Shown: positions 1 to 53,954 of the stretch, piece by piece
Layout of the letters: each line of letters starts with the position of its first letter
Numbering within the stretch: position 1 is the first letter of the stretch
Source: a virus
Lineage: Duplodnaviria > Caudoviricetes
Virus record (IMG/VR): IMGVR_UViG_3300022562_000719
Coordinates: 1 to 53,954 of that record
Direction: 5' to 3' (one strand)
Length of the DNA stretch: 53,954 nucleotides
The notes under the pieces: model-generated
The model's database searches: none
Told to the model about the DNA's origin: nothing
The model's input: the letters and a program-made list of their open reading frames with translations, nothing else
Translations under genes and position numbers: made by a program

Positions 1-40
1 CTCCGCTGCCCCGTATAGGTTTTTTGGCCTGGGAGAACCT
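1..40 (-). other. Putative cos/packaging-site region at the contig junction
   Basis: Minus strand reads AGGTTCTCCCAGGCCAAAAAACCTATACGGGGCAGCGGAG. If circularised it continues ~44 nt upstream of the terminase small subunit start (53910). GGGCAGCGG resembles lambda cosN GGGCGGCGACCT, and the terminase is GpA-type. Confidence 0.5.
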
Positions 41-43
41 CCG

Positions 44-129
44 GAATTTTTTCCTCTACTGAATTTATTCCTAAGGATTAAATCCCTGTCCTTCATTCTT
101 ATGATTTCATTCCTAAAGATTTAATTCCT
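44..129 (+). repeat. Degenerate 12-mer repeats, consensus ~GAWTTNATTCCT
   Basis: Copies at 44 (gaattttttcct), 61 (gaatttattcct), 76 (gattaaatccct), 103 (gatttcattcct) and 118 (gatttaattcct). Another copy at 53943-53954 (gaatttatccct). Confidence 0.7.
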
Positions 130-222
130 ATTTCACTCAACACAAACCAACTGCATTCCATTTGCAGCCACACATCTACCGGGCGTCGCCACAACGCGCG
201 GGACACAACCTAGCTGCACTCC

Positions 223-708
223 TCAGGCCGCAACTAAGTCTTTCTCACACACGCTAACACGTACTTGTTGACCAAGTAATTGCATCAATACATTCGCACG
301 CTCTGCTGATGTCATACCCTCGTAGATGCACACCGTACCAGCAAACGCACCGTGTTCAATGCGTACACGTTGTCCCTTACGCAACGCAGGTGCAGGTTGA
401 TAAAACCCGTTTCGCTCTTCTACCTTCAACCGTTCCACCACAGCGTCGTCCAGCGTTGCAAGTTGTCCGTTGCTCATAAGCACGTAAGCAACACCTAGAA
501 TGTTTGATATTGATTGCTGTGCTGTGTGCAACAAGCGCTGCACGAAAACATACCGAGGGAACAATGGTTCAACATGTTCAATGCGTCTACCTGCATATCG
601 CTTGACGTATCTAAGTTTAGGGAGCCAACAATGCAGACCCACGCGCGTTGCGTGGTGCACGAATTTGTCCTCGGCCTGTGGGTGTGTGAATACAATAGCC
701 CAGGGCAT
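223..708 (-). CDS. NusG/RfaH-family transcription antitermination protein
   Basis: NGN domain (W-AIVFTHPQAE...PLFPRYVFV) and KOW motif (GQRVRIEHGAFAG). Start MPWAIV at 708 follows AGGAG. Confidence 0.85.
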   Translation of the reverse strand: MPWAIVFTHPQAEDKFVHHATRVGLHCWLPKLRYVKRYAGRRIEHVEPLFPRYVFVQRLLHTAQQSISNILGVAYVLMSNGQLATLDDAVVERLKVEERNGFYQPAPALRKGQRVRIEHGAFAGTVCIYEGMTSAERANVLMQLLGQQVRVSVCEKDLVAA

Positions 709-823
709 AAGCGTGTGCGCTCCTGGGTCAATGGTTATAAGCGCACACAACACAGCAGCACAAGAGACCTTTATTAAAAATGTTGCAGCTGAGCACCTAC
801 GACTAAAGTGTACCCGCCAAAAC

Positions 824-1041
824 AAGGCGGGAAATCCAGTACCCTTCATTTTGTCCCCCCTTCTGAATTTTGTCCCCCCTTTAAGTAAAAACAATGGGTT
901 AGGGGAAGGCGGGAAAGTGAGAAGGCGGGAAAATGATAGAGGTAGGGGGAAGGCGGGAAAGGTGGAGAAGGGGGGAAACAGGTTATAGGGGCTAAGTCAT
1001 TGATTTAAAGGGAAGGCGGGAAAGGCGGGAAAGGCGGGAAA
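824..1041 (+). repeat. AAGGCGGGAAA iteron-like repeats
   Basis: Perfect copies at 824, 906, 922, 950, 1013, 1022 and 1031; variant at 968. Also a 15-bp direct repeat ATTTTGTCCCCCCTT at 848 and 867. Confidence 0.85.
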
Positions 1042-1779
1042 ACATAGTGTAATAGTGTCGTCCCCACCTTGGCGCGCCAGCACCGCACCTGACACCCATA
1101 ACACCCAGCGACTCCGCAGTCGGCAGGGGTCAGCGATGTCAAACAGGTGTTGACACCAGCTGACACCACCAGAACGCGGACTCACGCGGAGTCAGCAGAG
1201 TCTGCTGAGTGTCAGCCCCTGCATACCACCTACAGCGAGGATTCAGCGCGGCTCAGCTGTAGTCAGTGAAAGTCTGCCCCAATAAGCCACCGCAAGCGCA
1301 CACTCACCAGGACTCAATGAGATTCACCGCGCAAAGGGATACGAGGGGGCCCAGCTCACACCGACGCAGCCAGTAACCACCCAGCTGAGCACTATGCCGC
1401 GCCGGTAGCAACGCAAGTACAGCGCGCCGGCCGGCCACCGCTTACGCGCTGCCAGGAAGGTGTGCACCACCAAGCGCAGGGACGGGGAACGGTGGTGGTA
1501 GCAGCTAAGGAAAGTTTTGCCATATGAGGCTATGCGCATGTCGTGCTCCTGTGTTTGTCCCTGCATGCTACACCAGCAAGGCACGGTACTTCAAGCGAGT
1601 CAGCGGGATTCAGCGAGACTCAGCAGAATTACCCCGAAAATAGGGGTTATTTAAAGAAAGGCAGCACAATTCTGCTGGCTGGTTTGAAAGGTAGCACAAT
1701 TCAGCGCCCACTCAGCCACATTCGGTGCTATTCAAGGGGACTCAGCTGCATTCAACCCCGTTTGCCACCGCTGACGCCT

Positions 1780-2116
1780 ATTTCAACAGGGTTCAAAGGG
1801 GTCAAGCAGCAGTTGACACCATTAGACCCAGCAGAATCTAGATTCTTAAGGGGTCGGCAGGGGCTAACACCACCTTGACCCCACTGACTACCCGAGAAAC
1901 GTGTTTCTCAGGGTGTCAGCGGTATCCAGCAGCAGTTGACACCTGCCAACCCCGGAGAAACGCGGTTCTCACGTAGTCACAGGGGTCAAACACCACCTGA
2001 CACCCCTAAACCCCTGCCGACTCCGGGTTCACAAGGGGTCAAAGGGGTCAAAGTGGCCTTGGATACCATTGGATACCCAAGAAACAAGGTTCACAAGGGG
2101 TCAAAGGGGTCAAAGT
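1780..2116 (+). repeat. Degenerate ~62-bp tandem repeat (at least 6 units) with a 123-bp higher-order period
   Basis: 29-mer GGTTCACAAGGGGTCAAAGGGGTCAAAGT exact at 2026 and 2088, degenerate at 1780, 1841, 1903 and 1964. AGCAGCAGTTGACACC at 1805 and 1928. Confidence 0.8.
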
Positions 2117-2256
2117 ATGGCTAACACCCAGCCAGCCGGCCCTAGGCGCGCACCCCACCAAGTCCCGGCATTACCCTACCCCACCCAGCCAGCACCAGCG
2201 CCGGCTATGCTCCCCGCGGACCTGGTGTGTCCCTACTCTGCGAGACTCAGTGTGAT

Positions 2257-4353
2257 TCAAAGAAGCAACCGCCACATCCACGGCCCCACCTCACCCCGTG
2301 TTTTTTCCGACACTACCCCGAGCTTGTCCTTTGCATAGCGCAACTGGTGACCTGTAAACCCCTCCTTAAATGCAGCAGCTTCAATGTCGGGTGCAGCAAC
2401 CGGACCTTCACGCAACATGTCACACAACCAGTTCTGAACCTTGTTGTGCTCCTTTGCTTTTTCCTTGCGCTCAAAGCTCCCGTTGCTCGCAGCTACCGCA
2501 TCATCGGCCGTAACACCCTCAACCTCCCCTTCCCACACCACAAACGGCGCGTCGACATCCACCCCTGTGACGTGGTCTTTTTCAACAAACTTCACCTCCT
2601 GCTTATATGCAAGCGACGGCATCATTTTGTGCACGTTGGTTTTAGCGTTTGAAAACAACTTGCGACCTGTGGGAACACGTGCACCTTCCTCGTCCTTTTC
2701 CATTTCGTCAGTGCAGATGTGCCCAATTCTACCGGCAGCAATAAAGGCCTGTGACCCTATAAAGTGGTCAATGGCACGCGTCCCCGCGCTCTTGGGTGGA
2801 TGCGTAATGGTTGACAGCGCGATGTTGGTACGTTCAGCAAAGTCCTTAAGGGGACCGAGCTGCGAGCGCACCTCCGTGGCTTTGTGGCTGTCCATTTTAC
2901 CACCCATGTAGGCCGTTATGGGATCAAGTGTAATCAACCCCACGTTGCCAATGTCCAGCACAATGCGCTCGAGCTGGTCGAGGTCCTCGGCCAGGAGGAA
3001 CTGGCGGTCCTTACCCTCCGAGCGTATGCGGTTCAAAATGAAGACGCGTCTGCAATCGGCACCCGCTGCCAGCAAGCGCGGTTTGACCTCCTGCTCGAGC
3101 GTATCTTCTGCCGTAAGCATAATGACGTTCATGGGTTCAACAGCAGGTGCACCGTCCGGCCACGGCAGCCCCGCTGTGGCGCACGCTATGAAATGGATCT
3201 GCACCTGCGACTTACCCAGCCCAGGGATCCCCGTGAGCAGCTCTTGCGCACCGCGTAACAGATGCCCCGGCCACACCCAATCCTTGGCGCGCGAACGTAT
3301 GTCAGCAGCGCACAACACAAGACTGGTCTTCTTGCTGGTTGCTTGCGGCTGGAATTTTCTTCTTATGCGCAGCACGTCCGCGGACAAATCCTTGCCTTCG
3401 ACGTAGCGCTTGCCAATACCTCGAGGATGCGTGTTAAAAAGCGCAATGATATCGGGGTCGGATACGCCGCGCGTTTGGAGTTGTTCTATGACCGATGCAG
3501 CGGTTGAAGACGTGTCTTCCCCTTCGTAGGGTGGTGCCGCTATTGCTTTCTTCAATGCTGCCGGCAATTTTGCGAACAGATCTCCCAGCGCTGTCGCGCT
3601 CTTGGGTGCTTGCGGTTGCTCGGTGGGGATAGGTTGTTCGGGTGCTGGGAATGCTTCCAGCATGTGGATGGAATTATTAAAGCGAATGAGCTTGGTGGGG
3701 CACGGGGTGCGGCCCGCCTCGAGCTTTTTCTTGTTGGGGATGTTGGTGGTGCCTGGTAAGCGCAGTATGCGGTCAATATTTTGTGTGCCTGCAACCGATC
3801 CCAGCTTAAGCATTAACGCTGCCGCGCGCTGCTCAACATCCTCAATTATTTTTGCATCCTGTGCGGCGTAGGACTTTTTACCCTCAGCGCCCGCAATAGG
3901 TTCACCCAGCGTAATTGGTTCAGCAAGCTTCCACAGCGCTTGGATGCCGTTGCCCGAGTCTATAATAACGGTTGACGGTGGATGGTAGGAAGTAAGCGCG
4001 GTCAGGTAACGCGCCTTTGCCTGCTCCGGTGTTTCGTCGTGCTTGGGATCAAGGTCCGCGGGGATGTACTCAATTGCCGCAATGTCAAACTTGGAGGCCT
4101 TTTTAATTAAGTTGGAGCGCGTGGGATTGACCGAGAAGTATAGATTTTTGTGCTTGTCACGGAAGCGTACGAACTTAACCACCTGCTCGGGGTCGTCCGT
4201 GGTGATGGTTTCAGTGGGACCGTCGGGCACAATGGCAGTGAGCGTCCACGGCCCGCCTGGGCGCAGTTGCTCAAGGAACTCCACCGTCTCCCTGTAGTCC
4301 TGCGGTGGTGGTTGCCCGCCTGCTGGTTGTTTCCAGGGTCGCTCTGCTGTCAT
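2257..4353 (-). CDS. Primase-helicase (RepB-type primase + RecA-like AAA_25 helicase)
   Basis: N-terminal NLYFSVNP, ADLD, DSGNGIQALW, RILRLPGT. C-terminal Walker A GIPGLGKS and Walker B LITLDP. Confidence 0.85.
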   Translation of the reverse strand: MTAERPWKQPAGGQPPPQDYRETVEFLEQLRPGGPWTLTAIVPDGPTETITTDDPEQVVKFVRFRDKHKNLYFSVNPTRSNLIKKASKFDIAAIEYIPADLDPKHDETPEQAKARYLTALTSYHPPSTVIIDSGNGIQALWKLAEPITLGEPIAGAEGKKSYAAQDAKIIEDVEQRAAALMLKLGSVAGTQNIDRILRLPGTTNIPNKKKLEAGRTPCPTKLIRFNNSIHMLEAFPAPEQPIPTEQPQAPKSATALGDLFAKLPAALKKAIAAPPYEGEDTSSTAASVIEQLQTRGVSDPDIIALFNTHPRGIGKRYVEGKDLSADVLRIRRKFQPQATSKKTSLVLCAADIRSRAKDWVWPGHLLRGAQELLTGIPGLGKSQVQIHFIACATAGLPWPDGAPAVEPMNVIMLTAEDTLEQEVKPRLLAAGADCRRVFILNRIRSEGKDRQFLLAEDLDQLERIVLDIGNVGLITLDPITAYMGGKMDSHKATEVRSQLGPLKDFAERTNIALSTITHPPKSAGTRAIDHFIGSQAFIAAGRIGHICTDEMEKDEEGARVPTGRKLFSNAKTNVHKMMPSLAYKQEVKFVEKDHVTGVDVDAPFVVWEGEVEGVTADDAVAASNGSFERKEKAKEHNKVQNWLCDMLREGPVAAPDIEAAAFKEGFTGHQLRYAKDKLGVVSEKTRGEVGPWMWRLLL

Positions 4354-5294
4354 GCTGCACCGTTAACCCACTCGGTGCCATCCTTAAGCTTGTATTTCAC
4401 CCAGCGGTCTTTTTCGTTTGCATCAACCTGCTCCCCAGGAACAAGCGACGGAAGGAATAAGTGCTTGGGGCAACCCTTTTGCTGCTCGTCGTACTCAAGC
4501 TCCTTATCGTACAGCGTACAGCGCACCACCGCACCGTCAAGGAACTCAGCTGAAATACACGTGCGGCAATTTTTGCGCGCGAGCTCTCCCGCATGACATA
4601 CGTCTGCGTGGTTGCACCACTGGCAAGCGTAAGCTGCCTTTGAAGTAGGGTCTTCAAACAGTTTACCGGGTGCAACATGTGCAGCCACAATGCGGCGAAC
4701 CTTTGCTTCAACCTGTAGCGCGTGCACCTTATCGAACTCAATGCGCTCTGCATACAGCGCATCATCGTTCTTATTAACTGCCAAATAGAGCGCGCGCTTT
4801 ATGTTTTCAGCGTGCATGTATGCTTGGCACTGCGCATAGTGATCGGGCTTTGTTGCTTTCAGCTTCTTTTTCTTAAGCTCCTTAAATGATTTTTCGTTGT
4901 GCGATTTGCACTCAACCACATGCACTGTCGCGGGTGCTTCGGGTAGACCTGTTACCTTACCATCCAGCCTCCCACGCAGCCAACCTTCCACCAGCTCAAC
5001 GCGAAACTGCTGCCCCGTTGCCGGGTCCAGGCGTTCAACCTGCATGCCGGCGTTTTCCAGGTCGTCAAGCAACCGCTTTTCCTCAAGGTTGCCGGTATCA
5101 AACCTGCGCTGCTTTTGCCCGCTAATTTTTTCAGGTGGCGACACCCACCGCAACGTGTACCAAATAGCGCGCTCGCATTCGTTTCCAATTATCCCCATAG
5201 GAACACCGCGTGAGTCACCAAAGTTGGAGCGCTTTTCGTACGCGTCCCAAATAGCGTTGACGGTGTGGCTAATAGGTTCGGGGAGAGCTACCAT
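4350..5294 (-). CDS. Cas4-like PD-(D/E)XK exonuclease
   Basis: GRLDG...VVECKS...HYAQCQAY nuclease motifs. An N-terminal Cys plus CxxCxxxxxC suggests an Fe-S cluster. Confidence 0.8.
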   Translation of the reverse strand: MVALPEPISHTVNAIWDAYEKRSNFGDSRGVPMGIIGNECERAIWYTLRWVSPPEKISGQKQRRFDTGNLEEKRLLDDLENAGMQVERLDPATGQQFRVELVEGWLRGRLDGKVTGLPEAPATVHVVECKSHNEKSFKELKKKKLKATKPDHYAQCQAYMHAENIKRALYLAVNKNDDALYAERIEFDKVHALQVEAKVRRIVAAHVAPGKLFEDPTSKAAYACQWCNHADVCHAGELARKNCRTCISAEFLDGAVVRCTLYDKELEYDEQQKGCPKHLFLPSLVPGEQVDANEKDRWVKYKLKDGTEWVNGAA

Positions 5295-5310
5295 TGTGAG
5301 ACCCCAGGAT

Positions 5311-5332
5311 GCCGGGGCATTTGCGCCCCGGC
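5311..5332. other. GC-rich intergenic hairpin
   Basis: GCCGGGGC-N6-GCCCCGGC between the SSB and the nuclease, with no U-tract. Confidence 0.55.
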
Positions 5333-5350
5333 TGTTGTAGCGGTGTTGGG

Positions 5351-5884
5351 TTAGAACGGGATCTCGTCGTCCAATTCCTGCGTTGTTTTATTCGCCCACG
5401 GCTTAGCAGGTGCAGCCGCTTTCCCCTTTTGCGCTTGTACCGGCGCTTTGCCGGGTGCGGTCCTGGTCGGTCCCTTGTTGGGCATTGCATAGTGCAGCGT
5501 ATTCTGCGGTCCGTACACACCATTGGGATCTCGCCGCACACCCACACGTGCGGTGAACGGTTTGAAATGAAGCTGCTCGGTGTCCTTGAGCTGGCCGATG
5601 TCAAGGTGGATCAGGTTGCACAGCGACTTGAGGGAAGTCTGCGCAATGCGCTGCGCCTCAGCGCTTTGATTGCGGATGTTTAAGCGATCCCATATCAAGC
5701 GGTTGGCATACTCCCCGTCGATAACCTGCACCGTGAGCACAAGCATTTCGCCCGTACCTGCTTTTGTCTCCTCGATCTTGCTGTCAATCACCTGCATGTT
5801 GTAGGTGCCCGACGGTATTGGGTCGAAGTTACGCTCATCGTCCGGGATTTCGTTGGGGTCGAATTGTTGATTAAGAGCGACCAT
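5351..5884 (-). CDS. Single-stranded DNA-binding protein (DUF669-like)
   Basis: FDPIPSGTY...GEYANRLIWDRLN, acidic DDEIPF tail, adjacent to a Sak4-like ATPase. Confidence 0.8.
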   Translation of the reverse strand: MVALNQQFDPNEIPDDERNFDPIPSGTYNMQVIDSKIEETKAGTGEMLVLTVQVIDGEYANRLIWDRLNIRNQSAEAQRIAQTSLKSLCNLIHLDIGQLKDTEQLHFKPFTARVGVRRDPNGVYGPQNTLHYAMPNKGPTRTAPGKAPVQAQKGKAAAPAKPWANKTTQELDDEIPF

Positions 5885-5916
5885 GGAAATGTTCCTTTGT
5901 GTTGATGTTGCGTGCG

Positions 5917-6723
5917 TCAGCCTGCTGCCATTGGATTGGCAACCGCTTTTAGCTTCTTGGTTTCGGGAAAAAACGGAGCAAGGGTTTCATAGCCCTTACC
6001 CTTTTCATATTGAACCTTGTCCGGCAAATTGTAGCGGTTCTTTGCCACGTATGCGGGACGCGGTGTTGCGTGGATGAAGCGGTTGCCACCACCGTCAGCA
6101 CGCACCCGCGTACCTGGGCCGGTCTTGGCCTTGGGGTCGTTTTGTTTGAGGGTGATGTCCTGGTTGAGGAACAGGATTGCGTCAACCTCGTCCTGAAAGA
6201 TCCCAATGGCGCGCTTGTGCAGCCGTATGTCGTAGCGGCTGTACGACGCGGTCATGGGGTCATTGACGGTTTCAATTGTTGAGTGCGCAATGTACACAAC
6301 ACCCATGCCTTTATCACGCCGCAGCGCGTTCATGCCGTCGAGCATTTCACGCCAGTAGTTGTCAGCTGCAACGTAGCCTTTACCGAAGCCTGGTGTTTCA
6401 ATGTTTTGCCACTGGTTGTCAGCGCACACCTTTGCCCACACCAAGGGTTCAAGCTTGTCCAAGCTGTCAAGCACCACCGTCTTGCCCTTGTGGTGCTCGG
6501 TGTACAGCAAAGCGATTGCTTCCATCACCTTGTCGTAGCTGTCCAAGCGACCAAAACTTTGCAGCTCGAGGTCCGACGGTGTGCCGTCTTCGACCTGTAG
6601 AAAAACCGGATCGGGCCACTCGGCCGCGAGCGTGGTTTTACCAATACCAGGAGGGCCGTAGATTAAAGCCCTGGGTGGCATGGTCGCCTTCACCGTGTGA
6701 AGGTCTTTCATGCTTAGTGCCAT
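5917..6723 (-). CDS. Sak4-like AAA_24 ATPase (ssDNA annealing/recombination)
   Basis: LIYGPPGIGKTT, VVLDSLD, GFGKGY, AKNRY. Confidence 0.85.
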   Translation of the reverse strand: MALSMKDLHTVKATMPPRALIYGPPGIGKTTLAAEWPDPVFLQVEDGTPSDLELQSFGRLDSYDKVMEAIALLYTEHHKGKTVVLDSLDKLEPLVWAKVCADNQWQNIETPGFGKGYVAADNYWREMLDGMNALRRDKGMGVVYIAHSTIETVNDPMTASYSRYDIRLHKRAIGIFQDEVDAILFLNQDITLKQNDPKAKTGPGTRVRADGGGNRFIHATPRPAYVAKNRYNLPDKVQYEKGKGYETLAPFFPETKKLKAVANPMAAG

Positions 6724-6790
6724 CTGCTACCTTTCGGATGACGCGTGCCCCTGGTTGATGTGCGTAAGGAATGCAACGGGGATCGTTGAG

Positions 6791-7198
6791 TCATCGTTTT
6801 GCGAGCACTGCCCGCATTGCACTCCTTTTACCAAAGTGAATTCCTTGCCGGAAAACATCCATGTCACGCAGCACCTCGAGCGCTTCATCCAGCCCGTATG
6901 CAATGTGATAGACACCGCCTGCATTAGTTAAGCTGGTTTGAAAACCGCGCTGCTCTTCAGACTGCTTACCTGTTTCGGTCTTAAGCTCGAGACCGTGAAA
7001 TATGCGGTCAACAACAAACATAAGGTCAGCTGCACCCGGCAGCACACCCTGCGCCTTAAGGCGCGTGCCGGTAGTGCGCGAGCGTTGTTCTCCGTTGGGG
7101 CATGCCCACCAGCAGATATCATACCGCGCATAGACACGAAGCAGCAGTACGATATGTTGCTGCAACGCGTCCTCGGACATTAACGCTTTGCGCGTCAT
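6791..7198 (-). CDS. VRR-NUC nuclease (Holliday-junction resolvase-like)
   Basis: PNG...GVLPGAADL...LELKTETGKQSEEQ. Confidence 0.85.
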   Translation of the reverse strand: MTRKALMSEDALQQHIVLLLRVYARYDICWWACPNGEQRSRTTGTRLKAQGVLPGAADLMFVVDRIFHGLELKTETGKQSEEQRGFQTSLTNAGGVYHIAYGLDEALEVLRDMDVFRQGIHFGKRSAMRAVLAKR

Positions 7199-7341
7199 GC
7201 TGGTTGCTTTAATTGCTTAGCAGCTTCCTCGAGTAGCTCGCGCAAGTCAGCAAACGCAAGTACATATTCACCATTTAAATTCCAAGGAAAAGTTACCTTG
7301 GCTAGATCTTCAAGTTTTTGAATTAGTAATGCTCTGTTCAT
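7195..7341 (-). CDS. Small hypothetical protein (48 aa, MNRALLIQKL...)
   Basis: CACAGGAG RBS; ATGA overlap with VRR-NUC; not in the ORF track. Confidence 0.6.
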   Translation of the reverse strand: MNRALLIQKLEDLAKVTFPWNLNGEYVLAFADLRELLEEAAKQLKQPA

Positions 7342-7382
7342 TTTGAAGTCTCCTGTGTTGCGCGAAAACGGTAGTTAGTTTT

Positions 7383-9365
7383 TTAATTGAACACAAGTCC
7401 CAACTGCGCTTCATCCGTCGAACCCCAATCCGGTCCCAGCCCACCGTCAACGCGCAATGGCACCTGCAACTGCACGCAGGTTTCCATGATATGCTTTAAT
7501 TCCTGCAACGCCTCCTGGTGTGCTTTTGTGTTGTCAACCGATCCGTCGAGTTCGTCGTGCACGGTCAAATGCGGCACACCCAGCACATTGTACACACCGT
7601 CCTCCCAGCTCTGCACCATAGCGCGCTTCATAATGTCAGCAGCAGACCCTTGGATTAACGCGTTGAGCGCTTTATGGGTGAACGCACGCTTTGCACCTGG
7701 GACACGCTGTTGAAAGTACGCTGGCACATGCTTGCGCTTGATGGGGTCGTAATGCTGCTTTTCCCACACGTTGAACCTGCGGCGTCTTCCCAGCAGTGTG
7801 CGAATCTCCCCCTCCCTGCTCGCCCTCCTGCTGGCTAAGTTATAAAGTGGTCGCGCAAAGGGTGCGCGTTTGTGAAACGAATCAATAATTTTTTGACCCT
7901 CGTCAACTTCAACCCCGAGGTTGTGACAAAGCAGCCACAACCCTTGCCCATATATCAGACCAAAATTAAGCGTCTTGGCTTGCGGGCGGGATAGGCCGGT
8001 GAGCTGCGCCATCATTGCATGGTAGTCAGTCTGCGGGTCAATGATGTACCGTTTAACTACCTCCATCGCACCGCGCAGCTTGAGCAGCGCTGCATAATGC
8101 ACCACCAAGCGGTATTCAATTTGACTCCAGTCAAGCTTGTACCACTGCTGCCCCTCCTCGGGAATAAACACCTGTCTAATTAAGCGCCCATCCTCGGACC
8201 TGATGGGTATGTTTTGCAGGTTGGGATGTGAGCTTGAAAACCTGCCGCTGACCGTACCACCGTCGTCGGAACGCAGTTGGTTAAACTGGCAATGGATGCG
8301 ACCGTTGACGTGACCTTCCTGGATGTACCCTTTAATGAATGTTTCCTTAAATTTGTCAAACCCACGCGCTTCGCTAATCAGGTTGGCAACCGGGTGCGTG
8401 TGCTGCGCAAGCCACTCCTTGCGAAAGGATGGTTTGTTGGTTTTTTCCGTGCGGTAGTAGGGCAGCTCGAGCTTATCAAATACCTTTGCAATGCTGTCAG
8501 CTGCCCAAATATCAACCCCAATACCGGCAACAAGCTTTATCTTGTCCAGGATCCGGTTCTGCTGCTGCTCCATGCTTTTGTATAGTTCATCAGCACGATC
8601 CAGGTTCACCCGTACCCCGCGCTGGTGCATCTGTAGCAACAGCGGAATAAGCTTGCTCTCCATTATGAACAGATCCCACAGCTTAAGCGCTTCAAGCTGT
8701 GCGTGCTGCTTAGCAAAAATGCGCAGCGGTAAATCAACGTCTCCTTCCGCATACGCTGCAACCACGCTGGGCGGTGCGCGCCAGATGTTGGACTTTATGT
8801 TTTGCTCAGTGCCGAATGCACGCTTCAACCACGTTGCCATCGCGTCGTCTTTTTTACCCTCCTCCAGATATTTGCGCGCTAGGGATTCCAGCGAATAGCT
8901 CAAACGGTTTTCATCAAGCAACGGTTCCGCCACCTGGATGTCATAAAAGGGACCGCGCGCCCTGACGCCCGCTGTGGTTAGGTAGTCCAGGTCGTAGAGC
9001 AAATTGGTGCCCACCTTGGGGACAGGTATTTGCAGCACACCGTCCAACCACTCGAGCACCTTTTCGCGTGGTAGGTTTGGCCCCTCCTTGTGTGCTATTG
9101 GATAATAGCAACGGAACCCAGCTTCAGTCCCCACCGAGATGCCTGCAATGTAACCATCGCGCTGTGCACCAGGACCGCGCGTAAGCAGCTCGGGGTCATA
9201 CGTTTCAGTATCAACTGCAATCAACCCTTGGCCACTTAAGTCGGGGAATTGTGTTGGCAGCGTCCAGTCGGTTTGCGGTGTGGGTGGTAGCGGACCTTGA
9301 TAAGTAGAAGCACTTCTAACAGGTGGTGCATCTTCCCAAAAAAGTCCAAACGCATCATCACGCAT
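7383..9365 (-). CDS. polA: DNA polymerase family A (3'-5' exonuclease + polymerase)
   Basis: ExoI DTET; GRFSSSHPNLQNIP; motif A DWSQIEYR; motif B RPQAKTLNFGLIYG; motif C VHDEL. Start MRDD at 9365 follows CACAGGAG. Confidence 0.95.
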   Translation of the reverse strand: MRDDAFGLFWEDAPPVRSASTYQGPLPPTPQTDWTLPTQFPDLSGQGLIAVDTETYDPELLTRGPGAQRDGYIAGISVGTEAGFRCYYPIAHKEGPNLPREKVLEWLDGVLQIPVPKVGTNLLYDLDYLTTAGVRARGPFYDIQVAEPLLDENRLSYSLESLARKYLEEGKKDDAMATWLKRAFGTEQNIKSNIWRAPPSVVAAYAEGDVDLPLRIFAKQHAQLEALKLWDLFIMESKLIPLLLQMHQRGVRVNLDRADELYKSMEQQQNRILDKIKLVAGIGVDIWAADSIAKVFDKLELPYYRTEKTNKPSFRKEWLAQHTHPVANLISEARGFDKFKETFIKGYIQEGHVNGRIHCQFNQLRSDDGGTVSGRFSSSHPNLQNIPIRSEDGRLIRQVFIPEEGQQWYKLDWSQIEYRLVVHYAALLKLRGAMEVVKRYIIDPQTDYHAMMAQLTGLSRPQAKTLNFGLIYGQGLWLLCHNLGVEVDEGQKIIDSFHKRAPFARPLYNLASRRASREGEIRTLLGRRRRFNVWEKQHYDPIKRKHVPAYFQQRVPGAKRAFTHKALNALIQGSAADIMKRAMVQSWEDGVYNVLGVPHLTVHDELDGSVDNTKAHQEALQELKHIMETCVQLQVPLRVDGGLGPDWGSTDEAQLGLVFN

Positions 9366-9562
9366 GTTGTGCTCCTGTGAATTGTTTACTTTTAAATTTT
9401 TTTGTAATAGGAGACAAGCGTGGTTCAGTTTCGACCTCGGACATCGCGCAGCAGTGTCCGGAAAAGAGTTAGCTTGTAGCGGCACCCGCCGTTCGCAACT
9501 TAGCTCCTGTGGGGTTAGAAGCTGACGCAAGCGCGGCGCGGCGGCCACATAGGAATTTCAAA

Positions 9563-9799
9563 ATGCCAACTGTGCACCCAACATACTTTACTGACACGCG
9601 CATGTGGTGTGTCGAAGACCCACCGCTGCAAGCACCGTCGCTGCGCGAACTAAAAAAATTGCTTCCGCGCGGTTGGAAGATAGCGGGATATTTTCCTAAC
9701 GGGTTTCAAGCAACACGCGCACCTGGGGAAGCGGTATTGCGCCCCGTGCTGAATCACCCACCAAAGTTTCGAGATAATACAGGAAAATCAAGAGTTTAA
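9563..9799 (+). CDS. Hypothetical protein
   Basis: ATG 9563 after AGGA; first rightward ORF. Confidence 0.5.
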   Translation: MPTVHPTYFTDTRMWCVEDPPLQAPSLRELKKLLPRGWKIAGYFPNGFQATRAPGEAVLRPVLNHPPKFRDNTGKSRV

Positions 9800-9804
9800 A
9801 GTTC

Positions 9805-9833
9805 TTGCTATTTGAAGCTTCTTGGGCTAAACT
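9805..9833 (+). promoter_or_regulatory. Sigma70-like early promoter
   Basis: TTGCTA-N17-TAAACT with AT-rich upstream sequence, just before the RBS at 9842. Confidence 0.65.
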
Positions 9834-9856
9834 TCTTGCATCACAGGAGGTTAGCG

Positions 9857-10240
9857 ATGTCAACATACAAACTACAGCCCCGCGAAAGTACTTGCACGTT
9901 CCACAAAATCACGACCGGGCGCAAATGGGTCGGTCGTGTAACACAGCACGCAGATGGGGATTGGTTAGGTATTATTGGTCCCCTCATGCTTAAGCGCCCC
10001 ACACGCGAGCAAGCATTTGACGATGTAGTTGCGCAGCACCTTGGCTACCCAAGTGGTGTAGCGTTGCGCAATAAAAACAGTCAAGTCCGTAAAGCTAAGC
10101 GTTTGGTCAACCAAGTAGCGGATCACGCGTTTGCTGAATATCAACGCGGCAATATGGCACTGGCGGATAAGCTACTTACCAATCCCACGGGTGCTACTGC
10201 ATTTATCAATGCAGCGTCGCGCAGCATTTTCCGCAAGTAA
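9857..10240 (+). CDS. Hypothetical early protein
   Basis: CACAGGAGG RBS, ATG 9857. Confidence 0.75.
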   Translation: MSTYKLQPRESTCTFHKITTGRKWVGRVTQHADGDWLGIIGPLMLKRPTREQAFDDVVAQHLGYPSGVALRNKNSQVRKAKRLVNQVADHAFAEYQRGNMALADKLLTNPTGATAFINAASRSIFRK

Positions 10241-10271
10241 TTAACCCAACCTTCCACCACAGGAGCACACC

Positions 10272-10496
10272 ATGAAAGTCCAAGACCTTATCGACCAGTT
10301 GCAGCAGTTCGACCCACTCGACGAAGTGCACTTTTCCTACAACTCCGGCGACCACTGGCACACCACCGTTGTACCCGTTGTGCGGTGCGTGGAAATGTTG
10401 CCGATAATTGAGTCCGAGTACCATGACAAGCCCATACTCCTTGACGACGAGGATGAGCGCTACGACGACGCGCAGCAGGTAGTTGTGCTGAGTTGA
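10272..10496 (+). CDS. Hypothetical acidic early protein
   Basis: CACAGGAGCA RBS; MKVQDLIDQL start. Confidence 0.8.
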   Translation: MKVQDLIDQLQQFDPLDEVHFSYNSGDHWHTTVVPVVRCVEMLPIIESEYHDKPILLDDEDERYDDAQQVVVLS

Positions 10497-10541
10497 TGCC
10501 TTGCTCCCTGCACACCCATGCGGTGTGCAGTATGGAAGGCA
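10497..10541 (+). repeat. Structured intergenic element, copy 1
   Basis: TGCCTTGCTCCCTGC-[hairpin]-GCAGTATGGAAGGCA. Confidence 0.8.
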
Positions 10542-10563
10542 AACTTAACCACAGGAGCAGACG

Positions 10564-10878
10564 ATGAACACCAAGCTACAAAACCGGCGGTTAGATGAAG
10601 CAGCGATGTTGCGTAAAATGTGCATTCAGCAGACCACCGAATGGATGGATGACGTTATTAGTACGCTTGAGCGCGGTGTGCAGGACTTGCGTAGTCGCAA
10701 ACAAGCGTTTCTTGCGTCCACCGACCCCAAGATTGCTGACGCACAGCGGCAGCTGGGTAAGCCCATTAATCAGCTGTCCTATTTTGTAAACGACTACACC
10801 AATGTCACCCGCAACTTGCGGATGGATATGGTGCCCAACTTGGCGGCTGCGCTAACTGTTAGCAAAGTTTCCAGTTAA
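10564..10878 (+). CDS. Hypothetical early protein
   Basis: CACAGGAGCA RBS. Confidence 0.75.
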   Translation: MNTKLQNRRLDEAAMLRKMCIQQTTEWMDDVISTLERGVQDLRSRKQAFLASTDPKIADAQRQLGKPINQLSYFVNDYTNVTRNLRMDMVPNLAAALTVSKVSS

Positions 10879-10902
10879 CCCACCACATCACAGGAGCATA
10901 CA

Positions 10903-11169
10903 ATGACCACGTTGAAACAGATACGCGAAACGGTGCACGCGGACCAAATCAGCCACAAAAAAGACGGCACCATCATATTCCGTGAAGGGTACTTCTACCA
11001 CGGTGGGCGCACCGCCGAAAAGTTCGCCCAGCGCATCACTCAGGCTCTTACGACAGCAGGTATTGCCCACACCGTTGTCGACTGGGGTGACCACTGGGCC
11101 ACCTTCCGTGGCAATGCACCCCTGGCGCGCAGCTCCCACTTCTACGTTCAGATCCGCTTGCAAGGTTAA
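10903..11169 (+). CDS. Hypothetical early protein
   Basis: CACAGGAGCA RBS. Confidence 0.75.
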   Translation: MTTLKQIRETVHADQISHKKDGTIIFREGYFYHGGRTAEKFAQRITQALTTAGIAHTVVDWGDHWATFRGNAPLARSSHFYVQIRLQG

Positions 11170-11179
11170 GGAGCACACA

Positions 11180-11416
11180 ATGTCCAAATCAAAACGCGAA
11201 CGCATGTTAACCGCGCTGGTACATTGCATCGACGCAGCACCTGAAGCAAAACAAGCTGAGCTTGCTGCTGCATTTGATGACTACACCAAAACGTACAAGC
11301 AGCCACCGCTGGATACCCTGGCCGGCTGGCTGCTTGCTGCAATCGAGGACGGCATTGCATCTTACCAGATGTCCCTGGAGCTTGCGCACCAGGAGTATAT
11401 GGACGCACACCATTAA
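11180..11416 (+). CDS. Hypothetical early protein
   Basis: TAAGGAGCA RBS, start MSKSKRERM. Confidence 0.75.
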   Translation: MSKSKRERMLTALVHCIDAAPEAKQAELAAAFDDYTKTYKQPPLDTLAGWLLAAIEDGIASYQMSLELAHQEYMDAHH

Positions 11417-11417
11417 A

Positions 11418-11459
11418 TGCCTTGCTCCCTGCCGCTCTCGGGCGGCAGTATGGAAGGCA
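11418..11459 (+). repeat. Structured intergenic element, copy 2
   Basis: Same 15-nt arms as 10497-10541 with a different inner hairpin. Confidence 0.8.
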
Positions 11460-11485
11460 CTACAACCACACACAGGAGCAGTACA

Positions 11486-12106
11486 ATGCGAAAACCCTTT
11501 AACCTACAGCAAGCACTCACCCAGGCGTGGGACCTTATGTGGCAACGCAAACTCGAGCAGCGCAAGGTCGCTGAAAAGGCCCTTAAGAAAACCGGCAAGC
11601 AGCCGTGGGGCTACGCGGAAACTTTTTACACCACCGCAACGGATATGGAGCGCATGATACGGGCCTTTGCAACCGCGGATATGGAAGGCACCCCGCGTGA
11701 GCAGGCAAGTGGAATGTTTATTGGCGGTGGCGTGCGTATTTCCACGGGCATGCGCGGCACACTGCTTGATGCTTGCCGGCAGTGGCTACTGCGCAACCCC
11801 AAGATCAGCAGCCACAATTTCGGGCGCGGGCATATTAGCGGTCAACGCTTCCGCCCCGTTGGGCAACCTATTGGTCCAGCTGAGCAAGTTACCATGCAGA
11901 AAAAAGCGGAACGCCGCGCTAACCCGCGCCCGCGCTTGTATCACTACACCGAAAGCGAATACGGTGGGCGTCCGTGGTGCACCCGTGCGCGGCGGTCTGC
12001 TTATTCCTGGCGTCCCAGCCGTCACGTATGTACAACGCACAACCAGCAGCAAGTCACCTGCCCACGCTGTTTGAAGATGCTTGCTGCTGATCCGCAGTGT
12101 AAGTAA
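11486..12106 (+). CDS. Hypothetical protein with C-terminal Cys/His motif
   Basis: CACAGGAGCA RBS; H...C...VTCPRC may bind Zn. Confidence 0.7.
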   Translation: MRKPFNLQQALTQAWDLMWQRKLEQRKVAEKALKKTGKQPWGYAETFYTTATDMERMIRAFATADMEGTPREQASGMFIGGGVRISTGMRGTLLDACRQWLLRNPKISSHNFGRGHISGQRFRPVGQPIGPAEQVTMQKKAERRANPRPRLYHYTESEYGGRPWCTRARRSAYSWRPSRHVCTTHNQQQVTCPRCLKMLAADPQCK

Positions 12107-12140
12107 GTTATCGCCCATACCCCATCACAGGAGCAGTACA

Positions 12141-13694
12141 ATGGTACAACTTAACCTCAACCAATCCGGTGTCCCGGTTAGAACGGACATTGCTTGGTCC
12201 CCACAGCAACTCAGCTTTCTGAACTGGTGCAAGTCAGGTGCAGGGTCGTGCATCCTGGTAGCCGTGGCCGGCGCTGGTAAAACCACCGTGCTCATCGAAG
12301 GTGGTCGCGTCATTGCGGGTCAGGTTGCATACATGGCCTACAACAAGGATATTGTGAAGGAAACGAACGAGAAGTTGCTCAAGCTTGGTATTGACTGGAA
12401 AAAAATGCAGGCCAAGACCGCGCACGGCTTCGGCTCCGGTGCATACCGCAAAGCGCGCCCGAATGTGCGGTTGGATGAGTTTAAGATCCGCGACATTGTA
12501 GAACAGTTGGTGCCGGAGAAGCACCCCTTGGCCATCCACCAGGACGCAATATGCAAGCTAGTATCGCTTGCCAAACAAGCGGCGTTCGGTGTGGTGCACG
12601 CGCTGGCAGACCAGCACTTATGGCTGGAAATGGCCGAGCACTTTGATGTGTTTGATGATGACGATAAGCCCGCCCCGCGCGAGGAGATCATTGCGCTGGC
12701 AATTGATGTGCTTAAGCAATCAAACACCATGCTTGACATCATTGATTACGACGACATGATCTACATGCCGCTGCTGCACCGCTGCCGCTTCTGGCAATTT
12801 GACGTGGTCATGGTGGACGAAGCACAGGACACCAACGCCGCGCGCCGCGCACTGGTGCGTGCGATGGTCAAGAAGGGTGGGCGGGTCATTGCAGTGGGTG
12901 ACCCAGCACAAGCCATCTACGGGTTCACAGGTGCGAATGCTGACAGCCTTGACCTTATTGCCAAGGACTTCAACTGCGAGCGCCTTCCCCTTACGGTGTC
13001 TTTCCGTTGTCCGAAGCAGGTGGTCGGCTTTGCGCAGCGGTGGGTGTCGCATATCCAAGCTGCCGACAGTGCACCTGATGGTGCTGTTAGCAGCACCAGC
13101 ATGGAAGCGTTCCTTAAGCGCAATGACCTGAGCGGTTCCGCTGCTGTGTTATGCCGCACCAATAAGCCACTTGTGTCGCTCGCGTTTAAGCTTATCCGCC
13201 AGCGCACACCTTGCCGCATAGAGGGGCGCGACATTGGCAAGCGCATTCAAAAGCTGATTACGCGATGGAAGGTGAAGACGCTGGATGCACTCGAGACCAA
13301 GCTTGACACCTACCTGGCGCGCGAGACGACCAAGCTGCTTGCCAAACGGCAGGAAGCAAAGCTTGCTGAAGTTGAGGATGCAGTTGAAACCGTGCGTGTC
13401 ATTATTGACCAATGTCGCGCGGAAAAGAAAACCACCATACAAGACGCAGTTGACTTCGTGGATGGTTTGTTTGCGGATAAAGTAACTAACATGCTGGTAC
13501 TGTCTTCCATCCACAAGGCAAAGGGGCGCGAGTGGGAGCGCGTGTTCTGGTTGGACCGCGCTGGTACTTGCCCTTCGAAGTGGGCGCGCCAAGCATGGCA
13601 GCAGGAGCAGGAAAAGAACCTGATGTACGTTGCAGCTACTCGCGCCAAGGCTGAGCTGATTGAACTTGCACCCGAACAGAGGAGGGCGGCATGA
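12141..13694 (+). CDS. UvrD/Rep-like SF1 helicase
   Basis: AVAGAGKTT, VDEAQD, VGDPAQAIYGF, SFRCP, SIHKAKGREW, YVAATRAK. Confidence 0.92.
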   Translation: MVQLNLNQSGVPVRTDIAWSPQQLSFLNWCKSGAGSCILVAVAGAGKTTVLIEGGRVIAGQVAYMAYNKDIVKETNEKLLKLGIDWKKMQAKTAHGFGSGAYRKARPNVRLDEFKIRDIVEQLVPEKHPLAIHQDAICKLVSLAKQAAFGVVHALADQHLWLEMAEHFDVFDDDDKPAPREEIIALAIDVLKQSNTMLDIIDYDDMIYMPLLHRCRFWQFDVVMVDEAQDTNAARRALVRAMVKKGGRVIAVGDPAQAIYGFTGANADSLDLIAKDFNCERLPLTVSFRCPKQVVGFAQRWVSHIQAADSAPDGAVSSTSMEAFLKRNDLSGSAAVLCRTNKPLVSLAFKLIRQRTPCRIEGRDIGKRIQKLITRWKVKTLDALETKLDTYLARETTKLLAKRQEAKLAEVEDAVETVRVIIDQCRAEKKTTIQDAVDFVDGLFADKVTNMLVLSSIHKAKGREWERVFWLDRAGTCPSKWARQAWQQEQEKNLMYVAATRAKAELIELAPEQRRAA

Positions 13695-13915
13695 CTGTGC
13701 TGAGCAAATATCCGAAGCCCACGCGAGCGGAGGAGGTGAAAGTGCTAGACAATTTGAGGTTCTGCGTGTTTCGGGACTATTCACAAAAGCACCACGAATC
13801 TTGGCGCGTAACTTACGACGGCAAGCTAACCACCCCTTGTTTCAACAATCGCGGCGCAGCCTATGGCTATCTCGAAATGCTGCAAAAGGGACGCCGAAAA
13901 CCGGAGTTTGTGTGA
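13691..13915 (+). CDS. Hypothetical protein
   Basis: GGAGG RBS, ATGA coupling with the helicase. Confidence 0.7.
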   Translation: MTVLSKYPKPTRAEEVKVLDNLRFCVFRDYSQKHHESWRVTYDGKLTTPCFNNRGAAYGYLEMLQKGRRKPEFV

Positions 13916-14034
13916 TGCGCAACCTAATCATAAGCATCGAGCTGCTGGCAGTGGTTGTTAGCTTAATGATCGCTTCCAGCGTACTTGGTTCCAGCGTCGC
14001 GGTGATGTTGCTGCACGGTTTAGGTGCACGATGA
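13915..14034 (+). CDS. Small membrane protein (MRNLIISIELL...)
   Basis: TGATG coupling; hydrophobic 39 aa. Confidence 0.55.
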   Translation: MRNLIISIELLAVVVSLMIASSVLGSSVAVMLLHGLGAR

Positions 14035-14897
14035 AACCCTGCACCTTAGATCACACAGCTCCAGACATCATACCAAAATTCCTTTGCCGTCTATGCAACC
14101 CTGAAAAAGCAACCTGGGATCTAACGGCGGCAAATATTATGGGCGATTTCACTTCATCACCTGCGGTGTCCTTTGTCGACCGCCTCGAGCGCGAACGACA
14201 ACTGCGCACCCAATACAAAAAGGAGCGAGCGGAAGTACGCATCAAAAAACTTAAGGCAAGTTTAGAACGAAAGAAACTCACACCAATCTCAACTGAAGGA
14301 TTGCGGTGGGACACTAAGTGGTCTAAATGGGTTCCCGATACAGTTTCAACACAGGAGAACGACAACATGTCACGCCTAACGCTTACCCCATACGATAAGA
14401 ACGATCAGCCAATTCCGCGCGGTTTTACTTCGGTGAATGAAGACGCGTCGCCGGACGAAATCAAACAGAAGGTTCGTCACGCGTTTGTACGCGCCGGCAT
14501 CGGCAGAACGGTCAAGGTGGTTGCAACGAAAAAAGGTGGTGGGTCGGTTCAAACCTACACACCAAGCGACGTTGCACTTGCAATCACCGCAGCAGCCCCA
14601 CAGTCAACCGAACCAGCTACGGCGACAGAGGAGGATGAAGTGAGCAAGCGCAAGAAGACAGCGGCAAAAAAGGGTAACGGCGAAGCGCGGCGCACGCGTG
14701 CAACCGTCACCCTGGAGATGCTTGGTCGCAAGACCGGCACCACTGCGGAAGAACTGGTGGAAGCGTTCAAGCGGGAATTTGGCGAGGGCAAGCTTACCAC
14801 TGCGCACCTTGCCATCTACAAAGCTCCCAAGGCCGCGAAGAAAAAGATTGTTAAGGAAAAGTCCGAGACACGCGGCACGGTGTATTACTTGGCCTAG
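14031..14897 (+). CDS. Basic protein with C-terminal winged-helix (DUF3489-like) domain; possible internal starts
   Basis: LEMLGRKTGTTAEEL...RGTVYYL. In-frame starts with RBS at 14367 and 14640. Confidence 0.6.
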   Translation: MKPCTLDHTAPDIIPKFLCRLCNPEKATWDLTAANIMGDFTSSPAVSFVDRLERERQLRTQYKKERAEVRIKKLKASLERKKLTPISTEGLRWDTKWSKWVPDTVSTQENDNMSRLTLTPYDKNDQPIPRGFTSVNEDASPDEIKQKVRHAFVRAGIGRTVKVVATKKGGGSVQTYTPSDVALAITAAAPQSTEPATATEEDEVSKRKKTAAKKGNGEARRTRATVTLEMLGRKTGTTAEELVEAFKREFGEGKLTTAHLAIYKAPKAAKKKIVKEKSETRGTVYYLA

Positions 14898-14912
14898 TTG
14901 CCCGGCGCGCCT

Positions 14913-14957
14913 GCTGGTTGCAGCTTGCTCTGGCGGTAAGTTGCAACCAGCCCTTTT
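14913..14957 (+). terminator. 16-bp hairpin + short U-tract preceding the deazaguanine operon
   Basis: GCTGGTTGCAGCTTGC / GTAAGTTGCAACCAGC (two G-U pairs) followed by CCTTTT. Confidence 0.6.
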
Positions 14958-14975
14958 CCTGCACAGGAGGGTTCC

Positions 14976-15335
14976 TTGATCACCACAGTCTCGCGCCGCT
15001 ACCACTTCGAAGCAGCGCATTATCTGCCGCGTGTACCGGAAGGACACAAGTGCAAACGTATGCACGGTCACAACTACGAGCTGGAAATAACCGTATCCGG
15101 GGAAGTTGAAAGCGATGGGTTCATTATTGACTTTTGGGATTTGGACAAGGTGGTGCAGCCACTCATTGACATGGTTGACCACCGCACGCTCAACGATATT
15201 GGTGGGCTGGAAAACCCCACCGCTGAAAACATTGCAGCGTGGTTCCTTAACCACCTCATGCACCAAGGCGTGAGTAAGGTGCGTGTGTATGAAACAAAGG
15301 ATTGCTGGAGTGATGTCTTCTTAACGGTTCTCTAA
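14976..15335 (+). CDS. queD: 6-carboxytetrahydropterin synthase
   Basis: FEAAH, CKRMHGHNY, DHRTLN, NPTAENIA, VYET; TTG start after CACAGGAG. Confidence 0.95.
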   Translation: MITTVSRRYHFEAAHYLPRVPEGHKCKRMHGHNYELEITVSGEVESDGFIIDFWDLDKVVQPLIDMVDHRTLNDIGGLENPTAENIAAWFLNHLMHQGVSKVRVYETKDCWSDVFLTVL

Positions 15336-15358
15336 TATGCACAACACAGGAGCACAAA

Positions 15359-15730
15359 GTGAAAAAAGTCTACCTCGGTGGTCCCATATACGGGATCGCT
15401 GACCCCAGGAGTTGGCGAGCAGTTGCCTCCGTTTTTTTGCCCAAGGGCTGGCAAATAGTTGACCCCACGGTCTTTGAAGTTGCGCACTTGACGTGCGAAC
15501 AGTTGGTCAAGCTGGACCTGCATCACCTTAAGCAGTGCAATGCGTTGCTGGTGCGTGCGGAGCAAGCGTCGTGGGGCACGGCCATGGAAATCTTTTACGC
15601 ACACCAGCAGGGCATCCCCGTGCTTGCATGGCCCTGCTATTTGGAACGTGCGCCGTGGTTGACCGCGCATGTGACGGAATTCTTTAGTACGCTCGAGGAC
15701 GCAATGCAGGGGCTAGCTCATGTCAAATAA
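15359..15730 (+). CDS. Nucleoside 2-deoxyribosyltransferase / nucleotide N-hydrolase family protein
   Basis: KVYLGGP...DLHHLKQCNALLV...SWGTAMEIFYA...GIPV, including the conserved Glu. Confidence 0.75.
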   Translation: MKKVYLGGPIYGIADPRSWRAVASVFLPKGWQIVDPTVFEVAHLTCEQLVKLDLHHLKQCNALLVRAEQASWGTAMEIFYAHQQGIPVLAWPCYLERAPWLTAHVTEFFSTLEDAMQGLAHVK

Positions 15731-16646
15731 ACGCATTGTCACAGCTGAAGAAGTCATGTTTCAAGCATTGCAATGTGCAATGAATATTGAAGCGCGTTTT
15801 GGTCAGAGCGATAACCTCCCACATCTAAAACTCTACGGCGTTCCACGTGGTGGTGTGTCAGCAGCGCTCGCTGTGCTAAGCAAATCAAACTGGCAAGGGT
15901 GGTCGCTTACTAGCGATCTAGATCAGGCCAACGCTGTTGTTGACGACATTTATGACAGCGGTGCAACCGCAAAACGCTTTAAAGCTTTTAACACGCGGTT
16001 CTTCACCCTCTTCGACAAACGCGAACCCCTATGGGCCGGACAGTGGCTTGTTATGCCGTGGGAAGGAAGTGAGGAGGGTAGTGCAGAAGACATTGTGACA
16101 CGCTTGCTGCAATACATTGGGGAAGACCCCAACCGCGAAGGGTTAAAGGATACACCAGCGCGCGTGTTACGCGCTTGGAAAGAGCGAACTATAGGCTACG
16201 GGCAGGACCCCGCTGCTGTCCTAAAGTCGTTTGAAGACGGAGCACAGGGGTGTGATGAGTTGGTTATTGTACACAATATCCCTGTGATATCCGCGTGCGA
16301 ACACCATTTGGCCGACATCGTAGGTGTTGCGCACGTGGGGTACATACCAAACGGACGCATCGTTGGTCTAAGTAAGCTTGCACGCTTGGTCGAGATTTAT
16401 ACGCGCCGGTTAATTGTGCAGGAACGCGCAACGGTGCAGATCGCAGATGCGCTGGTTAAGCACCTCGAGCCGCTTGGTGTGGGTGTGCTGATACGCGCAA
16501 GTCACGCTTGCATGTCAACGCGCGGTGTTAAAGTGCACGGGTCTGTCACCACGACGTCCGCAATGCGCGGCGCGTTGATGGATCGGGGGGAAGCGCGCAA
16601 GGAGTTCATGGACCTTTGTGCAATGGCTGAAAGGGACGCACAATGA
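15720..16646 (+). CDS. folE: Phosphoribosyltransferase-like domain fused to GTP cyclohydrolase I
   Basis: N-terminal GVPRGG, VVDDIYDSGAT (PRPP-binding loop), WLVMPWE. C-terminal REGLKDTPARV, CEHH, GLSKLAR, HACMSTRG. Confidence 0.9.
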   Translation: MSNKRIVTAEEVMFQALQCAMNIEARFGQSDNLPHLKLYGVPRGGVSAALAVLSKSNWQGWSLTSDLDQANAVVDDIYDSGATAKRFKAFNTRFFTLFDKREPLWAGQWLVMPWEGSEEGSAEDIVTRLLQYIGEDPNREGLKDTPARVLRAWKERTIGYGQDPAAVLKSFEDGAQGCDELVIVHNIPVISACEHHLADIVGVAHVGYIPNGRIVGLSKLARLVEIYTRRLIVQERATVQIADALVKHLEPLGVGVLIRASHACMSTRGVKVHGSVTTTSAMRGALMDRGEARKEFMDLCAMAERDAQ

Positions 16647-17356
16647 AAAAGGCCTGCGTACTCTCCTCTGGTGGCATGGATTCCTTTTTGCTTTGGAAAT
16701 TGTTTGCACCCGAAGCGCGACAGGTATTTGTCAATATCCGCCAGCCCTACATTGTAAAGGAACTGGATGCAATGTGGGCTATCCGGAAGTTCACAGGTGC
16801 TGATTTTGATGTATTGGAAGCGACTAGAATAGGCGAAGGCGAAGCACCCAACGGCATCATTCTGCACCGCAATGCGCTGCTGATTCTCACAGCGGCCACT
16901 TACTACAGCGAGATTCTAATGGGTGTGCTGGCGGATGAAATCAACAGCGACAAGTCACCGGAATTCTTTAGCGCTATGGAAACGGTGCTCAATATCAGCC
17001 ATCGCGGACAATACTGGAACAACGGTGTGGGTGTTGAGTACACCGTGCACAGCCCGATTCGCAGCTACACCAAGAGTGCACTGGTAGCAAAGTACATGGC
17101 AGCAGGCCACGCTGTAGAACCTTTATTGGCAACCGTGTCGTGCTACAGTGCAATGAGTGGACAATGTGGCGCTTGCCCATCTTGCTTCAAGCGGTGGGTC
17201 GCGCTGGTCAATAACGGGATACAGCAGAAGTTTAAGAGCGACCCCTTGTTGTGGGCACACTCGCAGGGGATAATTAAAAAAGCAACCGACGGAACCTACG
17301 GAAAAGCACGTGCGCAGGAAATAATGAATGCGGTCAATCGCGGCGCTGGGTGGTAG
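16643..17356 (+). CDS. queC: 7-cyano-7-deazaguanine synthase
   Basis: PP-loop SGGMDS, SCY...CGACPSC Zn motif; no glutamine amidotransferase domain. Confidence 0.9.
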   Translation: MKKACVLSSGGMDSFLLWKLFAPEARQVFVNIRQPYIVKELDAMWAIRKFTGADFDVLEATRIGEGEAPNGIILHRNALLILTAATYYSEILMGVLADEINSDKSPEFFSAMETVLNISHRGQYWNNGVGVEYTVHSPIRSYTKSALVAKYMAAGHAVEPLLATVSCYSAMSGQCGACPSCFKRWVALVNNGIQQKFKSDPLLWAHSQGIIKKATDGTYGKARAQEIMNAVNRGAGW

Positions 17357-18339
17357 CTGTGCAGATACATCTTGCAGCATGGGGTCAGAACGGTGCCGGC
17401 AGCGCGGCAATGGCAACCACAGGTCACGCGCGGGTGCTGTTGCCTGTTAGATATCCTCATGTGCTTGAATCCTACCATTACATGAGTGACAAAATTATCA
17501 CCGCAGCACGCGCTGACAACACCAAGTTCTTCCTGGACTCGGGTGCCTTTTCTATGTTCACCCAGGGTGCAAAAATCGATATTGAATCGTATGCCGGTTT
17601 TATTAAGACGCACCAGGACATCATAAAGGTTGCATCAAACCTGGACGACATTACTAAAACCGAAAAGATCTCCTACGCCAACCAGAAGCGCCTCGAAGAG
17701 CTTGGCTGCACGGTGCAACCCGTGTTTCATGCACGCGAGGACGAACGGTGGCTGGTTAAGTATTTGGACGAAGGTTATACATATATCTTTCTTGGTGGTC
17801 TGGTTCCAGAGACAACGGAGTGGTTGTTTGGTTGGCTTGACCATATCTGGCACAACTATCTAATCAAAGACGACGGCACGCCGCGAATACAGGTGCACGG
17901 GTTCGGTCTTACCAGCTTGCCACTTATGTTTCGGTATCCATGGTATTCGGTTGACTCAACCTCCTGGCTAATGACCGCAAGCTTTGGCTCCATATTTATG
18001 GACATGCCACAACCAAATGGCGCGGTAAAAGATTTCAAGGTTGATTTTTCCTCCACCTCCAGCAAGCGCCATGACATTGACTCCTGGCACTATAGCTCGC
18101 TTACTGAACCCGAGCGCCGTGTAGTGCTCGAGCGCCTCGAGCAGATGGAAGCTGACCGTCCCAAGCATCCGGAATTTGAAGCAGAGCTTGAAGGATACAT
18201 GCACTGCAAACAAGGATTCAACCCCGATGCACTAGCTGCGAGCTATGGCTGGCGACGCTACGCCAACATCGAGTACTTTCGCCGCGCTATGAACCGCAAG
18301 GTTGACCGCTTTGTACGCGAGCAGGAGACACTGTTTTGA
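17350..18339 (+). CDS. dpdA: DNA-guanine transglycosylase (TGT-like DpdA)
   Basis: FFLDSGAFS, PVFH, HGFG, PWYSVDSTSW; lies inside the que operon. Confidence 0.85.
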   Translation: MVAVQIHLAAWGQNGAGSAAMATTGHARVLLPVRYPHVLESYHYMSDKIITAARADNTKFFLDSGAFSMFTQGAKIDIESYAGFIKTHQDIIKVASNLDDITKTEKISYANQKRLEELGCTVQPVFHAREDERWLVKYLDEGYTYIFLGGLVPETTEWLFGWLDHIWHNYLIKDDGTPRIQVHGFGLTSLPLMFRYPWYSVDSTSWLMTASFGSIFMDMPQPNGAVKDFKVDFSSTSSKRHDIDSWHYSSLTEPERRVVLERLEQMEADRPKHPEFEAELEGYMHCKQGFNPDALAASYGWRRYANIEYFRRAMNRKVDRFVREQETLF

Positions 18340-19307
18340 AAGCAACCCTTGCATGGCTTAACGACGCATTGTCCGCTAAGGATTTGGTCGCGGGCATGAC
18401 ACACTACTGCGTGAGCGGTGGTGAGATCCTTGCGACGAATGGTAGGATAACAGCGGGGCACCCGTGGCCCTTTGACGGTGAGTTCCTGGTGCCCGGAAAT
18501 GAATTTGAAAAAATATTGAAACACATGCCTAACGACCCGATCATCACCGTTGACAAGGATTACATCAAATTAAGGTCTGGTAGATTCAGCGGCAAAATAA
18601 GTACGCTGCCGCTCGACCTGTGGAACCACAGCACGGGGATCGATGGGGTAATGTGGCGGCCTATACCGGGGACCCTGCTGGGGCTCCTGGAGCTGCTGCG
18701 CCCCTTCATATCGGACAACGCGGTGCACCCCTGGGCCACCACCGTTGCCCTACAGGATGGCTGGGCCTATGCCAGCAATAATATTGCTATAGCCGGAGCC
18801 CCTGGGAAGGGCTTAGGCGGCGTCCACGCCCTCCTCCCCACCTGGGCTATCGACTTCATTGTGGCACGCAGCCAGGGCTGTTCCCAATGGGCCTGGGCGG
18901 ACCATTTTGTAGCATTCAAGTGGGAAAATGGTGCATGGATGCGATCCCAGTTGGTTGTGGGGACCTTCCCCGAACGCGCTGCTGCAATGGTTAGGGCAGC
19001 CAAGGAAGAAAATCCTACCCAGGAAATTACCGCGGAATTTCGTATGGCGTTTGAAAAGGTGGTGGGGTTGACGGAAAGCACAGTTGAAATCTACGCGGAT
19101 CGTATAGAGGGGAAGTTTGGGAAAGCGATGATTGAAGATGCAGTTGCGTGCAAAGCACCCAGCGGCGCACCGTGCTCTGTGTGGGGTGCTGAGTACCTAG
19201 CGCCGGCCTTGCGTGTTGCAACACATTGGTCTCCCGAACTGTGGCCACAGCCAGTTCCATTCAAGGGGTCCGTGCTCTCAGGCTACGTCGTAGGACGGAG
19301 GATGTGA
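18336..19307 (+). CDS. Beta sliding-clamp-like protein
   Basis: 323 aa with repeated ILATNG / AYASNN, FLVPG and IKLRSGRFSGKI patterns reminiscent of DnaN-like phage proteins. Confidence 0.55.
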   Translation: MKATLAWLNDALSAKDLVAGMTHYCVSGGEILATNGRITAGHPWPFDGEFLVPGNEFEKILKHMPNDPIITVDKDYIKLRSGRFSGKISTLPLDLWNHSTGIDGVMWRPIPGTLLGLLELLRPFISDNAVHPWATTVALQDGWAYASNNIAIAGAPGKGLGGVHALLPTWAIDFIVARSQGCSQWAWADHFVAFKWENGAWMRSQLVVGTFPERAAAMVRAAKEENPTQEITAEFRMAFEKVVGLTESTVEIYADRIEGKFGKAMIEDAVACKAPSGAPCSVWGAEYLAPALRVATHWSPELWPQPVPFKGSVLSGYVVGRRM

Positions 19308-20008
19308 TGTTCGGCAAAAACCCGTTAATGAAAAAATCCAACGGCGACGGGTCCGAGCTGCACATCGTCAATGGCAGCCCGTTCCGCACAATACAGGGCG
19401 AGGGCCCTTACGCTGGACGACCCGCCGTGTTCCTACGCCTGCACGGCTGCAACCTTGCGTGCACGTTTTGCGACACCGACTTCAGCAACCCCGACGACCC
19501 CGTGGTAGAGCTATCCGAGATCATGCGACGTATCAAGGAACTATTCGGCAAAGAAAAAATCAAGCTCGTGGTGATCACGGGTGGTGAACCACTGCGGCAA
19601 AATATTGGCTTACTGCTGCTGGAGCTATCGTTCATCCCGCAAGCAATAATACAAATTGAAACCGCTGGCACGCTATGGCCGCATGACATCTACCGTCCGG
19701 TTGAAATGGTGTGCTCACCCAAGACACCCACGATCCACCCTAAAGTATTCGACCGCGCAGTGGCGTTTAAATACGTGATTGACTGCGAACAGGAACTCGA
19801 CGGGTTCATTCCGATAACGGCAACACAGGCTGATGCACGACCCGCGCGACTAGCTGCGCCGCGTCCAGGTGCGCCTGTGTATCTTTCGCCGATGGATACA
19901 TACGACTCCGCGCGTAACAAAGAAAACATCAAGCTCGTCGGCAAGCTGGCGTTACAGTATGGAGTCAACGCCGGCTTACAGATGCACAAGTTTTTTCAGG
20001 TAGACTGA
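19307..20008 (+). CDS. queE: 7-carboxy-7-deazaguanine synthase (radical SAM)
   Basis: TIQGEG, FLRLHGCNLACTFCDT, TGGEP, IETAG, SPK, LQMHK. Confidence 0.95.
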   Translation: MFGKNPLMKKSNGDGSELHIVNGSPFRTIQGEGPYAGRPAVFLRLHGCNLACTFCDTDFSNPDDPVVELSEIMRRIKELFGKEKIKLVVITGGEPLRQNIGLLLLELSFIPQAIIQIETAGTLWPHDIYRPVEMVCSPKTPTIHPKVFDRAVAFKYVIDCEQELDGFIPITATQADARPARLAAPRPGAPVYLSPMDTYDSARNKENIKLVGKLALQYGVNAGLQMHKFFQVD

Positions 20009-20009
20009 T

Positions 20010-21278
20010 ATGAAATACACCTTCCACACCACCGTCACCAACGTCGAGCAGCGCTGGCTCACCGACCACGTGACCAAGGAAGGCATCGAGCACAAGACCA
20101 GCATCGGCTGGTTCATCACGGTGGCATACGACAAGGGCATAAATTTTTCATGGGGCGTCGGCTTCGATGAACCGCAGATGAAGGCCGGAGACCCGTGCAA
20201 GATAACGCTGGAGGCGTTGAAGGTATGATCGAACGTAAATACACGGTACGCGAAATAGATGAATTGAGAGCTGTGCTTGAGGCGAAGTTTTTGACTGGCA
20301 GCTACAATAGCTTGGTCGCTCGAAGCCGCGACTATAGAACGGAAGAAAAATGCGCAGAGATAATGGCGATAGAAGCTATGGTGCGCACGCACATGGAAGC
20401 CGGTCATACGGCTGAAACACTGCTGGAGTCGCAAACTTTAAGGGATCAGGCATGACCGATAAAGAGCTACAACAAGCTGACGGCGTAATTGACTTCCTAA
20501 GTCGCTGTGGAAATGACGACATAGAAGAAGGTGTAAGTCAAATTCTTGGCCTTGGTTCGTCAAAAGATATTAGTAAGTTTCGAGAAGGAATACAGACGGC
20601 GATAAATAAGGCATCTCTCACACAAGACGAGCTGACCAGCCAACGAGGACCGCCGTCATTGGCTGCTGAATTGTTGAGGAGAAAAACGTGGACAAAATTT
20701 TTGGATACGAAATAGGTTTATTCTGGATACCTCGCTACGCGACATGGAATGAGGGCTGGTCATTCAAGTTCTGGCGTCTGCGTGTTCGCGTCAGGCGAAT
20801 GATAATCCAAAGGGAGATTTGAAGATGATCATTCTGTGGCTCTCGTTCTACGTCGGGCACCAAATCGGTTATCCAAATTTTATGGAGCCGTGGTCTTGGT
20901 GGGTGCTGCCGTATACGCTGACTTGTTTCTTTTTGTTCGTAGCTGAAATAGCCTTCTATGTCTTCATCGCCGCGTGGCTAGAGGATCGCAAGTATCAAAA
21001 GCGGAAGGAGCGACGAGATGCAGTCTGAAAATGTAACGCTGGATCTCGGCATCATAAAAGTTAAGGCAGTTCCGGTGAACGCCTACGCTGGATACGGCAA
21101 GAGGGTTCACGCAGATGCTGATGGAGCTTTGATTGATCTTGCCACATGTCTGCTCGCAGAGAAGTGGCTAAACGTAAGCAGCACAGGATTCCCGACCTTT
21201 GCGCAGTTGTTGGGGTACATTGAAAGAGACCCTGATCTGTTCGAGGCAGCAGTCAAGCTGGCAAAGTTTAAACGGTGA
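20010..21278 (+). CDS. Run of small hypothetical genes (20010-20228, 20225-20455, 20452-20715, 20819-21028 membrane, 21018-21278)
   Basis: Tightly coupled co-oriented ORFs with RBSs; no recognisable motifs. Confidence 0.6.
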
Positions 21279-21282
21279 CAAA

Positions 21283-21756
21283 ATGTGGACCGACGACCTA
21301 GTTGAGATGCTCAAGCGGCTGGTGCGCGACGGCTTGTCCGCCTCGCAGATGGCGAAGGAGCTGGGCGGCTTCACGCGTAACGCCGTCATCGCCAAGATCC
21401 ACCGCCTCAAAATAAGCAAAGAGTGGCCGCGCACCCGTGATCACGCGACGCCTGGAACGCGGCGTGTCACTAAGCGAGTGCGCACCGTCGTCACGCGCGC
21501 CCGCGTGCGCGAGGAGATCCCGCGCGAGCCGCTGCCCGAGATCAAGATGGACGACGTTCCGCTGGCGCAGCGCCGGTCGCTGATGCAGCTCGACGCGCGC
21601 CACTGCCACTGGCCGTTTGGAGATCCGCAGGAGCCTGGCTTCTTCTTTTGCGGAGCAGAGATCAAGTTAGGTGACGTTTACTGCCCGACGCACGCGGCGC
21701 GGGCCGTCGTCGGCGGGAGCCGGTACAAGAACTTCGTGAGGGTGGGATGGAGATGA
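21283..21756 (+). CDS. gcrA: GcrA-family cell-cycle transcription regulator
   Basis: MWTDD...GLSASQMAKELGGFTRNAVIAKIHRL and CHWPFGDP...FFFCG...YCPTH. Confidence 0.9.
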   Translation: MWTDDLVEMLKRLVRDGLSASQMAKELGGFTRNAVIAKIHRLKISKEWPRTRDHATPGTRRVTKRVRTVVTRARVREEIPREPLPEIKMDDVPLAQRRSLMQLDARHCHWPFGDPQEPGFFFCGAEIKLGDVYCPTHAARAVVGGSRYKNFVRVGWR

Positions 21757-22235
21757 CTGATATTTCAAAGGCAGCTATCGAGGCGGCAGCGAAGGCTACG
21801 CGCGAAGAAATCTGTCGACAATACCGAGAAGATGAACGCGGCAAATTTCCAGCTGGTGTACACTATTATGAAGAACATGTTATGCCTGCACTGATTGCCG
21901 AAGCCGCCCTCAAAGCCGCTGCGCCGTTCATGCCACTTATCCGAGAGCCATACACTGTCTGCAAATTCTGCCACAGCTTTGTCGGCGGGACTAAATGCAC
22001 GAATGAAACTTACCGGGACTGCTATCAATGGATTGTGTCGGAGCCATTTGAAATCGAACGATTGAAAGCCGCTGGCAGCTACAACGACGGCATCGAAGCG
22101 GCGGCGAAAGTGGCCGATAAAGCCATAGTAGAAGCAAAAGCAGACCGAGAAAAATTCAAACAAGATGAATACCTTTGGTGTGAGCAGGAGGCCAAAGGTA
22201 TTGCCGCCGACATCCGCGCACTCAAGAAGGAATAA
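21747..22235 (+). CDS. Hypothetical protein
   Basis: Phage-type GIEAAAKVAD...AADIRALK segment; CxxC. Confidence 0.65.
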   Translation: MEMTDISKAAIEAAAKATREEICRQYREDERGKFPAGVHYYEEHVMPALIAEAALKAAAPFMPLIREPYTVCKFCHSFVGGTKCTNETYRDCYQWIVSEPFEIERLKAAGSYNDGIEAAAKVADKAIVEAKADREKFKQDEYLWCEQEAKGIAADIRALKKE

Positions 22236-22240
22236 ACCAA

Positions 22241-22576
22241 ATGCACGATGGAATGAGCGACTATCCAAGTAAGCCAAAGTTCAATCCCGGCGACGTCGTT
22301 CAGCTCAAGAGCGGCGGCAAAACGATGACAGTGAAGTGCGAGGTGGACGAAGCCGCCGCGCGCAATGCCTACTCGCACATGGAGATCGGCATAGTCTGTG
22401 ACTGGCACGACGATGCAGGCATACCGCAGCAGGAGACGTTCGTGGCTGAGCAGCTTACGAAGGTTAGCGGGCGCAACCCGCGCGACGAGTTTGCTGCTGT
22501 TGAACGATTTCTTGACGCCGGCAAGCCGCTTTCAGCACTTAATTTCGCGCGAGAAATGGTGAAGGAGTATTCGTGA
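22241..22576 (+). CDS. DUF2158/YodC-like protein
   Basis: FNPGDVVQLKSGGKTMTV...CDW...F...L. Confidence 0.7.
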   Translation: MHDGMSDYPSKPKFNPGDVVQLKSGGKTMTVKCEVDEAAARNAYSHMEIGIVCDWHDDAGIPQQETFVAEQLTKVSGRNPRDEFAAVERFLDAGKPLSALNFAREMVKEYS

Positions 22577-23460
22577 TGGGCCAATGGGGACAGAAAATAA
22601 CGCTGATTAAGGACGACACCTGCATCCAGGTCAGCGCGCACGTCGACACTGGCGGCGCGTTCACGCCACTGTTCGACAGCTCCTCCGGCGTGCGCATGGC
22701 CGTCGGCGTAATTGATCATGTCATTCTCGATAGCTGGGACGGCGACCTCGCCGCAGCGGAGGCCATGATGGAGGATCTCAAGCGCAAGTACGTGGGCATG
22801 GGCTACGAGGAGTGGCTCAAGCTGGCTGCGCGAAGCCGTGCAATGCCGTATTCGAAGAAGGTGGACCAATGATGAAGCGCAAGACGCCGCCGTTAGGTAA
22901 GTTCGAGACGCTGACGAACGGCGAGTATTATCTGTCCGCCGAGACGTTCATGCACTACAGAGCGATCATCTTGCCGCTGCTCGGCAGATCGGCAATCATA
23001 AACGTGCGAGGCAAGCTGCCGGCGAGATTTCGCGCCATGCTGCGCAGGAACAACAAGCTGGCGAGAGAACGCAACGCCTACCAGCTCCGGCTGCAAAAGT
23101 ATTATGAACGAGAGCTAAGAGTAAAACCTAACACCATGAGTTACGGTGGACGCATACATGGAGAGGCGGACGACCGATAGGCACTAGGCTAAGTGCCGGC
23201 ACGAAATTACGAGTAACTGCCGACACCCTCTCCGCCAGTTAAGGAGACCGACGATGAAGAGCAGGTTTGCAAAGGGTACACCTGAATATGCAGAGGAGCT
23301 GCGCTTGGAGTTTGGCTGGCTGCTCGCTGGCCTATTAACAGGAATTGCGCTGCGTGTTATGGTAAACCTCGTCGCGGTGAACGGAGTACCAGAGATGACA
23401 AACGGCACGATCAGAATGGTTCCGCCTGACGAAGCGGTGCTGAGCGCACTGTTGGCTTGA
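22573..23460 (+). CDS. Three hypothetical genes (22573-22872, 22869-23180, 23254-23460)
   Basis: Coupled ORFs with RBSs. Confidence 0.55.
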
Positions 23461-23488
23461 GAAATAGTTTATAAAAAGGGAGCGGCAA

Positions 23489-23707
23489 ATGACAGAAGCA
23501 CAGATCAAATACATGGTTCAACGTTTTCTCAGCTGGCGATTGCCGGACGACTTCAGCCCCGATGCTGGAATCAGCTTCAAGGCCGAATATAATGAGAACA
23601 CACAATGGCCGTCGAAGCATGAACCAACCGGCACAAATCTATTTGACGCCGGGCAGGCAACCGCAATGGTTCGCTACATGATAGACGGGATGCCGAACGA
23701 TTTATAG
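23489..23707 (+). CDS. Hypothetical protein (array ORF)
   Basis: Bounded by repeats; ends ...NDL-stop inside the repeat. Confidence 0.75.
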   Translation: MTEAQIKYMVQRFLSWRLPDDFSPDAGISFKAEYNENTQWPSKHEPTGTNLFDAGQATAMVRYMIDGMPNDL

Positions 23708-23719
23708 ATAGGAGCGGCC

Positions 23720-24067
23720 GTGAAGATTAAAATCACCGAGCCCCGCATGAACCCATCCACATTAGATAATTCTGCCGCACATCGCTGGTTATGCGATATA
23801 GAGCGCAAGATTGACTTGGCAATGAAGGAAAACAAACAAGACAGAAAAAACATAATGAGAGAGAATAGTCCGATGTTTTTGCTCGAATGCGATCTCGAAG
23901 GAACCGGCGATTGGACGGTACTATGCGGGCACAAAACGCTAGAACAGGCCGAATCATGCATGAAGTATTTTCAGCCGATGGCGGCCTTCTCAGGCAAGCC
24001 AATGCGTATTCGAGCTGATGAAAAATCCGCCATTGAACGCTACAAAGATGCAGCGCAAGGATTGTGA
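23720..24067 (+). CDS. Hypothetical protein (array ORF)
   Basis: GTG after the repeat RBS; followed by an overlapping 28-aa ORF 24064-24150 that also ends NDL-stop. Confidence 0.65.
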   Translation: MKIKITEPRMNPSTLDNSAAHRWLCDIERKIDLAMKENKQDRKNIMRENSPMFLLECDLEGTGDWTVLCGHKTLEQAESCMKYFQPMAAFSGKPMRIRADEKSAIERYKDAAQGL

Positions 24068-24164
24068 CGGTTATCAAGAAAGGCCGGTTTAAAAAGAAAT
24101 GTGCGGCGGAAACGGAAATTTCGGATTGTTGGGGAATGAACGATTTATAGATAGGAGGCTGCCG

Positions 24165-24269
24165 ATGGAAAATTTTCCTGAATTGTTTGTGCTGGTCTTT
24201 GCTGCCGTTGTGCTTTCCGCGATCTGTATAGACCGCCTAAGAGGTGGCTATAATTTTGGCCGTTTATAA
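24165..24269 (+). CDS. 34-aa single-TM peptide
   Basis: MENFPELFVLVFAAVVLSAICIDRLRGGYNFGRL; repeat RBS before it, stop in the next repeat. Confidence 0.65.
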   Translation: MENFPELFVLVFAAVVLSAICIDRLRGGYNFGRL

Positions 24270-24281
24270 ATAGGAGCGGAT

Positions 24282-24362
24282 ATGAACGATGCCTTTTGGT
24301 TAGCACTAATGGCTACAGGACTTTGCGCCATTGTTGCCATCGCGATACTAAAGCTTAAATAG
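24282..24362 (+). CDS. 26-aa single-TM peptide
   Basis: MNDAFWLALMATGLCAIVAIAILKLK; bounded by repeats. Confidence 0.65.
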   Translation: MNDAFWLALMATGLCAIVAIAILKLK

Positions 24363-24373
24363 GAGCGGCAACA

Positions 24374-24487
24374 ATGAATATCTGGCGATGCGAAAAATGT
24401 GGCACCGATTCAGACGGCCCACCATGTCCATACTGTAAGCAGTGGCCGGATTGTAAGCAGTGGCCGGATAAACAGAAGCATAAATAA
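24374..24487 (+). CDS. 37-aa zinc-ribbon peptide
   Basis: CEKC...CPYC; 18-bp tandem duplication at 24434-24469. Confidence 0.65.
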   Translation: MNIWRCEKCGTDSDGPPCPYCKQWPDCKQWPDKQKHK

Positions 24488-24496
24488 GGAGCGGCG

Positions 24497-24661
24497 ATGG
24501 ATGAAATGCTCGCAATGATAGATAAGATTCTTCACGATGAAGAAGCGGCTTATTATCAGCGCATCGCCGTGCTTAGAGTGGAGCGCGAGCGCATTATTCG
24601 CACGATGGCGGAAAAGAAAATGCTCGAACCGCCACCACCAGTCATTATCAAAGCCCAATAG
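24497..24661 (+). CDS. 54-aa hypothetical protein
   Basis: MDEMLAMIDK...; bounded by repeats. Confidence 0.65.
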   Translation: MDEMLAMIDKILHDEEAAYYQRIAVLRVERERIIRTMAEKKMLEPPPPVIIKAQ

Positions 24662-24670
24662 GGAGCGGCA

Positions 24671-24850
24671 ATGAATGACGCCGAATTATTACGCAAACAT
24701 TGGCCAGAATCTTTGCCGTGGGCCATTCGGGAGTTAATAATCGGAAATATGGTAGTTGGTAATTTTTCGCAGGCGTTTGCCGCCGATCTTGGGTTTGCGA
24801 TAGCAAAACGCCTTGAATCCGTTTCTGAGCAAGAACAGAAGCAGCCATAG
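24671..24850 (+). CDS. 59-aa hypothetical protein
   Basis: MNDAELLRKHW...; bounded by repeats. Confidence 0.65.
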   Translation: MNDAELLRKHWPESLPWAIRELIIGNMVVGNFSQAFAADLGFAIAKRLESVSEQEQKQP

Positions 24851-24862
24851 GAGCCACGTCAC

Positions 24863-25045
24863 ATGATGAAAATTCAAGAGTATGCCGACATAGCGAAACG
24901 GCTGGCCGAATTTTATTCGGATGATGAGGCTACCGAGTGGATGACAAGCCCTCATCCGCAGCTTGAGGGTCGCCGCCCGGTCGATTGCAAGTTCTCAGAG
25001 GTCGCGCCAATCCTCGACCGGCTTGAGTCGGGCGCATACTTATAA
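24863..25045 (+). CDS. Stand-alone Xre/MbcA/ParS antitoxin toxin-binding domain (DUF2384-like)
   Basis: FYSDDEATEWMTSPHPQLEGRRPVD...LDRLESGAY. Confidence 0.7.
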   Translation: MMKIQEYADIAKRLAEFYSDDEATEWMTSPHPQLEGRRPVDCKFSEVAPILDRLESGAYL

Positions 25046-25059
25046 AAAGGGAGCGGTAA

Positions 25060-25251
25060 TTGAAAAGCGCGCTACATCATGCGGCCAAACGAAAAAAAGA
25101 AATCATAATTGATACACTCCGCAATCCCACTCTTTTGCAATACAGCTTAACGACGCGAAAAATAATCGCCTTATACCAAATCGGCGGGTGGGATGAAGTA
25201 GATGGATATATTAGAAAAATAACCATTGATCCGACTAAAAGAAAGGGCTGA
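25060..25251 (+). CDS. Hypothetical protein (array ORF)
   Basis: TTG after the repeat RBS. Confidence 0.55.
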   Translation: MKSALHHAAKRKKEIIIDTLRNPTLLQYSLTTRKIIALYQIGGWDEVDGYIRKITIDPTKRKG

Positions 25252-25262
25252 CATGGTTTTGT

Positions 25263-25335
25263 GCGGCGATAGCACATTGATAGTGCGCCCGAACCAATCG
25301 GGAGAAGGCGGTTTAATTCCGACCTCGCCGCTCCA
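25263..25335 (+). tRNA. Non-canonical tRNA-like element (tRNA-Gly-like acceptor stem)
   Basis: GCGGCGA/TCGCCGC acceptor + U discriminator + CCA. D stem GCAC/GTGC. Anticodon stem CCCGA/TCGGG with a 5-nt loop. T loop TTTAATT with a bulged stem. Confidence 0.6.
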
Positions 25336-25436
25336 TGCGGCTCATCAGAGGATTATTCGGGTTGCGAGCGAGTTTGAATGGCCGGCGTCAGCTGAACTCC
25401 CATTGAGAACGAATGTATAAATAAGGAGCCTCAAAT

Positions 25437-25473
25437 ATAAAAAGACCCGCCGCCTCATTCAAGAAGCGGCGGG
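25437..25473 (-). terminator. Rho-independent terminator ending the late arm
   Basis: 8-bp GC stem (25446-53 / 25466-73) followed by TCTTTTTAT on the minus strand, where the two arms converge. Confidence 0.8.
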
Positions 25474-25512
25474 CAAGTCGATCAGGGAGGAAGGCCGTTG
25501 ACCCCAGGCCCA
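25437..25512 (-). ncRNA. suhB/MmgR-like small RNA
   Basis: Minus strand UUCCUCCCU-gauc-GACUU-g followed by a CCCGCCGC/GCGGCGGG hairpin and U-tract; 5' end uncertain. Confidence 0.6.
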
Positions 25513-25554
25513 AGGGGCTGGCGCTAGACCCAGGACGGAAACTAGCGCAAGCTG

Positions 25555-26010
25555 CTATCTCGAAGCATAATGTCTATGGTGTCTCTTGGCTGATGCGTAG
25601 CGCGAGCCGCACGGTGCCGCAGTTACCTGCGCCTGAATGTGCCCGCGATCTCCGTTGCACCACTCTGCACCACTCTGCGCTCCGTGTGCACGCGCCACCT
25701 TTGCCTCGATGGCTGGCGACGGCAGATGACAGCGCCGGTCGACCACGCCGCGAGCGTACTGGCAGAGGTCTAGGGCCAATCCCCACGGGTGCATGTGACG
25801 GATCGAACCGTGCCCCTTTCTGTAACCACCCATGAAGCGGATCGCCGCACCGTAATTATTTTCCAAGTCATCGATGATAGCCTGCGCCGTCGCGGCGAAT
25901 TTCGCCGACACTTGCGCAGTCGCTCCGGTCTTGTGGGATCTGATCGTCTCGGACGAGGCTGGAAGGCTCAGTAGGCAAAGCAATATTGTAGCGCATATTG
26001 TCCTTGTCAC
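25555..26010 (-). CDS. Exported peptidase M15-like cell-wall hydrolase
   Basis: Signal peptide; GGYR...HPWGLALD (HxxxxxxD)...DRGH. Confidence 0.7.
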   Translation of the reverse strand: MTRTICATILLCLLSLPASSETIRSHKTGATAQVSAKFAATAQAIIDDLENNYGAAIRFMGGYRKGHGSIRHMHPWGLALDLCQYARGVVDRRCHLPSPAIEAKVARAHGAQSGAEWCNGDRGHIQAQVTAAPCGSRYASAKRHHRHYASR

Positions 26011-26028
26011 TTTTAGTCTCCATCATTG

Positions 26029-27199
26029 TTACATTGGTATGACGGCGAGCCACACGAAGAAGCCGCCGACGAGAAACATCGACACCAGCAGCCCGAACGC
26101 AACGGTGATGGCTGCGGTGGCGATAGGCGACGTGTGCGACGGTTGCGGGTGAAAGCCGTCACGGTGAACCTTTCTGGTCGGGTATATGGAGAGCATCAGT
26201 CCAGCACCACGGTGTCTACTGGGCCGAAGCTTACGCGCAGCGGCCACAAGTATTGAGTGAAGTTGCAGTAGAAGTCATTCGTTAGATAAATCTTGGCTGG
26301 GCCGGGAGCGATGTCGTCAGGCATCACGCGCTTGTGCCCTGAGATCAGGGTGCCCTTAATCTCGACTGAATCCTCTGTGATCAACCCGAATGCAGCGGTC
26401 ATCGGCTCTCCAACCCAAATCTTTCCGGATGAGTCGCGCAGGTACAGGTAAATGACGCCGGGACATCTGCGTGGCAGGTTGTAATATTTCCACTGAAGCT
26501 GGAACAGCTCGCCGTGCCTTATCTTTGCCGGTATGGTGTGACCTTCAGTAAGCAAGAACGGAGGCTCGCGGTCCATCGCCACCCACGTTATCGGTCCGAT
26601 CACGAAAATGGCGAACAGCGCTGCGTAAATGTTCTTGCGCAGAAAGTAACCAATGGCCACGTAGATGTCGTGCTTCAGCAGGCGAACCCATTCGACCATT
26701 CAGTGTCTCCCGACCCAGTAGTCAGTTAAGAAGGATCTCAGCCCACCGACGATTGCCATGACGATAGCGATCCACATGCCCCAAGCCTTCAGCCGTTCGC
26801 GCAGCATCTTACGAAACCAATTCCGCCCCTCGTCGTAATGAATAATACGACGCAACACGCGCAGTTCGTCATCTGAGAGGGGAGGTTCGGTCACTTACTT
26901 AGTTCGATCTTGTGTTGCCGCAGTTGCTTCAGCGTTTCGGTCGCGTCGTCTATGCGCTTCTGGTTGAGCGCGCGTACTGACGGGTCTTTCAGCAGCTCCT
27001 GCGTGATGATAGCGTCGCTCTGCGCGCGAGCGTAGATGTCGATTGCGTTCTCGGTCTGCTGGCGGTCGAGCCGCTTGACGTCGCTGCTCCAGGCTGGCGT
27101 GTCCCAACCCATAGTGTGCCAGAATCCGATGAGCGCGATGATGGCCATGGCCACCGCGCCAGCTCGCACGATATACCGAAACATCAGCTTGAAATTCAC
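26029..27199 (-). CDS. Four small membrane proteins (26029-~26199, 26196-26699, 26700-26894, 26891-27199)
   Basis: Coupled ORFs, each with one hydrophobic segment, downstream of the spanins. Confidence 0.6.
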
Positions 27200-27201
27200 C
27201 G

Positions 27202-27330
27202 CTACCTCCTCTTGCGCTTAACCTTGTCCATGCGCTCGCGGACGGTCATCGTCGGGTGCGCCTCAGCATAGGCGCGCGTCACCACGCGCCCGGTCTTCGC
27301 GCTGCGGTAGATGTACTTATGCTTGGTCAT
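27202..27330 (-). CDS. Small basic protein
   Basis: YRSAKTGRVVTRAYAEAHPTMTVRE; AAGGAG RBS. Confidence 0.65.
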   Translation of the reverse strand: MTKHKYIYRSAKTGRVVTRAYAEAHPTMTVRERMDKVKRKRR

Positions 27331-27740
27331 GACGTAGGCTCCTTGTGCTTTCGATTCTTGAACGTCTTGATCGGATGGCGGATCTTTTGCCACACCGTCG
27401 TCCTGACGGTCACGGTCGCAGGCTTGGTCGGCGAAAGTAGGTCAGGCTTGGTCGGCGGAGTCACCGTCACCTGCGAGGCAGAAACGCGGTCCAGCTCCGC
27501 TGGTCGCTGCAACGGTCTCGTCCAGCCGCAGCCGGCAACGCCTGCCTCCGTTATCTTGTCCGCCCATATCTGGTCGAACTTGGCGCGTCCCTTGATCTGG
27601 TATTCAGGTCGAGGAAAAGAGGAGCAGGAGCCTTCCAGCGAGGCGAAGTTGGTCTTAGTGGCACACGCCGAGAGTAGTGTCCCAGTTGCCACCAATACGA
27701 TTACACTCGTCGATCTGGCGCGTAATTTTTTCCACGGCAC
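27327..27740 (-). CDS. o-spanin (Rz1-like lipoprotein)
   Basis: Lipobox LLSAC, Pro-rich, overlaps the i-spanin. Confidence 0.7.
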   Translation of the reverse strand: MPWKKLRARSTSVIVLVATGTLLSACATKTNFASLEGSCSSFPRPEYQIKGRAKFDQIWADKITEAGVAGCGWTRPLQRPAELDRVSASQVTVTPPTKPDLLSPTKPATVTVRTTVWQKIRHPIKTFKNRKHKEPTS

Positions 27741-27915
27741 GTTTAGCCTCCTCGTTCTTGTTGGCTACTGCCACGACGGCGGCGTTCCAACCCTTGACGT
27801 AATAGTGATCTGCGAACATCCCCCATCCTATCAGGAAGCCGATAGCGATTGCCACGCTGATCGCGATGGTGCGACCAATTTTCGTCTCAATTAGAAAAAG
27901 AAAGATTCCGCTCAT
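27655..27915 (-). CDS. i-spanin (Rz-like)
   Basis: N-terminal TM plus helical region, directly after the endolysin. Confidence 0.7.
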   Translation of the reverse strand: MSGIFLFLIETKIGRTIAISVAIAIGFLIGWGMFADHYYVKGWNAAVVAVANKNEEAKRAVEKITRQIDECNRIGGNWDTTLGVCH

Positions 27916-28443
27916 TCAATCCTCCCTAAGACACCACGGGTTCTCGCCCCACATGGCATCAGTTCGACGGTTGATTAACCCGCGCAAGACCTTGCCATCG
28001 GCACGGATATATCTAACAAGATAAGCGCAGCCAGCTTTTATATCACCTGCTCTGAAGGCCTCCCCAACGCCACCCTCGCATATCCGCTTGGGCCCCAAGT
28101 TATAGCTCGCGCTTATAAGTGCCGCCTGCCTATGGGGTGGCATATCCGGAAAACTTGGAATGCATTTAACGAGCGGGTCAATATATTTTGGTAGTTCCTG
28201 CTTTAACGCCTCTTGGCATTGCTCATGGGTAAAATGCTGGCCAACCTTTAGCCCTGGCCAATCGTAATTCGTAATACCATTACAAACCGTAATCACTCCG
28301 GCCGGGTCAAACGAATTGTGCTTCGCTATCGGGTCTTCTCCCTCCCAATGCGTTATCAAAACGAGAGCAAGCGCAAGACCAGCCGCCGAAGCGCCGCCGG
28401 CATATCTGGCCTTATTGGTTTTGATATGTTCAATTACTGGCAT
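27916..28443 (-). CDS. Endolysin, GH24 lysozyme (SAR-type N-terminus)
   Basis: Gly/Ala-rich TM then WEG...DPAGVITVCNGIT, SYNLG, GLINRR. Confidence 0.9.
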   Translation of the reverse strand: MPVIEHIKTNKARYAGGASAAGLALALVLITHWEGEDPIAKHNSFDPAGVITVCNGITNYDWPGLKVGQHFTHEQCQEALKQELPKYIDPLVKCIPSFPDMPPHRQAALISASYNLGPKRICEGGVGEAFRAGDIKAGCAYLVRYIRADGKVLRGLINRRTDAMWGENPWCLRED

Positions 28444-29063
28444 GGTTCAAAAACTATATCCAATGCAATCCGGCCAGCCTCACGATAGCCGGGCAATAAG
28501 TTTCTAATCTTATCAAATGACCCCCAGCCATATTGCTCGCCTAATCCTTGTTCTTCAATCTGGATAACAGGTCTATATTTTTCGATTGTCTTGACCGCCC
28601 CGCATAACGCAGGGTATTCCATCCCCTCAACATCAAACATCAAAAAGTCACAAGCAGGCAAATTCAAATCGTCAATCCTATATACCGGAATATCGCCAGC
28701 GGCTTTTGCTCCGTAATGGCCTCCGGTATATTTGTGTTTTTCAAGCTGCAATGGCCCCCTATCATTCCCGATAAAGCCGCGCGCCGCGTACACGTTCGGC
28801 AACGCCGCATTGCGGGCCAGACAATGGAAATTAATGTCGTCTGGTTCAAACGTGTAAACGGAATTGAAAACGCCGGCTAAATATTTAGCCCATACACCGC
28901 AATGGCCACCAGCTTGTATTACTACGTTTTGCGCTTTGGTTAGGCTTATTGCCAGCGATGTGTCTGATATGTGGTCAAGATAGTATTTCTTCCGTTTTTC
29001 CGCCATTTTCCTTGGCCACCAGTATCCCTCATCTCGGATCAGTGGAAATTGCGCTTTTGCCAT
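28434..29063 (-). CDS. FkbM-family SAM methyltransferase
   Basis: VIQAGGHCGVW, VYTFEP, DVEGME...PVIQIE. Confidence 0.85.
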   Translation of the reverse strand: MAKAQFPLIRDEGYWWPRKMAEKRKKYYLDHISDTSLAISLTKAQNVVIQAGGHCGVWAKYLAGVFNSVYTFEPDDINFHCLARNAALPNVYAARGFIGNDRGPLQLEKHKYTGGHYGAKAAGDIPVYRIDDLNLPACDFLMFDVEGMEYPALCGAVKTIEKYRPVIQIEEQGLGEQYGWGSFDKIRNLLPGYREAGRIALDIVFEPCQ

Positions 29064-29293
29064 TAGTCGTTTTCAAATACCTTTTGCGCGACTATTCGGG
29101 AAACAAAGGCCGCCGCTATAATAATGAATAGGATAGCCGAGAACGCCCAAGGCGGAATGTTCCAATAAGGTTGGGCAATAGGAAGCACCGCCTCGCAACC
29201 TGAAAGAATGCCAGCCAAGGCAAGTAGTCTTATGCTCCAGGCATGGCGCAATATCTTACGCCAGTCGTGGCGCAGTTTTAGATTTCGGCGCAT
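29063..29293 (-). CDS. Holin
   Basis: DWRKILRHAWSIRL, two TM segments, RIVAQ; start uncertain. Confidence 0.75.
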   Translation of the reverse strand: MRRNLKLRHDWRKILRHAWSIRLLALAGILSGCEAVLPIAQPYWNIPPWAFSAILFIIIAAAFVSRIVAQKVFEND

Positions 29294-29366
29294 TAGCTTG
29301 TGAACATTATGGAAAAGAAAAGGAAGCTTAGGCAAAAAAGAAAGGAAACCGCAAGAATTCTGTCAA

Positions 29367-30137
29367 TCATACCACGCCCGCGCTTGTCAGACTTCCGACC
29401 AATGAAAATGACCCGCCACCGAGTTGATTGGTAGCAAAGCTAGACGGCGTTCCATTGGAACTAAACAGGATGGAACCGCCGGCCGGGAAGTTTACCGGAT
29501 CAACCGGCCTACCTGTCTCGCTTATGAACTGCCGCCTTGTTGCTTCCGGGATTGTATTGGTTCCGTCATGTAGTTTTACACCAGGAGCAATCCAAACATC
29601 GGCAACGTCCATAGTAGGACCATATGCATAACCGTCAATGTCGCCAAATATGAAACGATTTCCATTAAAAAGGCTTGTGGTTGACGCTGGGCCAAGATCA
29701 GAATTAGTTGTAGGGGCAACTAATGTATCGTTGATATACATTAGCATTATCTTGTTTCCTTGGGATTGATTGGTATCGACGGAAAACAGCCAATGATTGA
29801 AATTGCTATAGTCCAGCCCCGTCCAATGACCGGAAAATGATGTAACGGATGGCGTATCGTAAACGAATTCAAACCCACTTCCTGAATTGCTCATTTCAGG
29901 TTCATAGTTCCATGTCGGGGAAGTGACCCATAACCCGGCCTGATAATTAAGGGGGTCCATAAAACCACGCGACCAAATGGACATAGAAAAATAACCATTG
30001 GTATCTGAACAACTAAGACTAGCGCAATCTAGCGCAGTGGGGCCACCACCCTGTTTGCTGCCGTCAAAATGAACCGCGTTGCAGACATATCCTGCGGTAA
30101 TAAATGAAAGACCGGAAGCCGAATCGCCAAAAAGCAT
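29367..30137 (-). CDS. Lectin/LamG-like tail-tip or receptor-binding protein
   Basis: AVHFDG, SMSIW, HWLFSVD, MYIND pattern; last tail gene. Confidence 0.6.
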   Translation of the reverse strand: MLFGDSASGLSFITAGYVCNAVHFDGSKQGGGPTALDCASLSCSDTNGYFSMSIWSRGFMDPLNYQAGLWVTSPTWNYEPEMSNSGSGFEFVYDTPSVTSFSGHWTGLDYSNFNHWLFSVDTNQSQGNKIMLMYINDTLVAPTTNSDLGPASTTSLFNGNRFIFGDIDGYAYGPTMDVADVWIAPGVKLHDGTNTIPEATRRQFISETGRPVDPVNFPAGGSILFSSNGTPSSFATNQLGGGSFSLVGSLTSAGVV

Positions 30138-30138
30138 T

Positions 30139-31440
30139 TTATGCCGTCACGTTGTCCGGGCGATAAATAATCCAGAAACCGGCATATACGGTTTGCGTAT
30201 CATCGGCCAAGGCTCCAATTGGGGTACAGGTCCGCCCGTTCCATACGATGGTGGGTGTGTCTGCGTTTAATGTATATGCCAATTGCTTTTCACATTCTGC
30301 GGCCATTTGATTATTTGGATTTACATATAACGGTAATAACCCATGAATAAAATCACTTATTGGCCCATCACCGTAAAATCGTTTTTCGGCAGTTAAATTA
30401 GTACCCCACGCCGACCATGGTGCAGACGTTGGCAATTTTGATTGTGGCACATTCCCGGGCGCAGGGCTTCCTTGCGTCCAATCCCATGGCGGGTTTGTTC
30501 CTGCCGCGCTACCATAATAAGGCCCCGTAGCACATAAGGCCGGGGGAACCCCCAAAGTCGTACTCCACCCCGTAGGACTCGCGCTCCAATAGCCGTCAAA
30601 CGAAATAACGCTATGGCCCAACCCCGTTGACCCCGTAAAGTCTCCAGCACCATCCAATGTTGAATATGCATCTACCCAATAATTCATAGTTTGCGTAGTA
30701 TATGTCGAAAGGCAATACATTTGTCCGCTAAAATCGTTATCTGTAGCCGAACCATAATAATTTCCGCTCCAGCCAATGAAATTATTTATCATCTGAAATC
30801 GATGATGGACAACTATATAAACGCCTTCATTGAAGTTTACGATATTCTGAAATGGGTCGGTCCTTATCGGCTTTTCGTCGCTACCATCATAGCCTGAAAT
30901 CAACTCGTCATCATCGGTCGGTGCCCATGACATATCGCCCATTTCAGGATTGCCAGTGAATGTATGAAGGCTTTCCTGGTATCGGTCTGCTTTATCTATG
31001 GTCCTGAATTGATCTAAAAATTCAACCTCTATCCAAGGGCCGTCATCATCAATAACGCCCGGCGTTTCATAATACCTATAGGAGTGGGTTTTTTCGTGGG
31101 CACTGAAATGCGGGGGTATTGAGTCCGAGCCGGTCTTATTGTCGAAAGTGTAGATGTGCTCTTGTGACCGATTATGCGGGTCAATCACTTTCCATTCGTC
31201 AATGCGCTCAACTTTCAGGGGGTCGCCGGATGTGTCGTTTTCTCCATCTATGCTTGGGTACAGTTCATCTACATGTACTGCCCTATCGGCGGATTCTGTA
31301 TTATTAATAGAAAAATCATATTGCTGATAACGGGAATGGGGGTCAATAGAGGAAAACCCATTCAAAAGCGTAATGGGTATTTGAGTCCCGCCGGGTAGCG
31401 TTATTATCTTCCTCGCCCGCTTGCGACCAATAATAGTCAT
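30139..31440 (-). CDS. Minor tail protein
   Basis: 433 aa with a thrice-repeated ID...RxQ motif; AT-richer region. Confidence 0.55.
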   Translation of the reverse strand: MTIIGRKRARKIITLPGGTQIPITLLNGFSSIDPHSRYQQYDFSINNTESADRAVHVDELYPSIDGENDTSGDPLKVERIDEWKVIDPHNRSQEHIYTFDNKTGSDSIPPHFSAHEKTHSYRYYETPGVIDDDGPWIEVEFLDQFRTIDKADRYQESLHTFTGNPEMGDMSWAPTDDDELISGYDGSDEKPIRTDPFQNIVNFNEGVYIVVHHRFQMINNFIGWSGNYYGSATDNDFSGQMYCLSTYTTQTMNYWVDAYSTLDGAGDFTGSTGLGHSVISFDGYWSASPTGWSTTLGVPPALCATGPYYGSAAGTNPPWDWTQGSPAPGNVPQSKLPTSAPWSAWGTNLTAEKRFYGDGPISDFIHGLLPLYVNPNNQMAAECEKQLAYTLNADTPTIVWNGRTCTPIGALADDTQTVYAGFWIIYRPDNVTA

Positions 31441-31441
31441 A

Positions 31442-31759
31442 TTATACTGTCGTTTCTATCAATCGGCCCCAAATGTCCCAATCATTCGTATCACCAACTC
31501 GCTTAAGCCCGACTACGCAACCCTGACCAGGGGAAGCATTATTGCAATTATATTGCGGATTAATTGCCGCTGGTTCTGAGGTGGTGGATATTATTTCGTA
31601 AGTGCATCCTGAAGATGTTTCATCCCTAATATGAAGTTCACACCAACTGCCAAAATCTTGCGAAGGGTCGATGGTTATAGCACAAGATGCACCGGTAAAT
31701 CTAAGGTAGCGCCCCTCATCATCCGGGGTCGGGCTCGCCGTCGATGGAAGTAAAGTCAA
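31442..31759 (-). CDS. Tail-associated domain, possibly a frameshifted continuation of 31719-32156
   Basis: DEGRYLRFT...LKRVG...WDIWGRL; no RBS at the TTG. Confidence 0.5.
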   Translation of the reverse strand: MTLLPSTASPTPDDEGRYLRFTGASCAITIDPSQDFGSWCELHIRDETSSGCTYEIISTTSEPAAINPQYNCNNASPGQGCVVGLKRVGDTNDWDIWGRLIETTV

Positions 31760-32156
31760 TCAGCTCGCGGTAGTAGTCGTGCCCAAGTCCATCGTTCGCC
31801 GTACCCACGAACGTGGTGTCTGAAGTATGATTGATGAGCACCGCCCACAGTCGCCCCTTCGCCGTGAACAGCTTATTGGCCGCGTAGAACGTCGACGGCT
31901 GCCACGGCCCAGTAAATAATTCATTGAAGGTCTCGGCGACCGGCAGCGCGCCAGCATTGATGTCCTCGCTCGAAGCCTTGACCAGATGCAGCTCGCCGGC
32001 AGTGCTGATGTACGCGGAAGAGAACGGCGAGAGCGAGCTGGTCAGGCTCTCCAGGTCGGTCAAGCGGTCATCGAAGTTGTGAAGGTTGGCGTCACCCTCA
32101 ACCTTGGTGAGCTTTGATCCCTTGACCAGCCTGTAGGTGATGACATAGTCGGTCAT
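31719..32156 (-). CDS. Tail protein with CBM5/12-like motif
   Basis: KGSKLT..EGDAN; WQPSTFY...W....H.S. Confidence 0.6.
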   Translation of the reverse strand: MTDYVITYRLVKGSKLTKVEGDANLHNFDDRLTDLESLTSSLSPFSSAYISTAGELHLVKASSEDINAGALPVAETFNELFTGPWQPSTFYAANKLFTAKGRLWAVLINHTSDTTFVGTANDGLGHDYYRELIDFTSIDGEPDPG

Positions 32157-32362
32157 GTTGCCTTCTTCTCGGTTGGCCGCTTCTGATAATAATACGTGAT
32201 GGTCAACGACACGGTGCCAGAGAATGTCTTCGGACCGCCGTTCTCACCGCAGATTATCTTGACGTTGTCCGGCGTCTTGCTCTCCGACGCGGCGGGAGGT
32301 ACCGGAGCTGGCGTATAGACCGGAGTCTGAAACGGTCGAACTATGCCGTCCAAGCTACCCAT
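32153..32362 (-). CDS. Small tail-region protein
   Basis: Coupled to both neighbours. Confidence 0.6.
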   Translation of the reverse strand: MGSLDGIVRPFQTPVYTPAPVPPAASESKTPDNVKIICGENGGPKTFSGTVSLTITYYYQKRPTEKKAT

Positions 32363-34286
32363 TGGGAGCCGCCGCCAAATCTATATGTTTCGGCAGCTCT
32401 ACCGGCGTCGTGCTCAAGTCAATTGTTCGGTCAATGCCACCGTTGAGTGGCTTCAGTTCCAGATTAAAGACCTTTGTCGGAACGGTGATAATATTCGGCG
32501 TCGGCTGTCCGGTAAACATATCCAACCTCTGCCCAGCCTGCACCTGCGCAGTGGAATCGGTAAAACTCTGGCTCACCACGACCTGTGACCGCTGCAACGG
32601 GAAGGCGATTTCATCTGGACCAGGTTCGTAGACTGGCGGCGTGTAACCGACCTCGCCAAGGCTAACGACCTCGCCAGTCCGCTCGTAATAGTCATCGATG
32701 TAGTCATCGTCGATGTAATCGTCCTCGCCGGCATCTGCAGAGACTGAGCCACCGTACCCTATGCAGCAGCCTATGGTCACAAAACCCGACATAGTCGTGG
32801 CGTTGCCGTCAGCGCTGAATCCGTATCGAATAATCTTTCCAGTGGCTACTCCACCTGGCAGCTTCGAGTAGTAAAGCGTCGCATTTTTCCTGCACGACAA
32901 TTCAATGGCGCGCTCGAATGGGATATCTGCCGTCAGTTCGATAGCGCGGGCGCGCTGCTTGAAGTGCGCCAGCCCGATGCTGATGAGGTAGTCGCGTGCG
33001 CTCTTTCCTCTATCTGTGGGAAAGAAGTTGTTACCTGTAGGGCTATTGAGAGGCGTCACGCCGTCAATGGGGATGCCTACGTCGGTGCCGTTCAGCGGTC
33101 CAATGGTCTCGGTGACCGCGCTAGGATCTGGCTGATTAATGAGCGGCTGCACGTTCGCCGTCATCTTGATTGTTATGGTCTCTGTTCGTTTTATGCCAGC
33201 GTCGTAGCCAAGCGTGAGACCACAGTTCACCTGCGCGAGCGCAACAAGCATCACATTGGCGTTGTAATGCAACGGGATGTTTTGGCTGACCTCATCGCCA
33301 ATTAATATATCGTTCTGAAAGTCCTCCCAGCCACCAGGCTTGTGGCCATTCTGAATGCTCTCGCTGATCTTAATGAATTGTCCAGACTGCGTGGGAAACG
33401 CGCAGTTCATAAACTGAATACTCATCACGTCTCCATTGACGTGCTTCTTATCCTTGTTCTCATAATTAAACCCGAACTGCTGTACGACGGCTCCCTCTAA
33501 TCCATTAACGTCGATGGCATACGTGCCGTCACCTATCTTCCACGATCCGGCAAGTGAACTCCCGACCTTCGGCCAGTCGTTCTTGATCGAGAGTGCGTTG
33601 TAGGCATTGATAAACCAATCACCAACCTTGAGCGAACCGCTTTGCTGCTGCGTCCATGGCACAGTGCCTATGATCGTCAAGCCGGTCGCCGGGGGATCTT
33701 TAATCTGCGGCTTGATCTCCGGCTTGATCTCATTAGACGCAAACACCTCTGTGCCATCTTCGCCTGTCAAGATGTCAGTAGTACGCACCTGGCCGGTGAT
33801 TCGGTCGATATCCCACACCCGAGACCAGCCTTGCAGAACGGTATCAGGATCTCCAGTATAGGTGTAATCGTCATTGACTGTGAGTCGCTTGGCAGGATCA
33901 ATGAATATGGGTTCGTAATTCGGAGCCGTCATCAGCGTGAGCGCGACGCCCACCTTCTGCGACAGGAAATCCAACGGCTTTCCAAGGAACTCAAATATCA
34001 CGCCCTCACCAACGAAGTCACTCGGTATTGTTATAAGCTGCCCGTGCATCAGCGGCACGATGGTGCCGGCAGTATCTCCCTTCCTATAAGCCAACCACGC
34101 CCATTGTTTTCTCAATATGTTGAGCAGTCCGATCTTCGGATGCTTGACGTAGATCGACAGTTTGGCGAAGTCATTCTCCGCCTGCTCAACCTTTAACGAT
34201 GCTATGCCCTCGTCCTTCACCGCGTAGGCTTCGTCCCACGTCGTGTTGGTCTCGGTGACCCAATGAAAGAAGAACTCGCGCGCCAC
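32355..34286 (-). CDS. Tail tip/baseplate hub protein
   Basis: 643 aa; second gene after the tape measure. Confidence 0.6.
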   Translation of the reverse strand: MAREFFFHWVTETNTTWDEAYAVKDEGIASLKVEQAENDFAKLSIYVKHPKIGLLNILRKQWAWLAYRKGDTAGTIVPLMHGQLITIPSDFVGEGVIFEFLGKPLDFLSQKVGVALTLMTAPNYEPIFIDPAKRLTVNDDYTYTGDPDTVLQGWSRVWDIDRITGQVRTTDILTGEDGTEVFASNEIKPEIKPQIKDPPATGLTIIGTVPWTQQQSGSLKVGDWFINAYNALSIKNDWPKVGSSLAGSWKIGDGTYAIDVNGLEGAVVQQFGFNYENKDKKHVNGDVMSIQFMNCAFPTQSGQFIKISESIQNGHKPGGWEDFQNDILIGDEVSQNIPLHYNANVMLVALAQVNCGLTLGYDAGIKRTETITIKMTANVQPLINQPDPSAVTETIGPLNGTDVGIPIDGVTPLNSPTGNNFFPTDRGKSARDYLISIGLAHFKQRARAIELTADIPFERAIELSCRKNATLYYSKLPGGVATGKIIRYGFSADGNATTMSGFVTIGCCIGYGGSVSADAGEDDYIDDDYIDDYYERTGEVVSLGEVGYTPPVYEPGPDEIAFPLQRSQVVVSQSFTDSTAQVQAGQRLDMFTGQPTPNIITVPTKVFNLELKPLNGGIDRTIDLSTTPVELPKHIDLAAAPNG

Positions 34287-34694
34287 TTACTTTTCCTTGA
34301 GGTTCAATTGCCAGCCAGTCTTGCCTTCGTAGTCGTCACGCGTCGTGTTCCAGTTCAGCAGCTTCGTTTCTACATAGAGAGTTCCGTCGCTCTGATTAAC
34401 CGGACCCATTCCAGGCTCAAACACGCAGGTGATATCCGTCCCCTGTCGTATGCCAGTGAGCACTGGCGGATCAAAGTCGCTACAACTGATCGTTATCGCC
34501 AGCTTGTCATAAGCTGGGTTTGACCAGTCCATCAGATTGCCGTCCACGTCGTAAGGCAAATTGTCACCCTGACGCGGAGTAATAGCGCAGTTAAGACCGC
34601 GTATCGCGTAGTCGCCAAGATCGATGCCAGTAATCGAACGCAGCAAACGCTGGAAAGTATTCGGACCAGGATTGGTTGACGTATATATTCCCAT
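34287..34694 (-). CDS. Distal-tail-like protein
   Basis: Immediately after the tape measure; ends WQLNLKEK. Confidence 0.55.
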   Translation of the reverse strand: MGIYTSTNPGPNTFQRLLRSITGIDLGDYAIRGLNCAITPRQGDNLPYDVDGNLMDWSNPAYDKLAITISCSDFDPPVLTGIRQGTDITCVFEPGMGPVNQSDGTLYVETKLLNWNTTRDDYEGKTGWQLNLKEK

Positions 34695-37540
34695 CAGCGC
34701 CTCGTGCGCCAGATCGGCGGCTTGCCACCGGACGACATGAGATCGAACGCTGCCTCGCGCGAGAGCGTTTCAAGCACGCTGTCCGGAGCCGCGATGCTGC
34801 CTTTGAACCTGCCCATCGTACCGAGATCCAGCACGAACGGTCGCATGTCGCTGCTCACGCGCCCGCCCTCTGCGAACCTGTTGGTGCGCGGGCCAATGGC
34901 CTCGACCAATCCGCCGAGATTGAACCCGCGAAACAGCTCGCGCGGAATGGTCATGTTGTTGAGCGCATTCATCACATCGTAGCCGTAGTACATCGCGGCG
35001 CGCGCCCGGTGCACAAACTCACCGACCGACGTCCAAATTGGAACGGAGTCGCTAGTCGGCGTGCCCGGTCCGTAAATACGACCGCCACCTGCGAAGCCTC
35101 CGCCACCGCTCGGCACGTTCGCATTGGACGCTGCCTGCTGCACGTTCTGTATCGCCTGCAACGCGCGCTGCATGGCTGTCACGATCTGATCGGCCATACC
35201 GTTCGCGCTAGTAACTATCTGCTGGAATATCGCGTCCATAAGCCCAGGGACACCACCCCACGTGTCGGTTGCCTCTAGCGCAGCGCTATTGAACGCTGTA
35301 ACTATCTCGGAAATAGTTTTATTGATTACGTCCTTAAGAGTGTTCCACAGCGCGGTTATTTCGTCCGCAGCCTTCCTGAATGGGTCCACGATTTGCTGCG
35401 CCTGCGTTTGCAGCGCCGCCTGATCCGTAACCCCGGTCGCTCCCTTATCGACGCCAAACAGATCGATGGCAGGATGCGCAGCCTTCCACGCAGCGGACTG
35501 GAATTCAGGAGGAACGGCAGTCTCGTCGACTAGGTTCTGAACCGTCTTCAGCTTATCGATTAAGCCTTCGGTCGCCTTGGTTCTTGCCTCCGTCGCCTTG
35601 GTGCCATCGTTAAGCGCAGTCGTATAAGCGCGCTCGCCCTTCTCCAAACCCGCGTAGTCAGCGCTAGCGCTGCCGAGCTGGTCGAGCAGGTCTTTCTTGT
35701 CGCCTAGTTGTTTGTTCGCCTCGTTATCCAGGCCAAGGAACTTAAGAGCGTCACCAATAAGGTAGTCGTACAGGCTGCTTTCTTTCGCGTGCGCGATCCT
35801 GCGCTTAACAGCGTCCTCGTCCAAAGCATTCCCTAGTATCTTTATCGCTGCAACCAGCAGCAGAAGTTCTGGTCGTATCGTAACCAGCGCAGTGCGCAGC
35901 AGACCCAAACTAATAAGTAGTGCGGCTGAACTGAAATCCAGACCGAAGGTGTTCTTCATCACCTTGTCTAGATCGGTGAAAAATATACTTATCTCACGGA
36001 CTATGTTTCCAACATCACGTATCAAATCTGCCCCGGCTTGTAGGAAGAAAGGAGCAAGAGCAGCAAACGCCTCTTTGACTTTTTTCAAAACCTCAAATAG
36101 CGGTGCCCACGACGAGGAGAAGTCATGCTTGCCTGTAACCAGATTAAAGAAGTCGTAGATGATCGGCGCTACCACATCGCGCACCGACGACGCCCACGTT
36201 ACCATCGCATCACGGTTCTCCTCAATATAACGGGCGAGATCCTGAAACCCGCGTGTGAACACTGGAGCGAACAGCAACCCGAGCTGCGTGGTTATGATTT
36301 CAATATCAGTTTTAAACCCGACCCACGCGTGATGCATGGTCTCGCTTATTAGCCGGTCCTGCTCGGTGAATATCAACCCGGCTTCCTTGAGCCGGTTCAT
36401 CATCTTTTGCAGCTCACCGCTTCCTTGCGACAGAGCCTCAATGAAATCCTGCGTTACACCGCGACCGAACGCCTTGAAGGCGATGCCCATCTTTGTTGTC
36501 TGGTCTGACGTATTCTTCATGACGTCGGACAGCTTGAACAGACCGTCGATCACTTTAGGATTAGCGCTGGCCAAATCTACCAGACCACCCTTGACGTCCT
36601 TCAAACCTTCAAGGCTCTTGCCGACAGAGCCGATGACGCCCTTCAGAATATTCTCGGCGCTCAGGTTGGCGGTCTCCGACGAAACCTTGATGCCCTTCGC
36701 CATGTCGTCAACGGCTTTGATGAGTGTGTTGATGTCGTTGCGCTGATTCTCAACAGCCTTCTTCCTCACCTCCTCTTGTTTTAATATCGCCTCTGCAACG
36801 GCATTCTCTGCCTGCACTCGCTTCAACTCGGCCTGCGCGATATTGTCCGCCTGCGCAGCACGCGCGTCGGCGAGACTTTGTTCGGCTTGCTCGACAGCCA
36901 GCAGCGCTTTCCTATTTGCCAGATCCTTCTCGATAGTGGGATCGGCACCGAACCCCTGCTGCTTCCTTAAGTTTAACTGCGCCTCCTCCAGCGCAATCGT
37001 GGCGCTGGAAACAGAGTTGATGTCCTTAAGCCGCTGAGCAGTTTGGTTGCGCTCTATATTGGCTAGTTCAAATTCAGCCTTCTCGACCGCTGCGGTAGCA
37101 TCGGCCAGATCAAGCAAATCCTTCTTGGCTTTGTTAGCCGAATCGCTGATCTCCTTCTGTATCGCAGGCCAATCGGTCGCAATCCTAACCGCCAAACGCT
37201 TGAACGACGTCTCCAGTGTACTCGTGTCGACACCCAACGTCGCGAGCGTAGCGCGTAGCGCAGTCATGTTCTCAATGCTCGCGCCAGCCTGCGCGGCGAG
37301 ATCACCGAGAGACTTCACAGCCTCAGCGGACTTCTCAGCCCAGGCAGCCAGCGCGGTGCCAGTACCCACGACGGCAGCGGCGATGCCAGCGATGCCTTCG
37401 GCAAACGCCTTGAACGAATTCGTCTGCGACGCGCGCGAGATAGCCTGAAACGCCTCCTCGCCAGACTTACCGAGTTCACGGAGCTGGCTGAGGATCTCGC
37501 CGCCGCCCTCAAGCGCTATGCGTTGAAAGATCGTTGCCAT
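34694..37540 (-). CDS. Tail tape measure protein
   Basis: 948 aa, Ala-rich coiled coil, C-terminal FAGGG...GPGTPTSDSVP...GEFV. Confidence 0.9.
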   Translation of the reverse strand: MATIFQRIALEGGGEILSQLRELGKSGEEAFQAISRASQTNSFKAFAEGIAGIAAAVVGTGTALAAWAEKSAEAVKSLGDLAAQAGASIENMTALRATLATLGVDTSTLETSFKRLAVRIATDWPAIQKEISDSANKAKKDLLDLADATAAVEKAEFELANIERNQTAQRLKDINSVSSATIALEEAQLNLRKQQGFGADPTIEKDLANRKALLAVEQAEQSLADARAAQADNIAQAELKRVQAENAVAEAILKQEEVRKKAVENQRNDINTLIKAVDDMAKGIKVSSETANLSAENILKGVIGSVGKSLEGLKDVKGGLVDLASANPKVIDGLFKLSDVMKNTSDQTTKMGIAFKAFGRGVTQDFIEALSQGSGELQKMMNRLKEAGLIFTEQDRLISETMHHAWVGFKTDIEIITTQLGLLFAPVFTRGFQDLARYIEENRDAMVTWASSVRDVVAPIIYDFFNLVTGKHDFSSSWAPLFEVLKKVKEAFAALAPFFLQAGADLIRDVGNIVREISIFFTDLDKVMKNTFGLDFSSAALLISLGLLRTALVTIRPELLLLVAAIKILGNALDEDAVKRRIAHAKESSLYDYLIGDALKFLGLDNEANKQLGDKKDLLDQLGSASADYAGLEKGERAYTTALNDGTKATEARTKATEGLIDKLKTVQNLVDETAVPPEFQSAAWKAAHPAIDLFGVDKGATGVTDQAALQTQAQQIVDPFRKAADEITALWNTLKDVINKTISEIVTAFNSAALEATDTWGGVPGLMDAIFQQIVTSANGMADQIVTAMQRALQAIQNVQQAASNANVPSGGGGFAGGGRIYGPGTPTSDSVPIWTSVGEFVHRARAAMYYGYDVMNALNNMTIPRELFRGFNLGGLVEAIGPRTNRFAEGGRVSSDMRPFVLDLGTMGRFKGSIAAPDSVLETLSREAAFDLMSSGGKPPIWRTRR

Positions 37541-37541
37541 A

Positions 37542-38219
37542 TTACTTCTTTATGCTGGACTCGTAGTGCGCGCCTATCTTGTCGGCCTCGCTCTTAATTA
37601 TCTGCTCAGCATTAAACAGCTTCTTCTCCTGCGCCTGCTCGATACCGACAAACACAGGTATGACTTCGAGCGTGCCGCGCTTACCGCCTGGACCACGACG
37701 CAACTTGCCGCGCAGCTTCTTGAGCGTGATTGACGCCTTGGATATTTCGCGCCCGGTCATGCGCACCTCTGCGCCGAGCATTGGAGGGTGACCGGGGGCA
37801 ATGATCGGCACCAGCGGCCATTGCGTCGCCAGCATGAATTTGGCTGGCGTATTCAGCTTGGTGCCTTGCAAGACCGGCAGCGGCACCCACAGCAGCGGCT
37901 TGCCCTTGATAAGCTCGCCGATATCAAACACGTTCGAGTACGGGATCTTGTTGTAGACGATGCCGGCAGTCTTGACCGAGTAGCCGTTCTCTGGAAACAC
38001 CTTTGATTGCGTGGCGTTCTGCCACTTCTTGCTGAACCCGGCGCTGGCGATGTTAGCCCGCACGCCGTCGCGCGCCTTCTCCGTGGTGATCCGCATGGCG
38101 GTCGTCGCAGCCTTGGCGATGGTCTGCTGGTGCCCGTCCATCGCCTTCTGAAACGCGCCAGCTATATTCGACGCTGCGATCCGAAACGGCGTCAGGATTG
38201 GGAAGGAACCGAAACTCAT
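37542..38219 (-). CDS. Putative tail completion/neck protein
   Basis: Basic 225 aa with IKGKPLLWVPL, between the chaperone and the tape measure. Confidence 0.55.
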   Translation of the reverse strand: MSFGSFPILTPFRIAASNIAGAFQKAMDGHQQTIAKAATTAMRITTEKARDGVRANIASAGFSKKWQNATQSKVFPENGYSVKTAGIVYNKIPYSNVFDIGELIKGKPLLWVPLPVLQGTKLNTPAKFMLATQWPLVPIIAPGHPPMLGAEVRMTGREISKASITLKKLRGKLRRGPGGKRGTLEVIPVFVGIEQAQEKKLFNAEQIIKSEADKIGAHYESSIKK

Positions 38220-38587
38220 CCGGTAATTTTCCTAGCAATCATCTCCGGGTTCTTGAACGATATGCTGTGCGCGGTAGACATGATAGTGAACTGCTCCCAC
38301 GTCTCCTTGCGCTTCCTTAAGGCAGCCAGCTCGACGAATGCCATCAACTGCTTCGGCGTATATTGCCACACGTCTTTCGGCGGGTGCCCTTCTGAGATCA
38401 AGTATTCGATTCCCTCTGCGAAGGTATCGAACCAATCTAACGCGCTGCGCGGCGCAGGTTCACCTTGCCTGCCACCGTTCTGAGCTTGACGACGTCGGCC
38501 TTCGACACTTTTGGCAGCTTCTTCATTAGAGAGTTTGTTTCCTTTTGAATCCTGCCCAGGAACGCTGCAATCTCGTCGACGAAAGGG
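38216..38587 (-). CDS. -1 frameshift extension of the tail chaperone (gpGT-like)
   Basis: CCCTTTC at 38587-38581; -1 frame open to 38216 (GHPPKDVWQYTPKQL). Confidence 0.7.
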   Translation of the reverse strand, partial: PFRRRDCSVPGQDSKGNKLSNEEAAKSVEGRRRQAQNGGRQGEPAPRSALDWFDTFAEGIEYLISEGHPPKDVWQYTPKQLMAFVELAALRKRKETWEQFTIMSTAHSISFKNPEMIARKITG

Positions 38588-38916
38588 CCAATGCCATTCG
38601 GCATGGTCACCTCCGCAATCTTCTTTAGAACCGTCATCTGCTCGGTCAGGTTCATGCTGCTTGCCTTGCGCTCAACCTCCTCGTCTCCGGGATGCCCAAA
38701 CCCAGCAGCAAAGATGGCCGACACAGTCTCTGTTCCGAAGGCAAAAATATCCTTCAGCTCAATTGCCTCAGCCTCCCTGTCCATAAGTGCGCTAAACGCA
38801 GGAAAGCGCGACAACAGCATTGCCGCACCTTCCAACGACACGCCTGGAACGCTTACCTGCTTACCCCACAGCGGCACGGTCTCGAAAGACGGTGCTACGT
38901 CCTTGAAGTCATCCAT
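38437..38916 (-). CDS. Tail assembly chaperone (gpG-like)
   Basis: Follows the tail tube gene; contains slippery C CCT TTC. Confidence 0.75.
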   Translation of the reverse strand: MDDFKDVAPSFETVPLWGKQVSVPGVSLEGAAMLLSRFPAFSALMDREAEAIELKDIFAFGTETVSAIFAAGFGHPGDEEVERKASSMNLTEQMTVLKKIAEVTMPNGIGPFVDEIAAFLGRIQKETNSLMKKLPKVSKADVVKLRTVAGKVNLRRAAR

Positions 38917-38950
38917 GTTGAGCTACTCCCTGTCATGCTGGATTTATTTT

Positions 38951-39469
38951 TTATACCGCCTTCGGTGGGAACGAGAGCTTGCCGAAGCAGTTCTGATACT
39001 TCTCAACCTTTGCGCTGATCGGGATCTCGGCGTAGTTATCGGTCGCCTCCAGCAAGCTGATCGAACCGGACGGCGTCAGCGTCACCTGCCCGATCCAGTA
39101 CATGCGCGTGCCGATCTCCGACGTGCCATCGATCTCAAGGATGCCCTTGAACTGCGTCTTGGTAAGACCCTTCAATTCAGGATAACCAGCAGTGTTGGTG
39201 GTGACATCGCTCAGAAAGATGTAAGCGGCATTCTCCGGCACGATCTCGTCGAGCACGAAGTCAACCTTCGCGCCGACCTGCGTAACCGGCTCATAATCGA
39301 CTGTAGCGACGCCCTCGCGTCCGCTGACGTGCGGCTTGGTCTGCACCGACGGTGTGTAATTGAAACTTTTACAATTGCCAACGTCGCGCCGGTTGTTGGT
39401 GCCGTCTTCCGTGAAGTAGACGATGCCCTTTGCAATTGTGTAGTTCTGGACTGACGGAGGTGTAGTCAT
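38951..39469 (-). CDS. Major tail tube protein
   Basis: NYTIAKGIVYF...RDVGN...; strong AAGGAG RBS. Confidence 0.75.
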   Translation of the reverse strand: MTTPPSVQNYTIAKGIVYFTEDGTNNRRDVGNCKSFNYTPSVQTKPHVSGREGVATVDYEPVTQVGAKVDFVLDEIVPENAAYIFLSDVTTNTAGYPELKGLTKTQFKGILEIDGTSEIGTRMYWIGQVTLTPSGSISLLEATDNYAEIPISAKVEKYQNCFGKLSFPPKAV

Positions 39470-39492
39470 TTTGGATTGCTCCTTGGTTTCTG

Positions 39493-39975
39493 CTACAAGA
39501 GGTCAGCAGGGTTGAACGGATAACCGATCTCAAAGTTTAGCTGCATGTCCGTGCCAAGCAGCGATCCGCGCGAATACTTCGTGGCAAATCCCTCGTAGGA
39601 GATGTAGCCAAGCGACGCCCCGTAGCGGACGTTGGGAGCGTTAGTGATGAGCGTTCTAAGCGTGGTGTCGTTCAGCAGCGCCGGCACGATGAGTGCGCGC
39701 AGCGCGTTGATCTTGGTGCCGAGCTGATCAGGCGTCGTGCCGATGCCGCCAAGCACGAGCGGTTCCATGAGCAGCATACCCGGCATCATTCCTATCGCTT
39801 TATCCCGTGCGTTCGGAGGACGCAGTTCATCGCCGTCAAGTAGCACTAGATAATTCTCGCCGGTCTTTTGCAACTCATTCAAGTCAACGACGCCACGACC
39901 GAGAAAGCCTGACTTTTTAATTCCCTTGAGGACATTGTACATCCCAACTAGGATGCCCTCGCGACGGTCATACAT
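39493..39975 (-). CDS. Tail terminator-like protein
   Basis: MYDRRE.IL start; position before the tail tube gene. Confidence 0.55.
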   Translation of the reverse strand: MYDRREGILVGMYNVLKGIKKSGFLGRGVVDLNELQKTGENYLVLLDGDELRPPNARDKAIGMMPGMLLMEPLVLGGIGTTPDQLGTKINALRALIVPALLNDTTLRTLITNAPNVRYGASLGYISYEGFATKYSRGSLLGTDMQLNFEIGYPFNPADLL

Positions 39976-40324
39976 CGGCGTCGTCCCGCAAGAGCAGTAG
40001 TGCCTCGCCGTCGTCGATACCGTTCAGCGTCGGATGCGGCTCCCAGTTGCCGATGGTCCAAATCTTACCGTTCATCACGAGTTGCCCGTCCTTGATATCG
40101 TCGCGCAGCGATAGATCCAGGTCAAGGATCTCCTTCATGCGCACCATCGCGGCAGGCTTGAACGTCGTGACCTCCACAGGTCCGAAGCTCGGATAGGTGA
40201 GCTGCGCAGTCTTGTCGATCACGGTCACGTCGTGCCGCTTGCGCCTAGTAGTAACGATGGTCGCCGGCACGCCCATGCGATCGTATGCCACGTCAAATAA
40301 CTTCTCTTGATAATCAATTGGCAT
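39968..40324 (-). CDS. Head-tail joining protein (gpFII-like)
   Basis: Size, position, GVPAT motif. Confidence 0.55.
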   Translation of the reverse strand: MPIDYQEKLFDVAYDRMGVPATIVTTRRKRHDVTVIDKTAQLTYPSFGPVEVTTFKPAAMVRMKEILDLDLSLRDDIKDGQLVMNGKIWTIGNWEPHPTLNGIDDGEALLLLRDDADV

Positions 40325-40877
40325 CAGCTTTCCCCAGTCCGGATGCCGGCGATGAACGGGAACTCCCAGTGCGCGATGCGCTCGTAGTTAGTGTCGCTCG
40401 CGTTTATATCGATGATGGCTGTATACTCCTCGCCGTCTTCCAAGCTGAGGGACGCGGAAAGCGCCACGACGTAGTTACCAGCACCGAGCGACGTCATAAC
40501 CAGTGGCCACGCCTCGCCGGAAACTTCATCAGCACCTTTCTTGATCGTAACGGTCACGGTCTGCCCAACCAGCGGCGTGTCGTTAATCGTCTCCTTCACA
40601 TCAGACAGGAGCAGATTGTTCGTGTTGGCGACGTAGGCCAAGGCCATTTGAGCCATTAACCGCACTCCTGCATGTCTGGCGTCCCGTCTATAGGCTGCTG
40701 CACTTCTATGTTCCCGCCGTCGTAATACGGAGCCACTGACAGCGCGCTATCGATCATCGGGATGAAACTGATGCCGGCGCACACCAGCCAGCCATGACGC
40801 GTGATCGGGTTAGCTCCTACCTTTGGAAAAAGATATTTGGTAAAGAGCCTATGCGGGAAAAGGCGTTCAGGAAACAT
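40324..40877 (-). CDS. Two small virion-region proteins (40324-40665, 40656-40877)
   Basis: Coupled ORFs; 40656-40877 starts MFPERLFPHRLF. Confidence 0.55.
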
Positions 40878-42095
40878 TTAGGTTGGATCCAAAACGACCG
40901 CTGTACGATTGCCATCAGCGTCGGCATCCACAATCAATCTGTTTTTCATGTCATTAGTGTCGCGCGTTATAACCTGCGGCGTTGCCGCGCCACTTAGTTT
41001 GCCGCAGAGCGCTGACAACACTAGGCGATGACAATCGCGTTCAGTTATTCCTAATTCCACACCATTAGCCTTAGTAAATTTAGCCTCTGCAATGCTATCG
41101 CGCTCTCCAGCCTCTAGCGTCATTGCATCTCCCGCCACTGCTCTGCTTGAAATCGCCGCGTCTAGATTAGCCAGCCGCGTATCGCCAATAGCAGTAAGCG
41201 CCGCGCCTCCCGTTCCGATAAGAGAGCCGATGGCATTGACTGCGGTTATAATGTCAGACTGGTCAGCAGGGTCAATTGGCAAGTTATCCGTTTTAGCTTT
41301 AATCGCTAATATGTCCGCATTATCGGGCGCGGTATAATCCGCAGCGGCAAGCCGCGAAGACATAGCCGCGTCGAGATTAGCCAGCCGCGTATCGCCCAGC
41401 GCTGTTAGACCTGCGCCCGCCGTCCCCACCTGCGCCGCAAGGCTTGTTAATGTTGCTTCATTCGCAGGATCATTTGGCAAATTATCCGTCTTTAATTTTA
41501 TAGCATCATCCACAGCTTGAACAGCCGCAATATCAGCAGAGATAGAAACACCAGTTGGCGCTCCTAATCGCGCAAAAGCATCACCAGTCATAGCGGGCGC
41601 TGTGGAGGACTTCCAATCTATGACATTACAGTCTATTTGATTCGCAACCGTAAAGGCCATCTTATCAGTTTGAGTTTTAATTGCAGCGCTATCGGACTTA
41701 ATAGAATCCATATCAAGCCCGCCCGCGTCACTTATCGGCAAACCTCCAGCCGCGTCTGGCGCCGCATTAGGCAAGGCAGTTAAGCCCAGCCTCACCGCGT
41801 CAGCAGGATTAAATGAAACAATTTGCGCAGCTTTACCATCATATGGGTCTGCGCCAGTTGCTGTAGCGTGCAAAAGAATCTCACCAAGCGTATTTGTGTC
41901 AGTAGAATTGCCTGCGACTTTATACCAACCATTCCCTATTTCAGTAACAGCGCCAGATGGCGCGGCAAAAGAAGCACCAGCCTTTGATATTGTTACAGTA
42001 GGACTTAATCCAGTTTTACCTGTAATGTGATCAGAGCTATCAACCATTAGGAATGTTAAAGGAGTCCCAGATGAACTTTGAAGTATGAGCAACAT
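40878..42095 (-). CDS. Fibre-like structural protein with internal repeats
   Basis: Ig-like N-terminus; repeated IKxKTDNLPxDPA and GDTRLANLDAAxSSR. Confidence 0.65.
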   Translation of the reverse strand: MLLILQSSSGTPLTFLMVDSSDHITGKTGLSPTVTISKAGASFAAPSGAVTEIGNGWYKVAGNSTDTNTLGEILLHATATGADPYDGKAAQIVSFNPADAVRLGLTALPNAAPDAAGGLPISDAGGLDMDSIKSDSAAIKTQTDKMAFTVANQIDCNVIDWKSSTAPAMTGDAFARLGAPTGVSISADIAAVQAVDDAIKLKTDNLPNDPANEATLTSLAAQVGTAGAGLTALGDTRLANLDAAMSSRLAAADYTAPDNADILAIKAKTDNLPIDPADQSDIITAVNAIGSLIGTGGAALTAIGDTRLANLDAAISSRAVAGDAMTLEAGERDSIAEAKFTKANGVELGITERDCHRLVLSALCGKLSGAATPQVITRDTNDMKNRLIVDADADGNRTAVVLDPT

Positions 42096-43031
42096 TTATA
42101 CCCCCAACTGTCGTGAACCGATTCGCGGCGCGATTGAACGCCTAGCAAAAACGCTACCACCAGCAACAGGAGAAGCAATCATCATCATAAGCGGCAAACT
42201 ATTAAATCCATCATCCGTAAACGTAACAGAGCTACCACTTGCCTCTCCGCTACAGGATGAGCGAAAGCGCGAATACAAACCACTTGTATCAGTGTTACAA
42301 TAAACTCCCAAAACATATTCCCCTGAATCCGGCACAGTGTAAGGAGAATCAAGCGCAACAGATTCCCAGCCTGTCGCTCCGTGCGTGAAATTTTTACTCG
42401 CAACAACGTCATAATTTGTAGTTGAATTGCGCTTCAAAAGCTTAACTGTTTTTGATCCGCCATAAACACTATAGAGCCCAATCGAGTTAACAATCAAACC
42501 TCTAAAAATTAAATCATTATCAACAGAAGTATATCCAGTATAGCCATGCGTGAGTGATCCCACCTCCGCCGCCCTACATGTTGTTGAATCTGCTATTGCT
42601 GATAATTCAAATCTAAAGCATGGTGCAAAAATAGCGTCTTCACTATACCCAGTTGCACTACCTGTTTGATCGCCTGCTTTATAGCCGCGTGGATTGTTTG
42701 ACGTGTTAGTTGCATAATATCGCATGTTGGTTGCGAAATAAGCCCCCAAAACGATATCACCGCTTGCAGGTGTCGTATAAGGGGATGACAGGGTGAAGTC
42801 TTCCCAGCCAGTGCCTCCGTGCGATATGCTCTGATCATATAATACAGTGTAATCACCTGCGCCATTTCGCTGCCCAACCTTCGCTTTGCCAGAAAACGCT
42901 AGTGATGAATAAACCCCAACCTTGGTAATGGTCGCGCTGTTTTCAACAAACTTTGTGCGCTCAAATGCCGTATAACCAGCATAGCCAGCCGAATTAACTA
43001 CAGGCTGGGGCGAGGTGTCTAGTAAATACAT
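42096..43031 (-). CDS. Tandem two-domain beta-sandwich protein (putative glycan binding)
   Basis: Two copies of GYxGYT...HGxTGWE...L.SPYT.P.SG..VLGxY. Confidence 0.6.
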   Translation of the reverse strand: MYLLDTSPQPVVNSAGYAGYTAFERTKFVENSATITKVGVYSSLAFSGKAKVGQRNGAGDYTVLYDQSISHGGTGWEDFTLSSPYTTPASGDIVLGAYFATNMRYYATNTSNNPRGYKAGDQTGSATGYSEDAIFAPCFRFELSAIADSTTCRAAEVGSLTHGYTGYTSVDNDLIFRGLIVNSIGLYSVYGGSKTVKLLKRNSTTNYDVVASKNFTHGATGWESVALDSPYTVPDSGEYVLGVYCNTDTSGLYSRFRSSCSGEASGSSVTFTDDGFNSLPLMMMIASPVAGGSVFARRSIAPRIGSRQLGV

Positions 43032-43141
43032 CTCAATCCCAATATCACGCAAAAATCATTTGATATTCAGGGGCGCGGGCTGGGGAAGCGAGCATGACCG
43101 TTGCGGCGTTTAACATTTTTATTGTCCACAAGACAGTCATA

Positions 43142-43897
43142 TCAGTTCCAATGCTGCTTCACGATTGAATTGGCTGGAATCTCCCAAGGCTTCGGCTTAC
43201 CGTGAAAGAAAACGATGCGCGCATTATCTGGCATCGCCCTGTCCTGCACGTCGAACCGATACGACAATACGCCGTCCTCGCGCGTCCACATCTTCTCGCC
43301 GTTGAGCTGCCGCGACACCCATGCCTGATCGCTGCCGCAGCGGTGCTCCCGCATCACAGTCATCGGCGAGGTCTTCCGGTCGAACGTCTCCCACACCTGC
43401 GCCCGCGCTCCTGCGTTCATCAGAACCATGCTCGTGTTGTACTTGAATCGGTCAGGCTTGGATCTGGCAAGCACATCTTCCCAAACAACGAAGTCATCGT
43501 CGTAGCGGTCGAGCAGAGGGTCAAGTGATCCGCAAATAACCGCATCCAGATCGATAACGCATAGGCGCTCACCAAACAATTCAGCCGCGTCAGGTCTAAA
43601 AGCAGCGAGTTTCGGAAAGGCATTGCCGTACCTGATTAGTTCCTTCTCCAGCGGAGCAACCCGAATGCCGGCATCCAAGCCAGCAGCGTCGTCTGTCGCG
43701 CACACCAGCTCATGCGGCAGGGACAGGTTCCGGTCGATCATCCGCCGCAAGACGTTCACGTGCTTCGACTGGTACTTGTTGCCCCAGCGGAAGCACAGGA
43801 ACGTGATCGGCGCTCTCGTCCCACGCGCGGGCGAGCCACTTGCAGCGCGCTCTGAGCACGGGATCTGCCGGGTTGAATCGATCGTGGAATGAAACAA
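43142..43897 (-). CDS. GT-A fold glycosyltransferase
   Basis: RWGNKY, CATDD, IDLD (DxD), NTS, GSDQAW, FHGKPKPW. Confidence 0.8.
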   Translation of the reverse strand: MFHSTIDSTRQIPCSERAASGSPARGTRAPITFLCFRWGNKYQSKHVNVLRRMIDRNLSLPHELVCATDDAAGLDAGIRVAPLEKELIRYGNAFPKLAAFRPDAAELFGERLCVIDLDAVICGSLDPLLDRYDDDFVVWEDVLARSKPDRFKYNTSMVLMNAGARAQVWETFDRKTSPMTVMREHRCGSDQAWVSRQLNGEKMWTREDGVLSYRFDVQDRAMPDNARIVFFHGKPKPWEIPANSIVKQHWN

Positions 43898-44561
43898 GTT
43901 TGACTCCCTGTCCTAGCTCGTCGCCCTGGCACTCTTTCGGGTCATCGCGAAACGCATAGATGCCGTCCTGCTTGCCGAACGTCGGTGGGTCACTGTCGTT
44001 CTTGTAGGTCAAGTGCGCAATGACCGCCTGATCGCTGCCGACCCAGCCGCACGCCTTGGCAGCAATGGCTGTGAACTCTTTTCTCTTTTTGAATTCGAGC
44101 CACACATGCTCCATCGCTCCGGTGTCCATCAGGATGAGCGATGTGTTCAGCGCAAAGTTCCTGTATCTACCTTGCGAGTGGCTGCGCCAAATAATGAACG
44201 GCTCGGTGCGCTTGGCAATGTGCGAGATGTCGCCGGTCACCACCATGTCGAGGTCTAGCTGCATTATACGCGAACCGAAGTAGCCCTTCATCTCACGCGA
44301 GAACAAACGCAGCCGCCTGTAATTTGGCTTGAGCAAGATCCCGCTGTCCGAGTAATGTGGGCGACCGCAAGATACACTGTTGATATCTACGACTCGAATT
44401 TCCTTGTTCAGCCCGACCGGGTCATCAGTCGCGCAGTAATAATTGAACGGCACACCCATGAACCGCTTTAGTTGATTGTACTGGCGGTTTACCTGCTCAG
44501 ATGTGTAGTCAATCCAGCCAACCTTGTTCTTCCACTTCCAAACCACGACGCTAAGCGGCAT
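43710..44561 (-). CDS. GT-A fold glycosyltransferase (paralogue)
   Basis: WKW...Y, CATDD, LDLD, NTS, GSDQA. Confidence 0.8.
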   Translation of the reverse strand: MPLSVVVWKWKNKVGWIDYTSEQVNRQYNQLKRFMGVPFNYYCATDDPVGLNKEIRVVDINSVSCGRPHYSDSGILLKPNYRRLRLFSREMKGYFGSRIMQLDLDMVVTGDISHIAKRTEPFIIWRSHSQGRYRNFALNTSLILMDTGAMEHVWLEFKKRKEFTAIAAKACGWVGSDQAVIAHLTYKNDSDPPTFGKQDGIYAFRDDPKECQGDELGQGVKLVSFHDRFNPADPVLRARCKWLARAWDESADHVPVLPLGQQVPVEARERLAADDRPEPVPAA

Positions 44562-45090
44562 TGCGGGTGATCCTTGCAAAGCCCTTGACGGTGTCGATCA
44601 TCTCGATGTTATACGCGCCGTTGAGCCGCTTCAAAGTATTCTGCTCGCCCTCGCGCTTGGCATCGTGCAACAGAATGACCGGCGCTCGGTCCAGCGCGAA
44701 CAGGAGCGTGTTCAACCGGCTGCAATTTTCCTGACCTGGAAAACGCGGCGCAAATTTCGGACTCGCTTCCATTCCAACAGGACTGTCGACGAATATCAGA
44801 TCGAACTTCTTACCGTTGAGTGCAGGGATCTCGATGACCGGCGTGTTGTTGTATGGAAGCAGCTTCACGTTCTTGTACTTGGCGAGGTTCGCCTTCGCGA
44901 TCATGAACCACTTGGCCTGGTGCTCCAGCGTCGTGATGTCGGTGCAACCAGCCTCGACCCATGCCAGCGTCGAATTGCCCGGGCCAAACTCCAGCACCGT
45001 CTTGGCGTTCGCGCGCTTGGCCTCGGCGATCAGCGTGCCGTAGTCGTCGAACGTGAATACGCTCTTTTCTTCCTTATACAGTTCAAACAC
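44551..45090 (-). CDS. Class I SAM-dependent methyltransferase
   Basis: VLEFGPGNST, LEH...W, FDLIFVD, LHDAKR. Confidence 0.75.
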   Translation of the reverse strand: MFELYKEEKSVFTFDDYGTLIAEAKRANAKTVLEFGPGNSTLAWVEAGCTDITTLEHQAKWFMIAKANLAKYKNVKLLPYNNTPVIEIPALNGKKFDLIFVDSPVGMEASPKFAPRFPGQENCSRLNTLLFALDRAPVILLHDAKREGEQNTLKRLNGAYNIEMIDTVKGFARITRNAA

Positions 45091-45754
45091 GCGCCACTTC
45101 CTCCTCGTAGTCGCCAAACGGAAACATCCGGTGCGCGCTGTCGGGGTTGACGTTCACGCACTCCAACCCGAACTTAGCTGCTGACTTCGCCACGTAATTG
45201 AGATCCGTCGCGTGCCGCGCCCAGTTTCCCTCGCGCTGATCGTAAGGGTGCTTCTCGTGGTGGTGCGTTCGCCCGTTGCCAGCCTTGCCGTCGAGGCCGA
45301 GCAGCACGCAGCGCTTCGCGCCGTAGTGCATCGCCACGTTGATCGCGGCGGTCATCGTCGTCGCGTTGATGCAAGCCGCCCCGCGATTAGTGGCCAAGCC
45401 GTTGTCGGGGCGGAAGCGCATCAGCGGCTTGAACCTCTTGTCAAACTTGCCGGCTGCGAGGCTTATGATCGTGCCGGCAAACGCTTTTAGCTCCTTGCGG
45501 TCCACGTGCCAGCCCCACCAATCCGGATCGCTGAACACCAGCGCGTCGGCTGAGGGGTAGGCAAGATAGCTGGTATTGATCACAATGACGCGCCTGCCGG
45601 CGAGCTTGCTCAGATCCAAGTTAAGAACCGAAGTGCCGCCGCCGAGTATGAAGACCGTCTCACCCGGCCACTCGCGCGGGACGCTCCAGAACAGGCTTCG
45701 TACAGGGACCACAGAGCGGAGTGTTACGTCCGCTCTGCGTATTACTTTCTGCAT
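45083..45754 (-). CDS. DUF115/Maf/MptE-like protein (sialyltransferase-like Rossmann fold)
   Basis: FILGGGTS, VIVIN, FSD..WW, GAKRCVLLGLD...HHH. Confidence 0.7.
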   Translation of the reverse strand: MQKVIRRADVTLRSVVPVRSLFWSVPREWPGETVFILGGGTSVLNLDLSKLAGRRVIVINTSYLAYPSADALVFSDPDWWGWHVDRKELKAFAGTIISLAAGKFDKRFKPLMRFRPDNGLATNRGAACINATTMTAAINVAMHYGAKRCVLLGLDGKAGNGRTHHHEKHPYDQREGNWARHATDLNYVAKSAAKFGLECVNVNPDSAHRMFPFGDYEEEVARV

Positions 45755-45760
45755 GGCCTA

Positions 45761-46765
45761 TCAGGTGGTCGCGTCGCTGCCTACCATCAGGCACTTCGGG
45801 AGCCGCACGTAGGACAGGTGGTTCGACTGAAGTTCCAGCCGCACGCCCTTGTCGTTGTCCATCGGAATCATCTTGCTGTAGCGCGGGAGGCCCACAGTGT
45901 TGACGGTCTCGATGTAGTCGGCAGGGCAGAACACGGTGTTGAACATGTTCGGCACGCCGAGCGGACCAAAGTAGCAGAGGTCCGGATCGATGAACGGCGT
46001 GTCGCCGATGTAGCCCTGATAGTTCTCGAACAGGATGCCAGCGTAATCGAGCTGCTGGTACGGAGCCAAGGTGCGCAACCGCTGGCCTTCCTGATACGCA
46101 AACGTGCCGCGCACTTCGGTGTGCGAGATCAGCCGATCCCAGAAGTTATCGCCGCACAACCCGAGGATGCCAGTGGACGGCAAGCCGCCCAGGTTCTTCT
46201 GAATCGTGCGAACGATACCGTAGCACTTCTGCGCCACCGCACCTGACGCGGGCGAGGTAGCTTGCAGATCGAAGTACACCTCGTCCTCCTGCGTCACGCC
46301 CATCTCGGTGAAGAGATTGAGCGTCGAGGAGTCGGCGTAGGTGATCACGCCCTTCCACGCGCCGACGCGCGTGGCTTCGAGCGTCGCGTCGAAGTACGGG
46401 ACGTTCTGCGCCATGCGGGCATTGACCACGCCCTGCACTGTTTGCGTAGCCATCTCGCTACCGAACGCGCGCACGCCCTGCACCTCGTCGGCCATTACCG
46501 CATCGTCGATCTCGAAGTGACGGGCAGGAATGGTGCGCATCGTGCGCTTGACCTTCTCGGTGGTCGTGCCGGGACCGCCGCGCGGCGTCGGAGAGATTAG
46601 CGAGATCACGCCGTCCACCTGTTCGAGTCCGACGCTGGTAGTTGTGATACCGCGTTCGCTGAAGATGCCCATCGCGCCGAGACGTCCAGGCGTGTAAGGC
46701 AAGTTGTTGAAGCTGTCGGTGAGTGAAAGAATACCGAAAGCATCAGAGTTGAAGACATCCAACAT
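45761..46765 (-). CDS. Major capsid protein (lambda gpE family)
   Basis: 334 aa; PRGGP, ADEVQGVRAFG, PADYIETVNTVGLPRY, QSN. Confidence 0.9.
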   Translation of the reverse strand: MLDVFNSDAFGILSLTDSFNNLPYTPGRLGAMGIFSERGITTTSVGLEQVDGVISLISPTPRGGPGTTTEKVKRTMRTIPARHFEIDDAVMADEVQGVRAFGSEMATQTVQGVVNARMAQNVPYFDATLEATRVGAWKGVITYADSSTLNLFTEMGVTQEDEVYFDLQATSPASGAVAQKCYGIVRTIQKNLGGLPSTGILGLCGDNFWDRLISHTEVRGTFAYQEGQRLRTLAPYQQLDYAGILFENYQGYIGDTPFIDPDLCYFGPLGVPNMFNTVFCPADYIETVNTVGLPRYSKMIPMDNDKGVRLELQSNHLSYVRLPKCLMVGSDATT

Positions 46766-46810
46766 TGCTCAGGTTCCTTTGTGGTTGAACGCTATGATGC
46801 GTTTCGGTTT

Positions 46811-47194
46811 CTAGCGGACTTTGATCTTGGAGTTGGACAGCAACTCCGCGTTCTTGGTGGCGATCTTGCTGCCGTCGTTCACCGTCGTGTCATAGAGCAG
46901 GCAGTTGCCGTTGACCTCCGCGTCGAGGTTAAGGACAGCCGCTACCACGTCAGCGTCGGTAGCGTCGACGTAGTTGATGCAGATGGCAATACCAGTCTGC
47001 GAGCCGTCAGCACCGGTTGCCGGCGACGGGACGTACTTGCCGCCGCTGGTGAGCTTGCCGAGCACGGTGCCGGGATAGACTTTGCCGGCTCCGCCGCTGC
47101 CGCCCAGGATCGTCACGTTGTCGCGCGACCCCGCACCATCCAGCTCGCTCAAGATGAACTCGCCAGCATGGTTCGTTTCAGTGAGTGTGGTCAT
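46811..47194 (-). CDS. Head decoration protein (gpD-like)
   Basis: FILSE...SRDNVTI...GTVLGK...ATGADGSQ. Confidence 0.85.
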   Translation of the reverse strand: MTTLTETNHAGEFILSELDGAGSRDNVTILGGSGGAGKVYPGTVLGKLTSGGKYVPSPATGADGSQTGIAICINYVDATDADVVAAVLNLDAEVNGNCLLYDTTVNDGSKIATKNAELLSNSKIKVR

Positions 47195-47233
47195 TGGTTG
47201 TCTTCCTTTTCAGAAGGGAGGGGTTCTGCGACG

Positions 47234-48646
47234 CTAGTGCTTGTGCATCTGAGCGTTGCGCTTCGCGTAGATGTCGGCAGCGTTTGGAACGCGCTGCTGC
47301 GACTGCGACTGGATCGGCGCAATCGGTCCACCCATCGCCAGCGCCGCGCCTTGTCCGCCCATGCGCTGCTCGATGGTGGGAGCAGCAGCCTGCTTCGGAA
47401 GGCTGGCGACGAACGCGATGACGTCGTCAGCCGACATGTCATTTGACTTGACCGCGAGCGAGAGGGCAACCGCCTCCCGGCCCTTGATCTTGTCGCTGCC
47501 GAGAATGGCCGCGAACTTTTCGTAGACGGCATTCGCGCCGGCAGTTCGCGCAACAGCAGCAGCCGCGTCAATCGACGCTTCCACCTGCGCAGGCGTGGTG
47601 AACACGGTCACCGTATTTCCCGCGATTTCGGCAGCGGGATCGCCGTTCAGTGTGTCCGACATAATTTGCTTCCTTTTGTTGGACAGGGTGGGGGCGATGC
47701 GGCCAACGAAGCCGCGCGGTTGAACCGCAGACATGGCATCAGTAAAGCTGCCAACTGCGTCGGCTAGTTTTTGTTTCACAGCGTCCTCGCCAATGAACGT
47801 CTGCGCTTCCATCGACATGATCGCATCGGCGGCGAGTCCCTGACGTCCAGCCGCGACAGTCTGCACGAACATGTCGTAGAATTTATTGACCTCCGCTTGC
47901 AGATCGGCGCGCACGCCGTCCGGTAGCGGTTGAAACGGATTGCCGTCGACCTTGTGCGCGCCGGCGAAGATGAGTGTGGTGGTGATGCCTTTCTTTTCGA
48001 GCGCGCGGCTGTAGTCGGCGTGCAGCAGCACGACGCCGATGGAGCCGAGCACGCCGGTCGGCGCGGTGAATATCTTGTTTGCGCCCGACGCTATCGCGTA
48101 GGCCGCAGACGCCGCCATGCCGTTAACAGAGGCGACAACAGGTTTCTTGGATGCCGCAGCTCGGACCACATCCGCTGTCTCAAAAGCTCCAACCGCCTCA
48201 CCTCCAGGGCTTTCGATGTCAAGGACGATGCCCTTGACGCGTGGATTGGCTGCTGCATGATTGATCTGGAACTGAAGTCCTTCATAGCTGGTCTCTCCTG
48301 AGCTGGAGCCGAGCCACGCACCGCGATTGACGAGCGAACCGAACACGCCGATGATGGCGGTGCTGTCTTGCATTCGATACGGCAGCTTCTCAACTCTACC
48401 AGTGACCGGGTCTGCAACTTGGTTCGAACCGACGAACTGCGAGGCGGCGGGAGGTGCTGGACCACGCAAAATTTGATTCGCAATTTCTAGCGTCTCTGGA
48501 AATGTATTGATCCCAACCAATTCTTTTTCCGGTATTTCAACAGGTATCCGTCCCTCCAGTACACTCAGGATGAGCGGGATCTTGTCCTTGTGCACGAGCA
48601 GCGGGCGATTGAGCACGCGCTCCGCGATGCGGTAGAGCATTGTCAT
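47234..48646 (-). CDS. S49 head maturation protease with nested scaffold (gpC/Nu3-like)
   Basis: DIESPGG, AASAAY, GSIGV, AGAHKVDGNP; in-frame internal ATG at 47662 after AAGGA. Confidence 0.9.
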   Translation of the reverse strand: MTMLYRIAERVLNRPLLVHKDKIPLILSVLEGRIPVEIPEKELVGINTFPETLEIANQILRGPAPPAASQFVGSNQVADPVTGRVEKLPYRMQDSTAIIGVFGSLVNRGAWLGSSSGETSYEGLQFQINHAAANPRVKGIVLDIESPGGEAVGAFETADVVRAAASKKPVVASVNGMAASAAYAIASGANKIFTAPTGVLGSIGVVLLHADYSRALEKKGITTTLIFAGAHKVDGNPFQPLPDGVRADLQAEVNKFYDMFVQTVAAGRQGLAADAIMSMEAQTFIGEDAVKQKLADAVGSFTDAMSAVQPRGFVGRIAPTLSNKRKQIMSDTLNGDPAAEIAGNTVTVFTTPAQVEASIDAAAAVARTAGANAVYEKFAAILGSDKIKGREAVALSLAVKSNDMSADDVIAFVASLPKQAAAPTIEQRMGGQGAALAMGGPIAPIQSQSQQRVPNAADIYAKRNAQMHKH

Positions 48647-49301
48647 TGTAATGGATCCCTAAACTCTATAACCACTTTGCCATGCACGCGCTCAAGCACC
48701 CACTCACTCTCATCTTCGTTAAGTTTATAACTTAATGGGTCATCCGGATCGGTAAGTATATTACGATCAACCCAGCCTTCTTCTTCATTTGCTCGCTGTA
48801 CCAACGGCTGCTCAACGCCATCAAGATAGACAAAACAATGTTTCGGAGTTCCAATCGTCTCCGTCTCTTCGTCAAACCCAACGAGTCCAAGCTGAAACGC
48901 ATCATATCCTGGTTCACCTTCGAATACAGAAATCTGCATCACATCCTCGTCAACCGCTCGCCGAGCGCGGCGAACAGAACCATGAACAAGATCGCGAACC
49001 ACGCTGCTCCGAGACTGCGCTTGTCGTCTTTCTGAATCGCGCCGAATGCTATCGCCCAGATATATGAAATAAGAATCAGCGTGTACCCCAGTATGTCCTT
49101 GAACATTCAGCTCGCACCCATGCTGTCGTGCGGATCGTCGCAGGCGCGCGTTATCTTCTCGACGAATATCTTCAAATACTTTTCCAGGTCGCCGATGCTT
49201 TCGCCGGACAGCTTGGCAGGATAGGTGATAACCACCTGACCTTCAGTCAAAGTAAAAGTTTCTTTTACCGAGTTGTGTTTATTCACGTCGTACCACCCCA
49301 T
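48643..49301 (-). CDS. Three small inserted genes (48643-48939 acidic; 48939-49106 two-TM; 49107-49301)
   Basis: TGATG/TGAATG-coupled ORFs between the gpW-like gene and the protease. Confidence 0.6.
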
Positions 49302-49304
49302 AAA

Positions 49305-49532
49305 TCACCCCGCCGTTATCGCGCGACGCCGCGACAATCCCTGCGCCCGGTTGCACTGCTGTTCGAGCTGCTGCATGAGCGCGCGAAGCTCGTTCATGTT
49401 GACCGCGCTATAGCGGTTAAGCTCATCGCCGTGGCGCACCTCGATGACACCGCCGTCCGTCATCGCCTTGAAGTAGCGCGGGCGAAGCCACGTGAGGACA
49501 GCGCAGGGATCGGTCCAGTCAGGGTCAGCCAT
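49305..49532 (-). CDS. gpW-like head-tail adaptor
   Basis: DPC..L...VRHGDE..RY...LRAL..QL...RRRAI. Confidence 0.65.
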   Translation of the reverse strand: MADPDWTDPCAVLTWLRPRYFKAMTDGGVIEVRHGDELNRYSAVNMNELRALMQQLEQQCNRAQGLSRRRAITAG

Positions 49533-51126
49533 TGGGTGCGCCTCCTTGCTGCTGCACCGCTGTGCGGTCGGCGCTGCGTGGGTTCGGCTGCGCCTTAAGC
49601 ACAGGGTCAGCTATGCCCAGCTCGGCGCGGCGGTCCTGTTCGCGCTTGCGCTGCTCGTACCAGTCGTCGACGTCGCCGCCGTAGGGTGCGAACACAACGC
49701 TGTCGGGCACGCCGATCTCCTGCAACGTCTGCGCGGCCATCGCTGACTTAAGCTCGTCGGCCTGCGGCATGGTCGGCCCGCGCCACACGCTCTGCGCGGC
49801 AGCTTCCTTGTTCGCGAGGTACGCCTGCACGCCGCCAGGAAACGGCGTGCGCCCTGCCTCGATGTCCTCCTCAAGCCACGCCTCGTAGCACTTCTGCGCG
49901 AACGGCGCGACGATATTCTTGCGCCGGTAGACAACGCGCGGCCAATTGGTAGCAGTGCCCATCTTGACGCTGGAAAACGTCGCGCCGGCATAGTCTCCGG
50001 TAAACTCCTCGTAAGTCATCGCGGCGGCGCGGCTGCACTCGCGCAGCAGGAACTTGGCGAACGGTTCATAGGTCTGGTTCGGATGTTCGCTGCGGAAGAA
50101 TTGTAGCTCATCGCCGGGAAACCCATGTAGTATCTTGCCAGCATTTCCCAAGTTGATGTCAGTCTGACGATACCATTCGGCCTTCTCGACGATGAGCCTT
50201 TCAAAAGCCTTTTGCTCGCCGGTCGTCTGCATCGCCTCGATCACGTCGTCTGTCGGCGCTGCGGACTTAAACATCGCGGCGAACACCGCTTGAATGATCG
50301 CGGCAGTGAGCGTGGCATCTGCGAGCTGGTCGAACTGCCGCGTGACTTTCAATATGGGAGTGAACGGGCTGATGCCGCGCACCTGATCGGGATCGCCGTC
50401 GAACACGTGCACGACCAGCGGGCGTCCCATGACGTCAGTCGCTGGCACCTCGACGTCCTCGATGTTGTCGTACATCGGGTAAGGAATGCGGTTGAGCACG
50501 TAGCCAACCGGCGCTCCGGTCGCGTCGACACGCACGCCGTTGAACAGGTTCGGCATCTCCGTGCGCAGGCTCATGCGCCAAGCAGGCAGCAGCTTGACCT
50601 TGGTCTTGAACATGGTGCCCTGCCGCTCGATCCACGGTAGCGTCGCCAGGATCTCGCCGGTCGCCATGTAATGGCGGTACGCTTGACACTGCATCTGCCC
50701 GAACGAGAAGCGCGCTCCGGCGTCGCAGGCGCGCGGGTGCTCGGCCCACATGCTGAAGCGCGTCTCGACCTCTCGAGCCCACTGGTTCGCAAACGACTGC
50801 TCCCAGCCGAGCGCTTGCGCGTTGGGCTTCGCGCCGAGCTGCAAGCCGTCGCCTACGACGGAGGCCACCGACTGCTCGATGCAGCCCGCGAGCCAGCCTG
50901 AGTTCTGTATGCTGTTGACGGTCCGCGCGGTCGCCATCCGCCACGCGGCGCGCACGTCGTCGTTCGCCTCGCGCAGCGCGGGGTGCCAGTGGAAGAAGAC
51001 CGGCGACGCGCTCATGCTGCCGCCTGCGTAGCCTGACTGCCCGCGCGAGTGAAAGCCGACGTTGCTGCCGGCCTTGGCGCGCGGCTTAGTCAGCGCGGAG
51101 CGAGTGCGTGGTGCTTTGCGTTTCAT
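49525..51126 (-). CDS. Portal protein (lambda family)
   Basis: VVGDGL, QVRGISPF, GDYAGATFSSVK. Confidence 0.92.
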   Translation of the reverse strand: MKRKAPRTRSALTKPRAKAGSNVGFHSRGQSGYAGGSMSASPVFFHWHPALREANDDVRAAWRMATARTVNSIQNSGWLAGCIEQSVASVVGDGLQLGAKPNAQALGWEQSFANQWAREVETRFSMWAEHPRACDAGARFSFGQMQCQAYRHYMATGEILATLPWIERQGTMFKTKVKLLPAWRMSLRTEMPNLFNGVRVDATGAPVGYVLNRIPYPMYDNIEDVEVPATDVMGRPLVVHVFDGDPDQVRGISPFTPILKVTRQFDQLADATLTAAIIQAVFAAMFKSAAPTDDVIEAMQTTGEQKAFERLIVEKAEWYRQTDINLGNAGKILHGFPGDELQFFRSEHPNQTYEPFAKFLLRECSRAAAMTYEEFTGDYAGATFSSVKMGTATNWPRVVYRRKNIVAPFAQKCYEAWLEEDIEAGRTPFPGGVQAYLANKEAAAQSVWRGPTMPQADELKSAMAAQTLQEIGVPDSVVFAPYGGDVDDWYEQRKREQDRRAELGIADPVLKAQPNPRSADRTAVQQQGGAPNG

Positions 51127-53069
51127 CTATTCAACATCCCTGACAATCGACCGAAGCGCGGCTGCGGCGTGGAGGGCGGCATCTGGTCCTTCGGCTTCGC
51201 TGCATGTGCGGAAGTAGTGAGGACATCAGGACGGGCAACGACATCCTGAGGGGGCGGGCTAGTCGTCGGGGAAGCCTGACGCCTCTCTACTTCGCGCACC
51301 GCACGCAAGCGTTCCCAGTTCTCGGGACCGCGTGTGTACCAACCGCAGCGGACGGCAGCCGCCTCTGCGTAAATCTCGGTATCAAGAACTTCGTTTCGGT
51401 CGTGAGCCAGCCGCCACACCGCACGCGGGAATCCCCAACGGTCCACTACCACCTCTCGCCGCTCAGCAGTAAGCTGCATGTAAAACTCATCCGCGAGTCC
51501 GCGTGGATAACCGCAATAGCCACGTGCGGTGGGGTCCAGTTTTTTAAGCTGCTCGTATAGGGACGACTTAAGGCCGCTAGTCCCCACATTGTAGAAACGC
51601 TTCTGCGCCTTGACTGTCTTTCCATCGCTACGCTTCTCCGTCTTGGTCAGTTGCAGCGGCGGAGCGTTGTCGGACTTCGCGCCGCGAACGATGATAACCT
51701 TGTTCCATGAATGCTTGCGCTCACGCACCCAACCGAACACGTCGTTGGTCCAGGCGTTGCCGTCAATGGCGAGCATGTCGATGTGCTGCCCGCCGATGGA
51801 GTGGAACAGTAATTTGTCCAGAGCGTCTCTGCACTCAATCGTCGATATGTGATGAGGTATAACGCGATAGTCAATAGTCCAACGGCGAAGCTGATCTCCA
51901 AAACCCTTGACGTGAACTTCCGTCCGGTCACCCTGGCAGTCAACGCCAACGCATATAAGCAGAGCACCAGCAGGAACAGTTCCACGTTCGTAGTCAGTTG
52001 CGCGATCACGGATGGCCTCCCACGGAGGTGCCTCGCTCGCACGCTCAAACTCCAACCCCAGCACCTCGTTGAAAAATACCTGCTCAGCAGCCGGGTCTCC
52101 CTCAGCCGCCAACCACTCGGACGCGATTGAGGCCCAATCGCGCGCCGTGCTGTATGCACGCCAGATGTGGAAGCTGACGTCGACGGCTGAGGGATTTTCG
52201 GCGACCCATCGACCGCGCCGAAGAATGTCCAGCTTGTGCTTGTGCTCTATAATTCCGCCGCAGCTCACGCAGGTGAAGTGCGCTTCGTCTTCCTTGCCTT
52301 GCTCGATGCTGGCCTGGAAGTTCGCCCATTCGAGCGGCTGGTAGTGCTCGCAGTGCGGACAGGGCACGTGCCACTTTTCCTGAGTGCCTCCAACGTAGGC
52401 GCGGCTAATGCGGCAAGTCTTAGCAACGAGCGGCGAAGATATCTTGAACAACTTGGCCCAATCGAAAGCACTACTGCGTCCGTCGGCTTGCCGCTCGGGA
52501 TCTCCTGCTTCATTGGGCACCCACTTCGATAGATCGTCCTGCACCTGACGCGGCACGGAGATCATCGCGAGCGAGGCTTCTGAGTTCGCGCCGCTTATCT
52601 GCAACCAGCCGCGCCCGTCGCGTCGCTCCTGGTAAAGCACAGTGTCGGTGCTGTCACGCGTCTTGACCGTGCCGAACATGTCGCGCAGCTTCTCGCTCTG
52701 CCGCCGCATCGGCAACCACTTCGTGCGCGCCCAGCGCATGGCGTTGTCGTGCGTCGGCAGCACGTAGAGGAACGGACCTGGGTCGAGGTCCATGATCGCC
52801 GCCAGGAAAATCTGCGCCACGGTGGTCTTGAAGATTTGCACCGACGCCTTCAGCGTGACGGTGCGCGACGGATGCTCGGGCGAGAGGCACTGTAGAATAC
52901 GCTCCATCGGCGGGTGCGTGTTGCGACGGTAGGGACCGCGAAACGGCGACTCGCTCCCGAACACGATGTTCTTCTCCGCCCACGCGTTAAGGTCCATCGG
53001 CGGCGGCGGTTTAAGACCGCGCGCCATCACCGCGTTGGCAACCTTTACTGGGTCGGCGAGGATGTTCAC
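51123..53069 (-). CDS. Terminase large subunit (GpA family)
   Basis: SVQIFKT, VPCPHC...CVSC, FFNEVLG, GVDCQ, RNEVLDT..YA.AA. Confidence 0.95.
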   Translation of the reverse strand: MNILADPVKVANAVMARGLKPPPPMDLNAWAEKNIVFGSESPFRGPYRRNTHPPMERILQCLSPEHPSRTVTLKASVQIFKTTVAQIFLAAIMDLDPGPFLYVLPTHDNAMRWARTKWLPMRRQSEKLRDMFGTVKTRDSTDTVLYQERRDGRGWLQISGANSEASLAMISVPRQVQDDLSKWVPNEAGDPERQADGRSSAFDWAKLFKISSPLVAKTCRISRAYVGGTQEKWHVPCPHCEHYQPLEWANFQASIEQGKEDEAHFTCVSCGGIIEHKHKLDILRRGRWVAENPSAVDVSFHIWRAYSTARDWASIASEWLAAEGDPAAEQVFFNEVLGLEFERASEAPPWEAIRDRATDYERGTVPAGALLICVGVDCQGDRTEVHVKGFGDQLRRWTIDYRVIPHHISTIECRDALDKLLFHSIGGQHIDMLAIDGNAWTNDVFGWVRERKHSWNKVIIVRGAKSDNAPPLQLTKTEKRSDGKTVKAQKRFYNVGTSGLKSSLYEQLKKLDPTARGYCGYPRGLADEFYMQLTAERREVVVDRWGFPRAVWRLAHDRNEVLDTEIYAEAAAVRCGWYTRGPENWERLRAVREVERRQASPTTSPPPQDVVARPDVLTTSAHAAKPKDQMPPSTPQPRFGRLSGMLNR

Positions 53070-53347
53070 GCCGCAATCCTGTGCAGTATGGATTCAAACT
53101 CCGCGCGTGCGCGCCGCTCCTTACCACGCACCAGCGCCAGCGCGATCTTGCCGCGATCAGTGAGGCGGTACTTGTTGCACGTCTTGTAGATCAGTTCGTT
53201 CTTGTAAAGCTTATGCACCGCCGCGTCCGCTGAGCGCCTGCCCCAGCCCGAACGGTCCTGAAGCTCGCAGCGTTGCATCTCGCCCGCGCGGTCTATCGCC
53301 TCCAGCACGTCGCGGTCGAAGTTGTAGAGGCGGTGGAGGTGGTTCAC
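53066..53347 (-). CDS. Winged-helix DNA-binding protein
   Basis: AVHKLYKNELI...YRLTDRGK. Confidence 0.6.
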   Translation of the reverse strand: MNHLHRLYNFDRDVLEAIDRAGEMQRCELQDRSGWGRRSADAAVHKLYKNELIYKTCNKYRLTDRGKIALALVRGKERRARAEFESILHRIAA

Positions 53348-53910
53348 TCGGCAGCCTCCGCGAACTCCTTCGACTTGTCGGCCTGGAAGCGGCGGTAGCT
53401 GGCGCGGGCCTCAGTTGCCACGAGACGCCAGTCGAGGTCGAACTTGGCGGCGAGGTCTTTGGGCAAAATATTGACTATGAAGAAGTCGTTGTCCTGCATG
53501 AAAGCGGCTTGTACTTTGCCCCACGCTTTTTCTGCTTCCTCGCGGTCCAGCCAGCGACCTTCTTCCTTGGCGAGTTCGAGCTTGAGGCGCTCAGCTTTCA
53601 GCTCTGCCTGCTGGGCCTCAGCGTTGCGGCGTCTGCGCATGGTGGTGACAGTTTGGTCCGACGCAGTAACTACATCCTCCACCACAGGTGCTACGTCGCA
53701 GGTTGCGGTCTTGGTGGGCCTGCGGTCGTCCGATAATTCCTTGAGGTCAAACATGGCGCGCTCGTACCATATCTTCCCGTCCACCACCGCTGCTGGTGTG
53801 ATGCGACCGCGCTCGATCCATTGGGAAATGGTGGGGTTAGCGCGCCCCAGGCGGCGTGCGAGTTCTGACTTACTTATAAGGGTTTTTCCGCTGAGCGTTT
53901 CGATTGCCAT
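53344..53910 (-). CDS. Terminase small subunit (Nu1-like)
   Basis: N-terminal HTH (SKSELARRLG...ISQWIERGRI), coiled coil, GRWLDREE. Confidence 0.8.
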   Translation of the reverse strand: MAIETLSGKTLISKSELARRLGRANPTISQWIERGRITPAAVVDGKIWYERAMFDLKELSDDRRPTKTATCDVAPVVEDVVTASDQTVTTMRRRRNAEAQQAELKAERLKLELAKEEGRWLDREEAEKAWGKVQAAFMQDNDFFIVNILPKDLAAKFDLDWRLVATEARASYRRFQADKSKEFAEAAE

Positions 53911-53954
53911 TACTTCGTTCCGTAGGAAAAGAATCGGCTGCTGAATTTATCCCT

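Follow-up and report, generated by a model that had tools for sequence, protein, structure and literature searches.

At the hyperplastic 3′ end of a roughly 16-kb rightward early operon, the window (the whole 53,954-nt stretch of phage DNA analyzed here) holds a run of small open reading frames (ORFs), all in one orientation, punctuated by a short recurring sequence. A preliminary description had read this block as an integron-like or accordion array in which cassettes are gained, lost, or shuffled at the repeat, which raises the question of whether the repeat serves gene expression, gene exchange, or both. The ten copies it reported (hereafter linkers) were all recovered at 23468 to 25432 on the + strand, each about 18 to 25 nt long, seven of them strict and three degenerate. 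So were its roughly 11 unrelated ORFs of 26 to 115 amino acids (aa): 11 were found at 23489 to 25420, of 72, 115, 28, 34, 26, 37, 54, 59, 60, 63, and 55 aa, and the best BLASTP match between any two had an E value of 0.14. The features are given below, with matches to G001, a complete 49-kb phage distantly related to the window phage.

23468 to 23488, + strand: linker copy 1, type 1, GTTTATAAAAAGGGAGCG plus spacer, before ORF1; 18/18 nt to G001 43611 to 43628
23489 to 23707, + strand: ORF1, 72 aa, a conserved ~70-aa domain standing alone, found very widely but lacking a Pfam family
23695 to 23719, + strand: linker copy 2, type 2, ORF1 tail N-D-L-stop plus ORF2 Shine-Dalgarno (SD) element; 22/22 nt to G001 43945 to 43966
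23720 to 24067, + strand: ORF2, 115 aa, GTG start, near-orphan
24064 to 24150, + strand: ORF2b, 28 aa, GTG start overlapping the ORF2 stop (GTGA), no linker in front, N-D-L-stop end inside copy 3
24138 to 24164, + strand: linker copy 3, type 2, degenerate (GGAGGCTG); 20/20 nt to 23695 to 23714 and to G001 43945 to 43964
24165 to 24269, + strand: ORF3, 34 aa, single hydrophobic helix
24262 to 24281, + strand: linker copy 4, before ORF4
24282 to 24362, + strand: ORF4, 26 aa, single hydrophobic helix
24353 to 24373, + strand: linker copy 5, before ORF5
24374 to 24487, + strand: ORF5, 37 aa, CxxC...CxxC, internal 18-nt tandem duplication, codon score not the best of six frames
24478 to 24496, + strand: linker copy 6, before ORF6
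24497 to 24661, + strand: ORF6, 54 aa
24654 to 24670, + strand: linker copy 7, type 3, CAATAGGGAGCG; 12/12 nt to G001 43353 to 43364
24671 to 24850, + strand: ORF7, 59 aa
24834 to 24862 (24844 to 24862 as counted among the ten copies), + strand: linker copy 8, type 4, AACAGAAGCAGCCATA plus GGAGCCAC; 15/16 and 9/9 nt to G001 44087 to 44102 and 44113 to 44121
24863 to 25045, + strand: ORF8, 60 aa, predicted stand-alone Xre/MbcA/ParS C-terminal toxin-binding domain
25040 to 25059, + strand: linker copy 9, type 1; 16/16 nt to G001 43613 to 43628, 22/24 nt to copy 1
25060 to 25251, + strand: ORF9, 63 aa, TTG start, GC 0.40, codon score tied with an antisense frame
25253 to 25420, + strand: ORF10, 55 aa, beginning 1 nt past the ORF9 stop, no linker in front
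25415 to 25432, + strand: linker copy 10, orphan with no start codon behind; leave-one-out score 16.5 bits
25445 to 25474, no strand assigned: bidirectional hairpin terminator where the convergent early (+) and late (−) operons meet; −23.6 kcal/mol, z −3.15

Each linker joins a stop codon to an SD element with the core GGAGCG: an A/T-rich stretch, usually containing the upstream TAA or TAG, is followed by GGAG and then CG(G). GGAGCGG is exact in 7 of the 10 copies; the degenerate cores are GGAGGCTG (24154), GGAGCCAC (24850), and GGAGCCTC (25425). The repeat had been said to supply both the upstream stop and the next ribosome binding site (RBS), and this was borne out. With orientation fixed, GGAG precedes the start codon by 5 to 9 nt in all nine copies that have a gene behind them. 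Each of the nine stops situated in or beside a copy is TAA or TAG; the three junctions without a copy use TGA (stop usage in 50 long ORFs of the window, 25 TGA, 16 TAA, and 9 TAG). Stop and SD are 0 to 6 nt apart, and the gaps between ORFs measure 9 to 14 nt at eight junctions and 28 nt at the first. Type 2 linkers also encode the last three codons of the upstream gene. A repeat search agreed that GAACGATTTATAGATAGGAG is exact at both 23695 and 24138, where it forms a 20-nt exact direct repeat bracketing ORF2 and ORF2b. The copies within the window otherwise vary freely among themselves.

Linkers lead 9 of the 11 mini-genes rather than separating all of them as proposed; for the ORFs at 24064 and 25253, coupling to the preceding gene comes from stop and start codons that overlap or abut. 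The terminal copy at 25415 does lack a gene, as described, and is followed by the terminator hairpin. Junction RNAs were no more structured than shuffled sequence (z, −0.49 to +1.41), that hairpin being the only stable fold, and a repeat and fold search of the junctions gave no inverted repeats. A promoter scan predicted nine sites in 7 kb against 5.1 ± 2.1 expected, with no recurrent pattern at the linkers and one promoter-like match overlapping a copy, and an Rfam search of the window gave no match.

All seven plus-strand GGAGCGG sites of the window fall within 23479 to 25050, the calculated chance of seven uniformly placed sites falling within 1,571 nt being ~4e−9; three minus-strand sites lie elsewhere. 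A weight matrix of 21 columns built from the ten copies (threshold, ≥12 bits; both strands) returned those copies and one other site, at 52427, and 7 of the 10 reached 12 bits in leave-one-out scoring. The different RBS style claimed for the block is upheld: the motif is peculiar to it and does not serve the phage as RBS in general, a separate second family being found elsewhere. As had been noted, the block is AT-richer than its surroundings, with a GC of 0.479 (whole window, 0.545), but of segments of the same size 5.8% are just as AT-rich.

Beyond the window, the 18-nt core of type 2 (≤2 mismatches) was present in G001 and in 0 of 49 other viral records, and searches of GenBank phages with the linkers gave nothing better than an E value of 0.3. 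Linkers were absent from beside the ORF1-family gene at all 80 IMG/VR loci with such proteins. An IMG/VR scan with the pattern TATARATAGGAGCGG returned 42 single matches, which is chance level; this pattern misses G001, where GGAGCGT or GGAGCGA is found, whereas the weight-matrix scan detected the linkers there (locus L002). In PaMx25 (Queuovirinae), nothing similar was seen apart from TAGGAG(A/C) at two or three starts. Among rejected candidates, that of L043 was a terminator, the TAGGAG clusters of L031 and L034 were not upstream of start codons, and that of L076 was a palindromic repeat with no relation to RBSs.

The second start-associated family (CACAGGAGCA) occupies 13 sites in the replication region.

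9842 to 15352, + strand: nine copies of CACAGGAG(CA), all in front of start codons, with the helicase and QueD-like genes among those they lead
1546 to 9511, − strand: four copies of CACAGGAG, three before starts, including the DNA polymerase ATG at 9365; the copy at 9511 has no clear ORF behind it

Both families are confined to the early/replication region, from 1.5 to 25.4 kb. Since the second precedes core replication genes, start-associated sequences are not exclusive to cassettes in this phage. Furthermore, the CACAGGAGCA-led core genes (helicase, polymerase) keep a colinear order over 14220 to 15800 in X2, a near-identical relative from a soil run, and thus a conserved start-associated sequence does not by itself imply cassette mobility. 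G001 likewise carries two families, AAGGAGCTGGAAA at three sites and the GGAGCG linkers.

G001 and the window phage share four proteins only: the DNA polymerase (24% identity), lysozyme (31%), a 151-aa protein (57%), and the helicase (31%). At the nucleotide level, the 17.5-kb early region matches G001 only over a 224-nt coding stretch (67%) and a 22-nt linker (100%). The same linker subtypes recur in G001 (22/22, 18/18, 12/12, and 15/16 nt identity), where they join three other mini-genes unrelated to those of the window; five G001 small proteins tested against the window ORFs had no match at an E value of ≤1. Identity between the two begins and ends at linker edges, and in the mini-gene regions every one of the best local DNA matches falls on a linker (22/22, 20/20, 18/18, 16/16, 15/16, 12/12, and 15/16). 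An identical GAACGATTTATAG ends three unrelated proteins, window ORF1, window ORF2b, and a 108-aa ORF of G001, with N-D-L-stop, and the type 4 matches stand before the G001 helicase gene. The proposed motif-profile scan for variable cassette content returned one phage with unrelated mini-genes at the same linkers, G001 being the one linker-bearing comparator genome found. As judged from these alignments, the linkers predate the mini-genes between them and are the more stable of the two. Because copies vary freely within the window, functional constraint alone does not explain exact identities of 16 to 22 nt between phages.

In the sequencing runs, where joints with a side of <30 letters at a likeness of <95 are unreliable, X2 begins to resemble the window at precisely 23469, where linker copy 1 has its 5′ edge; to the right of that point the contig fits the window, and to the left at least 255 letters are unlike, among the pieces listed. 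Outside the block, gene differences in X2 (20220 to 20821 and 21754 to 22576) fall at gene starts without a linker, so linkers are unnecessary for gene turnover in this lineage. Run X1 (~44% of the run covered; array gaps at about 23699 to 24579 and 25080 to 25360 are uninformative) yielded a 639-nt contig with exactly the 22-nt linker (23695 to 23716) beside other sequence, and another joint, at 25361, inside ORF10 and away from linkers. X3 and X4 contained next to none of the words of the window, their joints coming from other organisms.

No syntenic close relative turned up when IMG/VR was scanned with four proteins of the window phage (the upstream one of 122 aa, GcrA, lysozyme, and ORF2). 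In metagenomes, the 151-aa protein retrieved three short contigs, none of which carries linkers; L046 has just two GGAGCG-type RBSs. By terminase or helicase, the closest GenBank phages show 42 to 47% aa identity, and the array DNA matches GenBank phages in ORF1 alone. DpdA led to a single contig only (37% identity), which appeared in IMG/VR and again as a MAG contig; its frequent ACCACA words were coding repeats. The host is probably an alphaproteobacterium, as suggested by a GcrA gene and by best phage matches to Rhizobium, Sinorhizobium, and Bradyrhizobium phages.

By analogy with known systems, the linkers are start-associated sequences (SAS) in form and would resemble in evolutionary behavior the promoter-early stem-loop (PeSL) cassettes of T4-type phages, on which Comeau et al. 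(2014) have reportedly also written. SAS have been known in actinophages since 2011, from Cluster K mycobacteriophages (Pope et al. 2011, PMC3203893; consensus GGGATAGGAGCCC), and a similar start-associated motif occurs in Cluster EF Microbacterium phages (PMC7302621); the sections of both papers drawn on here assign it no function and call its role unknown. As with SAS in those sections of PMC3203893, the linkers form an asymmetric conserved motif of about 13 nt or more in 10 to 19 copies of one orientation, limited to the non-structural half of the genome and placed a few nucleotides upstream of starts. AGGAG is present, the upstream stop is sometimes included, the genes belong to varied families, and gene-less copies occur occasionally; the SAS consensus GGGATAGGAGCCC shares ATAGGAGC with the window copies. 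Conserved SAS positions are described there as unable to pair with 16S rRNA; in the window linkers, the CGG after GGAG would not pair with the usual 16S 3′ end.

The differences are equally specific. Cluster K sites have, at about half of them, 17-bp inverted repeats upstream (ESAS), of which the window linkers have none, and the probable alphaproteobacterial host belongs to a different group from those of SAS phages. The window copies are packed into a contiguous array with 9- to 14-nt gaps, and there are two families per genome. Subtypes exactly common to distant phages and bridging unrelated genes do not appear in the SAS descriptions as excerpted here. PeSL (Arbiol et al. 2010, PMC2839356) are likewise short conserved elements that flank ORFan genes in hyperplastic regions, bound the differences in ORFan content (here in one comparator genome, G001, and at one contig end, X2), and give expression signals to the intervening genes, and recombination between them is proposed in that source to delete, insert, or circularize cassettes. 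However, PeSL are described there as ~100 bp long with a σ70 promoter and a terminator stem-loop, whereas the window linkers are 18 to 25 nt long, lack promoter and hairpin, and carry translation signals. PeSL mini-circles were shown experimentally (PMC2839356), whereas the window linkers are known from sequence alone.

The array shares with integron cassette arrays its one-directional, small, unrelated, promoterless ORFs, its recurring site, and its expression from upstream, but it has no IntI-type recombinase and no attC hairpins; its repeats are RBSs, and any exchange would proceed by homologous recombination. In the modular theory of Susskind and Botstein, short conserved boundary or linker sequences between lambdoid phage modules are said to guide homologous exchange of modules that are themselves non-homologous. 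Unlike those, the window linker is a defined stop-plus-SD unit repeated ten times in tandem between mini-genes and common to phages with scarcely any other similarity.

The explanation favored here, which we consider fairly probable, is that the linkers are translation-initiation linkers that double as short-homology joints for cassette exchange. Each lies where the translation-initiation region of its mini-gene is expected and by that position would function as one, and because stop and SD are so close, termination could be coupled to the next initiation on a polycistronic mRNA. In G001 the same four subtypes stand between different mini-genes; that the linkers outlast the genes they join points to short-homology joints, at which homologous recombination, general or relaxed, may exchange one mini-gene for another, add one, or remove one. 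Stretches of 16 to 22 nt are short for efficient homologous recombination. The Sak4-like annealase, SSB, and Cas4-type exonuclease, whose genes are in the phage record as had been described, are candidate machinery, plausibly during coinfection. An ORF arriving between two linkers would automatically gain an RBS and a stop for its neighbor, with no need for a site-specific recombinase. The shuffling of cassettes at the repeat thus gains support from the wholly different content in G001, from identity bounded by repeat edges, and from the X2 start at 23469, but the integron mechanism attached to it does not.

Were the repeat an attC- or attI-type site for a site-specific recombinase, a one-directional array of promoterless-looking small ORFs bounded by repeats, with an empty terminal site, would be expected, and this much is seen. 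However, neither PF00589 nor PF00239 (tyrosine or serine recombinase) had a match in the window record (89% complete), with control genomes matching, and the complete G001 record likewise lacked PF00589, for which 14/14 control genomes were positive; this agrees with the reported absence of an integrase. The junctions lack inverted repeats and hairpins, their gaps are only 9 to 14 nt, and the repeats are translation-initiation regions of 18 to 25 nt; this explanation, exceedingly improbable, is close to refuted. Little better can be said of generic SD similarity arising by chance, or of an accordion of one duplicated gene. TAA or TAG followed by GGAG is a common, economical stop-plus-RBS arrangement, but the clustering of sites, the absence of paralogy among the ORFs (E value, 0.14), and the identity across phages refute both, and we give them almost no credence.

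A more serious competitor, although in our judgment an unlikely one, holds that the linker serves expression and nothing else. It would be a strong region for translation initiation and coupling, SAS in the narrow sense, whose copies are homogenized because selection favors ribosome (re)initiation so far down a long operon, with no role in exchange and with ordinary mosaicism at gene boundaries. Its position and spacing are RBS-like, the leaders are unstructured, a second extended-RBS family leads core replication genes, and X2 differs at gene boundaries where no linker is present. The SAS of Cluster K and EF actinophages are also repeats in the RBS position, as the sections drawn on here describe them (PMC3203893, PMC7302621). 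However, the function tolerates variation among copies, yet three subtypes are identical over 16 to 22 nt between phages whose shared proteins are 24 to 57% identical. Moreover, the identity covers codons of unrelated upstream genes (the N-D-L tail), and the orphan copy has no gene to translate. Less probable again, and improbable overall, is that the conserved non-SD positions are a site for a trans-acting factor, either an RNA-binding repressor (of phage or host origin) or an endoribonuclease, that gives the CACAGGAGCA and GGAGCG blocks separate temporal control or mRNA processing. T4 offers precedents in the RegA operators and in RegB cleavage at GGAG, and the conserved C or CG after GGAG would add no pairing with the usual 16S 3′ end. 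Two block-specific families coexist in one genome served by one host ribosome, G001 has two as well (AAGGAGCTGGAAA and GGAGCG), and the SAS authors raise the same possibility in the part of PMC3203893 drawn on here. Against it, no candidate factor is common to the two phages, the shared four being the polymerase, helicase, lysozyme, and a secreted-looking 151-aa protein, and several subtypes are each exactly conserved, which is unexpected for a single operator. A trans-acting factor would also be compatible with linkers that serve as translation signals and joints.

An extension of the favored explanation is put forward tentatively, as possible but doubtful: a recombinase-free "translational cassette system," in which a phage group would share a pool of mini-genes through annealase-driven exchange at a few stop-plus-SD adaptors of 16 to 22 nt. 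Each adaptor would terminate the ORF before it, in some cases contributing that ORF's final codons, and supply the RBS, so that captured ORFs would be expressed at once. The array would then be a locus with rapid turnover of host-takeover or anti-defense peptides, e.g., an MbcA-type toxin binder. An SAS-type element is now found in a phage whose host group is far from that of the actinophages, and subtypes conserved to the letter between near-unrelated phages, with unrelated intervening genes, suggest a testable role for it: translation-signal linkers may make gene exchange viable and self-expressing. This role would be a translational counterpart of PeSL-mediated shuffling and an instance of the old "linker" idea of modular evolution. 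If it holds, linker scans of viromes could harvest accessory or anti-defense mini-genes, and linkers would help to explain the turnover of ORFan-rich regions.

The idea of an anti-defense library draws on 1 of the 11 ORFs (ORF8, for its toxin-binding domain). PADLOC had no match among the 10 ORFs scanned; a PHROGs search of the mini-genes found nothing. The antitoxin domain attributed to the block was recovered in ORF8, by Pfam PF09722 at 29.7 bits (cutoff, 24.5) and by PDB 6fkg_C (MbcA; E value, 2.4e−4) over MbcA residues 55 to 113. ORF8 lacks an N-terminal HTH/Xre domain and has no adjacent RES or ParT-type toxin; since it has only 60 aa and its neighbors match no family, it is predicted to be a stand-alone binding domain, not a toxin-antitoxin pair. 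The two transmembrane peptides also stood (hydropathy, 2.5), and of the putative Zn ribbon the CxxC...CxxC arrangement is present but the RecR_ZnF match is subthreshold (E value, 0.079). Residues 52 to 115 of ORF2 are 61% identical to the 79-aa protein P0002. For ORF1, an Atlas search found nothing, and the best Foldseek match of its AlphaFold model (pLDDT, 77) against the PDB had an E value of 9.3. Rhizobium phage RHph_I1_23 has a 147-aa gene whose first half is 73.5% identical to ORF1 in nucleotides; truncation by the linker was considered and rejected, as the conserved domain ends ...GMP and lies whole within ORF1.

The phage record is linear, 53,954 nt in length, with a completeness estimate of 89%. 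Like phages of the Queuovirinae, it carries a 7-deazaguanine DNA-modification cluster.

Main features of the phage genome (coordinates, strand, and content).
0.2 to 9.5 kb, minus strand: antiterminator-like protein, primase/polymerase, Cas4-domain exonuclease, SSB, Sak4-like annealase (5917-6723), and DNA polymerase
~9.56 kb to the hairpin at 25445-25474, plus strand: operon of small proteins, a UvrD-type helicase, a clamp-like protein, a GcrA-like regulator, and a DUF2158 protein
14976-20008, plus strand: 7-deazaguanine DNA-modification cluster (QueD-like protein, GTP cyclohydrolase I, QueC, DpdA-like transglycosylase, and radical-SAM QueE-like enzyme)
21199-21756, plus strand: phage-encoded GcrA-like cell-cycle regulator (Pfam GcrA; E value, 3e-37)
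25555 onwards, minus strand: lysis and structural genes

The closest isolated phages, Sinorhizobium phage phi2LM21 and Bradyrhizobium phage BDU-MI-1, shared just 42 to 47% identity (terminase or helicase), and identity to Pseudomonas Queuovirinae was ~38 to 41%. Given these best phage matches and the GcrA gene, the host is probably an alphaproteobacterium.

All ten copies of the stop-plus-Shine-Dalgarno linker that the preliminary description had placed among 11 mini-genes (ORF1 to ORF10 and ORF2b; 23489-25420) could be identified. Its specificity for this block was also borne out: all seven plus-strand GGAGCGG sequences of the window belong to array copies with an exact core (computed chance of such clustering, ~4e-9), and in a crude gene call the other genes of the phage lacked the element. 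Both strands of the window were scored with a weight matrix derived from the ten copies, and just one extra site reached 12 bits. Leave-one-out scoring returned at least 12 bits for 7/10 copies, the weakest being those at 24850 (0.9), 24154 (6.8), and 24273 (7.5). GGAG lies 5 to 9 nt from the start codon in nine copies, and the gaps between ORFs are 9 to 14 nt, with 28 nt ahead of ORF1. Stops inside or adjoining the copies are TAA or TAG in 9/9 cases; TGA, the commonest stop of the phage (25 of 50 long ORFs), is used at all three junctions that have no copy. The array has copies at both its ends, and a 20-nt exact direct repeat brackets ORF2 and ORF2b. As described before, the last copy (25415-25432) lies 3′ of the final ORF with no start codon behind it; a terminator hairpin follows at 25445-25474 (-23.6 kcal/mol; z, -3.15).

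The 11 ORFs are mutually unrelated (best pairwise E value, 0.14), as had been proposed. When all six frames were scored for codon usage (training set, 20 long genes), the annotated one ranked first for 8/11 ORFs, tied for two (25060 and 25253), and did not rank first for 24374. Pfam and PHROGs were searched with nine of the 11 ORFs and the upstream 68-amino-acid gene, and ORF2b and ORF10 were compared with PADLOC only; a family match was found for just one ORF, ORF8 (24863-25045). This is the antitoxin domain noted earlier, a 60-amino-acid stand-alone Xre/MbcA/ParS toxin-binding domain above the Pfam cutoff, which also matched the MbcA structure 6fkg (E value, 2.4e-4). Neither a helix-turn-helix within ORF8 nor an adjoining toxin gene was found. 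ORF8 could be a phage countermeasure against RES- or ParT-type toxin-antitoxin defense; an anti-defense role for the whole array is a guess based on this one ORF. ORF2 and ORF8 are near-orphans with one non-self relative each. That of ORF8 (62 amino acids, 65% identity) is on a 641-nt contig, and that of ORF2 (23720-24067), P0002 (79 amino acids, 61% identity), covers the C-terminal half only, from Met52. ORF2 may be a two-part protein or have a second translation start at Met52. ORF1 (23489-23707) is a complete, minimal stand-alone copy of a very common, strongly conserved domain of ~70 amino acids, with 2,954 cluster representatives (E value, ≤1e-3) among proteins of 71 to 486 amino acids, where it occupies the N terminus, middle, or C terminus. 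Identity among the top matches was 65 to 77%, and 298 of 332 pattern matches in IMG/VR were confirmed. The domain has no family in Pfam or PHROG, and its predicted fold (AlphaFold pLDDT, 77) found no match (best Foldseek PDB E value, 9.3). The 37-amino-acid CxxC ORF contains an 18-nt tandem duplication (24425-24460) that repeats the peptide CKQWPD.

The early genes do use another style of ribosome-binding site, as had been suggested. The extended motif CACAGGAG(CA) occurs in 13 copies between 1546 and 15352, on both strands and in the replication region only. Twelve copies immediately precede start codons, among them the starts of the DNA polymerase (ATG at 9365), helicase, and QueD-like genes; the 13th (9511, minus strand) is in a divergent intergenic region with no clear ORF behind it. 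Since the array element is limited to its own block and CACAGGAG(CA) is found elsewhere, the phage employs block-specific extended ribosome-binding motifs.

The weight matrix was then applied to 130 fetched loci (1.18 Mb), 42 of which had been fetched by the motif pattern itself. Among 72 matches of at least 12 bits, a single locus, L002, had three of 18 to 21 bits inside 602 nt. It had been obtained through the 151-amino-acid protein flanking the array (58% identity) and belongs to G001, a complete phage record of 49,003 nt with direct terminal repeats. G001 and the window have just four proteins in common at an E value of ≤1e-4: the polymerase (24% identity), lysozyme (31%), 151-amino-acid protein (57%), and helicase (31%). 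A fifth match was discounted as an antisense frame within the helicase. The best-conserved of these, the 151-amino-acid protein (window 25555-26010, minus strand; G001 reverse complement 41768-42241), has a signal-peptide-like N terminus and no family match; its gene lies ~0.1 to 1.1 kb from the linker arrays in both phages, on opposite relative strands. When G001 was compared with 17.5 kb of the early region of the window, only two nucleotide matches were identified, one of 224 nt in the 151-amino-acid gene (67%) and one of 22 nt (100%) at 23695-23716, which is linker copy 2.

Three mini-genes of G001 (64, 108, and 52 amino acids) lie between a 109-amino-acid gene and the helicase, and linkers with counterparts in the window stand ahead of all three and of the helicase.

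Linkers of G001 and their counterparts in the window (identical positions).
CAATAGGGAGCG: copy 7, 12/12
GTTTATAAAAAGGGAGCG: copy 1, 18/18
GTTTATAAAAAGGGAGCG: copy 9, 16/16
GAACGATTTATAGATAGGAGCG: copy 2, 22/22
GAACGATTTATAGATAGGAGCG: copy 3, 20/20
AACAGAAGCAGTCATA...AGGAGCCAC: copy 8, 15/16 and 9/9

Four linker subtypes are represented: type 1 (copies 1 and 9; 18-mer), type 2 (copies 2 and 3; 22-mer), type 3 (copy 7; 12-mer plus spacer), and type 4 (copy 8). Local comparison of the two mini-gene regions ranked these linker pairs highest, and five small proteins of G001 tested against the window ORFs gave no match at an E value of ≤1. Identity extends from the terminal codons of the preceding gene to 2 to 5 nt short of the start codon; for linker type 2, the unrelated ORF1, ORF2b, and 108-amino-acid protein of G001 share the terminus N-D-L-stop, with identical coding letters. 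The 18-nt type 2 core (≤2 mismatches) was present in 0/49 other viral records searched whole, and GenBank phages gave nothing better than an E value of 0.3. G001 also carries a second start-associated family of its own, AAGGAGCTGGAAA, ahead of three ATG starts (39867, 40754, and 42252) in 39850-42252 of the reverse complement.

The Start-Associated Sequences (SAS) of Cluster K mycobacteriophages are 13 nt long, present in 11 to 19 copies in one orientation, and located 3 to 7 bp ahead of starts in the nonstructural half; they contain AGGAG, include the stop of the preceding gene in some cases, and show conservation at positions outside those that pair with rRNA (PMC3203893). In single orientation, position ahead of starts, and confinement to the nonstructural part of the genome, the window linkers match this description, and they likewise fit a comparable motif reported in Microbacterium phages of Cluster EF (PMC7302621). 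In behavior they resemble the shuffling of promoter-early stem-loop (PeSL) cassettes of T4-type phages (PMC2839356). Mini-circles of PeSL cassettes have reportedly been revealed by outward PCR. The junctions folded no better than shuffled sequence (z, -0.49 to +1.41), neither inverted repeats nor a recurring promoter pattern was found at them, and Rfam gave no match on the window. Identity with PeSL was rejected on the lack of a stable fold and a recurring promoter. The linkers are SAS in form and PeSL-like in behavior and by defining features are members of neither. No description of stop-plus-RBS linkers common to distant phages was found in the mainly open-access literature, Queuovirinae included.

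By position, the element is as good as shown to be the RBS-plus-stop of each mini-gene; its activity we infer. A pure expression signal would account for this placement, and we consider it unlikely that this is all the element represents: its copies vary freely within one genome, yet several subtypes are letter-perfect between two phages with only 24 to 57% identity in their orthologous proteins, and these subtypes sit between unrelated genes. We hold with moderate confidence that the copies are translation-initiation linkers that also serve as short-homology joints for mini-gene exchange. Genes between fixed linkers would have been replaced, or linkers would have moved with neighboring pieces, and either route would leave breakpoints at linker edges. 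Most simply, coinfecting phages would have recombined, by a homologous or relaxed process, at these short shared stretches, with the Sak4-like annealase, SSB, and Cas4-type exonuclease as plausible candidate agents. Three features fit such recombination joints: the 20-nt repeat bracketing ORF2 and ORF2b, the last copy with no gene behind it, and the copies at both array ends.

That the element serves as the target of a trans-acting regulator or RNase, giving separate control of the two blocks, is compatible with exchange at the linkers and would suit their block-specific motifs; we regard it as quite improbable. The preliminary description had favored an integron-like or accordion array. Its remark that an integrase is absent held, as the window lacks tyrosine and serine recombinase domains, and no integrase was found in G001. 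Given this, and the lack of folds, inverted repeats, promoters, and an Rfam match, the element is not an attC-type site, nor is it a PeSL, and an integron-like mechanism, for all the cassette-like layout, is highly implausible. The array is not an accordion because its ORFs are not paralogues; that reading or chance, set beside the clustering of the core, deserves equally little credence.

Contigs of two sequencing runs were compared with window 14000-33900, evidence that we grade as weaker. X2, a soil run, contained 21% of sampled words and represents a mosaic relative, with 0 to 27 differences per 0.6 to 1.7 kb in some stretches and 87 to 115 in others. One X2 contig matches the window from 23469 rightwards, preceded by at least 255 unlike letters; this break coincides, within a base, with the 5′ edge of copy 1. 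X2 contigs also skip from 20220 to 20821 (three small genes) and from 21754 to 22576 (a 162-amino-acid gene and DUF2158), with both ends of each skip at linker-less gene starts. Therefore, whole-gene differences in this lineage are not confined to linkers. X1 contained 96% of sampled words and is perhaps the source sample, hence not independent. Its long contig over ORF1 ends at 23698, and a 639-nt contig (depth, 11) joins exactly the 22-nt linker to other sequence. The last 54 nt of the latter match 25361-25414, with the 25361 end inside ORF10; since this joint is short-sided at low likeness, and such joints are unreliable, the contig was counted solely as a further context of the 22-nt linker. 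Among the fetched loci, an unrelated IMG/VR contig (L076, 672-8866) contains a palindromic 16-nt motif, GCAGGAACCTGCAAAC, four times; the motif is probably a regulatory site.
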